From positions 1 to 52,313 of IMG/VR virus record IMGVR_UViG_3300028024_000013: a stretch of DNA of 52,313 nt; one strand, 5' to 3'. The first letter of the stretch is position 1. Every line of letters begins with the position of its first letter. Below the pieces are notes generated by a model. It was not told the DNA's origin. It made no database searches and worked only from the letters and a program-made list of their open reading frames with translations. Position numbers and translations under genes: made by a program. Source of the stretch: a virus. Its lineage: Duplodnaviria; Caudoviricetes. Of this stretch, positions 1 through 52,313 are shown piece after piece.

Positions 1-12
1 GGTCGAATCACC
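1..12. repeat. 12-bp direct terminal repeat, left copy; putative cohesive end (cosN)
   Basis: GGTCGAATCACC at 1-12 is identical to 52302-52313. It has hyphenated dyad symmetry (gGGT...ACCc) and lies just upstream of the small terminase on the circularised map. Confidence 0.8.
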
Positions 13-246
13 CGCAGTTGGCGTTGGAATGGGGCCCACCAGATTCAACGCTAGCCCCAAGGTGAGCAGCACGCATAGAGCGCTCCCTGAGACAGGGGTC
101 CATCTGATGTCCTCACCACTGCCCTGCCATTGAGTGCATCTTTTCGGTGCAACACTTAGCTCTCATTGCGCACCCGCACATCGGCAATAATCCCGCAGGT
201 TATTGATTGCTCTGGTGCGCTGCATGCTCATTAAGACAGTAGCCGG

Positions 247-1014
247 CTATCTGAATGCCGTGGCCAGTGCCTGTCTCATGGCCAGTGCGAACTCGAGCTT
301 GAACCGGCTACGTGCAGCCTGGTCAGCCACCTCAAAGAATCGCAATCGTCTGCGATATGACGCCCTGCTCACGAAGAGGAATACGGGCTTGATGCTCGAG
401 CCGAATCCGAACTCTGTCCTGACGTAGATCCCGGGCTTCAGCTTCTGGGTACGTTGCGAGGGTGGCCACGTGGAGAAGTAGAAGGTCGGTCGCTTTGTCC
501 TGCTCCTGCGGCGTCTCAGTCTCGAGCGTGCTGTGGTGTTGGCTGTGGCATCGAACTGGGCCTGCAGGTCAGAGACGATCTTGGTGAGCTGGGATCTCGG
601 AACATTCCCGTATGCGTCCAGTGGGATCAGCGATGTGGGAACAGCGAACGCATTGGGCGGCATCTTGCCCGCTGCGATCAGCCTTCGCTCGAATCCCTTG
701 CGGGCTCGCTGTCCACCGTAGATCTCGGACTTCAGGAACTTGATCGGGACGATACCCCCGCCGGTGGGGTCATCCTTGATCTTCACCAGTGCCCAGAGCT
801 TGTTCTTCCGGGCGGCCTCGACAAAGGTCGAATTGAGGGTATATCGGGTCGGTCTGTCGAAGACCCGGCCGATTTCCTCGATTACCTTCTGCTGGGCGAA
901 CTTTGCGGTTCGGGTCAGAGCCAGAGCGGTGGCAAACGGCACCTGCTCCCGACCCATGCGGGAGAGGTGGTTCTCGATCTCGTTGATATCGCCCTGGACG
1001 GAGTACTCAAGCAT
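247..1014 (-). CDS. Tail completion/neck protein, lambda gpZ-like
   Basis: 255 aa and basic. QVPFATALALTRTAK...FDRPTRYTLNS pattern typical of gpZ-like genes placed just before terminase. Confidence 0.6.
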   Translation of the reverse strand: MLEYSVQGDINEIENHLSRMGREQVPFATALALTRTAKFAQQKVIEEIGRVFDRPTRYTLNSTFVEAARKNKLWALVKIKDDPTGGGIVPIKFLKSEIYGGQRARKGFERRLIAAGKMPPNAFAVPTSLIPLDAYGNVPRSQLTKIVSDLQAQFDATANTTARSRLRRRRSRTKRPTFYFSTWPPSQRTQKLKPGIYVRTEFGFGSSIKPVFLFVSRASYRRRLRFFEVADQAARSRFKLEFALAMRQALATAFR

Positions 1015-1039
1015 ACTGCCCAGCCCAGGGAGGAAAACA

Positions 1040-1258
1040 GTGAACTGCGAACATCAATTCGTGGCCGTGGAAGAGAGCAAGTCCGTCACCTTTGCAGGCA
1101 TATTCGGTGTCGTTCTGTTCCTGTTCGGCGGAGCGGTCTGCTTTGCCAACGTGATCTTCGGGGCGCTGATCATCGTTCTGGCCATTATCATCAGCATGAG
1201 TGGCCGAAAACGAACCGTCATCAAATGCGCGAAGTGCGGCGAAATCAGCGCTGCCTGA
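1040..1258 (+). CDS. Small membrane protein with split Zn-ribbon (CEH...CAKC) around two TM helices; moron-like
   Basis: GGAGG RBS then GTG at 1040; hydrophobic hairpin; opposite strand to its neighbours. Confidence 0.65.
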   Translation: MNCEHQFVAVEESKSVTFAGIFGVVLFLFGGAVCFANVIFGALIIVLAIIISMSGRKRTVIKCAKCGEISAA

Positions 1259-1715
1259 CCTGAACCATCTGCCGGGCCACTCTCGGACGACCATTGACCA
1301 GCACACTGAACACGACCGTGTAGTCCTGCCCGTCCGTTCCGCCCGTGTAATCCGCAAGCAGATTCGTGAATTCACTCACGATCAGCGAACTCACGCTAAG
1401 GCCCGGGTCAGGTACAGCCGTGGGCGCTGAAATCGGATTCAGACCATTGTCGGCTGCAACCATGCACGTCCATGTCACAGAGCCGTCTATCACCGTTGCC
1501 CCGAGTGTTTTCGGCCATACCGGCTCACGACTGCCGCTTGTGCCGCCATTCGATACGAAGGAAAACCCGTTCCCGCGCGTCGGCCTCACGAATTCCGAGG
1601 CATCGTAAACCTCGTTCGGCCTCCAGATGTTCGCGCAGACCTTGTAGAAGCGCAGGATCACGCTGCGCACCTCTGCAGGGTCTTTCACGATGGGCGGGAA
1701 ACGATGCTCGCTCAT
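1245..1715 (-). CDS. Putative fibre-adaptor protein with inserted small carbohydrate-binding module
   Basis: KDP-start Ig-like adaptor pattern (KDPAEVRSVILRF...GGTDGQDYTV) interrupted by WRPNEVY...GTSGSREPVWP...DGSVTWTC (CBM5/12-like). Confidence 0.55.
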   Translation of the reverse strand: MSEHRFPPIVKDPAEVRSVILRFYKVCANIWRPNEVYDASEFVRPTRGNGFSFVSNGGTSGSREPVWPKTLGATVIDGSVTWTCMVAADNGLNPISAPTAVPDPGLSVSSLIVSEFTNLLADYTGGTDGQDYTVVFSVLVNGRPRVARQMVQVRQR

Positions 1716-2620
1716 GGGCTCAGTTCAAACACTTCAGTTTCATGCTCGATTTCCATGATGGCCACCGCATCCGCTATCTCGAATGACTCGCGCTGTTTAG
1801 CCAGACCGATCGAGCTCGAGCCAATGAAATTCGAGAGGGAATCATCGAGCGTGGTTTCTATACGCCCCACGGTCGCACCAGGCAGAAGCACGAAGCCCAC
1901 GAAAGTGCTCAGCGCATCTTCGAGCCCGACCTGAATCGTTCCGGTGTAGCTCGGGACCGTATGCGTTCCAGTGAACGCCGCACTTACATCATCGAGCGTG
2001 ACATTTACGGTCCCAAAGATCGTATCGGGCGTGAACGACTGGCCGCTGAAGAGCGCACTCGCATTGCCGAGCACACTTACGATCTGGCCCAGATTGCTCG
2101 CTGGGGCCGTATGCGTGCCCGAGAACGCGGCCGCGCTGTCATCCAGCGTGACACTGATGGTCCCGAGCACTGCACCCGGATCGGTGTACGTGCCCGTCAG
2201 CGCGCAGGATGCATCTTCCAGCGTGACATTGAAGTCACCCGAAACGCCCTGCGCTTCAGAGAACAGCCACGCAATACCGATACTGACCGGAATATCGATC
2301 AGTTCGAGCTGGGCAATCTCGCCAATGAACGAGACGGTCGCGCTTTCGAGAATGACCCCGATTGAACCGGTGGCCGTCCCCGAGCTGGCAAAGAATCCCG
2401 TGAATGCGGCCGCAGAGGCCGGCAACGTGACGTGAATCGATCCCGTGCGATCGATGCTGCCGTCGCCCTTGGGCCAGTGACCCGTGGGCCAGTGCTGGGT
2501 ATTCCAGTGGCCTACCGGCCAGTGATCGTATGTCCCTGTGGTCGGAGTGACATTCGGCCAGTGACGGTCGGGCCAGTGCCCTGTAGGCCAGTGAGCACTG
2601 GGCCAGTGGGTCTGGGCCAC
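1712..2620 (-). CDS. Repeat-rich virion/fibre protein (HWP pentapeptide repeats plus ~8 G-x-I-x-V-T-L...F-x-G repeats)
   Basis: 302 aa; repeats directly visible; tightly packed with neighbours. Confidence 0.7.
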   Translation of the reverse strand: MAQTHWPSAHWPTGHWPDRHWPNVTPTTGTYDHWPVGHWNTQHWPTGHWPKGDGSIDRTGSIHVTLPASAAAFTGFFASSGTATGSIGVILESATVSFIGEIAQLELIDIPVSIGIAWLFSEAQGVSGDFNVTLEDASCALTGTYTDPGAVLGTISVTLDDSAAAFSGTHTAPASNLGQIVSVLGNASALFSGQSFTPDTIFGTVNVTLDDVSAAFTGTHTVPSYTGTIQVGLEDALSTFVGFVLLPGATVGRIETTLDDSLSNFIGSSSIGLAKQRESFEIADAVAIMEIEHETEVFELSP

Positions 2621-2621
2621 A

Positions 2622-3833
2622 TTACGGGCTCAGCGTGACAGAGTCACGGTCGTTGCCCGTGTATGTCACGATGGCGCGGGTCGCCACACCATCCGGTGTC
2701 TTGAAGGTTCCACCGACTGTCTCACCGAGCACGGCCGCGAGAATGAGTCGCTGCGCCTGATCCGCAGTCACTGGGGTACTCGCCTGGGATTCGACGACAC
2801 GAGCACCCGAAGCCGCAGCGATTTCTGTCCCGACATCGGAAGCCACCTTGGCGGCCGTGATGGCATCGGCTGCAATCGCAGTAGCCGTCAATACTCCAGA
2901 CTGCATGGCACCGACACTCACATCGAGCCGTCCCGATATCAGACTCGACAGAGCTACGCCATTTACCTGTATGGCGTTGACCTGCAGTACACCGGAGGTT
3001 GCCGGAACAGTCGTGCCGCCAATCTGGTCCGTGTTGGCCGTTACGCGTGCCGTGACTGAAGCTACGGAACCTGAGAGATTGCCCGTGATGTTGCCCACAA
3101 GATCCGAATCGATTTCATTTCCGCTCGTCACCGTGCACTGAATGCCGTGACCCGAAGTTGCTCCACCGATGAAGCTCGCGCCGTTGCCGGTTGCGCCACC
3201 GCTTGATTTCAGACCCTGCGCAGAACCCTGACCGACGAGCTCCAGTGCAATCGCATTGCCTGCGGTTCCCGTCGCCTTGATGGCGCTGCCTGAGGTCGCG
3301 CCACCCACGGCAGAGATACCGATACCCGTCGCACCACCTGTAGCGAGAATTCCTGCGCCTGTTCCATTGCCGGCTGCACTGATCGCGGGCTGGTTAGTCG
3401 AACTGCGGGAGACGAGCAGGCCATCGGAGATAGTGAGCGAGCCTGTGACCGTGAGAGCCGCGAAGGTCGTCGTGCCGGCATTCGTCCCGTTGATATGCAG
3501 GCCACCTGAAGCGCCTGCAGCAGCGGTACCCGAAAAATTCAGCTGCGGATTGAAGGCGACTACTTCACCGATGATCATGTCGGTGGGGTCTGCGCCGGTG
3601 CCTGTCGCATGGAGACACAGAACACCCAGCGTATTCGAATCGGTGGCATTCCCGGCCACCTTGTACCAGCCATTGGATACTTCCGTGACCGCACCAGATG
3701 GCGAGGCAAATGCGCCCGCTGCTTTGCTGATCGTGACCGTCGGAGTAAGACCCGTCTTGCCCGTGACGTGATCCGTACTGTCGGTCATGAAGAACATGAT
3801 CGGATAGGCGGTGGTCGATTGCTGGATCAGCAT
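2622..3833 (-). CDS. Fibre-like protein: N-terminal Ig/BppU-like domain plus Gly/Ala-rich beta-solenoid repeats
   Basis: 403 aa; repeats such as GAGILATGGATGIGISAVGGATSGSAIKATG. Confidence 0.6.
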   Translation of the reverse strand: MLIQQSTTAYPIMFFMTDSTDHVTGKTGLTPTVTISKAAGAFASPSGAVTEVSNGWYKVAGNATDSNTLGVLCLHATGTGADPTDMIIGEVVAFNPQLNFSGTAAAGASGGLHINGTNAGTTTFAALTVTGSLTISDGLLVSRSSTNQPAISAAGNGTGAGILATGGATGIGISAVGGATSGSAIKATGTAGNAIALELVGQGSAQGLKSSGGATGNGASFIGGATSGHGIQCTVTSGNEIDSDLVGNITGNLSGSVASVTARVTANTDQIGGTTVPATSGVLQVNAIQVNGVALSSLISGRLDVSVGAMQSGVLTATAIAADAITAAKVASDVGTEIAAASGARVVESQASTPVTADQAQRLILAAVLGETVGGTFKTPDGVATRAIVTYTGNDRDSVTLSP

Positions 3834-3842
3834 GCCTGTTCT

Positions 3843-5804
3843 CTAATGAGCATTGGTGCCAAAGATTCTCTGACGCCGTTTACGTGCCTGTGAGGCGCCC
3901 GTTCCCGGTGTCCCAATCGTCCATTGCGGTGACACGCCGTAGGTGTTGAGCGCACTTCCCGCCTTCGTCACACGGAAGTCGTAAATCTGTCCGTTCGAGG
4001 CGTTGCTGCTCGCCTTGAGACACCACTCTATTTCGGTGTAGTCGTCGGTCGTAATGTCGATGGCGGGCGCAGGGTTACTGCTTTCGCACATCTCACCCGC
4101 CACGAAATCCGCCGTTGTCTTGCCACTGGGCGCTGCGAGTTGAGCCGTCGTCGTATCGCTGTCGGCGAACTGCGAGGACAGCGCGAGCTGAATCGGCTTG
4201 TCGATCTGACGCAGCCGGATCATGACCGCAGCACCCGCCGTGTTCGCCGCGTTCGTGCTCGAGGCCGTTGCGGTAAATGTCCCCGCTGCTGAACTCGTGC
4301 CTGATGTCACCGCGTGCTGACACACGATGATGCGACAGTCGTTACCGGTGGAGACCGCAGTATCGGTGTGCTCGGTCAATGCACCATAGGTCATGCCGGT
4401 CTGCGAGAGCGCTTCCGAGGCCCACGTTGCCGTGTCTTCGGATGAGCCAGCCGCTACGAACACCAGATCGCCTGCGGTCACCCCCGGATCGGTGCCGAAC
4501 GTCACACTGAATGCGGTACCCGCACTGTTGTCAGAGCCCGTCGCCGTCGCCGCATCCCAGTTCTTGCCGGTGGTCTTGGTCGAGCGCCAGATCACCGCTC
4601 CACAACTGGTGCCCGAGGTAATCGCGAGCGTCACACTGCCCGATTCGGTCCCGACCGCTTCCCGTCCGAACACCGTGACGCGAATGACGCCCGTGCCCGC
4701 TGCCTCACTGCCCGCACCGCCCGTCACCGTCGCAAGCTGCGTCCAGCCTCCTGCGGGAATCGTAGGCGTTGAGGCATTTGGCCGATTGACCACGGCCATG
4801 AGCAGGTAATCACCTGCCGCTATCGAGGCGGGATATGCAACCGTAGGCGCCGTGGTGCCCGTGTTGGTCGTAGTCCCAATCGTGCCGAACGCGAGCGCAC
4901 CTGCACCGGCGGCTTCGACTTTCGCATAGACCGAATCGCTGGAGAGTTTCGTCTCCAGTTGAAACTGGGTGCTCGCCAGATCGGCCGTCGTATCGATCAG
5001 AAAACGCAGTCGGGTGTTTATTCCCGTCGTTCGCGTGACCGAGGTGTCCTGAGTCGCAAGTGAGGACGCCGCCGTTTCGCTGCCATCATCGGCCCGCCAC
5101 AGAAATCCTTCCTGCGTGGTGGTGGCGCCACCGAATGACCCCGGCGGGGGATCGGATGCCCCGTTGGTGACCGAGCCGCTCGTCGTGAACGTGAACGCAT
5201 TCGGTCCCTGGTCGACCGAGCTCGTATCGTTAAAGTGATGCGAGAAGAGCAGACCCGTCGTGATGACAGGAGCCGTCGCGCTTGCTTCGGCGAGCAGTTC
5301 TGCATTGCTGAATACGCGCGCCCATGCACGGACATGAGCGACTTCACCATTGAGGCTCGTGACCGCCGTCGGATCGGCGAGCTGGCCGATGCGAATGTAG
5401 CGCTGCAGCTGCGAGAGCGCAGTGAAATTCTGCTTCTCGACGAGCGTCGTGTTATCGCCAATGAACCACGTCGTGAGCGGGTTCGCACCCGCCGGACGGG
5501 AGATGGCAATGTAGATCCACGTGTTGATCGGCAGCGGCACGCCCGTGAAGCCGAACCCGCTGCCGTTCGCCGCAGCATCGAACGCGCCCGTGGCGCCTGT
5601 CGTGCCATTGTTGTACGACTCGACGGAGTCAGAACGGCTGTTGCTGAGCTGCGAGAACGAGACGAACGGCTCGAAGCTCGTCCAGTTCACGACCTGCTTG
5701 AACCAGCCCGCGATACACAGCGCATCGGAGGCCGGAGTCAGATCGAACGAAGTCGTCAGGTCAAAGAGAATGTTGGCGCTGGCGCCATTGATACGGACGC
5801 TCAT
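3843..5804 (-). CDS. Multi-domain beta-rich protein with N-terminal LamG/concanavalin-A-like lectin domain
   Basis: 653 aa; CIAGWFK...NTWIYIAI...LNGEVAHVRAWARVFSNAEL is the LamG pattern; Thr/Ala/Gly-rich. Confidence 0.7.
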   Translation of the reverse strand: MSVRINGASANILFDLTTSFDLTPASDALCIAGWFKQVVNWTSFEPFVSFSQLSNSRSDSVESYNNGTTGATGAFDAAANGSGFGFTGVPLPINTWIYIAISRPAGANPLTTWFIGDNTTLVEKQNFTALSQLQRYIRIGQLADPTAVTSLNGEVAHVRAWARVFSNAELLAEASATAPVITTGLLFSHHFNDTSSVDQGPNAFTFTTSGSVTNGASDPPPGSFGGATTTQEGFLWRADDGSETAASSLATQDTSVTRTTGINTRLRFLIDTTADLASTQFQLETKLSSDSVYAKVEAAGAGALAFGTIGTTTNTGTTAPTVAYPASIAAGDYLLMAVVNRPNASTPTIPAGGWTQLATVTGGAGSEAAGTGVIRVTVFGREAVGTESGSVTLAITSGTSCGAVIWRSTKTTGKNWDAATATGSDNSAGTAFSVTFGTDPGVTAGDLVFVAAGSSEDTATWASEALSQTGMTYGALTEHTDTAVSTGNDCRIIVCQHAVTSGTSSAAGTFTATASSTNAANTAGAAVMIRLRQIDKPIQLALSSQFADSDTTTAQLAAPSGKTTADFVAGEMCESSNPAPAIDITTDDYTEIEWCLKASSNASNGQIYDFRVTKAGSALNTYGVSPQWTIGTPGTGASQARKRRQRIFGTNAH

Positions 5805-8314
5805 AGGCCGTTACTCGCCAGGAGCACCGCATAACAGCCTTCGGTATGGGCCTGAGCCCACACGAGGATCGAACGGCCATCACCGACGTCTTCGAGGAGG
5901 TTGAACTTGCTGAACGAGCCTGCGGCAGTGGTCGGACTGATCGTCGCGCCACCGAAGGTCACCGAGGTCCAGCTATACGTGCCGGTGAACGGATTGCTCG
6001 GGATCGTCAGCACACGGACGGTGTTGCCGCCGTGGTCGTAGGCGTACACCTTGCCGCTGCGCTGGTGATAGACCGCGCCCGTGCCACTTCCGTATGCACC
6101 TGTCCCCGTCGGAACCTTCTGCGCCCACGTCGCCACCGGGTTATCCGGGTTGAAGATGACGATGTAGCCTTCGAGGTGGCCGATGATGCCGACGCGCTTG
6201 TCCGGCGCGATCACCATCCAGCTCGCATGGCCATTGCCGACCGCGCCGAGCGAGACGTTGTACTGCTGGGCAGTGAACTTGCTCGCATGCATAGACCAGA
6301 GTGACTGGCCGTTCGCATTCGAGCCCACATTCGGACAGCGGAAGAGCTTCCAGCTATTCGGATCGAACGCCGCAGGCCCGCCCTGCGTGTCCATGTTGCC
6401 GCCCTTGACGGGCATCGGATCGCCGTGACGTACCCATGGGGCCGCGGCAGACGAAACAGGGAATGACGTCAGCGAGCGTCTGTCGAACGTCCACGCTTCT
6501 GTCTGGCGTCGGCCGTTCGAGTACGTGCCCTCAGGACCGAATACCCAGAGCTGGCGCGCGGCCCAGAGCGCCGTGTTCCAGCCGTGATAGCTGCGAATCT
6601 TGCCGTCGCTGTAGGCACTGCCGGGGCCGCTGAATTCGACGTCTGCGCCATCGACCGCAATCGTGGGATTGGAGATGCGGAATGCACCCGGCGTATTCGT
6701 GCGCAGGCGAAAGCCGATGACATCGTTGCCGCTCGAGTCGGTATGACCACCCGTGGCCGGCAGGATCAGCTCGCCGTCCCATGGATTGACGACGGCCGGC
6801 GTCCATGCGGTGAACTTCGAGCCGAAGTCGTAGCCGCCCGGAATCGTGGTCGGCATCGCGTCCATCCAGCGATTCGGCGCCGTGCTTCCGAGATGAACGA
6901 CGGTGTTCGTCGCGAGGCTCGTTGCCCATGTCGGAAGCGTCGCGCCTGGTACGTCCTGCGGACACTCGATGAACTCGCGGCTGAAGATGATCGAGGCGAG
7001 ATCGTGATCCCAGCCTGATTCGGGAATGGCGTTTGCCGTCTCACCTGTCGCATTCATGAATGCATTGACGGCGATCGCATTGAACGCCTGCGGCCACGGA
7101 TCGGTCGTGCCGTAGGACCAGACGTAGTCTTTCTTTTCCCAGATCTTCGTGTACTCGCGCTCGTTCCTGCGCGCGACCCACACCTCGACCCACGTGTCGT
7201 TGTTGGGATTCCCGGCCATCACCGGGTTATCGCCACCGCCGCCGTCGTGGCCCGGCTTCACATGGATCAACAGCGTGACGTACTCGTCCGCCGGGAAATT
7301 CCAGCACGCGGTCTGCGTGTTGCTGCCGATGAGACAGGTCGACGAATAGTCCGCGCCCGGCTGGAATTCTCCAGAACCGGAACTGCCCTGCTCGGAGGTC
7401 AGATGCGAGTTCGAGCGATTCCCGAAGTTCGTGTACATCTGGTACACGGCGCTCGGATTCGACTTGACGACGAGCTCCTGATTGAGCGTGCGCGGCTGCT
7501 GCGTACCCAAACCACCCGTGGGTCCGTCACCCGAGGTGAGGATCATGAGCAGCTTGCCGTCGGGCTGGCCGGGCAGGAACCTGCCCGCGCTCATCCTCAC
7601 ACGAGCCTGGATGTAGAAGTCCCAGCCCGGAATGCTGTCCGCGTGAAACCCGCCCGAACCGCCATCACCACGAATCGGATTGGTGACCGTCGACAGATAG
7701 TCGGGGTGGTAGTAGTACCCATCCGCCCATAGGCCCAGCTGAGTCGAGCTCGGCACCCACGTCTTGCGAGCGAGCGTTCCGTTCAGCGCAGGATCGGGCG
7801 TCGCCTTGCCGTTGCCCGGCGAGTTGAGCGGCGAGAAAGGACGTTCCCATCCGCCCTGACAGATGCCACCGGCAGGGACACGACAGCGCACCGCGCCGCC
7901 AGAGATGCCGTCTGGTATCCAGAAGACTTTCGCGGGATCGCTCGAGGGATACTTGAAGGCGTCGAACTCGGAAGACGTCGCGAAGTCATGCGCCCAGACC
8001 ACACCCTTGGCGGTCGAGCGCTTGGTCCAGTCTGCCTGCACAAGAGTGGTATTCGTTCCTCCGCCGGGCTGGGTGAACGTTCCACTGATGCCCGATGTGG
8101 CATTGGCGAGCGTCACGCCAATCGAGCCGGTGCGGTTCGGAGCCGCCGCAAAGATGCCGCGAAACGCCGCAGTCGCACTCTGGAGCGGGCTGTTCAGCGT
8201 TCCCGTTCTGGCCGGAGCCGGCGTGAACGTGCCGCGGATATTCGTCGTTACGCTGGCAAGCGTGTTCGCGACCCGCCCGAGAATCGAGGGCTGGTCAATG
8301 AAGCGAATCGCCAT
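5801..8314 (-). CDS. Large glycan-active/receptor-binding protein (N-terminal repeats, polysaccharide-lyase-like jelly-roll, C-terminal beta-propeller)
   Basis: 837 aa; DFYIQARVRM...GKLLMI and later kelch-like blades (GGHTDSSGND, SYHGWN, GAVYHQRSGKVYAY). Confidence 0.5.
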   Translation of the reverse strand: MAIRFIDQPSILGRVANTLASVTTNIRGTFTPAPARTGTLNSPLQSATAAFRGIFAAAPNRTGSIGVTLANATSGISGTFTQPGGGTNTTLVQADWTKRSTAKGVVWAHDFATSSEFDAFKYPSSDPAKVFWIPDGISGGAVRCRVPAGGICQGGWERPFSPLNSPGNGKATPDPALNGTLARKTWVPSSTQLGLWADGYYYHPDYLSTVTNPIRGDGGSGGFHADSIPGWDFYIQARVRMSAGRFLPGQPDGKLLMILTSGDGPTGGLGTQQPRTLNQELVVKSNPSAVYQMYTNFGNRSNSHLTSEQGSSGSGEFQPGADYSSTCLIGSNTQTACWNFPADEYVTLLIHVKPGHDGGGGDNPVMAGNPNNDTWVEVWVARRNEREYTKIWEKKDYVWSYGTTDPWPQAFNAIAVNAFMNATGETANAIPESGWDHDLASIIFSREFIECPQDVPGATLPTWATSLATNTVVHLGSTAPNRWMDAMPTTIPGGYDFGSKFTAWTPAVVNPWDGELILPATGGHTDSSGNDVIGFRLRTNTPGAFRISNPTIAVDGADVEFSGPGSAYSDGKIRSYHGWNTALWAARQLWVFGPEGTYSNGRRQTEAWTFDRRSLTSFPVSSAAAPWVRHGDPMPVKGGNMDTQGGPAAFDPNSWKLFRCPNVGSNANGQSLWSMHASKFTAQQYNVSLGAVGNGHASWMVIAPDKRVGIIGHLEGYIVIFNPDNPVATWAQKVPTGTGAYGSGTGAVYHQRSGKVYAYDHGGNTVRVLTIPSNPFTGTYSWTSVTFGGATISPTTAAGSFSKFNLLEDVGDGRSILVWAQAHTEGCYAVLLASNGL

Positions 8315-8752
8315 TTACGGCCCGATGATGTCCGCGAGCGAGACCGCGTATCGCTTGCCGGTCGCTGCGACGTAGTCGGTCGGTGTTCCCGCCCCGTCTG
8401 TCGCATCCTTGAAATGCAACACACGCGTTCCGTATACGAGAGCTGCGCCCGTCACACTCGCGCTCCATGCGCCGGTCGGGACCCAGCACGGATTGCCGAA
8501 GGGGTCAGTGTTAGCGCCTGCCGCCTGCAGATAGGTCAGTACTCCATTCACCTCAGACCAGCCCGCCTTGTCGAGGACAAGCGGCGTATAGCCGTTCGCG
8601 ATCGAAGGCTGCACGAGATCCGCGGTAACCGTGCTATCGCCGAGACTGTTCCTCGCATTGGTGTACAACACGAGAGTGACGTTCGGACCGTCGATCAGAT
8701 AGCGCTTGGCTATCTCGCTGCGTCCACCGAACGGAGTGCCGCGCAAAGCCAA
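8315..8752 (-). CDS. Small beta-rich virion/fibre subunit
   Basis: Probable TTG start at 8752, right after the upstream stop; LVLYTN...TADL...NGY...W pattern of small phage fibre subunits. Confidence 0.55.
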   Translation of the reverse strand: MALRGTPFGGRSEIAKRYLIDGPNVTLVLYTNARNSLGDSTVTADLVQPSIANGYTPLVLDKAGWSEVNGVLTYLQAAGANTDPFGNPCWVPTGAWSASVTGAALVYGTRVLHFKDATDGAGTPTDYVAATGKRYAVSLADIIGP

Positions 8753-8753
8753 T

Positions 8754-9008
8754 TCAGTGCACCTCGATAAGGGACGGCAGGCGGTTCGCAATCTCGCGAC
8801 CGACTTCTTTTCCGTACGCGTCCTGAACTGCAGACTGCAGGCGACGGACCAGCGTCTTCGCGTTCGCCCCATCCTTGCGTGCGCTATCGAGCAGCGTGTC
8901 CCATGTGGGAACGAGACCGCGATCCGCGAGCATCGGCAGGCTGATTTCCAGCGGCACACCGTGCGTGGCATGCCAGCGCCACACCTCAGTGCCGGGAATG
9001 CATTTCAC
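8754..9008 (-). CDS. Hypothetical protein resembling a helical subdomain of alanyl-tRNA synthetase
   Basis: 84 aa; IPGTEVWRWHATHGVPLEI aligns by eye with the AlaRS G-x-x-AFxLYDTYGFPxDL motif. Confidence 0.5.
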   Translation of the reverse strand: MKCIPGTEVWRWHATHGVPLEISLPMLADRGLVPTWDTLLDSARKDGANAKTLVRRLQSAVQDAYGKEVGREIANRLPSLIEVH

Positions 9009-9413
9009 TCAGGGATTCCCGTCCGTGATCGAGGCCGTGCTGATGGCCACAGTCCCGCCCAGCACAATCGAGGTCGAATCGAGCTGGAGATCCCCAGTGC
9101 CGGCGCTCACGGTCGAGACCGTCATGTCCAGCACGTGTGTCGTGCCGTTCGACTGCACGATACGAGCCCACGTTGCCGTGCCGGTTGCCGCCGCAGAATT
9201 CGCAGGCGAAATCGTATTGAGCGTGAGTACGCCACTCGACGCTGCGGGCGCGAACGTCGCATTGCACGTGAGCTGCGCGAGCAGATTGGTTGCGGCGCCA
9301 CCGGTCGCCGGCTGTGTACCGTCATAGATACGCAGCAGGGCCGAGCTGCCGGCCTGTGTCGTGATGGCGTTCAGGCGGTTGTTGCGCAGGGTTACTGCGA
9401 ATCGCATGGTCAT
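9009..9413 (-). CDS. Small beta-rich virion/fibre subunit
   Basis: 134 aa; RNNRLNAI...LRIYDGTQPAT...ATGTATWARI...GGTVAISTASIT, a recurrent phage structural family pattern. Confidence 0.65.
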   Translation of the reverse strand: MTMRFAVTLRNNRLNAITTQAGSSALLRIYDGTQPATGGAATNLLAQLTCNATFAPAASSGVLTLNTISPANSAAATGTATWARIVQSNGTTHVLDMTVSTVSAGTGDLQLDSTSIVLGGTVAISTASITDGNP

Positions 9414-9583
9414 TTGGCAGCCCTCCGCGCTTCGACTTTCGCGACGAGTTCGTCCGCCGTAGGTGCACGGCCTCCGGTCTCGCGCATGAGTTCCTCGAGG
9501 CCTTCCGCATCGAGGGACTTGCGGGCAGCCTCGATCATGTCGGGCGGCGGCGTGACCGTGCCCCCTAATACGGGTCGATACAT
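9410..9583 (-). CDS. Hypothetical protein
   Basis: 57 aa; GGAG RBS; ATGA overlap with the next gene. Confidence 0.5.
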   Translation of the reverse strand: MYRPVLGGTVTPPPDMIEAARKSLDAEGLEELMRETGGRAPTADELVAKVEARRAAK

Positions 9584-9593
9584 TTCAGACTCC

Positions 9594-9620
9594 AAAAAAA
9601 GAAAACCCGCCGAAGCGGGT
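9594..9620 (-). terminator. Intrinsic terminator
   Basis: Minus strand ACCCGC-TTCG-GCGGGT-TTTCTTTTTTT. Confidence 0.85.
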
Positions 9621-9657
9621 CAGTGAACGAACCTGCAGAGAAGCAGGCAGAGGGATC

Positions 9658-9951
9658 TCAGGAATCGGCTAGACGGAAATTTGATGGCGCAGCGAGTTTC
9701 GCAAACGCTAAAGGGCCAGCCACCCGGGCTGTTTCACCCTCGATGCCGGCGCCGTTGACCGCCCTGATCGAAAAATGATACGTGCCGTTCGCATTCGCGA
9801 GTGACGGCGCAGTGAGCAGATCGTAAACATCGACATCTGCCAGCATCACATCGGGTGTGGCCGTGTCATCCGGCGGCGAGTCCTTCTTGATCCGGATGTT
9901 GTACCCTGCCGCGCCCTCAACCTTGTCCCACCTGAGAAAGCGATTTGCCAC
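9658..9951 (-). CDS. Stand-alone fibronectin type III-like domain protein
   Basis: LRWDKVEGAAGYNI...YHFSIRAVNGAGIEG...AAPSNF; probable GTG start at 9951. Confidence 0.7.
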   Translation of the reverse strand: MANRFLRWDKVEGAAGYNIRIKKDSPPDDTATPDVMLADVDVYDLLTAPSLANANGTYHFSIRAVNGAGIEGETARVAGPLAFAKLAAPSNFRLADS

Positions 9952-10057
9952 GAGCCATGCTCCGAATGATGTTTGGACTCGCCAGTCGAAACTGACGAGA
10001 ATCGAGAAATCGAGAAGCTCTACGCGAGCGCCAGGCTCGGCGAGCTCGTACACCACA

Positions 10058-10723
10058 TCAGCGCACAAGACTGCCGCCCACGATGCTCTTCGCGCGGATG
10101 TCCGAGATCAAAGGACCTGCCGTCGCGCCTGTCGAAGACGGCAGTACGGTCCACGATACGAGACAGGTGCCGGTATCGATGCCATCGAAAGCCGAGAGCG
10201 TGAACTGTCCCGATCCGACGATGATTGGCGTGCCGACGATGACCTTCGCCGTCTCGTCGTAGGCCGTGCCGGTCGGGGCCTGTCCGTCCTGTAGCCTGAT
10301 GACGAGCGCATCGCTCTCAGGGTTCGAGAAGAATCCCGAGACGCCCTGACTGACCGCCACACCCACCGTAAACGTCAGCGCCTGATTCGCCCCGTTCGGG
10401 ATGACGTTATTGACGTACTGTTTCTGGTTCGGACCAAATCCGAGAAGCTGTCGGCTCCAGTGCGCGACGAAGAACGACTGACGTGCGCTTGAGCCGAAGG
10501 TCTGGATAGTCGCGATGCCATCGGGACTCAGCGTGACCTGATTGCCTTCCTGATCGATGTTGTCGTAGACGGCGAAGTCGCCCTGAAACACCGAAGGGTT
10601 CGCGTCCGACCAGATCGACTGGCTGTTTTCGCTGTCAATGGTCTCGACCAGTGTCCGGCCGAGTGCACCCGCATAGGTTGCAAGCCGCGGCAGCGGCGAG
10701 ATGCCATCGAAGATGCCGATCAC
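10058..10723 (-). CDS. Ig-like (He_PIG/cadherin-like) domain protein
   Basis: 221 aa; FTVGVAVS...APTGTAYD...IVGTP...FTLSAFDG. Confidence 0.55.
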   Translation of the reverse strand: MIGIFDGISPLPRLATYAGALGRTLVETIDSENSQSIWSDANPSVFQGDFAVYDNIDQEGNQVTLSPDGIATIQTFGSSARQSFFVAHWSRQLLGFGPNQKQYVNNVIPNGANQALTFTVGVAVSQGVSGFFSNPESDALVIRLQDGQAPTGTAYDETAKVIVGTPIIVGSGQFTLSAFDGIDTGTCLVSWTVLPSSTGATAGPLISDIRAKSIVGGSLVR

Positions 10724-11286
10724 TACATCACCAGTACGCGATCGCCGACGGCAAAGGCGGCATCCGGGGCCTGCGTGAACGTAACGCTGGCGCTACCGGA
10801 TGACAGCGTATGCGTCGCGATCACAGCGTAGTTGCCCGCGATTGAAGCCCCATACCCCGAATAGATCTGTCTGTTGCGCAGACGGTTGGACGGCAACCCG
10901 ATTCCCGCGATGACCATGCCGAGCGAAGTCACCGAGGACACCACCCCCGGATACATCAGGACGTAGGTGCCGCGATTCAGGATCGAGAAGCAGGCGAGAA
11001 TCGCATTTACCGTTTCGCCGTCGATGATGGCGCCGATGAGCGCGATCGAGTAGTCCTCGTGCGCGACGTAGAAGGCATCCGTCGTGTCGAGCGTGCCGTA
11101 CTGAAGGCCGGTTACGGAATCGAAGTTCGGCGTATCGACAATGCCAGTCGTGAACTCGGTTGTGCTGCCGCCCTTGTAGACGCGCAGTGATCCCGCAACC
11201 GAGCGCGCGATCGAGCCACCGGTCTTCGCGTTCGTGCTCCACGGGAATTTCACCGGCTGGCCGGGCAGATGATCGCCGAGATACAT
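10723..11286 (-). CDS. Virion/fibre-associated Ig/BppU-like protein
   Basis: 187 aa, beta-rich, translationally coupled to neighbours. Confidence 0.5.
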   Translation of the reverse strand: MYLGDHLPGQPVKFPWSTNAKTGGSIARSVAGSLRVYKGGSTTEFTTGIVDTPNFDSVTGLQYGTLDTTDAFYVAHEDYSIALIGAIIDGETVNAILACFSILNRGTYVLMYPGVVSSVTSLGMVIAGIGLPSNRLRNRQIYSGYGASIAGNYAVIATHTLSSGSASVTFTQAPDAAFAVGDRVLVM

Positions 11287-11290
11287 GTCG

Positions 11291-12004
11291 TTACGTGCCT
11301 GCCGGGTTCGATCCGGATACGGTTCCGCCCGGAGCGGGCGCCCAGTGGAAGCTGTGTGTCACGAGACCAATCGGAAGTGACCAGTCCGTCACACCTGAAA
11401 AGAGTCGTACGACCGTGATGGAGAACGGCAGCGCCGCCGTCTCGCCGGTCGTATTGATGCCATACACCGTGAACGGGCCGAAATTGCCCCGCACGGTCGG
11501 CGTACCGTTGATCGTCCCCGTCAGTTCATCAAACGTCAGTCCATTGATGGCGGCATCGATGTCCGGCGCGATACGAAACGAAGTTGCGCCCGTGAAGACG
11601 TTGCAGACCTTCGCCGCGATCGTCTGGTCGACCACATACGATTCCGAGGAGATGACTCCTGCGAGAATCGGCGCGATCGGTGAAAAGACAATCAGCGAGC
11701 CGAGATCGCTTGGCGTCGCGAGACCTGATGTCGCCCCGGTCCCGATGAGTTGGATCGCGACACCAACCTGGCTCGTCGAGCCTGATGGCGTGCCGGACAG
11801 GACCCCCGCCGAGAAAGTGAGCCCGAGTCCAGCGAAGGTCCCAGGCGTCGCCTCCGTGACGTTGACGACTTCCTCGTCGGACTGCCAGCGCGCGTTGAAA
11901 TCGATCGGCGGGATGGCCACGCCCTGCTGAAACGTGATCGTCGCTAAGTCAGGTCCGATGAAGCGAGGCGCGAGACCGGATATGCCCCAAACGACATCGG
12001 CCAT
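11291..12004 (-). CDS. Tandem putative Ig (He_PIG) domain protein
   Basis: Two copies of GLTF...G.(L/I).GTP. Confidence 0.65.
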   Translation of the reverse strand: MADVVWGISGLAPRFIGPDLATITFQQGVAIPPIDFNARWQSDEEVVNVTEATPGTFAGLGLTFSAGVLSGTPSGSTSQVGVAIQLIGTGATSGLATPSDLGSLIVFSPIAPILAGVISSESYVVDQTIAAKVCNVFTGATSFRIAPDIDAAINGLTFDELTGTINGTPTVRGNFGPFTVYGINTTGETAALPFSITVVRLFSGVTDWSLPIGLVTHSFHWAPAPGGTVSGSNPAGT

Positions 12005-12005
12005 T

Positions 12006-15000
12006 TCACTGCACAGCCCCGCGGTTCTTCCACACTACGCCACGCGATCCGTCATCGTTCGTCGTCATGAGCCAGATCGGACTGTTCACCACCCGCGTCA
12101 CGCTCGTCTGCACGGTGATGACTCCGGTCAGGGGGTTGCCACCGTCCGCAATCTGCGTGGGGTTGCACTCGGTGACCTTGGATGTCGCCGCAGGACCGAC
12201 GCAAATCCAGTCGCCGTATTCCCGATGGAGTCCGCCCCACGTATAGGATGCCATGCCGTAGTCGTCCTTCATGACGAAGGGATCGGCGACCGTGAACGAT
12301 GTCCCGCTACCCACCGCGGAGACTTTCGTGATCGGCGCGGCATCACCAAGGCCAACCGTATTCGTCGGCGAGAGCGCCAGGCCGGCCCTGCTCGGGACGG
12401 GGGTAGTCGTGCCGTTCGCGAACTTCAGCGGCGTGAGCGTGTTGTTGCAGACGTTCGCTGGCCACTTCGTGCAGTCGGCCCACGAGACCGTGCCCGAACC
12501 ATTGCCGCCGAGCGAGAATTGAGCCGCGGTGCCAGGCCCGCTTGCGATGTTGTAGTCGTAGACCGAGTCCCGCCAGTCATTGGCGTACGTGCCCTTGCCC
12601 AGCACGGTCATGTTCTTCTTGATCCATGGCACGGTCGTCGAGCCACTGTTGCGACCGTCGAGCATGCCCATGAAGATGTTGTTCCGGAGCAGCACTCCGG
12701 AGCAGTTGCGCGTGTCGGCGTTCGTCGGAAATGACACGTCGAGATCCGTCGGGAAAATCCCGGCGTGGCCGTACATCGTGTTGTTGTAGATCTTCTGCTG
12801 GCCAATCGTGTACGGCAGCACCGAATTTGCAGAGCCGAATGACAGTCCGCAGGTCGTCGACATGGACGCAACCGGGGATGTGATCTGCTTGTTGTAGAAG
12901 TAATTGCCCCGGACGATGACGCCGATGCCCCAGAGCTCCATGGAGTAGTTCCACGTCCTGCGCTCGCCGTCTGCGCCGGCGTCGTACATCTCGTTGTCTT
13001 CGACGGTCACCGGCCCGTAGGCTGCTGGAAAGGCAATCGAGCCGTGGACCTGATCGTGATTGCCGGCGCCTACTTCGAGCGTGTGATTGCCACGGGCCGT
13101 CGGATTGCGGGGCGGCACATCGGCGAAGTCACCCCAGTAGTTCGAGACCACATTCCGCCGCGCCACCTGCCATGGGCCGCGCAACATCAGGGTCTTGTGC
13201 CCCCCGCGCCGGAAGATTGAATCGATGACGACCGAGTGATGCGAGCCGAAGAAGAAGAGATCGCCCGAGTCATCCTTGTTGTAGGTGCCATCGGCGAACA
13301 GCCCCTGGTTGGCGCCGTGGTCGTAGCCCTCGACGTTCTTCACCAGCATGTAGCCGGAATCCTGAAAGATGTCGTTGGCCGTAAATCCATTACCCGTGCC
13401 GCCGCCGTGCCAGGTCTGGTTGATGAAGGCGATGTGCGAGGACTGACGCACCAGCAGCGCATGGCGGTTGGTATAGCAGTTGAAGATCGGCGCCGTGTTG
13501 TTGCGAGCACAGCCGATGTTGAACTGCGAGTGATCCCCGAGCCTCAAGCCGGTGCGATCCTCGAGGCCCCCGTCCACAATCCAGTAATGGCAATTGGTCC
13601 AGTCGCTGATGCCCTTGTCGTTGCCGGCATCGGAACTGAAGATGATGTGATCGCCCTGACGGACACGGACCGTAATCTCGTGGCCTGCCGTGCCACTCAC
13701 GCCGTTGCAGACGAGCTTCGGCCAGATCTCGGTCGCCCCGGGAACCGTCGTGCGCAGCTCGAGAATGTCATCGGGCACCCGCTGCGAAATCGCAGCCGTC
13801 GCGAGCTGCAGGTCGGTGTAGTTGCAGCCGACCCGGCACGCGGTATGCGTCGGGTCCGGAATGGTGTCCGGGGGTTTGTCGCACTCCGGGCAAGAATCCC
13901 GGAAGCCACCGCTGGCCGCAATCTGCACCTGATTCTGACCCGTGCGGGATGCTGCAAGCGATTTCCAGCCCGTCCCGTCATTCCAGCGCCAGGCGAACAA
14001 GGAGACCGCCGTGGGAATATGGAACCGGCCGTTGGTCTCTATCGTGAAATCCTGCACGCCCGAGCCGTTCTTGCAGCCTGCCCCCGGGGTGCGGGTAACC
14101 GTCCGGACATGGACCTGACTGTTGCTCGTGAGGTCATTGGCCGGATTCGAATCGCCGAACCGGTTGACGTGACCTGAAGCGGTCGAGAATGGAATCAGCG
14201 TCCCGAGATCGAAGTAACACTCCCCTGTCGGCGCATCGATAGTAACGGCCTTGCTCGCGACCGTACCGACATTCGTCGTCACCCTGACTGACCGCGATCC
14301 GAAACGGCAGTTGCCCTGAACCGCATCCACCTGGATATCGGTCGCAGACCACGAGTCCACGGTGAACGTCGAGGTCATGGCGCCGTCGACGCACTGGACG
14401 CTGCCCGTGCCCTGACTCGCACCGAACCCCGTCCCGATGACGTGCAGGTTCGTTTCCGTGGAGGTCAGGACGTTGTCGCCCGAGACGCTCGTGATCGCCG
14501 GGGCGCCCCCGCCCGAAGCTTTCAGGAAGATCATTACCGAGTTCTGCGTGGAGACACTCGGATTGCCGGTGATCAGCAGGTCCTGCTGGGCAATCGCGGT
14601 CAGCGTCGTCTGGATCGAATACGCGACCGCCATCGCGTTCGAACCGAAGGCGGCGTCTGCCGTCTCGGTGAAGTTCGGCGCAACCGCAACGCTCGTCCAC
14701 GTGTTGTTCGAGCGGCCAACGTAAATTGCCGCTTCATTCGCCGCGGTCGGTGTCAGCGCCGGGATGCGAAAGGCAGTCTGTGAACTCGCGTTCGCCGTGT
14801 TCGAGACATCCACGACCGAGGCGATGTTGGTCGTATCGACACCGCGGAAGACCAGACACTGCGCCTGCAGCGTCGTCGTAGTGCCGGGGTTGACGGTAGG
14901 ATTGGCGTCAGATCCCGCCGCAATGTGACCGTAGAGCTTCGTGCTGATGCCATTGGCGGCGAGCTCTGTGAATCCTGAAGGCGTCGGAACGGTGCCCGAC

Positions 15001-15170
15001 CCGTCGAACTCGATAGCGACGATCCGCAGGTCGTTGGCTATCGCGGCCGGGCAGACGACAGTCTTCGTCGTCCCCGTATTCGATTGCATGACGGCGCCAG
15101 AACCCACAAAGGTAATGGCCGCCAGCGCCCATCCGGGCGATAGCAGGATGAGCGCAAGCAGATAGCGCAA
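12006..15170 (-). CDS. Large secreted-type protein: signal peptide, beta-sandwich, IPT/TIG-like domain, right-handed beta-helix (pectin-lyase-like)
   Basis: GAGG RBS then TTG at 15170 gives MRYLLALILLSPGWALA|AITF; PAITSVS...HVIGTGFGASQGTGSV (IPT); VARRNVV, IVRGNYFY, IYNNTMY, LRNNIF (beta-helix); many Cys. Confidence 0.7.
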   Translation of the reverse strand: MRYLLALILLSPGWALAAITFVGSGAVMQSNTGTTKTVVCPAAIANDLRIVAIEFDGSGTVPTPSGFTELAANGISTKLYGHIAAGSDANPTVNPGTTTTLQAQCLVFRGVDTTNIASVVDVSNTANASSQTAFRIPALTPTAANEAAIYVGRSNNTWTSVAVAPNFTETADAAFGSNAMAVAYSIQTTLTAIAQQDLLITGNPSVSTQNSVMIFLKASGGGAPAITSVSGDNVLTSTETNLHVIGTGFGASQGTGSVQCVDGAMTSTFTVDSWSATDIQVDAVQGNCRFGSRSVRVTTNVGTVASKAVTIDAPTGECYFDLGTLIPFSTASGHVNRFGDSNPANDLTSNSQVHVRTVTRTPGAGCKNGSGVQDFTIETNGRFHIPTAVSLFAWRWNDGTGWKSLAASRTGQNQVQIAASGGFRDSCPECDKPPDTIPDPTHTACRVGCNYTDLQLATAAISQRVPDDILELRTTVPGATEIWPKLVCNGVSGTAGHEITVRVRQGDHIIFSSDAGNDKGISDWTNCHYWIVDGGLEDRTGLRLGDHSQFNIGCARNNTAPIFNCYTNRHALLVRQSSHIAFINQTWHGGGTGNGFTANDIFQDSGYMLVKNVEGYDHGANQGLFADGTYNKDDSGDLFFFGSHHSVVIDSIFRRGGHKTLMLRGPWQVARRNVVSNYWGDFADVPPRNPTARGNHTLEVGAGNHDQVHGSIAFPAAYGPVTVEDNEMYDAGADGERRTWNYSMELWGIGVIVRGNYFYNKQITSPVASMSTTCGLSFGSANSVLPYTIGQQKIYNNTMYGHAGIFPTDLDVSFPTNADTRNCSGVLLRNNIFMGMLDGRNSGSTTVPWIKKNMTVLGKGTYANDWRDSVYDYNIASGPGTAAQFSLGGNGSGTVSWADCTKWPANVCNNTLTPLKFANGTTTPVPSRAGLALSPTNTVGLGDAAPITKVSAVGSGTSFTVADPFVMKDDYGMASYTWGGLHREYGDWICVGPAATSKVTECNPTQIADGGNPLTGVITVQTSVTRVVNSPIWLMTTNDDGSRGVVWKNRGAVQ

Positions 15171-15187
15171 AGTTAGCCTCGTATATG

Positions 15188-15214
15188 AAAACGCCCCGCG
15201 CAAAGGCGAGGCGT
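15188..15214 (-). terminator. Intrinsic terminator after Q-like gene (tR'-like)
   Basis: Minus strand ACGCCTCGC-CTTTGC-GCGGGGCGT-TTT. Confidence 0.65.
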
Positions 15215-15232
15215 CAGAGCGACTGAAGGCGC

Positions 15233-15793
15233 TCAGCCGGTAACGGTCAGCTTCGTTCGATTGAGGGCCGTAAGGTTAAGATCGGCCGGGGAGAATTTCG
15301 GCAGCGTAGCCGTAATGGACTGCTTTGTAGCGGATTCTCTGCGCAGTGGCAAGCTCGCATCACATGCAGTCGGATCGAGCCTGGCAAATACCCAGAACTC
15401 GGCGCGGCCAACAGCCTCCCAGAACACGCGCTCCTTCATGCCGATGATCTTCGCCCGGTCTGACCACGACAGGTTGAACTCGGGGTCCCAGACGTACTTG
15501 ACGTGTATCGCGTCGTAGGTGCTCTCAGGCATGCCAACGAGCGCACGCTGCACTTCGAGTCCGTCACCGAAATAGACTTCGGCCCACCGTTGAGCTGACG
15601 CGCCTGACTGCCCGGCTGCCACACGTTCGTCGAGGATGCGGCCCATGAAGCTCTCAGAGTAGCCGTCGATGTGCCGGCGAATCGCACCCTGACTATTCAC
15701 GTACGTGTCACGACCTTGCCAGATGCGACGCTTCTGCCGGCCCCAGCGATTGCAGGCAAGGCGGACCCACTCCGGAATATCGCTACGGCTCAT
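15233..15793 (-). CDS. Putative late-gene regulator (antiterminator Q-like)
   Basis: WGRQ N-terminus; VQRALVGMPE...IHVKY; C-terminal HTH-like segment; last gene before the late cluster. Confidence 0.55.
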   Translation of the reverse strand: MSRSDIPEWVRLACNRWGRQKRRIWQGRDTYVNSQGAIRRHIDGYSESFMGRILDERVAAGQSGASAQRWAEVYFGDGLEVQRALVGMPESTYDAIHVKYVWDPEFNLSWSDRAKIIGMKERVFWEAVGRAEFWVFARLDPTACDASLPLRRESATKQSITATLPKFSPADLNLTALNRTKLTVTG

Positions 15794-16056
15794 TCGACCC
15801 TCATCAATTGTGCGAACTCTTCGTCGGTAATGTGCGCGCGGAGACGTTCATCAGATTGTGTTTCACGGGGAACATGCGGTGAGACCGCATCATCAGTGGA
15901 ATATCTGTCGACAACGCGCTGTGAGCAGTGGAAGTCTTCGGCCAGTTTCGCATTCGTCGGTAGCTTGCGGAGGCGAGCGACGATGCGACGGCGGATGTCG
16001 GCGACGCGCTGGATGTAGGTGATCTGGTCCTTCGTCAGTACCGGCTTGCGGCTCAC
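15790..16056 (-). CDS. Small HTH DNA-binding protein
   Basis: LTKDQI...TNAKLAEDFHCSQRVVDRY. Confidence 0.55.
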   Translation of the reverse strand: MSRKPVLTKDQITYIQRVADIRRRIVARLRKLPTNAKLAEDFHCSQRVVDRYSTDDAVSPHVPRETQSDERLRAHITDEEFAQLMRVE

Positions 16057-16409
16057 TTAACTACCTCGATCCGGACGACCGTCTTTCGCTCCTTGCCGAC
16101 CATCTGGAATATCACCGGCTCGCCAATCACGGCGGGCGTGTCGTTGAGCAGGATTCCGTGCTGAACGAGCGAGTCCGTCAGGTATTTCGTGCCACCCCGG
16201 CAGTTGTCGGTGTCGAGCACACGTGAGCCGTAGCGCTCGATGGTAATTTTCGCTTTCTGAAGCTGGGGCCGGGCGAAGTAGTTCGCATTGCTGAGCCCTG
16301 CGCGGACGAGCCAGCTCCACTTCGAGCGGAGCTTGTGGTTCTTGGACCAGTGGCCGCGCAGAAGCTTGTTGAGCGAGGGAGTCGGCTCGTCGATCTCGAA
16401 GGTGATCAT
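16053..16409 (-). CDS. rusA: RusA-like Holliday junction resolvase
   Basis: PSLN...DTDN...KYLTDSL...GILLND catalytic pattern; ATG at 16409. Confidence 0.7.
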   Translation of the reverse strand: MITFEIDEPTPSLNKLLRGHWSKNHKLRSKWSWLVRAGLSNANYFARPQLQKAKITIERYGSRVLDTDNCRGGTKYLTDSLVQHGILLNDTPAVIGEPVIFQMVGKERKTVVRIEVVK

Positions 16410-16609
16410 TTGGACTCTCCCCCACGCAGAGCGATGCAAAGCCACGCGGTCCAGTACCAGCGGTGTTCATGGTGTCGAAGGCAGGACCAGCGCGGCTTTA
16501 TGCGCAGCTTCCCCTCAGGGATAATCCGCTCACGGTCAATCGCCTGCTGGCGGGTGATGACGCCCTTCATGAGCACTGACTTGAACTGCTCTTCGGTCCA
16601 GCGCGTCAC
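16406..16609 (-). CDS. Hypothetical protein
   Basis: 67 aa, 4-bp overlaps with neighbours. Confidence 0.5.
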   Translation of the reverse strand: MTRWTEEQFKSVLMKGVITRQQAIDRERIIPEGKLRIKPRWSCLRHHEHRWYWTAWLCIALRGGESK

Positions 16610-16806
16610 TTTGCCCTCGCATCTGCTTCAGCTTTCAGGGCCTCGTCGATCTCTCTATCGAGCGCCTCGCCATCCCATGGCACCGCGCCGATCTTCGCCG
16701 TGTCGTCGATTGAAAGAACCTTGCTCATGCCGCTGCTCACCAGCGAGAACCATCTGCGACGCAGCCAACGATAGCGAGCGGCATCCCGTGCGTCCTCTGA
16801 AGTCAC
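16606..16806 (-). CDS. Hypothetical protein (DAARYRWLR motif)
   Basis: Common phage early-gene motif DAARYRWLR...LDREID. Confidence 0.6.
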   Translation of the reverse strand: MTSEDARDAARYRWLRRRWFSLVSSGMSKVLSIDDTAKIGAVPWDGEALDREIDEALKAEADARAK

Positions 16807-17120
16807 TTCGCCCTCGCATCGAATTGTCCGGCCAGGATGCGCCGCGCTTCGTTGCTGAATTCGCTGGAAGAGCCCGAGATGCTCATCAGCAATCCCTGCA
16901 TGGCGTGGTACTTCTCGAACTGCACGCGCGCGCTGTGCCGGTCCTCGGGGGTCTCATGCTGCCGGATCGTGATCACGCCGTCGTCACGGCTGACAACCTG
17001 AAACCAGCGATTCGAAGGTAGCCCTGTAGCGAGGTCGCGGAACAGGGCACCCGAATAGCGGAAGCCCTCGATTGTCATGACATCCGTCCACGGGTCGTAC
17101 GCGAAATCGAGCTTGCTCAT
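16803..17120 (-). CDS. Hypothetical protein
   Basis: 105 aa, coupled ORF. Confidence 0.55.
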   Translation of the reverse strand: MSKLDFAYDPWTDVMTIEGFRYSGALFRDLATGLPSNRWFQVVSRDDGVITIRQHETPEDRHSARVQFEKYHAMQGLLMSISGSSSEFSNEARRILAGQFDARAK

Positions 17121-17169
17121 TTGGCCCTCGCATCTGCTTCAGCCGCCGCCCTCGCCGCATCCCCTGTAG

Positions 17170-17424
17170 TCACGCCGCCGCCTTGCCGGCCTTGCCGAGC
17201 AGCTCGCGCATGTCATTCTCGACACAGAGCTTCGCGCGCTCGAGCGCGTTGTTGCCGTCGAAGCACCCAAGCTGGACAGAGTCGACTGTGTCTTCTGCAA
17301 TCCGCCAGGCTTCGAAAAAGTCCTTACCACCGACCTTGGCCTTCGAAACGGTGTGGCTCACGAAGCCAATCGCGTACTTCTCGAGTTCACCTTCCTTGGT
17401 CTTCAGCCCCAGCCAGCGACTCAC
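17170..17424 (-). CDS. Hypothetical protein
   Basis: 84 aa, GTGA overlap with the upstream gene. Confidence 0.5.
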   Translation of the reverse strand: MSRWLGLKTKEGELEKYAIGFVSHTVSKAKVGGKDFFEAWRIAEDTVDSVQLGCFDGNNALERAKLCVENDMRELLGKAGKAAA

Positions 17425-17876
17425 GGCCGCACCTTAAGCGGAACGACGCTTGCTGACCGCGGATATGCAGCACGTTCGCGCTCTGCTTGGCGCATTGCTG
17501 TCTCGTAGACATCCGGACTCTCGACTGCTGTCGGAGAGCGAAATCCGCATGCTTCTGCACGAACCCGAAGCGCCGCCCATCGAACCTCTTCGGCCGCCTG
17601 CCGCGGCGTCTTCACCGGTTCCATGTCGGCCCACTCGTCCCAGAACTGATTCGGACCAAAGAACGTGCGAGCCTGCTTGACGAGCTCGGTCCCCGTCTTC
17701 CCGTTCTTGTCGCAATAGGCTTTGTACGCTCGCGTGCCAGCCAGGATGCGTTCCCATGTCGCGCCTGCGGTCAACGCTCTCGGTATCAGTGTCCGAACAT
17801 GCACCCAACCGTTGTCCCCATCTCGTCTCGGATACTCTTTCTTCAGCTGCTCTACGTAGTCAGGAGGGAGATTCAT
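17421..17876 (-). CDS. Replication-initiator C-terminal-domain-only protein
   Basis: YPRRDGDN...ILAG...Y..YC...GKTGTELVKQARTFFGP...W matches the C-terminal domain of lambdoid replisome organisers; no N-terminal HTH; GAGGT RBS before ATG 17876. Confidence 0.65.
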   Translation of the reverse strand: MNLPPDYVEQLKKEYPRRDGDNGWVHVRTLIPRALTAGATWERILAGTRAYKAYCDKNGKTGTELVKQARTFFGPNQFWDEWADMEPVKTPRQAAEEVRWAALRVRAEACGFRSPTAVESPDVYETAMRQAERERAAYPRSASVVPLKVRP

Positions 17877-17888
17877 GAGAACCACCTC

Positions 17889-18065
17889 TTATCTCTTCGA
17901 CCCATTGCCGCCTGAGTGGCCCAAAGAACCCCCTACCCCCAAAGTGATATATACTTCGGAGCGGCGGTTCCTTGGCTCTTGCACACCTTCGGACCCGTTA
18001 CGGGATACCCCGGCCTTACTTTGAGTTCGCGCCGGGGTCACCCGACAACCCCCACGAACCGACAG
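17889..18065 (-). ncRNA. Candidate structured RNA / replication origin element with G5-TA-G5 tract
   Basis: Two long stems (17997-18049 and 17921-17975); the second needs several G-U pairs that form only on the minus strand; GGGGGTAGGGGG at 17929-17940. Confidence 0.5.
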
Positions 18066-18067
18066 AT

Positions 18068-18637
18068 TTAAGCGGCGTGTCGAGGCCGCTCGTCCCATGT
18101 GACGACCATCGCGTCGCGCAATGCGGCCAGTAATCGTTCTTCAGGGACACATACAGAAATCGTTTGATAACCGCGGTTCTCAGCTTTCGAGATGTAGAAC
18201 CCCTCGGTCTCTCGCTGGCCTAACTGGACCCATTCGCGATGGTGCTTCCGCCAAGCACGCCGAAGCGTCGTGAATGGCAGCAATAGGCAACGCTGCGTTG
18301 GCACGATCGCATACGCGATGAAATCGCAAGACAGATCTAGCGCGACCCACCCGGCCTTCTCGCCTTTTCCTTTTGGGTACGATCCGCGCCAGACAGACCA
18401 GAACTCAAGCAGCACATCGCCGTAGTCCTTGTGTCTAACCTTCTCGTCAACGGTAAGTGTCTTTCCGCTAGCAAGCGTTAGCACGCGGTCGATACCGCCA
18501 CGCTGCGCCCAGCCGTCTTGGCGGACGCTTGGCATGCTTATCAAATCGGGAAAGGCAGTTCGATATACATGCGGCCACCAAGGCGCATCTTCCTGCGCGC
18601 GTGATTTAGCTAGCGATTCTTGGAAATCATGCGGCAA
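18068..18637 (-). CDS. PD-(D/E)XK restriction-endonuclease-like nuclease
   Basis: QRGGIDRVL...TVDEKVR...DVLLE motif; probable TTG start overlapping the MTase stop. Confidence 0.6.
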   Translation of the reverse strand: MPHDFQESLAKSRAQEDAPWWPHVYRTAFPDLISMPSVRQDGWAQRGGIDRVLTLASGKTLTVDEKVRHKDYGDVLLEFWSVWRGSYPKGKGEKAGWVALDLSCDFIAYAIVPTQRCLLLPFTTLRRAWRKHHREWVQLGQRETEGFYISKAENRGYQTISVCVPEERLLAALRDAMVVTWDERPRHAA

Positions 18638-19793
18638 GCTGATTTCCCCAGCCATTCCAGCCTTCGCGTGGCGCGCGGGCGAATAACTCCACACGCGGCA
18701 GTGTCGGATACATGGATTCGATGAATTCGTAGAACGCCACTGGCTTCGCGCTGTGCGCTTCTCGTGGCGATTCGTATACCGAGCGCGGCCTATCTCCAGG
18801 CGCTGGCGCCGGCATGCTTCCGCGCGTCGCGATCAGTAGCAGCTCGTGCTGCTGCCGGAAGTAGTAACCCATACCGAGTTGCGGCTTCACCCACACGGCG
18901 CTGGAGCGATAGATAAAGCCCCATGAAGTCAGCACGCGCATGGCCTCGGCAAGCTTCGGGCTCGTTGCCCACATGAACAGGATGGCGTCGTCTGTAGCGA
19001 GCGCTGATACGTTAAGCGCGCAGATCGAATCGAGGTCCATAGTCGGGTACTGGTTCTCGATCGCGCGACTCTCGGACTCTGCGAACTCATAGCGCCACGG
19101 AGGATCGGCGTAGAGCACTGGATAGCGTCCGGTAGGCAACTCGGGGGTCGGCTGCGCCATGGCGGCGACAGTCGCGAGCCGTTCACCGCGCCTGATTTCT
19201 TGGCGGCCTGCTCGTATCTGCTTGGCAGCTTCGAGAATTTCCTTTTCGCCGCGCGCGACAATCTCACGCTGCTGTGACTTCGGCAGTTCGGCAACATCCG
19301 CCGCAGCTGAGACACTCACGAATCCTGACTCGACGGCACTCACGAGTTCCGGTGCCCCCGACGAGCGCACCTTCGCAGCGTGCGTGACGGTCCGCTCGGA
19401 AACGCTCAACAGTTCCGCCGCCTCAGCCTGAGAAGTCCGCAAATTTGCGGACTTATCTTCTGGCCGGTGAGCCGGCATATTCGCGAGATTCGCAGCCACC
19501 ATTGCCCGCTGCGATTCGGTAAGATGCCGACGGTGGAGATTGAGCGAGATCACGAATGCGCGCGGATCATCCCCCTCATACTCGCGCATCGGCCTATGAC
19601 TGACGCCAGTCGCTTCGCATGCTCGCCATCGATTCCGCCCGTCTAGAATCTCACCCTGATACGTCCATATCGGTTCGCGCAGTCCGTTTGCTTTCACGTC
19701 CGCGACGAACTCGTCGAACTCACGGCCCTGCATGAGCGGAAACAACTCAGATAGCGGATGGAACTTCAAGAATGCCTCACCAATGTCCGCCAA
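18627..19793 (-). CDS. ParB-like N-terminal domain + HTH + MT-A70 family N6-adenine methyltransferase
   Basis: GLREPI...ILDGRNRWRAC...NLHRRHL (ParB); YADPPW, LFMWAT, HELLLIA, HSAKP, ELFAR...GW..WGNQ (MT-A70). Confidence 0.9.
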   Translation of the reverse strand: MADIGEAFLKFHPLSELFPLMQGREFDEFVADVKANGLREPIWTYQGEILDGRNRWRACEATGVSHRPMREYEGDDPRAFVISLNLHRRHLTESQRAMVAANLANMPAHRPEDKSANLRTSQAEAAELLSVSERTVTHAAKVRSSGAPELVSAVESGFVSVSAAADVAELPKSQQREIVARGEKEILEAAKQIRAGRQEIRRGERLATVAAMAQPTPELPTGRYPVLYADPPWRYEFAESESRAIENQYPTMDLDSICALNVSALATDDAILFMWATSPKLAEAMRVLTSWGFIYRSSAVWVKPQLGMGYYFRQQHELLLIATRGSMPAPAPGDRPRSVYESPREAHSAKPVAFYEFIESMYPTLPRVELFARAPREGWNGWGNQLAA

Positions 19794-19975
19794 TAGATAT
19801 CGTCTACGCCCGCAACGATGGCCGGCTTAGGAGGCAGTTCGAGCGGTGCCTCGAAATGACACTGCATGCACGTAAACTTGTGGTGCCGGTCTGAGTAGCA
19901 GACTTCGATGGGTTCGCCGCCAATGCGCGTGCTGCGCTTGCAGATTTCGCAGGGCCGATTGAAACCGGCCATCAC
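19766..19975 (-). CDS. Small Zn-finger hypothetical protein
   Basis: CEIC...CMQC. Confidence 0.5.
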   Translation of the reverse strand: MMAGFNRPCEICKRSTRIGGEPIEVCYSDRHHKFTCMQCHFEAPLELPPKPAIVAGVDDIYWRTLVRHS

Positions 19976-20309
19976 TTGATTTCCGAAGGGAACAGCCCGC
20001 CCACCACCGGGGAGGCGATGTGTGGGATCTGATGTGGGTCAGATACGGTCGGGCTAATTCGATCGATGAGCCGCTGAGATATTTCAGCCGGTACGCGCAG
20101 ATATATCTTTTCGGCCTTCATTTGCTGCAACGGGACATCCCGTACGGTCTGCCGGCTGTTCCTAAAAGAGAACAACCGCGGCAAGAAAGTGGGAGTAATC
20201 TCCGGATCGCGGGGCTCAGAACAAAGACCAAAGGCCCAAATCAGAGGATTACGTCCAAATGAGCACACGGATCGTTCGCCCTCGCAGATACTCAAGACAG
20301 AACAAGAAC

Positions 20310-20504
20310 TCAGGCTGCGTAGTTCGACAGCAGCTTGTCCGCAGAGAGCCCTGTTACCTTGGTGATGCGCTTCAGAGTTTCCACAGACGGCAGGTGCCGC
20401 CCGTTCTCGATATCGCAGTACGTCGGCTGGCTGATGGAAAGACGTCGGGCAAGTTCTGCCTGCGTCAGCTTCGCGCGAGCGCGGTAGGACTTCAGGGCGA
20501 TCAT
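20310..20504 (-). CDS. cro: Cro-like XRE HTH regulator
   Basis: LTQAELARRLSISQPTYCDIENGRHLPS; divergent from the repressor. Confidence 0.8.
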   Translation of the reverse strand: MIALKSYRARAKLTQAELARRLSISQPTYCDIENGRHLPSVETLKRITKVTGLSADKLLSNYAA

Positions 20505-20519
20505 ATGGCTGTCGACTCT

Positions 20520-20558
20520 ATCGGAATCACCTATTCAAATGCAATAGGTCACTTCGAT
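20520..20558. promoter_or_regulatory. Right operator pair (OR) overlapping the cro promoter
   Basis: ATCGGAATCACCTAT (20520-34) and ATAGGTCACTTCGAT (20544-58); minus-strand TTGCAT-18-TAGAGT. Confidence 0.7.
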
Positions 20559-20582
20559 TCGGCCTTCCAGCATGCTTTAGGC

Positions 20583-20918
20583 ATGCCCAAACCACTGCGT
20601 TCCGTCTACGAGAGAGCCATGGAGGCGCTCGCGGAACGGCACCCCGGCCAGAAACCCACACAGGGACGGCTGGCGGCCATTGCCGGCGTGAAGCAGCCCT
20701 CGGTCAACGACTGGAAGGACGGCTATCCCGCCATGGATACGGCGGTCCGCCTGGCTACCGGTCTGGGGGTTTGTGTGGAGTGGCTGCTGACCGAACGCGG
20801 TCCGAAACACCCTCCCGCGGCCGACAATTCCGTGCTCGCCCTGCTCCTGAGTCAGCTCGATAACCGTCAAAAAGCCCGTCTCGCGCGCCTCGCGGAAGTC
20901 CTTAAAGACACTGAATAA
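20583..20918 (+). CDS. cI: CI-like repressor (HTH only, no S24 peptidase domain)
   Basis: TQGRLAAIAGVKQPSVNDW...LATGLGVCVEWLLTERGP; flanked by operators; 111 aa. Confidence 0.75.
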   Translation: MPKPLRSVYERAMEALAERHPGQKPTQGRLAAIAGVKQPSVNDWKDGYPAMDTAVRLATGLGVCVEWLLTERGPKHPPAADNSVLALLLSQLDNRQKARLARLAEVLKDTE

Positions 20919-20959
20919 TCCATACCCGACGTGGACGGCTTGTCACTTCGAGAAAAATA

Positions 20960-21002
20960 ATCGGTTTTGCCTATTGCTTTACTGATAGGCGCGGCCTATA
21001 GT
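20960..21002 (+). promoter_or_regulatory. Left operator pair (OL) and early promoter PL
   Basis: ATCGGTTTTGCCTAT (20960-74) and ATAGGCGCGGCCTAT (20985-99); TTGCTT-17-TATAGT. Confidence 0.8.
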
Positions 21003-21039
21003 TCTCTCACGCTCCACTACCGGAGCGGGGAGAGCCGGG

Positions 21040-21189
21040 ATGTCACAGCGAGTAGAACGAGCGTTGCTACTGGCGGTTCTGCTGGGTGCGGCGGCGCTAT
21101 GGATGGCGTTATGGACCCTGTGCGGCCATGAACGCTCGCAGCCGCCCTCGACCTCGTACCTGCCGGCTCAGACGGAGGGCGCGCGATGA
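21040..21189 (+). CDS. 49-aa single-TM protein, first gene of the PL operon (not in ORF track)
   Basis: MSQRVERALLLAVLLGAAALWMALWTLCG...; GGAG RBS; ATGA overlap with the next gene. Confidence 0.55.
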   Translation: MSQRVERALLLAVLLGAAALWMALWTLCGHERSQPPSTSYLPAQTEGAR

Positions 21190-21800
21190 GCACGCTTTCC
21201 GGACAGAGCAATACCGCCTCGCTGAATGTTCTCGTGGCCTGCGAGTTCAGCGGTACGGTTCGCGAAGCCTTCCGCGCGCTCGGCCACAACGCGTGGTCCT
21301 GTGACCTGCTCCCGAGCGAGATTCCCGGCCCGCACTTCCACTGCGATGTGCGAACCGTGCTCGCCACCAGTTCGTGGGACCTGCTAGTGGCTCACCCGCC
21401 CTGCACTCATCTCGCCGTGAGTGGTGCGCGCTGGTTCAAGGGCAAGGAGCGCGAGCAGGCTGAGGCGCTCGAGTTCGTACGCGAGCTGATGAACGCGCCC
21501 ATCGAGCGCATCGCCATCGAGAACCCGGTGAGCGTCATCAGCTCACGCATTCGCAAGCCTGATCAGATCGTTCAGCCCTTCCACTTTGGCGACCCGTACC
21601 GCAAGACGACGTGCCTGTGGCTGAAGAACCTGCCGCAGCTCGATCGTACCAGCGGCATGATGACCGGCGACCAGAAGTGCTGGAAGGAACCGCCCTCGCC
21701 TGATCGCTGGAAGATTCGCTCGCGCACGTATCCCGGCTTCGCTGCAGCAATGGCGTTGCAGTGGGGTGGTGATGCTCGCCAGGCGCAGGAGGCTGCATGA
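21186..21800 (+). CDS. Phage DNA cytosine methyltransferase-like protein
   Basis: VLVACEFSG (motif I variant), AHPPC (IV), IENP (VI), KTTCLW. Confidence 0.75.
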   Translation: MSTLSGQSNTASLNVLVACEFSGTVREAFRALGHNAWSCDLLPSEIPGPHFHCDVRTVLATSSWDLLVAHPPCTHLAVSGARWFKGKEREQAEALEFVRELMNAPIERIAIENPVSVISSRIRKPDQIVQPFHFGDPYRKTTCLWLKNLPQLDRTSGMMTGDQKCWKEPPSPDRWKIRSRTYPGFAAAMALQWGGDARQAQEAA

Positions 21801-22178
21801 ACAGCTCACACACCGTGAGTGCGTCGCCGTGGCGTCACGCAATCAATCGTGATGAAACCCGCTACCTGATCATCGATGCGGCCAAACGCTCGATAGCCGG
21901 AGGTCGACTGGCATTCGAGCAACCCAAAATACTTTCCGCTCAGGCCAGAAGCGGAGGCCAACGCGCGTCTGATAGCGGCGGCTCCCGAGTTGCTCGAAGC
22001 GCTGCAGGTCTACGTAGCCTACGACGAATACGTCAACGGTCCCGAAGGCGATCCAGAGACGAATCGGCTCCAGAAAGCGAAGGCCGCAATCGCCAGCGCG
22101 CTGGGTCACAAGTCGGATGAACAGCGCTGCACCTTCCCGGACTGCTCGCACAAAGACGTCACGGAGTGTGGCAAGTGA
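21797..22178 (+). pseudogene. Frameshifted phage early gene (ANARLIAAAPELLEAL family)
   Basis: N-terminus SPWRH...RSIA continues in another frame as EVDWH...EANARLIAAAPELLEAL if one base near 21899 is removed. Confidence 0.6.
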
Positions 22179-22351
22179 AGATCGTCACCGCGCACTTCCT
22201 GCCGCCGATCCCGCTGCATATCGCGCGCAACTACCAGTGGACGGCCACGCTGGACAACTACGAGCCCGGCCACCCTATCGGCTTTGGCTGCTCGGAACAG
22301 GAAGCCATCGACGACCTGAAGGAACTGCTCTTGGAGACGGCTGATGAATAA
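22175..22351 (+). CDS. Hypothetical protein
   Basis: PPIP...WTATLDNYEPG.PIGFG.SEQEAIDDL; coupled ORF. Confidence 0.6.
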   Translation: MKIVTAHFLPPIPLHIARNYQWTATLDNYEPGHPIGFGCSEQEAIDDLKELLLETADE

Positions 22352-22700
22352 GCCCACTGAGTTCGCGTATCGCGCCGTTCTTCGGGACCTCGCGCACAAC
22401 GAGCCGCGCCACGGTTACGAGAGCTACGCCGACTTCGACCTCACGACCGAGCAGACCGCAACCGTCGTCAGGCACTTCCCTGAGATCGTAGGCGAGGCGC
22501 TCGCCGACCTCCCCATGCAGTTCGCCCTGGTACTCGAATCGCCAACTGCAGAGGCGTGCACGCTGTTCTGCTCGCTGCTGAACGAGCAATGCAGGCACGA
22601 GGCGAAGAAATACATCCTGAGCGACCTGCAGACCGAATGCGAAGAGAAGCGCAGGGACGCCCAGCTCGAAGACTTCCATAACAGACGGGGTGTTTTATGA
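22344..22700 (+). CDS. Hypothetical protein
   Basis: 118 aa, coupled ORF. Confidence 0.55.
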   Translation: MNKPTEFAYRAVLRDLAHNEPRHGYESYADFDLTTEQTATVVRHFPEIVGEALADLPMQFALVLESPTAEACTLFCSLLNEQCRHEAKKYILSDLQTECEEKRRDAQLEDFHNRRGVL

Positions 22701-22882
22701 CCGCCAGAGTATTCCCGATTTCCAAGCTTCTTGGCATGCGTCAGGACAACTACGCGCAGTCCGAGATCAACCGCATCGACAACAAGATCGCGGCGAACGA
22801 GCGAACAATCGGCGAGCTCGCTCACGCGAACTGGCTGCTGCGGCTCGAACGCACGCAGTACGAGGAAGACCTCCGTGGCTGA
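22697..22882 (+). CDS. Hypothetical coiled-coil protein
   Basis: 61 aa, ATGA overlap. Confidence 0.5.
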   Translation: MTARVFPISKLLGMRQDNYAQSEINRIDNKIAANERTIGELAHANWLLRLERTQYEEDLRG

Positions 22883-23132
22883 GATGCGTTCTGACGATCC
22901 GGTGAATGGCTACCAGATCGAGGACGGCATCCCGCCGCCTAGCGCGCGAGGCAAAGCCAACGGCATTACTAACGTGATCCGTAAATTGCAGATTGGGCAA
23001 AGTGTGCTCTTTTCGCAATACAAGCACTCGAATCAGGTCAGCACACTCCGTCGCACAGTCGAGAAGGAAACCGGCTGTAAGACCATCGCCAGAAAGGTCG
23101 ATGGCGGCGTGCGAATCTGGAGGCTTTCATGA
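22875..23132 (+). CDS. Small putative DNA-binding protein
   Basis: IEDGIPPP...LQIGQSVLF...RKVDGGVRIWR, a common small phage family. Confidence 0.6.
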   Translation: MAEMRSDDPVNGYQIEDGIPPPSARGKANGITNVIRKLQIGQSVLFSQYKHSNQVSTLRRTVEKETGCKTIARKVDGGVRIWRLS

Positions 23133-23350
23133 CCAATGACCAGCGCCTCGCGCAGTTGAAAGGGCTTTTGACCCCGGTCGAGTGGGAATACCTAAAGGAC
23201 TGGCACAAGAACGCGCAGCTGTGGTGCGACCAGACCGATGATTTCATTGGCGCACGGATGCACCGCGATCGATTCAGAGAGATGGACGGATACGACAAGA
23301 AGGTTCGTGACGCGCTGTCCGCACTAGATCGCCTCGGAGAGAAGTCATGA
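23129..23350 (+). CDS. Hypothetical protein
   Basis: 73 aa, coupled ORF. Confidence 0.5.
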   Translation: MTNDQRLAQLKGLLTPVEWEYLKDWHKNAQLWCDQTDDFIGARMHRDRFREMDGYDKKVRDALSALDRLGEKS

Positions 23351-23718
23351 GCATGCAGGCAAACCAGAACGTCGGCCACGGGCACGTATTCCCGCGCCCT
23401 GACGGTGTGAAGGCGCGCTGCGGTGGCCCGGTCATTTGCGCCGAGTGCGCTCGTGACGCTGCACGCAAGGCGGTACAAGACAGCGGCGAGCTTCTGGCTG
23501 CTGTCGAGCTGCCGCCGGGCAACAAAGATGAGCCGCCCATCACATTCGAGGCGCTGAGCTATGCGCTCTTCAGTCTCGACGACAACGCCGTACTCACGAC
23601 CGCGCACGGCAATCTCGCGATCTTCAGCACGAAGGGCATGGCGGAACTCTGGGCGAAGTCATCGAAGCGACGCATTCGCGTGGTTCCCGTGCAGGTAACT
23701 CCGAGGACCGAGCAATGA
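23347..23718 (+). CDS. Hypothetical protein (GHGHVFPRPDGVKARCGGP..C.EC motif)
   Basis: Recurrent phage Zn-binding N-terminal motif. Confidence 0.6.
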   Translation: MSMQANQNVGHGHVFPRPDGVKARCGGPVICAECARDAARKAVQDSGELLAAVELPPGNKDEPPITFEALSYALFSLDDNAVLTTAHGNLAIFSTKGMAELWAKSSKRRIRVVPVQVTPRTEQ

Positions 23719-24179
23719 GCGATGTTCCGTTCACCTCAAAGAATGACCTCACTCTGGTGAGTGGCCTCACGAAGCTGGGGAATGGCGAAGGCAAGTCGTG
23801 GGTGACGCTGACCGAGGCCGAGGCGGCAGCAGTGTGCGCTGAACTGTCCAAGCTTCACTCCGAACACCTCGAAGATATCGAGCGCATGGACCGGGCGGCG
23901 ACCGCGATGGAAGCCTACCAAGCTGAGATCAAGCGATTAAGTGCTGTCGAGACGAGAGCAACTCCAGAGCGGCTGAACATCACCGTGAGCGGACAGCCTG
24001 ATTTCAGCGGCATCGAGCATCCGGAATGCTGGACCGGTCTGAGCGTCAATGGACACGAGCACGCCATTCTGGTCGTCACACGCATGGAAGACGGCACGGA
24101 GGTCAAGCATGCGCCGGCAGTGATCGCGCTGCTCACAGGATTTCCGGAGAAAACATCCGGTTCCGGAGCGCCGACATGA
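23715..24179 (+). CDS. Hypothetical protein
   Basis: 154 aa, coupled ORF. Confidence 0.55.
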   Translation: MSDVPFTSKNDLTLVSGLTKLGNGEGKSWVTLTEAEAAAVCAELSKLHSEHLEDIERMDRAATAMEAYQAEIKRLSAVETRATPERLNITVSGQPDFSGIEHPECWTGLSVNGHEHAILVVTRMEDGTEVKHAPAVIALLTGFPEKTSGSGAPT

Positions 24180-24358
24180 CTCACCTGTCATGGCAAGCCG
24201 GCGCCCTGCTGTTCTGCGGCCTCTTCCTGCTATGGGTCGTGACATTCCTGATCCTCAACGAACTCGACAAGCGCAAGCCTTTGCCGAAGACGCCGAAGGA
24301 CGAGCGTATGTGGTCGATCAATTACATGACGGACTTCAAAAGGTGGACTGAGCGATGA
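24176..24358 (+). CDS. Small membrane protein
   Basis: AGALLFCGLFLLWVVTFLIL TM segment; ATGA overlaps on both sides. Confidence 0.55.
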   Translation: MTHLSWQAGALLFCGLFLLWVVTFLILNELDKRKPLPKTPKDERMWSINYMTDFKRWTER

Positions 24359-25251
24359 ACGCGGTTGTCGAACACAAAGACCTGCCCGCCCCCGTCGCCC
24401 GTCGAGGCATCGACGAGGCAGCCTGGCGGACGGCAATGAACAGCCTGTTCCCCGGGGCGAAGGCCGAATCGGTGCTGATGGTCTTCGACTACTGCAAGGC
24501 GCGGAAGCTCGATCCGCTCAAGAAGCCGTGCCACATCGTGCCGATGAGCGTGAAGATCGGCGGCGAGTACGTGACGCGTGACGTAGTGATGCCGGGCATC
24601 TACGAGTACCGCACGACGGCGATGCGCACCGGGCAGTACATGGGCCACTCGAAGCCCGAGTACGGCCCCGAGATCGAGTTCCTTGGCGTGAAGGCGCCTG
24701 AGTGGTGCGCGCTGACCGTGTACCGCTGGAACGCCGCATCCGCGAGCCGTACTGAGTTCCCTGTGATGGTCTACTTCTCGGAGTGCGTCGCAACGAAGAA
24801 GGACTACAAGACCAAGGAAGTCACGATCAACGAGCGCTGGACCAAGGCGCCGCGCCAGATGCTGACGAAGTGCACCGAGGCGGCTGGCCTTCGAGAAGCC
24901 TTCCCAGACGAACTGGGCGGCGAGCACACGGCCGAAGAGATGGACGGCCAGTTTTCGCAAACCGAGGAAGTGAGCATAACGCCAAAGGGCGACGTCAATC
25001 CTCGAGGTGACCTGTCCGGCGTCGACTGGGAGCTGCGCGACAAGGCGGTGTCCGAGATCGTGGACATCCTGAACTGCGACAAGGAAGAGCACGAGATTGC
25101 AGCGATGCTGCGCGAGTTCGAAGCGACCCGGTTGATGCCTTTCCACGAGCTCTACATCACGGTGCTCGACAAGCTGGCGGGTGACGGAATCATCTCAAAG
25201 GCGAAGTTCAAGGAGTACCTGAAGATTCACCAGAGGCCCGAGGGTCGCTGA
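24355..25251 (+). CDS. bet: Single-strand annealing recombinase (Bet/RecT family)
   Basis: YCKARKLDPLKKPCHIVP...GIYEYRTTAMRTGQYMG...WTKAPRQMLTKCTEAAGLREAFP. Confidence 0.9.
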   Translation: MNAVVEHKDLPAPVARRGIDEAAWRTAMNSLFPGAKAESVLMVFDYCKARKLDPLKKPCHIVPMSVKIGGEYVTRDVVMPGIYEYRTTAMRTGQYMGHSKPEYGPEIEFLGVKAPEWCALTVYRWNAASASRTEFPVMVYFSECVATKKDYKTKEVTINERWTKAPRQMLTKCTEAAGLREAFPDELGGEHTAEEMDGQFSQTEEVSITPKGDVNPRGDLSGVDWELRDKAVSEIVDILNCDKEEHEIAAMLREFEATRLMPFHELYITVLDKLAGDGIISKAKFKEYLKIHQRPEGR

Positions 25252-25252
25252 C

Positions 25253-25669
25253 ATGAAACTCTGGCTCGCCAAGGTGCGGCGCGACGACAAGATCGGGCTC
25301 ATCCCCACTGACGACTTGTCGCGCGCCGTCCTTGGCAGGATGGGCGATGGTGAGTGCTGCCAGGTCGAGATCGTCCGGCCGCGGTCGGTCCAGTGGCACC
25401 GGATGTACTTCGGGATCTGCCGCGAGATCGGCAAGAACCAAGACCCCGAGGTAGACGAAAGCACCATAGACCATCGCCTGCGCGTGCTGGCCGGTCACTA
25501 CGACACGATCTGGGTCGATGGCTTCGAAGTGCGCATCCCCAAGCGCATCGCCTTCCACAAGCTCTCTGGCGACCAATGGGCTGAGTTGTGGCCGTCGCTC
25601 GAGCTGGCGATCAACGAGCACTACGGGGAGGGCTACGTTGAGCAAGCTCACAAAACAGGCACGTGGTGA
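25253..25669 (+). CDS. DUF1367-like protein
   Basis: RPRSVQWHRMYF...AGHYD...IPKRIAF. Confidence 0.7.
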   Translation: MKLWLAKVRRDDKIGLIPTDDLSRAVLGRMGDGECCQVEIVRPRSVQWHRMYFGICREIGKNQDPEVDESTIDHRLRVLAGHYDTIWVDGFEVRIPKRIAFHKLSGDQWAELWPSLELAINEHYGEGYVEQAHKTGTW

Positions 25670-25964
25670 GGATTGTCAGGTGCGCCAGCCGCTCATCTGC
25701 AACCACGACCGCGAGACCACCGTGTGCGCTCACGTGCGCATGATTGGTTACAGCGGCATGGGCATGAAGGCGAACGATTGGTTCACGGCCTTTGCGTGCT
25801 CGGCGTGCCACGACTGGATCGATGGCCGATCTCCGTCAATAGATAGCTACGAGACGCGGAGACTTGCGCACCTTGAAGCAGTGCTGCGCACCCAGGCAAT
25901 TCGCCTGCAACGACAGCATCTTCTGTCCGAAGCACTTGTTGTACAGAACACGGAGAACACATGA
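25638..25964 (+). CDS. DUF1364/YbcO-like putative nuclease
   Basis: ARGEDCQVR...CNHDRETTVCAH...GMGMK..D..AFACSACHDWID; TTG start at 25638. Confidence 0.8.
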   Translation: MSKLTKQARGEDCQVRQPLICNHDRETTVCAHVRMIGYSGMGMKANDWFTAFACSACHDWIDGRSPSIDSYETRRLAHLEAVLRTQAIRLQRQHLLSEALVVQNTENT

Positions 25965-26275
25965 CTTTTCCAGCTATCCCAAAGACGTGCAGTCCGCAGC
26001 AGGCGAAGTTCCTGCGTGACCGGCTGAGCAACACGCGAGCGCCATACGTGCGCGGCACGTGGCGCAACCGAGACAAGGAGCCGAAGGAGATTCGCTCGGC
26101 TCGCAAGCTCATAGAGCGCTGGGAGATAGCCGAACGCAAGAAGGATAACGCCAACGTGCGCCGATTTACGGAGGCCGAAGAGACCGCTCGCAAGGCGATT
26201 CTGTTCAAGCCGCCTGAGATCGCCCTCGCGGCTGTCGAGGCTTACGAAAAGCTCTGCCGGGACGCGAAGGCTTAG
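25961..26275 (+). CDS. Hypothetical protein
   Basis: 104 aa, ATGA overlap. Confidence 0.55.
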   Translation: MTFPAIPKTCSPQQAKFLRDRLSNTRAPYVRGTWRNRDKEPKEIRSARKLIERWEIAERKKDNANVRRFTEAEETARKAILFKPPEIALAAVEAYEKLCRDAKA

Positions 26276-26323
26276 ACCTGCCGTCATGACCTCCGGAAAG
26301 CCTATAAACCAAGGAGAAGGAAG

Positions 26324-26527
26324 ATGCTCATACTCACAAGACGGACTGGCGAGACGATCATGATCGGCGACGAAGTGACGCTGACGGTGTTGGGTGTCAA
26401 AGGCAACCAGGTGCGGCTTGGGATCAACGCGCCGAAGAGCGTGCCGGTACACCGTGAAGAGATCTACGAACGCATCAAGCGCGAGTTGCGGGGCGACGTG
26501 ACTGACAACGTGACAGGAACACGATAG
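26324..26527 (+). CDS. csrA: Carbon storage regulator CsrA/RsmA RNA-binding protein
   Basis: [48 protein letters not shown] is near-canonical CsrA. Confidence 0.97.
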
Positions 26528-26531
26528 CGCC

Positions 26532-27086
26532 ATGAAACTGGCTGGGTTCCGCTGCGGCCATCCGTACACACCAGAGAACATGGTCACTGTTCGTGGGCGC
26601 TTCCATTATTGCCGTCTCTGCAACCGACAGCGCGCCAACCGCCGCTATCGAAGCTTGAACCCGGGCGCGAAACAGAGATCCTATCTCACGCTCGATGACA
26701 AGCTATTGGCGCTGGTGAAGAAAACCCCAAGTCACTGGCTGTGGCAAGGCCCAATGCGCGATGGATCGCAGGCGGTGTGCACGCACGACAATGAATTCTA
26801 TTCCGTCGTACAAGTTTTTTGGGAGCGCGAGAACGGTCCAGTGCCTGACCGTAACTGTCTGTATCGAATCTGCACGATGTCGCGTTGTGTGCGGCCTCAA
26901 TGCCACTCGCCAGCAATTCGCGGCGCGCACCTGGTTGGCAGCGCGCGCGGGGTGCGCGGCAAGCCCATAGACCATATTTCAGAAGGCAGAGGCCGTCCGA
27001 TTTACGGGATGAGCCCAGAGGCCGCAGCCCTGCTCGGGTTGATCGACGACGAGCAATATCTCAGTCGCTATAAGGGGATTTCATGA
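26532..27086 (+). CDS. Degenerate HNH endonuclease-like protein with Zn-binding N-terminus
   Basis: CGHPYTPEN...CRLC; HWLWQG...NGPVP...CVRP; catalytic H/N positions look altered. Confidence 0.55.
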   Translation: MKLAGFRCGHPYTPENMVTVRGRFHYCRLCNRQRANRRYRSLNPGAKQRSYLTLDDKLLALVKKTPSHWLWQGPMRDGSQAVCTHDNEFYSVVQVFWERENGPVPDRNCLYRICTMSRCVRPQCHSPAIRGAHLVGSARGVRGKPIDHISEGRGRPIYGMSPEAAALLGLIDDEQYLSRYKGIS

Positions 27087-27337
27087 GTCCGCTGAGCACC
27101 GAAACGGTGACGTTCGATTTGAGCGAAGGCAACGAATGGGGTCGAGCGGTGTATGCCGCTCACGGAGGCCCGGAGCCCGGCAAGCCGCTAGAGGTGAACG
27201 GATGCCTAACGCCACTCCCAGAGGTGGGCAACACGCTGCTCGTCAAAGGCGGTGAACTATGGAAATTCACACGCGTGAAGTACTGGCACAACCCGCGTGA
27301 CGCATTCGAGGGGACTTTGGAGCGTATCAATGGCTGA
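27083..27337 (+). CDS. Hypothetical protein
   Basis: 84 aa, coupled ORF. Confidence 0.55.
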   Translation: MSPLSTETVTFDLSEGNEWGRAVYAAHGGPEPGKPLEVNGCLTPLPEVGNTLLVKGGELWKFTRVKYWHNPRDAFEGTLERING

Positions 27338-27524
27338 GCCACTGTCCACTGATCCCGTGATGGTCGAGCACGTGCCAGTACCGCGCAAAGCGCTCGACGA
27401 TCTGCAGGCGGCTCTTCGGTTCCTCGAATGGGCTGAGACGCAAGGCGTAGGTGGCGGCGCGACTCCTACTCGACTCGCCTCACAATGGCTGCAATCAATC
27501 GGCAAGGAGATTTTCCGTGGCTGA
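27330..27524 (+). CDS. Hypothetical protein
   Basis: ATG at 27330 with GGAG RBS. Confidence 0.45.
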   Translation: MAEPLSTDPVMVEHVPVPRKALDDLQAALRFLEWAETQGVGGGATPTRLASQWLQSIGKEIFRG

Positions 27525-27783
27525 TCGGTCTGCAGAGAATGACCTCGTTCGAGAACTGCGCGAAGCGTACCCAGCGCTGTACTACAACGAGACCAACCTG
27601 GAACGGCGCGCCGCCGCTGAGATCGAGCGCCTGCGCACCTCTATCGATCGCGTACACAGTGCGCGTCTTGCATGGGCCATGTCGTGTCAATGCACCTGCG
27701 CGTCGTGCGATGCGTTCTATGAGTTCGTCAGGGACACGCTGCCTGACTGCTCACCGGCCGATGTGTCACCGCCTCAGGAATGA
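27517..27783 (+). CDS. Hypothetical protein (AAAEIERLR motif)
   Basis: AGGAG RBS, GTG at 27517; DLVRELR...AAAEIERLR. Confidence 0.55.
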   Translation: MADRSAENDLVRELREAYPALYYNETNLERRAAAEIERLRTSIDRVHSARLAWAMSCQCTCASCDAFYEFVRDTLPDCSPADVSPPQE

Positions 27784-27960
27784 ATATGCGAGCAAACCAA
27801 ACACAGGAGATTTGCAGCCATGCACACGCAGTCTGCCGACGACTTGATCGGCACTGCCCTGAAATGGGCACCAAAATAAACTATGAATTGCAATTCGATG
27901 TGATGGAAGCCGGCGGTTGGCTCGCAGCCGCCGGACTTCCTGTCACAAGGGGATGACCTC

Positions 27961-28188
27961 ATGGCTATCGTGACCATCAAGACAAAACCGTTCCGCTATT
28001 CGAACTTTGTACATCTGCCGATTCCGGACCTGCCGGGACAAGCCGGATCGGAGTTCGCGGTGGATGTCGGCCACGCATTCCCGACAGATGAAGACGCCGC
28101 CAGGTACTGGGAAGAGGCGAAGGCCGGATGGATCAAGCACGTCGCAGAGCGACGAGCTGCACTTACGCACAGTGGCGAGCTGAAGTGA
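27961..28188 (+). CDS. Hypothetical protein
   Basis: 75 aa, RBS present. Confidence 0.55.
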   Translation: MAIVTIKTKPFRYSNFVHLPIPDLPGQAGSEFAVDVGHAFPTDEDAARYWEEAKAGWIKHVAERRAALTHSGELK

Positions 28189-28195
28189 GCGAGAC

Positions 28196-28369
28196 ATGAA
28201 ACGCAATCGGGTCTACGTCATTGAGACGAAGGTACAGATCGGCTGGGTTCCGTGGGGCTCTCCCATGGGCAACCGTAACTACCGCTGGGCGCAGGAGAGC
28301 AAGCGGGCGTGTGAGGCGACGTACCCGAAAGAGAAGTTCCGCGTCGTCCGATACGAGAGCACAAGGTAG
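28196..28369 (+). CDS. Hypothetical protein (57 aa, not in ORF track)
   Basis: MKRNRVYVIETK...KFRVVRYESTR; fills the gap in the operon. Confidence 0.45.
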   Translation: MKRNRVYVIETKVQIGWVPWGSPMGNRNYRWAQESKRACEATYPKEKFRVVRYESTR

Positions 28370-28377
28370 ATGGGACG

Positions 28378-28593
28378 GTGAACATGTTGACCGAGACTGA
28401 AGCTCTGGACCTGATCCGCAAGGCGCTGCGCATTCACGACGCTGAGCGGCCGGTCCCCACGCATGTCACTCCGGAACAGGCGGCCGAGATGCTCGACGTC
28501 AGCCCGCGCACGATCCGTCGCATGAAGCTGCCACGGAACGACGTAGGCAAGATTCCCTACCGTGCGATCGTCGAAGCGCTGGCGGCCAAGTGA
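28378..28593 (+). CDS. xis: Excisionase-like HTH protein
   Basis: VTPEQAAEMLDVSPRTIRR; convergent with and overlapping the integrase 3' end. Confidence 0.7.
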   Translation: MNMLTETEALDLIRKALRIHDAERPVPTHVTPEQAAEMLDVSPRTIRRMKLPRNDVGKIPYRAIVEALAAK

Positions 28594-29597
28594 TTGGACC
28601 ACCACTGCATCATCAGGCGCCGCTCATCCAGGTACTCGGCGCGATGGTAGGCGCTGCGGACCTCGTCCGTCTCCTTGTGCGCAAGCTGCCTCTCGATGGC
28701 ATCCTTGCGCCACCTGCCCTCTTCGTTGAGCACGGTCGAGGCCACCGAACGAAAGCCATGCCCTGTCATCCGGCCTCGATAGCCAAGCCGGTAAAGCGCG
28801 AACAGCAGCGTGTTATTGCTGATGCATGTAGTAGTGACGGTGCGCGATGGCAGGACGAACGGGCATTCGTCGGTCATCGGCCGCAGTCCGTCCAGAATTG
28901 CTCGCGTGTGCGTCGAGATCGGCACCACGTGCGGCACGCCCAGCTTCATGCGTTCGCCGGGGATGACCCACACGTCATCGCGAAACTCTTCCCAGCGGGC
29001 GCCAATGAGTTCAGATGTGCGGACGAACGTGTGCGCCATCAGGAGAAGCCCGGAGCGCGTAACCGGCTCCGGGTAACTCTGGATCGCTCGCATCAGATCC
29101 GGCAGTTCTTCGGGCCGTACGGCCGCCATGTGCTTGTGCTCGGCGCGCGGGAGCACGCGCGAGAGGCCGGCAGCAGGATGGGATTCGATGTCGCCGTGGT
29201 CGATGGCGTGATCGAAGATCGCGCGTATGCGCTGACCAACTCGGTGCGCGGTTTCGACCTTGCCCGCTTCAGCCAGGCTCGTGACGACCTTGATCAGATC
29301 CTTGCGCTTGATTTCGGTGAGCTTCCGGTGGCCGAGTTCTGGCAGCACGTGGTCGCGGATGCTCTGCTCCATCGTGCGCTGATTGACCGCGTTCTCAACC
29401 TGCGGGAGCTTCCATTTCAGCCAGCGCTCAGCGGCCGCTTCGAAGGTGAGATCGGAGACGCCGGACTCGAGCTCGCGCTCCCTGCGCATCGCCCAGTTTT
29501 CGGCCTCGCGCTTCGTCCGGCAGAGTTTCGAATCGCGCTGCCCTTTGACGTAGACGTGCGCGCGGTAACCATCCTTGTGTCGGACGATCGATCCCAC
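28557..29597 (-). CDS. int: Tyrosine integrase (P4-like catalytic domain)
   Basis: TFVRTSE, GHGFRS, IERQLAH, RSAYHRAEY: R-H-R-H-Y catalytic residues. Confidence 0.95.
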   Translation of the reverse strand: MGSIVRHKDGYRAHVYVKGQRDSKLCRTKREAENWAMRRERELESGVSDLTFEAAAERWLKWKLPQVENAVNQRTMEQSIRDHVLPELGHRKLTEIKRKDLIKVVTSLAEAGKVETAHRVGQRIRAIFDHAIDHGDIESHPAAGLSRVLPRAEHKHMAAVRPEELPDLMRAIQSYPEPVTRSGLLLMAHTFVRTSELIGARWEEFRDDVWVIPGERMKLGVPHVVPISTHTRAILDGLRPMTDECPFVLPSRTVTTTCISNNTLLFALYRLGYRGRMTGHGFRSVASTVLNEEGRWRKDAIERQLAHKETDEVRSAYHRAEYLDERRLMMQWWSNHLAASASTIAR

Positions 29598-29599
29598 CT

Positions 29600-29826
29600 G
29601 TGCGTAATCCCCCGGAAGTGCGTAGTTCGAGTGCGTAATCGTTGTCCGATGGTGGCATTGTGGTCTGGACAGAAACGGCCACGCAATACTGTGAATTTAG
29701 CCAAATGGCTTGATCTGGCCGCACATGCGAGGACAATAGCGGACAGCCTTGGCGGAAGGGGCGACCGCAACAATGAGCGGTTGTCCACGTGGTTCCAAGG
29801 ACGGAGTGCGTAATCCATGCGTAGCG
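29600..29826. other. attP: arm-type repeats flanking a tRNA-3'-end core
   Basis: (G/A)TGCGTA(A/G) at 29600, 29618, 29631, 29806 and 29817; core TGGCGGAAGGGGCG at 29750-29763 is the reverse complement of CGCCCCTTCCGCCA. Confidence 0.75.
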
Positions 29827-30035
29827 GGCTCAACGAAAAGCGTGTCGAGATGATTCGCACCTCCGGCCTTCCCGATTCACACTGGGCGCGCATCTGGCGC
29901 GTCCACACCCGTACGATCAACGAAGCCAGGCGGGGACTCACGTGGGCCGATCATCCGACGAAGCCGGATACGAAGCCGCGTGTGAAGGGCGGCGACTGGC
30001 GTGACTCACCTCCACCACAGGAAGCAAAGCCATGA
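29817..30035 (+). CDS. HNH-associated C-terminal HTH fragment
   Basis: LNEKRVEMIR...WARIWRVHTRTI...RGLTW.H; starts inside the attP arm. Confidence 0.45.
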   Translation: MRSGLNEKRVEMIRTSGLPDSHWARIWRVHTRTINEARRGLTWADHPTKPDTKPRVKGGDWRDSPPPQEAKP

Positions 30036-30548
30036 TGCGTCTATGGGTATTCCTGACATTCGTGTGGCGCGAGTCTCCCGGTGGAGGCCGTGTCAGCGTG
30101 CGGACCGCGTGGGATCTTGCGGGGATCTGGGCATGATCATGTGCGTACGAGCAGTATCGACTGAGTGCGATTGCGCCCAGAAGACCTGCACTCCTGAGAA
30201 CAACGCGGGACGTTACTGCTGGCGTTCAGGCTTTGCGATACCTGGGGGATACTTCGATGAACGAAACGCTGCGCCGAATTCTGTGGGACTACATCGAACT
30301 GCTGAACAGCCTGCCGCCCCAGACGGACACTGCGATGAAGGTTGCTGAGGCGTGTGCGTGCTACGAGCGGCTATCGGATAACTCATGAGCGCTTACGCAA
30401 AGAAGGTCCATTGCAAGACGGTGCTCACTGCCAGCGGTGCCTTCTGTGGCATTCGAGGCAAGGAGCTTCAGTTCACGCGGCCGGGCCATCGAGAGGAAAT
30501 AACGTGCAAGCTGTGTCTGATGTATTTCCCGTCGCGGAGTAAGCGCTC

Positions 30549-30965
30549 ATGACAAACGAGCGGAGTATCGAATCGGTGATCCTGCACGCCAAGGGTCTGG
30601 TCACCGAGGCCGAAGAGGATGACGGCTGGGTCATGATCGCGGCAGGACTGCTGTCCATGCTGCTCGGGGAGTTCGAGCGACTGCGCGCCGCTCACGAACC
30701 GGCCGCAGGATGGAATGCCGTGTCCTCTGGACCGGTACATCCTGACGTCGCTGCGGCATGGCCGGGCGCTGATCAGCCGTTTGTCCCTGCGTGGGAATCG
30801 GAGCCCGCTGTCGAACCGGAAGCGCGTCCTACCGACGACGCTAACTTGGAGTTCGGCTATCCATGCGCCAAATGCGGCGAGCGCTTCCGCGAGGCCGACT
30901 TCCGTCGACGGCACGAAAGCTTTTGCAGAGTCGAAGTGAACCGGGAAGGAAAGCATGCTCCGTAA
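30549..30965 (+). CDS. Hypothetical protein with C-terminal Zn finger
   Basis: CAKCGERF...RRHESFC. Confidence 0.5.
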   Translation: MTNERSIESVILHAKGLVTEAEEDDGWVMIAAGLLSMLLGEFERLRAAHEPAAGWNAVSSGPVHPDVAAAWPGADQPFVPAWESEPAVEPEARPTDDANLEFGYPCAKCGERFREADFRRRHESFCRVEVNREGKHAP

Positions 30966-31107
30966 ATCGATAAAAATGTTCAGGCGTCAGTGTGTCGACG
31001 GGGTCGGTACCGGCAAACACTACGAGCGAGTACACCGTGAAACGTGGTGGCTATTCTGGATCATCCCGCTGTACTCACGCGACACGATTGTCGCTCACAA
31101 CATGTGA
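30955..31107 (+). CDS. Small hypothetical protein (50 aa)
   Basis: ...TWWLFWIIPLYS... motif; overlaps the upstream stop. Confidence 0.45.
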   Translation: MLRKSIKMFRRQCVDGVGTGKHYERVHRETWWLFWIIPLYSRDTIVAHNM

Positions 31108-31172
31108 GAACCACAGCGGAGCATGAATGAACACTCACGAAGGCCGGAGGCGATTGCTGAAAGATGAACGTC

Positions 31173-31316
31173 ATGTCTGATATCTATGCATGGTGGGCCC
31201 GCAACTATTGGATCGATGCAGTGATCATGCTCATCGCCACGATCGCCGTGTTAGGGCCCGAGATAAAGCGGGAGATACGGGAAAGGCGCACTCAGCGGGG
31301 GTCAGGTGGCGATTAG
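31173..31316 (+). CDS. Small membrane protein (47 aa)
   Basis: WIDAVIMLIATIAVLG TM followed by a basic tail. Confidence 0.4.
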   Translation: MSDIYAWWARNYWIDAVIMLIATIAVLGPEIKREIRERRTQRGSGGD

Positions 31317-31557
31317 GCTTCGTACCGTTGGAGACGTGCGTGTAGCGCTTTGCGCGGTCGAGAGCGACGAAATGCCGGGGGACGTGTATCTAGACGATGG
31401 CGACCACTATGCCCTCGCTGCGAAGTTCTGCCGCGATTGGAGTGGGCAAGTTTGCGATTGGCGCTATCCACCGGAGTGGAGCGCGATGGATACACAGAAG
31501 GTACGCGACGCGGAAACAGAACTTGAGTCCGCTCTGCGTCGAACAGGTGAGCTATGA
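31306..31557 (+). CDS. Hypothetical protein
   Basis: VALCA.E...GDVYLDD..HYALAAKF, a recurrent phage motif. Confidence 0.6.
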   Translation: MAIRLRTVGDVRVALCAVESDEMPGDVYLDDGDHYALAAKFCRDWSGQVCDWRYPPEWSAMDTQKVRDAETELESALRRTGEL

Positions 31558-31757
31558 ACTCCACGGACATGAAATTGCCATGGCCTGTCACGCCGAAAAA
31601 GCGATTGAGCGGAGTGGATATGCTCCGCGAGCGAGCCAAAGAATTGAGGGAAAAAGCGGACTGCTTAGATGCGTTGGCTGCGGAGTTTCAGTATACGCAG
31701 CTACATCCAGAAATTGACCGGCATCTGAAAACGCTCGCACAGATGCTCACCCGATAG
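31554..31757 (+). CDS. Hypothetical protein
   Basis: 67 aa, ATGA overlap. Confidence 0.5.
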   Translation: MNSTDMKLPWPVTPKKRLSGVDMLRERAKELREKADCLDALAAEFQYTQLHPEIDRHLKTLAQMLTR

Positions 31758-31765
31758 CTGAGGAT

Positions 31766-31948
31766 GTGAATATGACCGACGAGTTCACAGGCAAAGGCAA
31801 GATCACGATTCCACTTGGGGAACCGATTCAGGTGACCGGCCGATTCAGCCCGAGAACGAAAGAAATCATCTTCGACAAGCCTGTCGAGATTCCTTCTGGT
31901 GGCACGTTTGAGCTTGGTGAGATGACAGTAATCCGAGGGCCGGAGTAG
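31766..31948 (+). CDS. Hypothetical protein
   Basis: 60 aa, GAGG RBS. Confidence 0.45.
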   Translation: MNMTDEFTGKGKITIPLGEPIQVTGRFSPRTKEIIFDKPVEIPSGGTFELGEMTVIRGPE

Positions 31949-31951
31949 AAC

Positions 31952-32027
31952 AGGGCCGTTCGTTCGTACGCCATCCAGGCTGTGATCTGCCCCCCAGATT
32001 ACAGTGCGCCAGCGGACGGGCGGTCCT
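31952..32027 (+). ncRNA. Candidate structured RNA leader upstream of GNAT
   Basis: 16-bp outer stem with multiple G-U pairs, plus a 10-bp inner stem with a C5 loop. Confidence 0.5.
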
Positions 32028-32080
32028 TCTGAAGTAGGATGAGTCGAGAGAACAAGAATACAACAAGGGAGAAGTCGACG

Positions 32081-33049
32081 ATGACTCAGGCAACGTGGAA
32101 GCTCTACCCGGTCCGTGAGTTCGGAAAGTTCGCGAAGGACTGGGATTATCTCAACGGACACAAACTCCCCTGGCTGACCTCGGCCTCCGTTCAGGTGCTG
32201 CTGAAGCACTTCGGCGGACGGCAGAAGCTCGCGGTGTATGCGAGCGACCGTGGGGTTGGCGCGATGGCGATCCTTGAACGCACGGGGCTGAGCTCATGGC
32301 AGACGTGGCAGCCCTCGCAGTGTCCAACATCCCTGTGGGTGCAGCCCTTTGATGCGAACTTCGAGGGGCTCGTGGATGGACTACGCGAGAAGCTCGGCAC
32401 GTACGTACTCGGCGTGACGCAGGTGGACCCGGACATGTATGCCCGGCCGGGCGGGTCGATGGACTACATCCAGACGGCACGGATTACGGTGGGGGATTCG
32501 TTCGAAGAGTACTGGGCGGGACGGGGGAAGAATCTCAGGCAGGATCTGCCGAACCAGTTGCGCAAGCTCGAGCGCGAAGGGATACCGGGGCGACTCGTGA
32601 TCAGTCGCGATCCGGACAGCGTGGACCTGTACGGCGAGATTGAATCGAAGGGATGGAAAGGCGCAACGGCGGTGTCACCCGACAATGCGCAGGGAAAGTT
32701 CTACCGTGAATGGCTGCCAGCGATCGGGGGCTTCACGGCCCTCTACTACTTCGGCAACCGGCTGGCCGCCTGTGACCTCTGTGTGGAGCAGGACTGCCAG
32801 TTGACGATCCTGAAGACGACGCACAACGAGGCGCTCAAGGGCTACTCGGCGGCGCATCTGCTGCGGTATGAGCTTTTCAGGCAGAGATGGCCGGAGTTAC
32901 ACCGGATCGAGTTCTTCGGGCGGGTGAGCTGGCATACGAAGTGGACGGATGAAGTGCGTACGATGTATCACTTCAATTCGTATCGGTGGGAGTGGGTGCG
33001 GGCGGTGTTTGATATGCTCAAACCTCAGCGCGCGGAGACAAGTACGTGA
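32081..33049 (+). CDS. GNAT N-acetyltransferase, CelD/BcsL (Acetyltransf_6)-like
   Basis: SFEEYWAGRGKNLRQDL...RKLEREG...IESKGWKG...LKTTHNE...YSAAHLLR...IEFFG...KWT. Confidence 0.8.
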   Translation: MTQATWKLYPVREFGKFAKDWDYLNGHKLPWLTSASVQVLLKHFGGRQKLAVYASDRGVGAMAILERTGLSSWQTWQPSQCPTSLWVQPFDANFEGLVDGLREKLGTYVLGVTQVDPDMYARPGGSMDYIQTARITVGDSFEEYWAGRGKNLRQDLPNQLRKLEREGIPGRLVISRDPDSVDLYGEIESKGWKGATAVSPDNAQGKFYREWLPAIGGFTALYYFGNRLAACDLCVEQDCQLTILKTTHNEALKGYSAAHLLRYELFRQRWPELHRIEFFGRVSWHTKWTDEVRTMYHFNSYRWEWVRAVFDMLKPQRAETST

Positions 33050-33441
33050 CGAATCCGGACTCTGTGCACGAACAGATGCTGAAGGCGTTTCGCATTTTTT
33101 GTCCGGTATGGCCGCAGACCGAGTGGCATATCGAGGTGAGATATAACACCGATCTCGATGCCGTGCAGTACACCGCGCATGCCCATGGGCCGTGGGATAG
33201 AAAGGCGAAGGTATACGGGAAGGAAGCGAAGTTCGGAACGCTTGGAGAGGCTGTTGAGTGGCTAGGGAAGGAACTGAAGGTCCATCATCGGTTTGTGCCG
33301 CGTTCGCTGCCCGGCTCTGATTCGACATGCCACGAGTGCGGCCTGCCGGCAGGAAACCCTATCCACGTAAACCGATCAGCGCTGACTCACCGAAATGAAG
33401 AACCCCCAGCCCAGCACGACGAAAAACAGACCCGCGCATGA
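33046..33441 (+). CDS. Hypothetical protein
   Basis: 131 aa; C-terminal HRF...CHECG...NPIH Zn motif. Confidence 0.5.
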   Translation: MTNPDSVHEQMLKAFRIFCPVWPQTEWHIEVRYNTDLDAVQYTAHAHGPWDRKAKVYGKEAKFGTLGEAVEWLGKELKVHHRFVPRSLPGSDSTCHECGLPAGNPIHVNRSALTHRNEEPPAQHDEKQTRA

Positions 33442-33623
33442 TGGCAACACACAACGCAAAGCCTGACCGTAATGCCGGACTGGTCAAGGACCGGGATGCG
33501 GGGTTGACCTATGTGGCGATAGCCGAGAAGTACGGCATCACGGTCGAGCGTGCGCGATACATCTGGAAGAAGTCGAAGATGCAGGAACGACAGAAGGCAA
33601 GGAGCAGGTCAGGATCTACTTGA
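33438..33623 (+). CDS. Small HTH DNA-binding protein
   Basis: RNAGLVKDRDAGLTYVAIAEKYGITVERARYI. Confidence 0.65.
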   Translation: MMATHNAKPDRNAGLVKDRDAGLTYVAIAEKYGITVERARYIWKKSKMQERQKARSRSGST

Positions 33624-33759
33624 CCGGCAGCACTGAGAGCGCGACGACAACCCAGAGCAATGCCGTCCCTACCCAGAGCGGACACTTGCCAATGGCGTGC
33701 GCAATGATGGCGACCAGCGAGCCGACCAGAAACAGAACCGTGATGGTGAGTAGTGCCAT
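33616..33759 (-). CDS. 47-aa two-TM hydrophobic peptide at the end of the lysis cassette (not in ORF track)
   Basis: AGGAG RBS; MALLTITVLFLVGSLVAIIAHAIGKCPLWVGTALLWVVVALSVLPVK. Confidence 0.65.
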   Translation of the reverse strand: MALLTITVLFLVGSLVAIIAHAIGKCPLWVGTALLWVVVALSVLPVK

Positions 33760-33768
33760 GACCTGCTC

Positions 33769-34254
33769 CTAAAGCTGCGGTTGAAGCTGGGAAATCAACG
33801 CGTCGAGGGAATTGGCGTTCCCGATACATTCGTCGTGGGCTGCGACAAGTAGCTCTCTAACTTCTGCATCGCTTCCCGCTTGGCTGGTTTCAGGAGTTCT
33901 GGACTCACGACTGGCTTCGGGCACTCCAGCACTATCGGGGCAGGCTTGGGGACGGTGGAGCAGGCGGTCAGCGAGCTTGCGCACCCGATCACGATCAGCC
34001 ACGACAGAAGCAGTCTGGTCCTGTAGGTCACGGAGCACCTGCGCATTTGATTCAGAGATGTCACGGAGCTGCTTATAGCGCTGCTCCACGGCCTTTCGGG
34101 CGACGGCCTCACCAACGGCCTTCGCCTTCCAGTCCTCGGCTACCAGGCTGTCGTACTTCGATTGCCAGTGGCCTGAGCCGACTTTCCAGCCGCCACCGAA
34201 GATCGCGAGCACAAGCAGCAGGCCGGCACCGAGCTTGAGATAGAGAGAGGTCAT
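33769..34254 (-). CDS. Inner-membrane spanin (Rz-like)
   Basis: N-terminal TM plus coiled coil; follows holin and endolysin; contains an embedded lipoprotein gene. Confidence 0.8.
   Translation of the reverse strand: MTSLYLKLGAGLLLVLAIFGGGWKVGSGHWQSKYDSLVAEDWKAKAVGEAVARKAVEQRYKQLRDISESNAQVLRDLQDQTASVVADRDRVRKLADRLLHRPQACPDSAGVPEASRESRTPETSQAGSDAEVRELLVAAHDECIGNANSLDALISQLQPQL
33795..34046 (-). CDS. Outer-membrane spanin lipoprotein (Rz1-like), embedded in Rz
   Basis: Signal ending in lipobox LTAC, then Pro-rich CSTVPKPAPIVLECPKP; alternate frame within Rz; exact start uncertain. Confidence 0.75.
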   Translation of the reverse strand: MRRCSVTYRTRLLLSWLIVIGCASSLTACSTVPKPAPIVLECPKPVVSPELLKPAKREAMQKLESYLSQPTTNVSGTPIPSTR

Positions 34255-34568
34255 GGCGTTGGTGTCGTTGTATTGGTGGTCACGGTCGTTGCCTGCGTAG
34301 TTGAACTTGCGGTCTGCGACCAGTCACGGCCGGCGTCGCTGTAGATCTTGTAGACCCACGTTCCAAGGCCTGTCACCGCCGTAATGACCACGCTCGTCAT
34401 GCCGGAGGCTTCGAGTCCTCGGGCGGCGGCCGGCAGCGCGAAGTACCAGTGCAGGATTTCACCGACCACGTGCGCGAGCCACCAGCAGTACATGAACAGG
34501 ATGAGTCGGGGGACGACGCGCCAGTTATCGAATATTTCAGCAGCATCCAGCCAGCGTTGCTTGTTCAC
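34251..34568 (-). CDS. Putative holin (2 TM)
   Basis: DNWRVVPRLILFMYCWW plus a second TM; between endolysin and spanin. Confidence 0.6.
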   Translation of the reverse strand: MNKQRWLDAAEIFDNWRVVPRLILFMYCWWLAHVVGEILHWYFALPAAARGLEASGMTSVVITAVTGLGTWVYKIYSDAGRDWSQTASSTTQATTVTTNTTTPTP

Positions 34569-34960
34569 GCGAGCGCGATGCCCTCCGCGATCAGTTCGTC
34601 GCTGTAGGGCTGCGAGCCGTTCTCATGATGAATGATGGCCTTGACGAGTTCCGGGAGGATCGTGGTCAGCTGCACCGGGGTATCGGCACCGATGCCGCAG
34701 GATGCGCAGACTGCATCGACATACGCCTGCGAGTTGTTCTCGTTCGGTGGCGCCCAGCGATCGATCGCTTCACCGATGGTATCGATGCCCTGCCGCTCGT
34801 AGCTCGCCATGATGCGCGCGATGGCACGGATGCCGTACTTTGGATCGTCAAACTGAATGAATGATGGATCGAGTTGTGTTGCGGTCTGGCCGAGCCACGT
34901 TGTCCCCGGAACACGGCGGATGTTGCCCGGATTGTTATTGCGGATTCCGCGTGTGCTCAC
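34565..34960 (-). CDS. Putative endolysin (RNNNPGNI lysozyme-like family)
   Basis: RGIRNNNPGNIR...F.....GIRA...RWAPPNENN...AIIHHENG; located in the lysis cassette. Confidence 0.75.
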   Translation of the reverse strand: MSTRGIRNNNPGNIRRVPGTTWLGQTATQLDPSFIQFDDPKYGIRAIARIMASYERQGIDTIGEAIDRWAPPNENNSQAYVDAVCASCGIGADTPVQLTTILPELVKAIIHHENGSQPYSDELIAEGIALA

Positions 34961-35169
34961 CGTAATTCCTCTGGCCTTTCTTCCCGCGCACGTTCGAGTC
35001 CGATGGCCTGCCCGACCTTGTTCGCGAGTTCTTCGTTACGCTTGGCGAGGCTGTTGGTGTTCTTGTGAATCACCTTAAGCATGAAGCCGTTCCAGAGACT
35101 GGAGATCGCGGTGAGGATTACTCCGCAGGCGGTCAGGATCTGGGCAAGCTCTGCACCGCTTATTGTCAT
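34957..35169 (-). CDS. Single-TM membrane protein (holin/antiholin-like)
   Basis: ATG at 35169; ILTACGVILTAISSLW...IHKNTNS. Confidence 0.55.
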   Translation of the reverse strand: MTISGAELAQILTACGVILTAISSLWNGFMLKVIHKNTNSLAKRNEELANKVGQAIGLERAREERPEELR

Positions 35170-35360
35170 CGCCTGCGCGCCTTCAGAGTCCGCACGTCCT
35201 GCTCCAGATACTCCTGCGTGGCGACCGCCTTGCCGTACTCTTCCATGTGCCGCGCCCAACGATCCGCGCAGCGTCGCTCGTGAAGAAACAGCCACCCCGC
35301 GAGACTGATGATGACCAGATCATGGCCTGCGATGATGGCAAAGATGGCTGCTTCGCTCAT
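35166..35360 (-). CDS. Single-TM membrane protein
   Basis: 64 aa; hydrophobic N-terminus then HERRCADRW. Confidence 0.55.
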   Translation of the reverse strand: MSEAAIFAIIAGHDLVIISLAGWLFLHERRCADRWARHMEEYGKAVATQEYLEQDVRTLKARRR

Positions 35361-35383
35361 CCGCTAAGTGTATCTCAATCGGC

Positions 35384-35605
35384 TCAGGTTTCGTTCTCTG
35401 CGAGCAGGATCGCGCGGTCGATCATCGCCATCATGAAGATCCGTTCCAGCAGCGTGTAACTGATCGGATGCGCGCGCAAACGAAGTTCGTCGAGCTTCTC
35501 CAGTTCCGCTACGGTGTAGTGATCCCGCACGCCCGCATATTCAGGAAGCGTGGGATCGAAAATCTCCAGCAGCGAATCGCTCATGATGATGACTTTATGG
35601 CTCAC
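35384..35605 (-). CDS. Hypothetical protein
   Basis: 73 aa; AGGAG RBS. Confidence 0.5.
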   Translation of the reverse strand: MSHKVIIMSDSLLEIFDPTLPEYAGVRDHYTVAELEKLDELRLRAHPISYTLLERIFMMAMIDRAILLAENET

Positions 35606-35617
35606 GTCGAACTCCTG

Positions 35618-36022
35618 TTAGTGACAATCCACGTTCTTATGACCTGATACCCGGAGCGCCGCGCAGATGGATTTCACATCGTCCTCCGCCACGCGCGCTT
35701 TCACTTTCGCTTCATTAGCCTGAGCTACCGCATCTGCAACGCCGGCCCTGATCTTCGCATCAACGACCTGATCCTGAAGTCGCTGGGTATCTGCATCAGA
35801 CCGGCCGCGTTCCAGAACCATCCCGAGCGCGAGAGTTGCGACCATCAGGGCAATCACGCCGAAGTAAACGCCGAGACGATCATTGAGAGTGGCATTGCCG
35901 CCCTGCGCGATGGTGCCCTTGTTGTCGCTGATGGCGCCCGGTGAGTTCTCACGGCGGACTAGGTTGGGCACGGTATCGCTGTTGATCTCGGTCGGCTTCG
36001 AGTCGATTGATTCGTTGTTCAT
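35618..36022 (-). CDS. Membrane protein with coiled coil
   Basis: LGVYFGVIALMVATLALGMVL TM. Confidence 0.55.
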   Translation of the reverse strand: MNNESIDSKPTEINSDTVPNLVRRENSPGAISDNKGTIAQGGNATLNDRLGVYFGVIALMVATLALGMVLERGRSDADTQRLQDQVVDAKIRAGVADAVAQANEAKVKARVAEDDVKSICAALRVSGHKNVDCH

Positions 36023-36437
36023 GTGCGTTCATCCCCGTGGTGACTGTGGCCTTCAGGGCCGTGAATTCACCGTAGAGGGTAACGCTCGCGGCGACGACGA
36101 TCACGGCCAGCCCGCTCACGATGCCCAGAATCCAGTTGAGCAGGCGCTTCTCGCCGTTCCCCGGAGGACGGGAATCGCCATTGCTGTAAGCGATGCTCGG
36201 CCGATACCGGCGCGAGATGATCCGCTCCACGCGGTCCGCAATGTCATGGTCAGACTCTTCATAATCCTTGGGACCGTGATGGCTGACCATCCCGCGCAAT
36301 TTCGGGATTAGATCCTCGATGTCTTGTACGGCCCGTGCCAGCCGTCCATCGGCCCGGAACCAGTCTTTGACCCAGTCGATAAAGGATTGCTTCAGTTCCT
36401 GCTGCGACTCTTCAGCATCACCCGTAGTCGTCGTCAT
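35949..36437 (-). CDS. Membrane protein with C-terminal coiled coil
   Basis: WILGIVSGLAVIVVAASVTLY TM; HEQRINRLE. Confidence 0.6.
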   Translation of the reverse strand: MTTTTGDAEESQQELKQSFIDWVKDWFRADGRLARAVQDIEDLIPKLRGMVSHHGPKDYEESDHDIADRVERIISRRYRPSIAYSNGDSRPPGNGEKRLLNWILGIVSGLAVIVVAASVTLYGEFTALKATVTTGMNAHEQRINRLEADRDQQRYRAQPSPP

Positions 36438-36504
36438 CCCCTGTCCCTTATGTTATCTGCGGACTTCCGAGACCCCGTTACTTGACCGCGCTACTGCTGC
36501 GGCG

Positions 36505-36584
36505 TAGAAACGACGAAGCCGAGAGGTGCTGGTACACGCTCCCGGCTTCTAACCACAACCGCAATTGGAGTGCGAATCATGGCT
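36505..36584 (-). ncRNA. Candidate SymR-like antisense RNA
   Basis: Minus-strand promoter ATGACG-17-TAAGGT (36619-36591) inside the lipoprotein's first codons; terminator-like hairpin at 36515-36549; covers the RBS and ATG. Confidence 0.5.
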
Positions 36585-36794
36585 GTAAAAACCTTACCAC
36601 TGTCGATCCTGCTCGTCATGCTCACAGGCTGTGCGACCTGCGAGCGCCATCCCGTTGCGTGCTGGGCTGGCGGCATCATCCTCGTCGGCTCTATCGCCGC
36701 CTCGACCAATCATCGCGTGCAAGGGCCGAGTCTCCCGATCGGCGATCCGAACAAGCCCGCCTGTACGAAGCAGCCGGACAAAAGCTGCCGATGA
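36579..36794 (+). CDS. Small lipoprotein moron (possible superinfection exclusion)
   Basis: GGAG RBS, ATG at 36579; lipobox LTGC; opposite strand between tail and lysis genes. Confidence 0.7.
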   Translation: MAVKTLPLSILLVMLTGCATCERHPVACWAGGIILVGSIAASTNHRVQGPSLPIGDPNKPACTKQPDKSCR

Positions 36795-36800
36795 TCACCC

Positions 36801-38771
36801 CTAGCGGAAAATGAACTCCGCCTGAATGTCGATATCCGAGTAGGTCGCACTGTTGGGTCCGCCCGGAGAATCGACACCCCATTGCAGGGATATATCCGGC
36901 GACTCTCCGGCAACGTAGTCGAACTGCCACTGGATCGTCGGGTTGTTCTGGTTGCCGGAAGTTCCGGAGAGTATGGGCTTCTTGTCCGATGCGACCGTCG
37001 TCGTTCCGTTGTAATAGGTCAGGTAACTTCGCTGCGTGCCGGCGACATTCTGGGCATAGCCCTGAAACGTCGCGGTCACGATTAGCGTCGCGTTCTTCTT
37101 CTGCGCACCCGGATTGAACGTCCTGACAGTCTGACCCTGAATGCCGCCCGTACCACTGACGCTCACGGGACCGGCCGTGTAGTCGTGATCGACGAACGTC
37201 GCACCCGGCCAGTTAATGGCCGAGTCCGGCCCGTCACTCTGGAACACATCCGTATTGGACGTGCCGCTCGTGTAGTCGGCCGTCAGCAGATCCGTCCAGA
37301 CACCAGGATCGTCGCGCTGGCAGTTCAGGGTGATCCGGCCCGCATCCTGATCCAATTCCAGCGCCTTCTCCTTGCACTTGAAGATGCGGTTGGTCCAGCC
37401 GTAGCGGGTATGGCTGAACTGGATGTTCTCGTTCGGCGCGACCTTCATGAGGTTCAAGGCACCGACGAGCCGGACCGAACGCATCATGCGCCCTTTGCGC
37501 AGGTGAATCTCTGCGAGCCGCTGAGCCTGGTTCCGGTCGGTCACGCCATCCAGTTGCAGTTCGAACGGAATCCGCTCTCCACCGTCCTGCGTCTCGTAGG
37601 CGGAGTCCGTACGGTAGATGCCGGTCGTCTGGATGTACTGGCTGGCGGCATCGATGAAGATCGGCGCGACGGCGTTGTAGCGCGCGTCGTGGCCGATGGT
37701 GTCCTGCACTTCGAGCTCGCCGTACAGGTCCTGATCCGTCAGCGTGTGACCCGGCGTATCGTAGGCCCCGGCATAGATGCGCCACTTGCCATGCACAGGA
37801 ATTAATGACCCTGCCATGGAGGTAATGATCGCCTGAAATATATCGCGCCTCGGTTCCGCGCAACTGGCTTCAAGGTCACAGCGATAGCGGTTCTGGTCTC
37901 CGTCAGGAGTGGTATTGGCGCCAGTCAGGACTTCGTCACAGATGTTCGCCGCCGCCATCGTGTAGGCATCATCAACGCGCGAATCGAGGTCGTTCGGGCC
38001 GTAGCGCTTCAGGAGACTCGATGTGTCGTTATGGACCGAGCCGCCGGTCAGATACCACCGCACCATGAGGGCGGGATTGCGCGAGAACGACCACGTCGAG
38101 GGGTCGGTATACCGCTGCGATCCCGAGCCGCCATTCGTCGTATCTAGACGCGGGTCGTAGAGCTTCAGCCCGTCAACGAGTGCAGAGACACTCTGCGGCG
38201 GTCCGTCGGGAAACGTCGTGTCGTCGCGCTCGAACCGGATCACCGCATAGGTGATGCCGAGGAGCTTGTGGTTCGAGTCCCACGCCCCGAAAGCCCCCGA
38301 CATGTTCGTATCGACGGTCTGGCTGGACGTCCCGAGATGCTTCCAGATGTTGAGCTTCGAGTTCCAAGGACTTGCCGTGACGGTCCCGCCCCCGCCACTC
38401 GGAATGTCCGCACTCGCGATTCGGCGTTCGTCGATCCAGAAGTCAGAGAAAGCGTTCGACTGGTGTCCCGCGTAGGCGATGACGTACCAGAGATACTTGT
38501 TGTCCGTACCGCTCGTGCCGTAGAACACGAGCACGCCGCCCGCGCGACGGGTCCCGAAGATGAGCCGGCGGGGCTCGACCGTTCCACGGAGCGTGACATT
38601 GATCGGCGGCGGTGCCTGGCGCTTCGCGCCGCTGAAAGCGCTGATGGCAACATTGGCAAGGGTCGAGACTCCCGCAGCGAGAAATAGATTTCCCACCAAA
38701 GCCCATGGCGCAAAGTAGGCCACGACGAGTTCGGCGACACCGAGGATGACCTTCTTGAACTTCTTGCCCAC
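36801..38771 (-). CDS. Tail tip/hub (central fibre, gpJ-like) protein
   Basis: PRRLIFGTRRAGG, KLYDPRLD, WSFSRNPAL, AANICDE, QAQRLAEIHL. Confidence 0.85.
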   Translation of the reverse strand: MGKKFKKVILGVAELVVAYFAPWALVGNLFLAAGVSTLANVAISAFSGAKRQAPPPINVTLRGTVEPRRLIFGTRRAGGVLVFYGTSGTDNKYLWYVIAYAGHQSNAFSDFWIDERRIASADIPSGGGGTVTASPWNSKLNIWKHLGTSSQTVDTNMSGAFGAWDSNHKLLGITYAVIRFERDDTTFPDGPPQSVSALVDGLKLYDPRLDTTNGGSGSQRYTDPSTWSFSRNPALMVRWYLTGGSVHNDTSSLLKRYGPNDLDSRVDDAYTMAAANICDEVLTGANTTPDGDQNRYRCDLEASCAEPRRDIFQAIITSMAGSLIPVHGKWRIYAGAYDTPGHTLTDQDLYGELEVQDTIGHDARYNAVAPIFIDAASQYIQTTGIYRTDSAYETQDGGERIPFELQLDGVTDRNQAQRLAEIHLRKGRMMRSVRLVGALNLMKVAPNENIQFSHTRYGWTNRIFKCKEKALELDQDAGRITLNCQRDDPGVWTDLLTADYTSGTSNTDVFQSDGPDSAINWPGATFVDHDYTAGPVSVSGTGGIQGQTVRTFNPGAQKKNATLIVTATFQGYAQNVAGTQRSYLTYYNGTTTVASDKKPILSGTSGNQNNPTIQWQFDYVAGESPDISLQWGVDSPGGPNSATYSDIDIQAEFIFR

Positions 38772-39167
38772 TTACACCGTCCACGCGGCTGAACCTTCGA
38801 GTGTCCGAACCGTCTCCATGCCGCCGGGCGATACCGTCACGGTCTCGACGCCCAGACAGATCCCGGCCGAAGGTCCGTCCCCAAGGTCTGACAGCACGAT
38901 GTCACCGCGCATCGCCCGCGAGACGTGCTTCACCTCGCCGAACATCGTCGTCAGCATCGCGACAGCACCGCCCTGTGCTTCGAGAATGGCAATGCCTTCC
39001 TCAAGTGTCGTGTACGTGGGGAGCTGCGCGCGGTAGTCCGTCCCCGTCATGGCGAAGACACCACCGCCTGTGAGTTGCCAGCAGTCCCAGACGCCGTATT
39101 CGCGAGGACGGGTACGGTTCTCATCGAGGTAGGCGTTGAGCCGGCCCCACCAGTCATGCAGTCTCAT
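38772..39167 (-). CDS. NlpC/P60-like tail-associated protein (DUF6950-like)
   Basis: ATG at 39167; W.RL..YL...YGVWDC...AMTGTD...AMRGDIV...GICLG. Confidence 0.75.
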   Translation of the reverse strand: MRLHDWWGRLNAYLDENRTRPREYGVWDCWQLTGGGVFAMTGTDYRAQLPTYTTLEEGIAILEAQGGAVAMLTTMFGEVKHVSRAMRGDIVLSDLGDGPSAGICLGVETVTVSPGGMETVRTLEGSAAWTV

Positions 39168-39808
39168 TGACCGTAGTCGCCCTTGAAGCGCGGCTTGTAG
39201 GGTTCCGGATTCTTGCCCTGAACGGCCGCATCCACGAGCTTGCCGCCCCAGATCACTTTCTTGAGCGGGAGCTTGTTCACCTGATCGAGCCCGGTATCGC
39301 CCGCACTCGGAAAGAATTCCTGCTGATGCTCGTGCGTGTAGCGCCATTCGTCGGCTCGGTCGAGCAGGGCGAGCTTGTGTTCGGCACTCACTTCAATGAT
39401 GGGCGCTTCGCTGTCCACCCGTCTGAAGGAATCGACACGTCCTTCCCAGTTGATCTCGGGGTTCGCGATCAGTTGCAGCGTCTCAGGATTCAGGAAGCCG
39501 AGGTATTCGATGACACTCCGCCCGAACGACCCGTCGATATCGCTTTCATCGATGATGGCCGGATCGACATCGACGCTCGATAGCGTGTACTTCTTTCGCT
39601 GCGGGCCGAGCTCGACCGTCTCGGACTCGCTTTCGATCTTCACGAGGTTCCCCAGACCGAGGTAGGTCTGGCCGAGCAGCGTGATCTCACCGGCCCCGGT
39701 CCAGAAGCGGTAGTGACCGGACGGGAAATCGAAGTCGACCGCGAGGAACGGGAAATACTTGGCCTTCGACGCTTCCGCTGCGTTGCTGCTGTCCGCAAAC
39801 CAGGTCAT
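39164..39808 (-). CDS. Minor tail protein (hub N-terminal/gpL-like)
   Basis: RFWTGAGEI...YLGLG...RYTHEHQQ.FFP..D.G...V....WG. Confidence 0.75.
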   Translation of the reverse strand: MTWFADSSNAAEASKAKYFPFLAVDFDFPSGHYRFWTGAGEITLLGQTYLGLGNLVKIESESETVELGPQRKKYTLSSVDVDPAIIDESDIDGSFGRSVIEYLGFLNPETLQLIANPEINWEGRVDSFRRVDSEAPIIEVSAEHKLALLDRADEWRYTHEHQQEFFPSAGDTGLDQVNKLPLKKVIWGGKLVDAAVQGKNPEPYKPRFKGDYGQ

Positions 39809-40023
39809 GGCACAGGCTCGACGTGCTCAAGGATGTTGCCGTCCTGAAGCAGCACGTAACCGCATTTCGTCGGGTCGAGGTTCCGGTACGTGCTAAGCGC
39901 AAACGTGCGAGCAAGAAAACGATACCGAGATTGCTGGCGCGCGATGATCTCTTCTTCGCAGACCTTCCCATGCCATTTGGTGAGAGGTCCGCAGAAATAG
40001 ACCACCGCGTCATAGTCGCTCAT
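39805..40023 (-). CDS. Hypothetical protein
   Basis: 72 aa; ATGA overlaps on both sides. Confidence 0.5.
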   Translation of the reverse strand: MSDYDAVVYFCGPLTKWHGKVCEEEIIARQQSRYRFLARTFALSTYRNLDPTKCGYVLLQDGNILEHVEPVP

Positions 40024-41621
40024 GCTTCCTCGAACTCTGCGGAAGCCGTCGTCCAGACACCGGGGTCGTTGTCGAATCCCACAGCGTCACCCGAGAACAG
40101 GAACCGTCCCATGGGCTGATGGATGATCACGGGAGCCCCGTCGACCGGCGCGGTACGCAGCGGCGGCTCGAACTGAAGATATCCCATCCCTGCCGCATCG
40201 CTACTCAATCGTGCGGTGACAATCTTCAGCTCACTCCCGCGACCGGTGATGATCTCGACCTGATCGTCGATTTCCAGAAGGCCGTTCGTGCTCGCCGGAA
40301 GTCCCCGGAGATAGAGCGCGCTCCCGGTCTGCATCGATGAAACCGAGGCCGGTCCCTGGTTGTTCGCGGCAGTCGATGTCAGCCGGCGAGGACCTGAGGA
40401 GGCCGCAATGGTTGCGCGCCACGCGATAACCGCGCTCGTACCGTTCCCCGAATAGCTCGAGGTCGTGTCGGCGGTCGCCAGATAGATGCGGCAGGCGATG
40501 CTGGTCGAGGAACTGGTCTTACGTGCCGTGATGCTGCACTGATAGAACCCATTGCCGAGGTCTGTCACCGCGGTACGCAGATTCGCCCAGTTGGCGCCGG
40601 TCGTAGGTGTCCCCACCGCCCCCGTTGATACGTTGAAGTAGCAGTTCGCGCCGTTCGTGCCCTCGTGCATTTCCAGCACGGCCCAGTTACGGCCACTTGG
40701 CTTCAATGCCACTGTGAAACAGTAGTCCGCGGCGCCGCTTGCCACCGCAACACTCTGCACGACCAGATGAGTATTGCTCGCTGTCGAATCTTCGCGGATC
40801 GTATCGGCCGTGGCCGTACCATCCGGTGCCGTCTGTGAGTTCGGGACATCACAGCGCGTCTTCGTCCATGACGCGTTATCGAATTCATCCGAACGCAGCA
40901 GCAGATTGACCGCGTTGTCGACCAGTGCGCAGCGGGCCATCGAGGCGTACGCCACCTGAATGTAGTCGCCAGCAATAAAGGTGCTGCTGACCCGGTCGTT
41001 GAGCGACGGTCGGGCGGCGGTCGTCGCCGGGACTGTCACGGCCGTCATCATTCCGAAGGTGGAATTGACCGCCCCCACAACCGCATCGACGGTCTCATCG
41101 ACCGTGAACCCACTCGCGAATGCTCCACGGCCCTGCAGGACGAAGTAACGCATCACGTAGGGCGCGTACTGGACGACGGTGACGTTCGCCGATGGACGAA
41201 CGGCATACTGGTTCGAACTCACAGCAGTACGCGTCGCCCGAAGCAACCGGTCCGATGCCGTGAGCGCGTATTCCCCCGACGCCGCCCAGCCTGTCGTACC
41301 GTTCTCGAAAGTATTGTTGGCGAGCAGTTCCCCGGTCGGAAACGAGCCGCGACGCTGACGCGACTTGTCCTGCGCGAAGACAGGATTCTGCCGGCCGCGA
41401 AGGCTTGCAAGCCAGGCACGAAGCTGTGCTCTCTCTGCAAGTCCCGTCGTCGTGCGGCCACCGTGCTTCGTCATCTCAAGCGTCAAGGCGAGCCGGTCAC
41501 CGCCTCGTGCGGCGACAATCGTCTGCCCGCCGAACATGCCGCGAGAGATGCCCGACGAGTCGAGATAGCGAACGCTGGTCCGGGCATGCCGCAGGTTGAG
41601 CGGCATCATCACGTCGCTCAC
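40020..41621 (-). CDS. Distal tail (Dit)-like protein with inserted carbohydrate-binding modules
   Basis: Dit-like ends (WLASLRGR...FEPPLR...EFEEA) around ELLANNTFENGTTGW and NLLLRSDEFDNASW...APDGT domains; directly after the TMP. Confidence 0.65.
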   Translation of the reverse strand: MSDVMMPLNLRHARTSVRYLDSSGISRGMFGGQTIVAARGGDRLALTLEMTKHGGRTTTGLAERAQLRAWLASLRGRQNPVFAQDKSRQRRGSFPTGELLANNTFENGTTGWAASGEYALTASDRLLRATRTAVSSNQYAVRPSANVTVVQYAPYVMRYFVLQGRGAFASGFTVDETVDAVVGAVNSTFGMMTAVTVPATTAARPSLNDRVSSTFIAGDYIQVAYASMARCALVDNAVNLLLRSDEFDNASWTKTRCDVPNSQTAPDGTATADTIREDSTASNTHLVVQSVAVASGAADYCFTVALKPSGRNWAVLEMHEGTNGANCYFNVSTGAVGTPTTGANWANLRTAVTDLGNGFYQCSITARKTSSSTSIACRIYLATADTTSSYSGNGTSAVIAWRATIAASSGPRRLTSTAANNQGPASVSSMQTGSALYLRGLPASTNGLLEIDDQVEIITGRGSELKIVTARLSSDAAGMGYLQFEPPLRTAPVDGAPVIIHQPMGRFLFSGDAVGFDNDPGVWTTASAEFEEA

Positions 41622-43129
41622 CCTCGCCTCCGCTGACGGGAAAGCGTGTCGAGAATGTCAGCCTTCAGCGCTTCGTTATTCGCACGCTGGATCGCAGGCA
41701 ACTGCTGGATTAGGTCCTGCGTGGCGCCACGGTTGTCCATGTACTGATTGATGGTGATGCTGGGCGCACCACCGCCGTATCCCATGGCGAATGCGCCGGC
41801 ACCACCACCCCACACGGGCTCAGGTCCGTGTTCACCCGCGACGTACCACTTGCCACTCTGAAGTGGCCCACCCTCGGCCTTGTAGCCGCCGAAGCTGCCA
41901 CCGAGCACGCTCGCGATGGTCCCGATGATCCCGCCCGTCTTCGAGCCGTAATCGCTCAGCGACTTCATGATCGCGAGCGCAGCCTGAGCGGCCACGGCGT
42001 GACGGATCACGTCGATGATCCCGAGGGCGAGACCCTTCAGACCGCCACGGAACGGATCGAAGAAGAACTGCTCCCACGCGCTGTACATTCCGCGTGCGGC
42101 TTCCTTCATGATCTCCTGCATCGCCTTGATGTCATCGTCGACCGACTTGATGAAGGTCTTCTTCGCCTCGATGGCATTCAGGTCGATTTCCTCAAGATCC
42201 TTGATAGCGACTTGCTGGTCGAGGTACCGCTCCGTCTCGGTCAGAATGGCTTTCGTATTCTGTTCGTGGCCGACAATGCTGACCTTGAATGCGGCAATCT
42301 CCTGATTGAGATTGCGCATGTAGGCTTCGTGCCGGTCATCTTCCTGACGTTGCTGACGATCTGCCGCCGCAGACATCAACGCGTCGTAACTCGTGACCGG
42401 AGTCGCGCCATGACCCGGTGAGAACGCACTCGTCGTCGAGGCGCGCAACTGTTGCGCGACAAGCTCATCGCGTTTCTTTTGCAGATCGGCTTCGTTGCCG
42501 AAGCTGTCGTAGGTGCCCGGTGCCGTACGGAGGTCGTCACTGTAGACCGTTAGCCCACCCGGTCGTGACCGTACGCGATCGATCTGCGCATCGACTTCCT
42601 CGATCTGCTTCCCGATCGCGTCGATAACTTCCTGACGCGTCTTGGCGCTCTTGCGCGCCTCATCGCCAGTCTGCCCCTGCTTCTTCAGCTCACGGATGCC
42701 TGCAACGGTCTCCGCGACGACTTTCGCGGCCTTGGTAAAGCCTGAAATCAGCGCCGAGGTAATGGCATCCGCCGCAGATTTGACGCTCGGGTCCTTGAGA
42801 ATGTCGCGCAGCTCGTTCAGGTTCCTCGTGGCTTCCGGCAGGCCGGACTTTGCCGCCATCAGATCGCCGGCCGCAGTCTTTACTTCCTGAAGCGCCTTCG
42901 CGAAGCCCGATGCTCCCCCACTCGCACTCGCGGTGGCGTCCACGACCTTGCGAAACGCCTGCGTCAGCTGAACGCCGACGAATATTCCGAGCACGCTGTT
43001 GAGCGTCTTGACCGTGTTGCGTACGTCTCGGTCCATGTCCCTGAAGCCGCGCAGCACAGATCTGATCGCCGAGGCCGTCTTGTCGTCGGCGGCAATGACG
43101 TACCGGGCAGTAGCGGAAGGGGTTCCCAT
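41618..43129 (-). CDS. Tape measure protein (short, 503 aa)
   Basis: IAADDKT N-terminus; helical and Ala-rich; AEGGP...VAGEHGPE C-terminus; follows the tail chaperones. Confidence 0.85.
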   Translation of the reverse strand: MGTPSATARYVIAADDKTASAIRSVLRGFRDMDRDVRNTVKTLNSVLGIFVGVQLTQAFRKVVDATASASGGASGFAKALQEVKTAAGDLMAAKSGLPEATRNLNELRDILKDPSVKSAADAITSALISGFTKAAKVVAETVAGIRELKKQGQTGDEARKSAKTRQEVIDAIGKQIEEVDAQIDRVRSRPGGLTVYSDDLRTAPGTYDSFGNEADLQKKRDELVAQQLRASTTSAFSPGHGATPVTSYDALMSAAADRQQRQEDDRHEAYMRNLNQEIAAFKVSIVGHEQNTKAILTETERYLDQQVAIKDLEEIDLNAIEAKKTFIKSVDDDIKAMQEIMKEAARGMYSAWEQFFFDPFRGGLKGLALGIIDVIRHAVAAQAALAIMKSLSDYGSKTGGIIGTIASVLGGSFGGYKAEGGPLQSGKWYVAGEHGPEPVWGGGAGAFAMGYGGGAPSITINQYMDNRGATQDLIQQLPAIQRANNEALKADILDTLSRQRRRG

Positions 43130-43290
43130 CAGGACTCTTCGGTCGAACGACGCTGTTGATCAGCCATATGTTTCAGATAGACACACGCGTAGGTGAATTC
43201 GTCCTCACTCCAGTTGAGGACATCTCCCGGTCGGACGCCCCATTCATGCGACACGTGCAACAGCATGAAGGTCGAGGCGTCCGTGGTCAG
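43129..43290 (-). CDS. Tail assembly chaperone T region (-1 frameshift extension)
   Basis: After A AAA AAC the -1 frame reads LTTDASTFMLLHVSHEWGVRPGDVLNWSEDEFTYACVYLK...; its TGA overlaps the TMP ATG. Confidence 0.8.
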   Translation of the reverse strand: MTTDASTFMLLHVSHEWGVRPGDVLNWSEDEFTYACVYLKHMADQQRRSTEES

Positions 43291-43667
43291 TTTTTTGCGG
43301 CGTCCTCCGGAAGCGTGTACTGATCGCGCATCTCCGCAGAGATTCGCGAAATCACATCCGGGTCACACCCGAGCAGCGCTTCGAACTGGGATTCGTTGAA
43401 AAGCAGGTCCCCGCGCACATCGCGGGACCGCACGATGACTTCCATTGCTTCCCGGCCGTGCCGGTCCATGATCAGCCGTGTTTCTTCGCCATTGATCCTT
43501 GCGCCAGCCTGGGCTGCGATGTTGATCGAGCGACGCTCCCCGGCACTGAGATGCGGCCAGTAGAAGATCGACAAGTCCCACTCTGGGACTTTGATCTCGA
43601 CGAGCTGTTCGGGTGAGCGGAAGTTCGCGAAGTGCTGGCGGGCCTTGAGCAGCGCCGAATCGCTCAT
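43287..43667 (-). CDS. Tail assembly chaperone (gpG-like)
   Basis: IKVPEW...LSAGER...GDLLF...; ends AAKN on the slippery site A AAA AAC (43296-43290). Confidence 0.8.
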   Translation of the reverse strand: MSDSALLKARQHFANFRSPEQLVEIKVPEWDLSIFYWPHLSAGERRSINIAAQAGARINGEETRLIMDRHGREAMEVIVRSRDVRGDLLFNESQFEALLGCDPDVISRISAEMRDQYTLPEDAAKN

Positions 43668-44305
43668 GCGAACCACGCCTCTTCATTCGTGATACGGAGC
43701 GACACCTGCGAGTTGACGGCAGAGCCCACCGCGGTATTGACCGGGAAGCTCGTCACGAATGCCACGAAGACCGCGACCTTCCCGTTCCGATCCGTTGCTG
43801 AGAACGTCTCGGAGACCGTCAGGCCCTTGAGTGCCCGAAGCCGCGCCTGTCCTGCGCCCGAGGCATCGACGTCGATCGTGAGCGATCCCTGCCCGCTATC
43901 GGGGATATCGATCACATACTCTCTTCGACGCGAGTCCTGATTCGTCACATCGATTTCAGGCGTCGTGCCTTCAAAGAGTGACGACCCTTTCAGGTTCTCG
44001 ATGCGCGTCATGGTCTTCGACGTTGCCGTGCCGCCTGAGGTGTAGGCGGTGTAGGTCGTGCCATCCACGCCCTTCAGCTCGAAGGTGTTGGTGGCCTGAT
44101 TGGCGATCACGAACGAGCGACCGTTTAGTTCGATCATGCCGCCGAGACTGTCGAGCGCGACTACTGTTCCGTTCGCGAGCCCGTGTGCGGTCGAGGTGAT
44201 CACGACCGGATTCGCGGCCGTCGCTCCGGTGATGGTTTTGGGCGATCCGTTGGCGGTCGCCACGCGGATCACGTAGTCCTTCGAGGAAATTGCCGTTGAA
44301 GGCAT
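43664..44305 (-). CDS. Major tail tube protein with inserted beta-barrel (E1-FCCH-like) domain
   Basis: ITGATAANPVVITSTAHGL..G...GMIELNG insert; EIDVT...EYVIDIPDSG tube motif. Confidence 0.8.
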   Translation of the reverse strand: MPSTAISSKDYVIRVATANGSPKTITGATAANPVVITSTAHGLANGTVVALDSLGGMIELNGRSFVIANQATNTFELKGVDGTTYTAYTSGGTATSKTMTRIENLKGSSLFEGTTPEIDVTNQDSRRREYVIDIPDSGQGSLTIDVDASGAGQARLRALKGLTVSETFSATDRNGKVAVFVAFVTSFPVNTAVGSAVNSQVSLRITNEEAWFA

Positions 44306-44323
44306 GGGGGTCACTCCAGAACG

Positions 44324-44346
44324 AAAAAGCCCGCACTAAGGCGGGC
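44324..44346 (-). terminator. Intrinsic terminator before the major tail gene
   Basis: GCCCGC-CTTAGT-GCGGGC-TTTTT. Confidence 0.75.
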
Positions 44347-44368
44347 CGGTGTGAAAGAAATGAATCGA

Positions 44369-44809
44369 TTACTGCGGGTCGCCGTTGTCCATCTGATAGC
44401 GCGCATTCCAGCGGCAGGTCAGCGCGCCCAGCGTGCGTTCGCCCTGAACAACGATGGGCGCATCCGCTCCGCCGTAGCGGATTTCCCAGAGAAACAGGAG
44501 GCCAAGCGACATGTCCGCCATCAGCGAGATATGCACCTGAGAGCGCATCTGCAGAAGCGTCGTGAGCACCTCCTGCTCGGTGTCGCCCGCGCAGTAGGCC
44601 GTGAACACCATCTCGAGCGAACTGCCGAGAGACTCGAACGTCTCCGATTCGTCCGGCGCATCCGGGCCGTAGTTGATCGTGAGCGCCGGCAGTTCCTGCT
44701 CTTCTTCAGCCAGCGAGCGAATGCGGTTCACTTCGGTCAATGCAACCAGATTCGGATTCGCGATACAGACTGCCGCCGCTGCATCCAGAATCTGCTGAAC
44801 CCTGTGCAT
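44369..44809 (-). CDS. Tail terminator (gpU-like)
   Basis: HRVQQI...ELPALTI...; position before the tail tube gene. Confidence 0.65.
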   Translation of the reverse strand: MHRVQQILDAAAAVCIANPNLVALTEVNRIRSLAEEEQELPALTINYGPDAPDESETFESLGSSLEMVFTAYCAGDTEQEVLTTLLQMRSQVHISLMADMSLGLLFLWEIRYGGADAPIVVQGERTLGALTCRWNARYQMDNGDPQ

Positions 44810-45099
44810 CAGGCCCTCAGCACAACCGTCGTCCAGCCTGGCGCAGGCAGATCGCGCTCGATGCGCAGCACGCGGAAGTTTCCGCCCTGCACAATGAGGT
44901 CGGTGCCCTTGACCAGATCGGTGACATCGCTCGAACGACAGGCGAGCGCAGGCGAACGCGATTCAATATCGAGCTCGCCCATGCTCACCCCATCGTATTG
45001 ACGGTCGAAGATCGCCCAGAACGTGGGCAGGTCGGAAAGAACGGCGACGCCGCCGAGCGCCTTGATGGCTTCAAGACGATCGGCGTCGATCTCCATCAC
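44809..45099 (-). CDS. Head-tail joining/closure protein
   Basis: AIFDRQY...P...C.SSDV...G..L......F.V..IE.D..GW..VVL. Confidence 0.7.
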   Translation of the reverse strand: MMEIDADRLEAIKALGGVAVLSDLPTFWAIFDRQYDGVSMGELDIESRSPALACRSSDVTDLVKGTDLIVQGGNFRVLRIERDLPAPGWTTVVLRA

Positions 45100-45476
45100 A
45101 CGACGTGCTTCTTGCCGGCCGCGACGACGCTGATCAGCGACGGTCCGGTGGCAATCGTTCCGACGTAGCCGAGGAATCCACCGACGACCTTCTTCGGGTC
45201 GACAGCGATCGTCGAGGAACTGTTCGCTGTGTTGGTACCGAAGGTGTACCCGGTGATGTCCGCCGCGCCGGTACCGTTCGCGTCACTTGCTGATTGCAGT
45301 TTCCCGGCGATGGTGCCGGTGACTGCGCCCAGCTGCTGAATGACGAGAATCTCGCCGTCGTATACGCGGACGTCGAGCCATTTGGCAGAGCCGCTCGTCG
45401 CGGCCGCCGTGTTGGCCGCAGACACCGCATCGATCAGTGAGGTGGCGGTTGCTGCAGAAGCTTGACTCAGAAGCAT
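45096..45476 (-). CDS. Putative head decoration protein
   Basis: 126 aa, beta-rich (KLQSASDANGTGAADI); just downstream of the capsid gene. Confidence 0.55.
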   Translation of the reverse strand: MLLSQASAATATSLIDAVSAANTAAATSGSAKWLDVRVYDGEILVIQQLGAVTGTIAGKLQSASDANGTGAADITGYTFGTNTANSSSTIAVDPKKVVGGFLGYVGTIATGPSLISVVAAGKKHVV

Positions 45477-45477
45477 G

Positions 45478-45681
45478 CTATTTCTCCTTCTTGCCGGTCT
45501 TTGTTTCCGGCACAGACTTGAACTCGGGGGTCTCGATCTTCACCGGCTCGTCTTTCACTTCTTCGACGGCCTTGATGGAGATGAGGAATTGACCTGTCGC
45601 GGCATCCAGGTCTGCGGTCTCGGGCGGCACCAGATTCCGCCCAGGACCAATGCAAACACCGCGTAGTGCGCGGCACTTCAC
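45478..45681 (-). CDS. Hypothetical head-associated protein
   Basis: 67 aa after the MCP; acidic/basic tail. Confidence 0.5.
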   Translation of the reverse strand: MKCRALRGVCIGPGRNLVPPETADLDAATGQFLISIKAVEEVKDEPVKIETPEFKSVPETKTGKKEK

Positions 45682-47589
45682 TTACGAGAGGTCCGTGCCG
45701 ACCACGAACGCCTGCGGGTAGCGCAGCATGATGTCGACCATCCACATCGCGCGGATGCCGACCTGCGCCGTGTTGAAGCGCGTGCCGCCGTTGTCGGTGG
45801 AGAGTTCCAGAACGCCCCACTCGCCGATCACCAGTTCGTCCCATGAACCGAAGATGATGTTGGCCGAGGCCAGCTGTTCCGAAGACATCGCACGGAAACC
45901 GACCAGCCGACCATCTAGAAGGTCGCCTTCCCACAGCGGACTATCGGTGCTCGTGAAGCGCTGGCGCTGCATGGCGATCGCTGCGCCCGCGATATTCGTC
46001 ACCCAGCCCGGATTGCCGCGAATCGCATTGACCGCACCAGCCGCCACCGGGAATGCCAGAGCTTTGGTGTAGGAGAAGGTGCTGGCGCTCTGGCCCGTCG
46101 TGACACCGGTCGTGTTCTTGATGCCGAGCGGCTGAGCACCGCCAGTGCCGTTGATGGACGCATTGTCCACACCATCGATTGCGACGTCAGCCGCGAGATC
46201 CGCCATCACGAACGCTTCGGCCGAAGGAGACGACTGCGCGAGCAACTGCTCAGACACGTCCGTGATCGCGATACAGGTCTTCGGCGTCATGCTGAGCTGA
46301 CCGAGCGTCTGGTCGGCCGCGGTCACACTCGTGCCTTCACCGGCCTGCCATGTCACCGTGACCTTGCCAGTCTGACGCGGGAAGATGACATTGCCCTGCA
46401 GGCCCGAAATGACACGAGCGCCCATGTTCATAGCCACGGAACGGTTCCGCAGAATGTCGATGAAGCCCATGTTCTGGACGTTGACGAGATACCCGCCCTT
46501 CGAGCCGGGCGTCGTCGCCATGGCGCGAGAAGCCGCCTCTCCGAGAGGACGCTGAAGCACTTCTGAGGGGATCAGGATGCTGGAGGTCAGCTCGCGACCG
46601 AGTCTCTTGCCGACTGCGTTCGAGCACTCGATCTCGTACGCCGCCTCCTCGATCAGCTTCGGACGCTGGCCGCCGAAGCGCAGCGCGCGAACGGCACGGA
46701 ACAGACTGAACCGATCCGCTTCACGAGCGGAGAGACCCAGCGCTGCCGCCTGCATCGGATTCTGACGGCCGCGTGCTTCCATGACATCCAGAATCTGGCT
46801 CGCTACGCCGGCTTCGACGACTCGCCCGTTGGCGTCGCGAACGTCGACGAGTTGCGTACCTTCAGCGATCCAGCGCGCTTCGACGCGAGCATCGATCTTG
46901 TTGGCCTTGCACAGATTCTGAATCGCCTGCCGGCGCTCGTTTTCTGCCTGAGTTGCACTGATCTTGGGGTCGGCGCTTGCGCCCGCCGCGGCATTTGCTT
47001 CGGCCATTGAAGGCTCCTTGGATGTGGCGGTTAACGCCGGGATAGAAACTTCGCGAGATGTCTCCGCAGGGGCAGGAGACGAAGAAGCCGCCTCAAGGGC
47101 GGCTTCAGTGGGGTGAGTTGTTTCGCCGGTTGGTCCGGCATCTGGCGGCAAGACGACAGCCCGTCCCACGCCAACCGTCGTATCTGCCGGGACCGGAACG
47201 ATGCTGTTCTCGATCGGCTCCCAGTCCGTGGAGCGATAGGTATCCATCTCGTCATCGGTGGATTCGAGTCGCATTGCGTGCACTCGATACCCTACGGATG
47301 TATTCGAACGAATACCGTCATCGACGTCGGCGAGGATGTCGCTCGCCAGTTGCGTGCGACTGAACCGCCCATTTCCGCGACCGACACGATCGGCGCCGAT
47401 GATCGCGGAATCCATCACACCGATCTGCTGACGCATGTCGTGATTCAGAAGAAGCGGCGCGCGTCCGCTATTCATGAAATCCATGCGCACGGACTTCGGA
47501 GAATGATCGAGAATCTCACGGCCGAACCAACGCTCGACAGGAGCCTCGGATGAGAACGACATCGCTCGCGAGCGGCCCTTCTCACTCAT
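45682..47589 (-). CDS. Fused HK97-type prohead protease and major capsid protein
   Basis: FSSEAPVERWFGREILDH, PLLLNHD, SVGYRV, ENSIVPVPAD (protease); GGYLV...PRQTG...LSMTPK...GTG..QPLGI (HK97 MCP); likely start MSEKG at 47589. Confidence 0.92.
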   Translation of the reverse strand: MSEKGRSRAMSFSSEAPVERWFGREILDHSPKSVRMDFMNSGRAPLLLNHDMRQQIGVMDSAIIGADRVGRGNGRFSRTQLASDILADVDDGIRSNTSVGYRVHAMRLESTDDEMDTYRSTDWEPIENSIVPVPADTTVGVGRAVVLPPDAGPTGETTHPTEAALEAASSSPAPAETSREVSIPALTATSKEPSMAEANAAAGASADPKISATQAENERRQAIQNLCKANKIDARVEARWIAEGTQLVDVRDANGRVVEAGVASQILDVMEARGRQNPMQAAALGLSAREADRFSLFRAVRALRFGGQRPKLIEEAAYEIECSNAVGKRLGRELTSSILIPSEVLQRPLGEAASRAMATTPGSKGGYLVNVQNMGFIDILRNRSVAMNMGARVISGLQGNVIFPRQTGKVTVTWQAGEGTSVTAADQTLGQLSMTPKTCIAITDVSEQLLAQSSPSAEAFVMADLAADVAIDGVDNASINGTGGAQPLGIKNTTGVTTGQSASTFSYTKALAFPVAAGAVNAIRGNPGWVTNIAGAAIAMQRQRFTSTDSPLWEGDLLDGRLVGFRAMSSEQLASANIIFGSWDELVIGEWGVLELSTDNGGTRFNTAQVGIRAMWMVDIMLRYPQAFVVGTDLS

Positions 47590-47782
47590 GATCGTTCTCG
47601 ACTGTTCCGCCTGCGGCATAGAGCACGCAATCACGTTTCATGAACTCAGGCGCGTGCCGTGTTCGGAAAGCATTGGCCTGCTCTTCCGTAACGTTGTCGA
47701 GCGCGAGTTCACGGCCGTTCGGAAATGTGAGCACGGCACGCCTTTTCTCGGCGTCGTAACTCATCTGGATCGTGTCGCTCAT
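47582..47782 (-). CDS. Hypothetical protein between portal and capsid
   Basis: 66 aa; overlaps both neighbours. Confidence 0.55.
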   Translation of the reverse strand: MSDTIQMSYDAEKRRAVLTFPNGRELALDNVTEEQANAFRTRHAPEFMKRDCVLYAAGGTVENDHE

Positions 47783-49389
47783 TTGGCTACCTTCAGAGAC
47801 GAAAAACCCCGCGCGGGCGGGGTTGGTTCAGAAGAGGATTGATTCGGTTGTGGCGGTGGTGCCTGTGCCGCGGGGTCTGGTTGCGCTGCCCCTGTGCCCG
47901 CGGTCTGCTCCGGATTCGTATCGAGCACGAGACCTGCCTCGTCGAGCATTTCGAGTTCGCGCTCGCGCTGCTCGATCAGGTCCTCGATGTCCGAGCCCTG
48001 ATTGACGAGCACGTCCTGCAGGGTCTTGAAGCCTGCCCGGACGGCATCCTTGTCTGCCTGCACTTCCTTCGTCGGGTCGACGTAGACCCAGCCGCGGGTA
48101 CGGAACTGCGCGGCTTCGTAGCGCTTCGGCTCGAGTGCGTAGGCCATGAGCGGAATCGTCGTCATGACCTGCGCATACATGGCCTGTCGAAGCCATTCCC
48201 TGTGGATCACCTCGCGGAACTCGCGGATGAACCACTGCTGGATGTCCTTCCACGAGTCGCGATCATCGTTCAGGGACAACTTCAGCGGCGAGTAGTCGGC
48301 CTGGCTGTAGTCGCCCGACAGGGATGCATAGTTGACGCCGATACCCACTGCGACCTCGCGCTTCTTCTCGCGCATGAAGTCCGCGTACTGGGGATTCGGA
48401 GAATTCATCGGCCCAGCCGAAAGCTTCTCGCCGGGATTCAGGCGCTTGTAGGTCCCAGGTTCGACCTGCATCTCATATGAGCCATCGCTCTGCTGTTCGG
48501 AGAATGACGAGGCGTCTTCCGGCGTCTCAATGGCTCCGTTCACACACGCCTGACTGCGCGCACGAGTGATCTCCGCCTCCGCGTAGCCGCCCATGTCATT
48601 CACGGTCTCAGCCACCGCATGGAGCCACGGCTCACCACGGGTCTGCGGCCAACGATCGATACGGGCGAGATGAATGATCTGCTCCGCCAGAACGCGCTCG
48701 ACCTGATCGCGCTGCACGGTCCCGATCCAGCGATCCTCGTTCGGATGCGCACGGCGGATGTAGTAGGCGACCGGGCGGAAGAAACGGTCCACCTCTACGC
48801 CCATGCGGATCTGGTTGCCGTCCGCCACCTGAAGCGTCGCGAAGTCGACGTTGTCGGCAATCCGCTCCGCCTCGATCACTTCGAGCGCGTACGGGATGTC
48901 CGAATCGGGCATCTTCGTGAAGTGCCGGCGGATAAAGACTTCACCCGCATCGAACACCTGCCCGATCAGGAAGCGCTCCATGTCGGGCAGACTGAGCCGG
49001 CCTCCGGTGTGGCAGTACTTGGCACAGCTCCACTCGCAGAACTTCTCTTCGATCTCGTCATTGACGCGCTTGTTGAACTCGTCACGCGTCGTCTTCACCT
49101 GCGCCTGCAGACGGATTCCGCAGCCGATGATGTTGTTGATCGTGATCTTGCGGCCGCGCTTGGCGTAGGGCGAATCGCGACCTAGAGCACGGGACCGCGA
49201 ACGAAGCTCCCGAAGGCTCGTGTCGAGCTCGGCATCGGCCGACGTATTCGAAACTGTCCAGCCGCTCGTCAGACGGGACTTCTTGGCGCTCGCATACATG
49301 CGCTGTCCGCTGCCGATTGTTGACGGCACGCGCACGATCTCGGGCCTGATGCGCAAAAGTCTGCTCATCAGCGCCTGAAATCGATTCAT
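47779..49389 (-). CDS. Portal protein, lambda family
   Basis: LRSRSRAL, DAGEVF, GVEVD...PVAYYI, QTRGEPW, LSGDYSQADYS, GWVYVDPTKE. Confidence 0.95.
   Translation of the reverse strand: MNRFQALMSRLLRIRPEIVRVPSTIGSGQRMYASAKKSRLTSGWTVSNTSADAELDTSLRELRSRSRALGRDSPYAKRGRKITINNIIGCGIRLQAQVKTTRDEFNKRVNDEIEEKFCEWSCAKYCHTGGRLSLPDMERFLIGQVFDAGEVFIRRHFTKMPDSDIPYALEVIEAERIADNVDFATLQVADGNQIRMGVEVDRFFRPVAYYIRRAHPNEDRWIGTVQRDQVERVLAEQIIHLARIDRWPQTRGEPWLHAVAETVNDMGGYAEAEITRARSQACVNGAIETPEDASSFSEQQSDGSYEMQVEPGTYKRLNPGEKLSAGPMNSPNPQYADFMREKKREVAVGIGVNYASLSGDYSQADYSPLKLSLNDDRDSWKDIQQWFIREFREVIHREWLRQAMYAQVMTTIPLMAYALEPKRYEAAQFRTRGWVYVDPTKEVQADKDAVRAGFKTLQDVLVNQGSDIEDLIEQRERELEMLDEAGLVLDTNPEQTAGTGAAQPDPAAQAPPPQPNQSSSEPTPPARGFSSLKVAK
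47802..47824 (-). terminator. Terminator-like hairpin in the portal 3' end
   Basis: AACCCCGC-CCGC-GCGGGGTT-TTT. Confidence 0.5.
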
Positions 49390-49925
49390 ACGAATCTCAC
49401 CTTGATATCGCGACCCTTGGCCGCTTTTGTACCCAGTTCTTCACTCTTGACTTCGGTCCGCAGCTCCGCGCGCCACTCACGAAGCTCGGAGAGCGACCAG
49501 CGTGCGATCGAACGGCCACCGATGGACATGCTCGCCTGCGCCGTCGAGGCGTTGCCTTCGAGGAAGGCCTCGATCGCATCGAGCGTCCGGCGCGCCCACG
49601 TACGGGTATCGGTCGTGCCCGACGCCGCCGGGTCAACTTCGACTTCGACGTAGACGGATTCAGCGATGAAGACCTGCGTGCCATCGGTCACGCGGACGCG
49701 AACGAGGTAGCGACCGGGCTGATAGGTCGCGGTCGTCGTCGCATCGACCGTAAAGCGATGAGACGTGCCGTTCACAGCCGCGGGCACGTTGAACGTCCTG
49801 CCGGTCTTCTCGAAGTACGCCGTGGCAGTCCACGTGGAAGGCGGGAAGTCCGCGAACTCCCGGTCCCATACCCATGTGTTGCCGGCGATCAGAGCGGTCG
49901 GCAGGGTTGCGGGAACGTCGGGCAC
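49386..49925 (-). CDS. Head completion protein: N-terminal Ig-like domain plus gpW-like C-terminus
   Basis: LDAIEA...SMSIGGRSI...LSELREWR gpW motif; between terminase and portal. Confidence 0.75.
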   Translation of the reverse strand: MPDVPATLPTALIAGNTWVWDREFADFPPSTWTATAYFEKTGRTFNVPAAVNGTSHRFTVDATTTATYQPGRYLVRVRVTDGTQVFIAESVYVEVEVDPAASGTTDTRTWARRTLDAIEAFLEGNASTAQASMSIGGRSIARWSLSELREWRAELRTEVKSEELGTKAAKGRDIKVRFV

Positions 49926-51784
49926 TAGCGTCTCCAGGCTTTCACCCAGCCCCCACGCTGGGGAATCTGGGGTCTCTGTACAACAGGAGCCGGTGGCGGT
50001 GGCGGAGGTTCCTCCGGCTCGCTCACCACGGGCTCGACACGTTTGGGGGCAATCTTCGCGCGATGCGCGAGAAGTTCAGCGCCACCCCGCCCCAGCATCG
50101 CCGCATAGGCGTACACCGTGCCGTCGAGCGCTTCCTGTCGCACCCCTAGCTTCTTTGGCTTCCACACGCGAACGTGGCGCCCCATGCTCATCTTCGTCAC
50201 TACGACTTCGCTCGTGAGCTGATCGAAGAACTCTTCATCCACTCCGGCGTCGAAGTGGAAGTAGCCCGGGCCCGGTTGCGTCACTTTCTTCAGCCGGCCG
50301 TAGATCACGGCCTTGATGGTGTCGACACCGATCATCCACACCGCCGCCCCGGTCTTGCCCTTGCCAGCCTTCTTTGGCCAGCCCGGCCGTCCGGGACCCG
50401 CGATGCCCTTTCCAGCCCACACGCGAAAGCGCTTGCGCGCCATGCAGTAGCGATACACCTGCTCGGTGAAGTGACCACCGGAGTCGACGCACACCGCTTC
50501 GATCCCGAGCTCGCGACCGTCATCGGTCCGGAACCGGCGTCTGAGGAAATCGTCGTGCTCTTTCCAGAGCGCGCCCGACCCCGGGTCGCCTCGCAGCACC
50601 TTGTGCTCGATGCGCCAGGCTTCTTCGTCAACGCCCCAGCCGTAGAGGAAGATCTCGAGCCGGTCGTCCTGTACGTCCGTACCCACCGTCAGGAGCTGAA
50701 CTCCAGCAGGGATAGACACGGCCGTATAGGACTCGCGGCGCTCCATGAGCCCGATGGGCTCGAGCTTCTCGCCCGAGTCTTCCCAGGTCTCACCGAGCGC
50801 TTCGTTGATCCACTGCTGAAGCGTTTCCGGGAAGGCCTTTTTGTCCAGAAAGTCCCGCGCCATCTGGCCCCAGCTTGACCAGGGCGAATACAGTTCCGAG
50901 ATGTGGAACCCGGCAATGCCGTTGAACGGCTTGCTCGCCCGCCACTCTCCGCGCGCAAGCATGTCAGCCTTGGCGTTCTCTTCGATCGACGCGGCGCAAT
51001 GGACGCACTGGTAGACCGCCTGCTCCGGGGCGAGCCCGAATTCGCTCCACTTCACCTGCGCCCAGACAAGACGCTGGAACTCATTGCAGTGTGGACAGGG
51101 CACGAAGTAGTAGCGCTGGTCCGACGTCTCGAATCCCTTCTCCACTCGGCTGGAGCCCTTCACAGTCGGAGTGGAGCCCGCCAGTATCTTCCGGTTCCAG
51201 AAAGTCTTGGTGCGTACACGCCCCAGAGAGAGCGGATCGCCTGCCTGCTTCGCCGATATCGGGTACTTGTCCACCTCATCGAAAAGCGCGATCCGAATCG
51301 GTTTGGACGCAAGCGACGCCGGGGAATTCGAGATAGCTACCGCAAGCAGCCCGCCTGGAAACGTCTTGTGCCGGAGCGTGTTCGCTGTGGCGCGCGTTCT
51401 CTCGTCAGAGAACTTCCCCCTGAGGCATGGGGTGTCCCGGATCATCGGAGCCAGCCGGTCGCGTGACCAGTCGACCGCGACCTCTTCGGTCGGCTGCACC
51501 ATCAGGATCGGAGAGGGGTCCTGATCAACGTAGTAGCCGATGACGTTGTTCAGTATCTCGGTCCAGCCGACCTGCGCGGATTTCTGGACCCATATCTCAC
51601 GCACGACCGCATCGGACACGGTGTCCATGATTTCGCGCTGGTAGGGTGCCCGGTCAGTTCTCCACTCTCCGGGCTCTGCGCTGCTTTCGCTCGACAGGCG
51701 CCGCTTCGCGTCCGCCCACTGGCTCACGGTCAGTTTCGGGGGCGGTCTCAGGATCGTCGCTGACGCTCTGATCCGCTCTCGCAT
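49925..51784 (-). CDS. terL: Terminase large subunit, lambda GpA family
   Basis: KSAQVGWTE (Walker A), LFDEVD, STPT, YFVPCPHC, GTDVQDDRLE, DSGG, EALDG; start uncertain (51784 or 51886). Confidence 0.97.
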   Translation of the reverse strand: MRERIRASATILRPPPKLTVSQWADAKRRLSSESSAEPGEWRTDRAPYQREIMDTVSDAVVREIWVQKSAQVGWTEILNNVIGYYVDQDPSPILMVQPTEEVAVDWSRDRLAPMIRDTPCLRGKFSDERTRATANTLRHKTFPGGLLAVAISNSPASLASKPIRIALFDEVDKYPISAKQAGDPLSLGRVRTKTFWNRKILAGSTPTVKGSSRVEKGFETSDQRYYFVPCPHCNEFQRLVWAQVKWSEFGLAPEQAVYQCVHCAASIEENAKADMLARGEWRASKPFNGIAGFHISELYSPWSSWGQMARDFLDKKAFPETLQQWINEALGETWEDSGEKLEPIGLMERRESYTAVSIPAGVQLLTVGTDVQDDRLEIFLYGWGVDEEAWRIEHKVLRGDPGSGALWKEHDDFLRRRFRTDDGRELGIEAVCVDSGGHFTEQVYRYCMARKRFRVWAGKGIAGPGRPGWPKKAGKGKTGAAVWMIGVDTIKAVIYGRLKKVTQPGPGYFHFDAGVDEEFFDQLTSEVVVTKMSMGRHVRVWKPKKLGVRQEALDGTVYAYAAMLGRGGAELLAHRAKIAPKRVEPVVSEPEEPPPPPPAPVVQRPQIPQRGGWVKAWRR

Positions 51785-52256
51785 GCGCCGGAGTTGCGTG
51801 CTCCGACTGATAAGTAGAGAGGGATCGGAGGACCTCGTGGATCGCCTGCTCGAGACGGTCCTTCCGCTGATTGATGTCTCCATCAAGACGTGGCGCTACC
51901 TTCGTCGGCAGCCCAAGAAGCGCCGTACGTAACTCAACTAGAAACTTCTCAAGTTCTTTTTGCCAGACGCTTAATTCGCCAAGATCGCCGCGCCGCTCAG
52001 CATTCTCCAGAGCCAGCTTGTCGGCCTGCTCGGCAGAATGACGGGTACGCGCCCGATCCAGTTCCAGGCGTTCGTAGTTCTCGCTGAAGTACCATTCGAC
52101 TGCCGCTCGAAGAGAAATCTGCGTCTTGTTGCTTCCACGACCGCGTTTGCCGCGCTTCTCGACCGGAAGTCCGGCATGCGTCCACTTTCTGACAGCTTCG
52201 GGAGTGACCCGGAACAGCGTGGCGATCTCATCGAGATCGATGATGTCACTCGACAT
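51654..52256 (-). CDS. terS: Terminase small subunit, Nu1-like
   Basis: Winged HTH (EIATLFRVTPEAVRKW...GLP), ARTR...QADKLALEN..RGDL, LLGLP. Confidence 0.9.
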   Translation of the reverse strand: MSSDIIDLDEIATLFRVTPEAVRKWTHAGLPVEKRGKRGRGSNKTQISLRAAVEWYFSENYERLELDRARTRHSAEQADKLALENAERRGDLGELSVWQKELEKFLVELRTALLGLPTKVAPRLDGDINQRKDRLEQAIHEVLRSLSTYQSEHATPAHARADQSVSDDPETAPETDREPVGGREAAPVERKQRRARRVEN

Positions 52257-52301
52257 TACAAAACCAACTCATGAGAACACCGCAAGTGGACATCGATCGA
52301 G

Positions 52302-52313
52302 GGTCGAATCACC
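52302..52313. repeat. 12-bp direct terminal repeat, right copy; putative cohesive end
   Basis: Identical to positions 1-12. Confidence 0.8.

Follow-up and report, generated by a model that had tools for sequence, protein, structure and literature searches.

The complex of adaptor gp77, rope and Fiber I in the Ralstonia podophage GP4 (PDB 8JOU) was reportedly described by Zheng et al. in J Mol Biol in 2023. The Felixounavirus myophages Bas63 and Sf14 carry a collar-whisker complex (PDB 9MT4 and 9C39). Excerpts of PMC12609058 picture the Bas63 whiskers as dimers strung like beads around a "rope" of the collar; this rope extends the collar protein at its N-terminus and holds two dimers, and the complex is described as homologous to the adaptor/rope/Fiber-1 complex of GP4. 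Excerpts of PMC11445570 present GP4 gp77 as a 15-mer around the head-to-tail adaptor that holds three fibre sets. Two further collars are gp13 of the Agrobacterium myophage Milano and gp118 of 7-7-1 (PDB 8FWC and 9RKT); the core sandwich of Milano gp13 is split by an inserted domain, according to excerpts of PMC10491603. These phages also have garland proteins (gp125/gp127 in Milano; gp014 in 7-7-1, PDB 9RKV). By description, the locus reported here is also like the neck fibres of cyanomyophage A-1(L), in which a gp5 pentadecamer bears a gp82-gp81-gp80 bead chain (PMC10966104): it would likewise encode, in an operon of its own apart from the tail genes, a multi-protein, bead-chain-like neck fibre with a distal carbohydrate-binding module, though trimeric beads and a helical pentadecamer set A-1(L) apart. 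The neck passage structure (collar-whisker) of lactococcal siphophages (PMC6669499) is alike by description as a neck-borne carbohydrate-binding accessory, but it is one large protein of Gram-positive phages, encoded after the baseplate genes.

We analysed one whole virus record (IMG/VR record IMGVR_UViG_3300028024_000013, hereafter the window; 52,313 nucleotides), in which 14 co-oriented, tightly packed ORFs run on the minus strand from position 15170 to 1245 and make up about a quarter of the genome (Table 1). Upstream of the block come the early genes, with RusA and a 186-aa gene in the Q position at its border; downstream lie a gpZ-like gene, the genome end and then TerS/TerL at the opposite end of the record. 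Because the window is a whole record, joining its ends puts the block directly before terminase. The initial annotation had described 13 co-oriented, packed genes before terminase. This block is real, but 14 ORFs were found, since two genes (8754-9008 and 8315-8752) replace the single 218-aa frame at 8315-8971; the gpZ-like gene and an ORF at 1040-1258 intervene before cos, and the packing is mostly tight but interrupted by a 62-nt gap with the hairpin at 9604-9621, which divides the block after g5.

Table 1. Features of the late-gene block and its borders, from upstream to downstream
Feature	Position	Strand	Basis or context
Q-position gene, 186 aa	15233..15793	-	Just upstream of block
Terminator-like hairpin + T-run, between Q-position gene and g1	15192..15208	-	Consensus scan and sequence read
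g1, 1054 aa, N-terminal putative Sec-type signal peptide, 20 Cys	12006..15170	-	Sequence and homologues
g2, 237 aa, borderline He_PIG Ig-like domain	11291..12004	-	PF05345 E 7.7e-5, 23.5 bits vs cut-off 24
g3, 187 aa	10723..11286	-	No family found
g4, 221 aa, weak He_PIG-like match	10058..10723	-	PF05345 E 0.005
g5, 136 aa, weak FN3-like signals	9658..10068	-	DUF4992 E 4.6e-4, fn3 E 0.17
Strong terminator-like hairpin, 7-bp GC-rich stem, TTCG loop, T-run	9604..9621	-	Between g5 and g6
g6, about 57-61 aa, small	9410..9595	-	ORF list; no family
g7, 134 aa, "bead" protein, garland/whisker/Fiber-I family	9009..9413	-	phrog_3758 E 5.9e-27
g8a, 84 aa, small	8754..9008	-	ORF, zero gap to g7; no family
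g8b, 145 aa	8315..8752	-	TTG at 8752 preceded by GAGGT
g9, 837 aa, repeat N-terminus and probable beta-propeller in C-terminal half	5801..8314	-	BLASTP, periodicity, ESM Atlas
g10, 653 aa, probable LamG/ConA-like lectin fold	3843..5804	-	ESM Atlas
g11, 403 aa, Gly/Ala/Thr-rich repeat shaft, fibre-like	2622..3833	-	Homology and periodicity
g12, 302 aa, repeat protein, candidate "rope"	1712..2620	-	Alignment and periodicity
g13, 156 aa, Ig-like collar/fibre adaptor (modelled)	1245..1715	-	AF2 model and structure comparison
Opposite-strand ORF, 72 aa, two hydrophobic helices	1040..1258	+	Gap between g13 and gpZ-like gene
gpZ-like tail-completion protein	247..1014	-	Last gene before genome end (cos) and terminase; phrog_1924 E 1e-71

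The Q-position gene had been labelled Q-like; we found no Pfam or PHROG family for it, and the equivalent place in some relatives holds an antiterminator (phrog_6386) or a weak Q-like match. At the other border, g6 to g13 are translationally packed with the gpZ-like tail gene, which scored 22 bits against Pfam Minor_tail_Z (below the cut-off of 23.9). Across 80 loci related by this gene, TerL lay at most 10 kb away in 74, and replication or regulatory genes lay upstream in most. The plus-strand ORF in the gap before it has GGGAGG 6 nt before its GTG start and is absent from one relative (L004), whose g13-like gene directly adjoins the gpZ-like one; it is possibly a moron outside the fibre module. 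As had been noted, no fibre gene closes the tail module (44.8 to 36.8 kb): its last gene encodes a 656-aa J-like hub, with two small ORFs, an endolysin and a spanin 3' of it and no fibre gene found after the hub. No integrase was recognised in the genome. Pseudomonas phage F10 (NC_007805) and its relatives share the gpA-type terminase, lambda-type portal, protease-capsid fusion and a gpZ-like gene last before cos, but in F10 lysis genes, not fibres, precede the gpZ-like gene and the fibre genes follow the tail tip.

The earlier "adaptor" label of g13 is supported by its fold. The AF2 model (pLDDT 89.8) superposed on GP4 gp77 (8jou_B) with a Z of 11.7 and an rmsd of 1.5 Å over 85 of 89 residues at 20% identity. 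Ig-like folds are common, and the Ig-like background for these matches lay at a Z of about 7-8, which the gp77 match exceeds. The model also matched the collars of Milano (gp13, Z 9.2) and 7-7-1 (Z 9.0), which resemble it in having a wall-type sandwich with an interrupting decorating domain and a gene beside a neck gene; the Milano collar differs in bearing no fibres and being disulfide-linked to the sheath. In g13, a domain of about 60 aa (residues 28-88) is inserted in the core sandwich and is extra relative to gp77. This insert matched the Pam1 tailspike RBD (Z 7.4), a small domain akin to it is also found in the beta-helix protein of Bacillus phage PK1, and residues 28-85 matched phrog_20658, labelled "head decoration" (E 4e-9). 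The Pfam match to PF23148 was sub-threshold (E 0.028), this family being present in 2 of the 14 homologues that are left when g13 itself is taken out of the 15 matches listed, and all Foldseek E-values were at least 0.0099. The three solved homologues found (GP4, Milano and 7-7-1) are all neck or collar proteins; the Bas63 collar was absent among the top structural matches. By its model, then, g13 is a structural homologue of neck collar/fibre adaptor proteins.

A tail-completion/Neck1 gene lay 3' of the g13-like gene in 14 of 15 loci (phrog_1924 in six, phrog_27 in eight), directly after it in 13 and behind one 99-aa ORF in L094; the exception was L093. The g13-like gene was never beside hub genes in the DNA examined. 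A 760-aa protein of L094 starts with a fused g13-like domain, and the rest of it has weak tail-fibre and baseplate PHROG matches; the domain seems to serve there as an anchor for a fibre. Upstream of g13 the genes are mosaic and vary between relatives. The immediately upstream gene was strongly periodic in 6 of 14 loci, weakly so in two and aperiodic in six, and the dark repeat, LamG-like and "minor tail" (phrog_553) upstream proteins noted were all in g13-carrying loci. Among 17 loci scanned, 15 of them with a g13-like gene, a g7-like gene (E ≤ 0.01) was found in the window and in L016 only; L016 is a relative without g13 that has this gene in its head-completion region, so collar and bead do not generally travel together.

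g7 belongs to a family with 2027 representatives (E ≤ 1e-3), and its profile matches 9rkv_A, from the 7-7-1 "tail fibers" entry in the PDB (E 1.7e-16); it is a sequence-level relative of this chain and of the last gene of Milano. Its AF2 model (pLDDT 93.4) matched the 7-7-1 garland chain with a Z of 15.5, the Bas63 connector whisker and the Sf14 neck chain with a Z of 9.8 each, aligning over the whole chain (107/107 and 108/108 residues), and GP4 Fiber I with a Z of 6.4, while unrelated rows reached at most 4.3. An N-terminal helix and an incomplete sandwich are common to g7 and the Bas63 and Sf14 chains. The closest structural match is thus a protein of the baseplate, not the neck, and the remaining solved homologues (Bas63, Sf14 and GP4 Fiber I) belong to the neck. 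Baseplate or J genes adjoin the g7 homologues of Vibrio VP16-like phages and Caulobacter phage Seuss; given these neighbours and the garland match, part of the module could equally well be located at the tail tip. By eye, g8b resembles g7 as a distant paralogue, but hhalign of g8b against the g7 profile was non-significant (probability 0.3%).

The repeat character noted earlier for g11 and g12 was confirmed by homology, motif positions and periodicity. In g12, every fifth residue is Trp in two stretches, each with four of them (positions 6-21 and 34-49), after which eight 16-aa motifs follow one another with a 25-residue period at positions 60-252 (period 25, z 10.7). The g9 N-terminus (residues 1-95) carries two to three copies of the same repeat (period 25, z 7.7; BLASTP between g9 and g12, E 1.5e-5). 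L093 has a g12 homologue with 34% identity immediately before its g13-like gene; the terminase and portal types of this phage differ from those of the window. We consider g12 a candidate rope, with no detectable similarity to the solved ropes. It is like GP4 in being a separate repeat protein encoded beside the collar gene, and unlike the Bas63 rope in being a 302-aa protein of its own with eight repeats.

g11 has a period of 46 (z 4.6) and matched P0021 of L094 at 50% identity over 121 aa (E 1e-24), a protein that begins with a signal-peptide-like stretch. For g10, the top ESM Atlas match was a viral cluster (score 0.90) with Laminin_G_3 in 38% of its members, and the structure rows were LamG proteins; no Pfam match was found. 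Residues 456-833 of g9 (ESM Atlas model) matched propeller clusters of about 400 aa with a TM of 0.76-0.80 by target. The LamG and C-terminal propeller assignments made earlier thus stand as ESM Atlas leads only, and the "lyase-like" label of g9, like the IPT/beta-helix assignment of g1, found no support from any tool, Pfam giving 0 families at E up to 5. Going by these leads and by composition, g9 (propeller), g10 (LamG) and g11 (Gly-rich shaft) are probably distal fibre parts; g2-g6 and g8-g11 had no significant link to any virion protein.

The g1 start, a TTG at 15170 with GAGG 6 nt before it, agrees with database entry P0001. All three g1 homologues (72, 55 and 39% identity) keep the signal peptide, even a 650-aa form with a different domain make-up in which the N-terminal half is missing. 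Cys accounts for 1.9% of g1 and for at most 1.3% of other ORFs (over-extended 8315-8971 frame excluded), and we found no Pfam (0 families at E up to 5), PHROG or PDB sequence match. Judged by its N-terminus, g1 is probably exported from the cell. An earlier suggestion that the apparatus is partly secreted is supported by g1; the other 13 block proteins have no such N-terminus. The conserved signal peptide and 20 Cys of g1, together with the hairpin after g5, suggest that g1-g5 may be a separate exported unit. Within it, the He_PIG calls proved borderline (g2 and g4) and the FN3 call in g5 weak; g5 also weakly matched phrog_31, the J FN3 region (E 6e-4).

We favour, with modest confidence, the reading that the block of this uncultivated, long-tailed phage is a composite late-gene module whose downstream two thirds (g6 to g13) build accessory virion fibres anchored at the head-tail junction. 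The initial annotation had proposed a separate multi-component virion appendage; its neck-fibre option is the best supported, by the fold and linkage of g13 and the family of g7, and from these we infer attachment site and partners. Also in its favour are the repeats of g12 and g9 with the g12 homologue in L093, the fusion in L094, the repeat, LamG-like and phrog_553 proteins of g13-carrying loci, the head-completion setting of the g7-like gene in L016 and the lack of a fibre gene after the hub. A less likely but serious competitor is an ordinary receptor-binding module of side fibres or tailspikes that attaches to the hub or distal tail and whose genes have moved to the opposite end of the late operon; g13 would then link fibre to tail at the tip, and g7 would be a garland protein or connect a fibre network, as in the baseplates of myophages. 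It would account for a short hub with no fibre gene after it and is consistent with the 7-7-1 baseplate garland as closest solved relative of g7, the g7 homologues adjoining baseplate or J genes, the J-like FN3 signal in g5 and the mosaic genes upstream of g13, which are typical for host-range modules. However, the solved g13 homologues are without exception neck or collar proteins, g13 has tail-completion/Neck1 genes as neighbours in 14 of 15 loci and hub genes nowhere in the DNA examined, and the Bas63, Sf14 and GP4 Fiber I homologues of g7 sit at the neck.

Fibres or decoration on capsid vertices or hexamers, in place of neck or tail, are improbable: the "head decoration" match and the capsid fibres of 7-7-1, whose proteins are as yet unassigned in excerpts of PMC12796354, point that way, but the match is limited to a small domain also seen in tailspikes, and the core fold and gene linkage of g13 indicate collar and neck. 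Slightly more improbable still is a block made up wholly of non-virion cargo, a moron island encoding a secreted adhesin or a polysaccharide-degrading apparatus of the infected cell or lysogen. The g1 signal peptide, the classical moron position after the Q-position gene, the hairpin after g5 and the signal-peptide-like start of the L094 relative of g11 agree with such an island; against it, g1 alone of the 14 proteins has a signal-peptide N-terminus, the g7 and g13 families are solved as virion parts, g6-g13 are packed with a tail gene and the genome has no recognised integrase.

In the neck-fibre reading, a collar at the junction of head and tail most likely carries the extra virion fibres. 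By homology with GP4, Milano and 7-7-1, the connector would be encircled by an Ig-like collar ring of g13, beside the gpZ-like protein. Ropes would project from this collar, formed by g12 with its eight repeats and by the g9 N-terminus with its two or three, and g7 dimers would thread onto them as beads, in the manner of GP4 Fiber I and the whiskers of Bas63 and Sf14. g9, g10 and g11 would form distal, probably glycan-binding heads making the first, reversible contact with the host surface, leaving the final step to the short J-like hub at the tail tip. Headed by the putatively Sec-exported, Cys-rich g1 and set off by the hairpin, g1 to g5 would be an accessory unit on the cell envelope, probably acting there and not as a virion part assembled in the cytoplasm.

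Given the families of g13 and g7 and the candidate rope g12, the core is most likely the published collar-rope-bead fibre, with the architecture of GP4, Bas63 and Sf14 (excerpts of PMC12609058 and PMC11445570), and the block is thus most likely not the undescribed system first proposed. This mapping was found for g13, g7 and, more tentatively, g12, but not for the other eleven genes. With GP4 the locus shares the gp77-like g13 and the Fiber I fold of g7, and with Bas63 and Sf14 the beads-on-a-string idea with an Ig-like collar; the Milano and 7-7-1 garlands differ in sitting at the baseplate, not the neck. GP4 is a podophage, whereas here the host of the module is a lambdoid siphophage with at least three further large proteins (g9-g11) and a putative exported upstream unit. 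The module would thus be a large new variant of the collar-rope-bead fibre in a lambdoid siphophage: a kind of structure only recently described, here unusually large and preceded by a putatively exported protein.

All late genes of the window are encoded on the minus strand, and its early genes occupy 16-33 kb. The 52,313-bp IMG/VR virus record has a completeness rating of 100%; read along the minus strand, its first 57 nt precede TerS and its last 246 nt follow the gpZ-like tail-completion gene. Once the record ends are joined, the gene block (g1-g13) comes immediately ahead of gpZ, cos, and terminase. Pseudomonas phage F10 shares these head genes, and there too a gpZ-like gene is the final gene before cos; unlike the window, F10 carries its lysis genes in front of that gene. 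The position of the lysis genes in the window is the reverse of the order in lambda and F10. Among 80 related gpZ-like loci, 74 had TerL at most 10 kb away. The best match to TerL of the window showed 48% identity, and a megablast of positions 1-15300 against 50,697 phage records gave 0 matches and no close relative. Likewise, tblastn of g11 against 50,697 phage records yielded no match, viral-contig scans with g9 and with g1 as single proteins found no relatives, and neither gpZ nor the g13 profile recovered any from species genomes. A fusion of a ParB-like domain to a DNA methyltransferase, present in the window, also lies ahead of the gpZ-like gene at many related loci (e.g., L066:3474-5420).

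Features of the phage genome, listed in the order of minus-strand reading
Feature	Coordinates	Strand	Remarks
TerS	51654-52256	-	First late gene
gpA-type TerL, gpW-like protein, lambda-type portal, protease-capsid fusion		-	After TerS; gpW-like protein at 49386-49925
FII-like head-closure protein, tail terminator, tube, chaperone, tape measure, distal tail protein		-	Follow the preceding group; FII-like protein at 44809-45099
Major tail tube protein	43664-44314	-	N-terminal domain matches Pfam E1_FCCH (E 9.5e-10), ahead of a lambda-like tube domain
J-like hub	36801-38771	-	656 aa; followed by two small ORFs, endolysin, spanin
Lysis genes	33769-36437	-	After the tail hub, not after the Q-position gene
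162-aa ORF	35949-36437	-	Membrane-like segment; in lysis region
Endolysin	34565-34960	-
Rz-like spanin	33769-34254	-
CsrA-like regulator	26324-26527	+	Early region; phrog_9500, E 4e-30
ParB-like domain + DNA methyltransferase fusion	18627-19793	-	phrog_21315, E 3e-103
Q-position gene	15233-15793
g1	12006-15170	-	1054 aa; TTG start at 15170 preceded by GAGG, in agreement with the database entry
Terminator-like hairpin	9604-9621		Strong; in 62-nt gap after g5 and before g6
g7	9009-9413	-	Bead protein
g8a + g8b		-	Two genes inside an apparent single frame
g9	5801-8314	-	837 aa
g10	3843-5804	-	653 aa
g11	2622-3833	-	403 aa
g12	1712-2620	-	302 aa; candidate rope
g13	1245-1715	-	156 aa; Ig-like collar/fibre adaptor by predicted fold
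72-aa ORF	1040-1258	+	GTG start, GGGAGG 6 nt ahead
gpZ-like gene	247-1014	-	phrog_1924, E 1e-71

The co-oriented block described in the initial annotation is real and runs from 15170 down to 1245, with 14 ORFs rather than the 13 genes first counted; most of its junctions are overlaps or gaps of less than 10 nt. The domain labels proposed for it fared unevenly. He_PIG reached borderline strength in g2 and was weak in g4, g5 gave a weak FN3 signal, and the LamG label of g10, like the C-terminal propeller of g9, was a lead from the ESM Atlas only; no tool supported the IPT/beta-helix label for g1 or the lyase label for g9. PDB sequence searches with g1, g9, g10, g11, g13, and g7 (as a single sequence) returned nothing significant, and Pfam returned almost nothing for 33 proteins of related loci. 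Two domains that had been recognized by eye, an N-terminal one common to g3, g11, and P0021 (a fibre protein of related locus L094 that resembles g11) and a "minor-tail-like" one common to g1, g10, L4_253, and L012_221, were dropped when neither BLASTP nor local jackhmmer supported them.

We found that g7 matches phrog_3758 (E 5.9e-27) and has 2027 representatives among its relatives. A 70-sequence profile of g7 searched against PDB sequences recovered two solved chains, 9rkv_A (E 1.7e-16) and 44nx_B (E 2.2e-15). According to the 7-7-1 report, 9RKV is a "tail fibers" model in which small garland proteins are present together with long and short fibres (PMC12796354); from its size of 141 aa, we take chain A to be the garland protein. 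The g7 model (pLDDT 93.4) folds into an N-terminal helix (residues 7-21) followed by strands that form an incomplete beta-sandwich. This model aligned to 9rkv_A with Z 15.5, to the Bas63 connector 9mt4_K and the Sf14 neck chain 9c39_K with Z 9.8 along the entire length of these chains, to GP4 Fiber I with Z 6.4, and to A511 gp105 and phi812 with Z 6.2-6.5; unrelated rows of the comparison reached at most Z 4.3. We conclude that g7 is a bead protein of the family that includes the Bas63/Sf14 whisker, GP4 Fiber I, and the 7-7-1/Milano garland. The account of Bas63 describes an Ig-like collar ring and a rope wrapped by whisker dimers "like beads on a string", the rope completing the incomplete sandwiches of the dimers; it also describes the complex as homologous to the adaptor/rope/Fiber-1 complex of GP4, whose rope is longer, forms a protein of its own, and carries five dimers (PMC12609058). 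For g8b, another gene of the block, hhalign gave a probability of 0.3% of its being a paralogue of g7.

A search of 5.8 billion proteins yielded 14 homologues of g13. Two of these 14 carry a precomputed match to PF23148, the GP4 gp77 fibre-tail adaptor family (15 matches listed, g13 included); g13 itself falls under the gathering score, with 15.4 bits (E 0.028) where the cut-off is 27. An AlphaFold model built from 16 sequences (pLDDT 89.8) gave weak Foldseek matches, all with E at least 0.0099 and gp77 at E 0.038, with phage collars on top. Using VIA-align, the beta-sandwich of the model superposed on gp77 (8jou_B) along its whole length (Z 11.7, rmsd 1.5 Å, 85 of 89 residues, 20% identity), followed by the Milano collar (Z 9.2) and the 7-7-1 collar (Z 9.0), with generic Ig-like domains at Z about 7-8. 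On the strength of this predicted fold, g13 is a collar/fibre-adaptor homologue. In published descriptions, three sets of fibres are held by GP4 gp77, which surrounds the dodecameric head-to-tail adaptor as a 15-mer (PMC11445570); Milano gp13, in which a decorating domain interrupts the wall domain, forms pentadecameric neck rings and its gene adjoins neck 1 (PMC10491603); and neck 1 of 7-7-1 connects the collar to the portal (PMC12796354).

Scans with the gpZ and g13 profiles yielded 15 loci with a g13-like gene, the window included. Of these 15 loci, 14 have a tail-completion/Neck1 gene downstream of the g13-like one; the two are immediate neighbours in 13 loci, and in L094 a single 99-aa ORF lies between them. 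This downstream gene is of the phrog_1924 type in the window, L004, L006, L012, L041, and L091, and of the phrog_27 type in L085 to L090, L092, and L094. The exception, L093, has a different terminase and portal type and places a g12 homologue (34% identity) and a g13-like gene side by side immediately before TerS. L094, a viral contig of 63.8 kb, carries the g13-like domain at the N-terminus of a 760-aa protein, the rest of which has weak tail-fibre and baseplate PHROG matches. In this protein (P0020, 9848-12127), we also observed GYQP(D/E) pentapeptide repeats ahead of the collar domain, which is fused to a spike-looking region of ~560 aa. In most gpZ-like loci, primase, helicase, methyltransferase, replication, or antiterminator genes lie upstream; the g13 loci have unannotatable proteins there, with LamG-like features (by eye), repeats, or phrog_553 "minor tail" matches, and these proteins vary from locus to locus. 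Large proteins with Ala-rich repeats lie upstream of g13-like genes at L012:3255-5501, L041:2429-5095, L007:6991-8619, and L085:695-2092, all four sharing by eye a conserved RNRPGRGPYS-GR motif; a 20-residue period reaches z 7.8 to 15.7 in the three of L012, L041, and L085, and those of L012 and L041 end with a similar basic C-terminal strand motif that is also found in L004:8404-9516. A long (~180 aa) gpW-like adaptor was considered as a docking partner of the collar and rejected, since long forms occur in many loci that lack g13 and L041 combines g13 with a short form.

Between g13 and the gpZ-like gene, a 230-nt gap that is missing in the relative L004 contains a 72-aa ORF on the opposite strand. 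Its product has two hydrophobic helices and a Cys-x-x-Cys close to the C-terminus; it may be a small membrane-protein moron, in a position that we take to be comparable to that of lambda bor.

In g12, two runs of four Trp, each spaced 5 residues apart, occupy positions 6-21 and 34-49 and are followed by eight 16-residue motifs (G-x-I-x-V-T-L-x-D-A-x-x-x-F-x-G) with a 25-residue period. The autocorrelation of g12 reached z 10.7, against at most 1.0 in four control sequences, and this repeat recurs two or three times within residues 1-95 of g9 (BLASTP E 1.5e-5; z 7.7). With evenly spaced short motifs and a gene that adjoins g13, here and in L093, g12 looks as a rope should look, and we propose it as a candidate. 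Searched against PDB sequences, the g12 profile showed no homology to a solved rope and matched only designed WD40-like repeat proteins. When two copies of g13 were predicted in complex with g12, the score was 0.22, the mark being 0.32; with no controls folded and the fold of the partner uncertain, this is no evidence on binding in either direction. Immediately upstream of g13, across 14 loci, the gene was strongly periodic in 6, weakly in 2, and not periodic in 6, and among 17 loci scanned a g7-like gene was present in two alone, the window and L016; because of this mixture, the collar seems to accept different fibre types. L016 has no g13, and its g7-like gene lies in the head-completion region. 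The bead-on-rope reading thus applies to the window phage rather than to the group at large.

The first genes of the block stand somewhat apart. By eye, g1 begins with a textbook Sec-type signal peptide (MRYLLALILLSPGWALA/A), which is kept in all three g1 homologues, including one of 650 aa that is without the N-terminal 420 residues yet has a signal peptide of its own. Moreover, g1 has 20 cysteines (1.9% of residues, against at most 1.3% in the other ORFs, leaving out the over-extended 8315-8971 frame), P0021 of L094 (7293-9833) has a signal-peptide-like start that g11 itself lacks, and terminator-like hairpins lie after the Q-position gene and, stronger, after g5. Given these features, g1-g5 are probably a separate unit that is at least partly exported. 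It is improbable, in our estimate, that the Cys-rich g1 and the L094 protein are genuine fibre or enzyme parts that fold in the periplasm, acquire disulfides, and are loaded onto the g13 collar only at or after lysis; if true, some steps of virion assembly would occur outside the cytoplasm in this phage group.

What might the block as a whole encode? Fibres of the tail tip, displaced from their usual place, are a less probable answer that we still take seriously. The tail module does stop at the hub without a fibre gene, as initially proposed, and lysis genes rather than fibre genes come next, so that lambda-type membership as Stf, Tfa, or a J C-terminal fibre does not apply; the cluster proteins have no tail-fibre PHROG matches apart from a weak FN3-region match of g5. 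The collar-rope-bead fibres of GP4, Bas63, and Sf14 are the counterpart of the core, formed by g13, g7, and perhaps g12. We give very little weight to fibres on the capsid and slightly less to cargo that is not part of the virion. On balance we lean, by a modest degree, towards a collar-fibre appendage. The general idea of multi-protein neck fibres encoded away from the tail genes is seen in A-1(L) (PMC10966104), and the lactococcal neck passage structure follows a similar idea (PMC6669499). Compared with the GP4, Bas63, and Sf14 fibres, the block differs in its siphophage context, its location before cos and beside a tail-completion gene, its size (14 genes, 14 kb), a collar protein with an inserted domain, three large and putatively distal proteins, and a putatively exported first gene product.

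The first cryo-EM structures of collar-rope-bead fibres date from 2023-2025 and come from one podophage and a few myophages. The presence of collar and bead proteins in a lambdoid siphophage suggests a portable appendage module, used across tail types; here, the collar and bead genes are found within a 14-gene block that is swapped among relatives. An otherwise unannotatable gene block thereby gains names and testable roles, and the question is raised of why such a module should begin with a protein whose export signal is conserved. Finally, the neck, besides the tail tip, becomes a place in which to seek the host-range determinants of siphophages.
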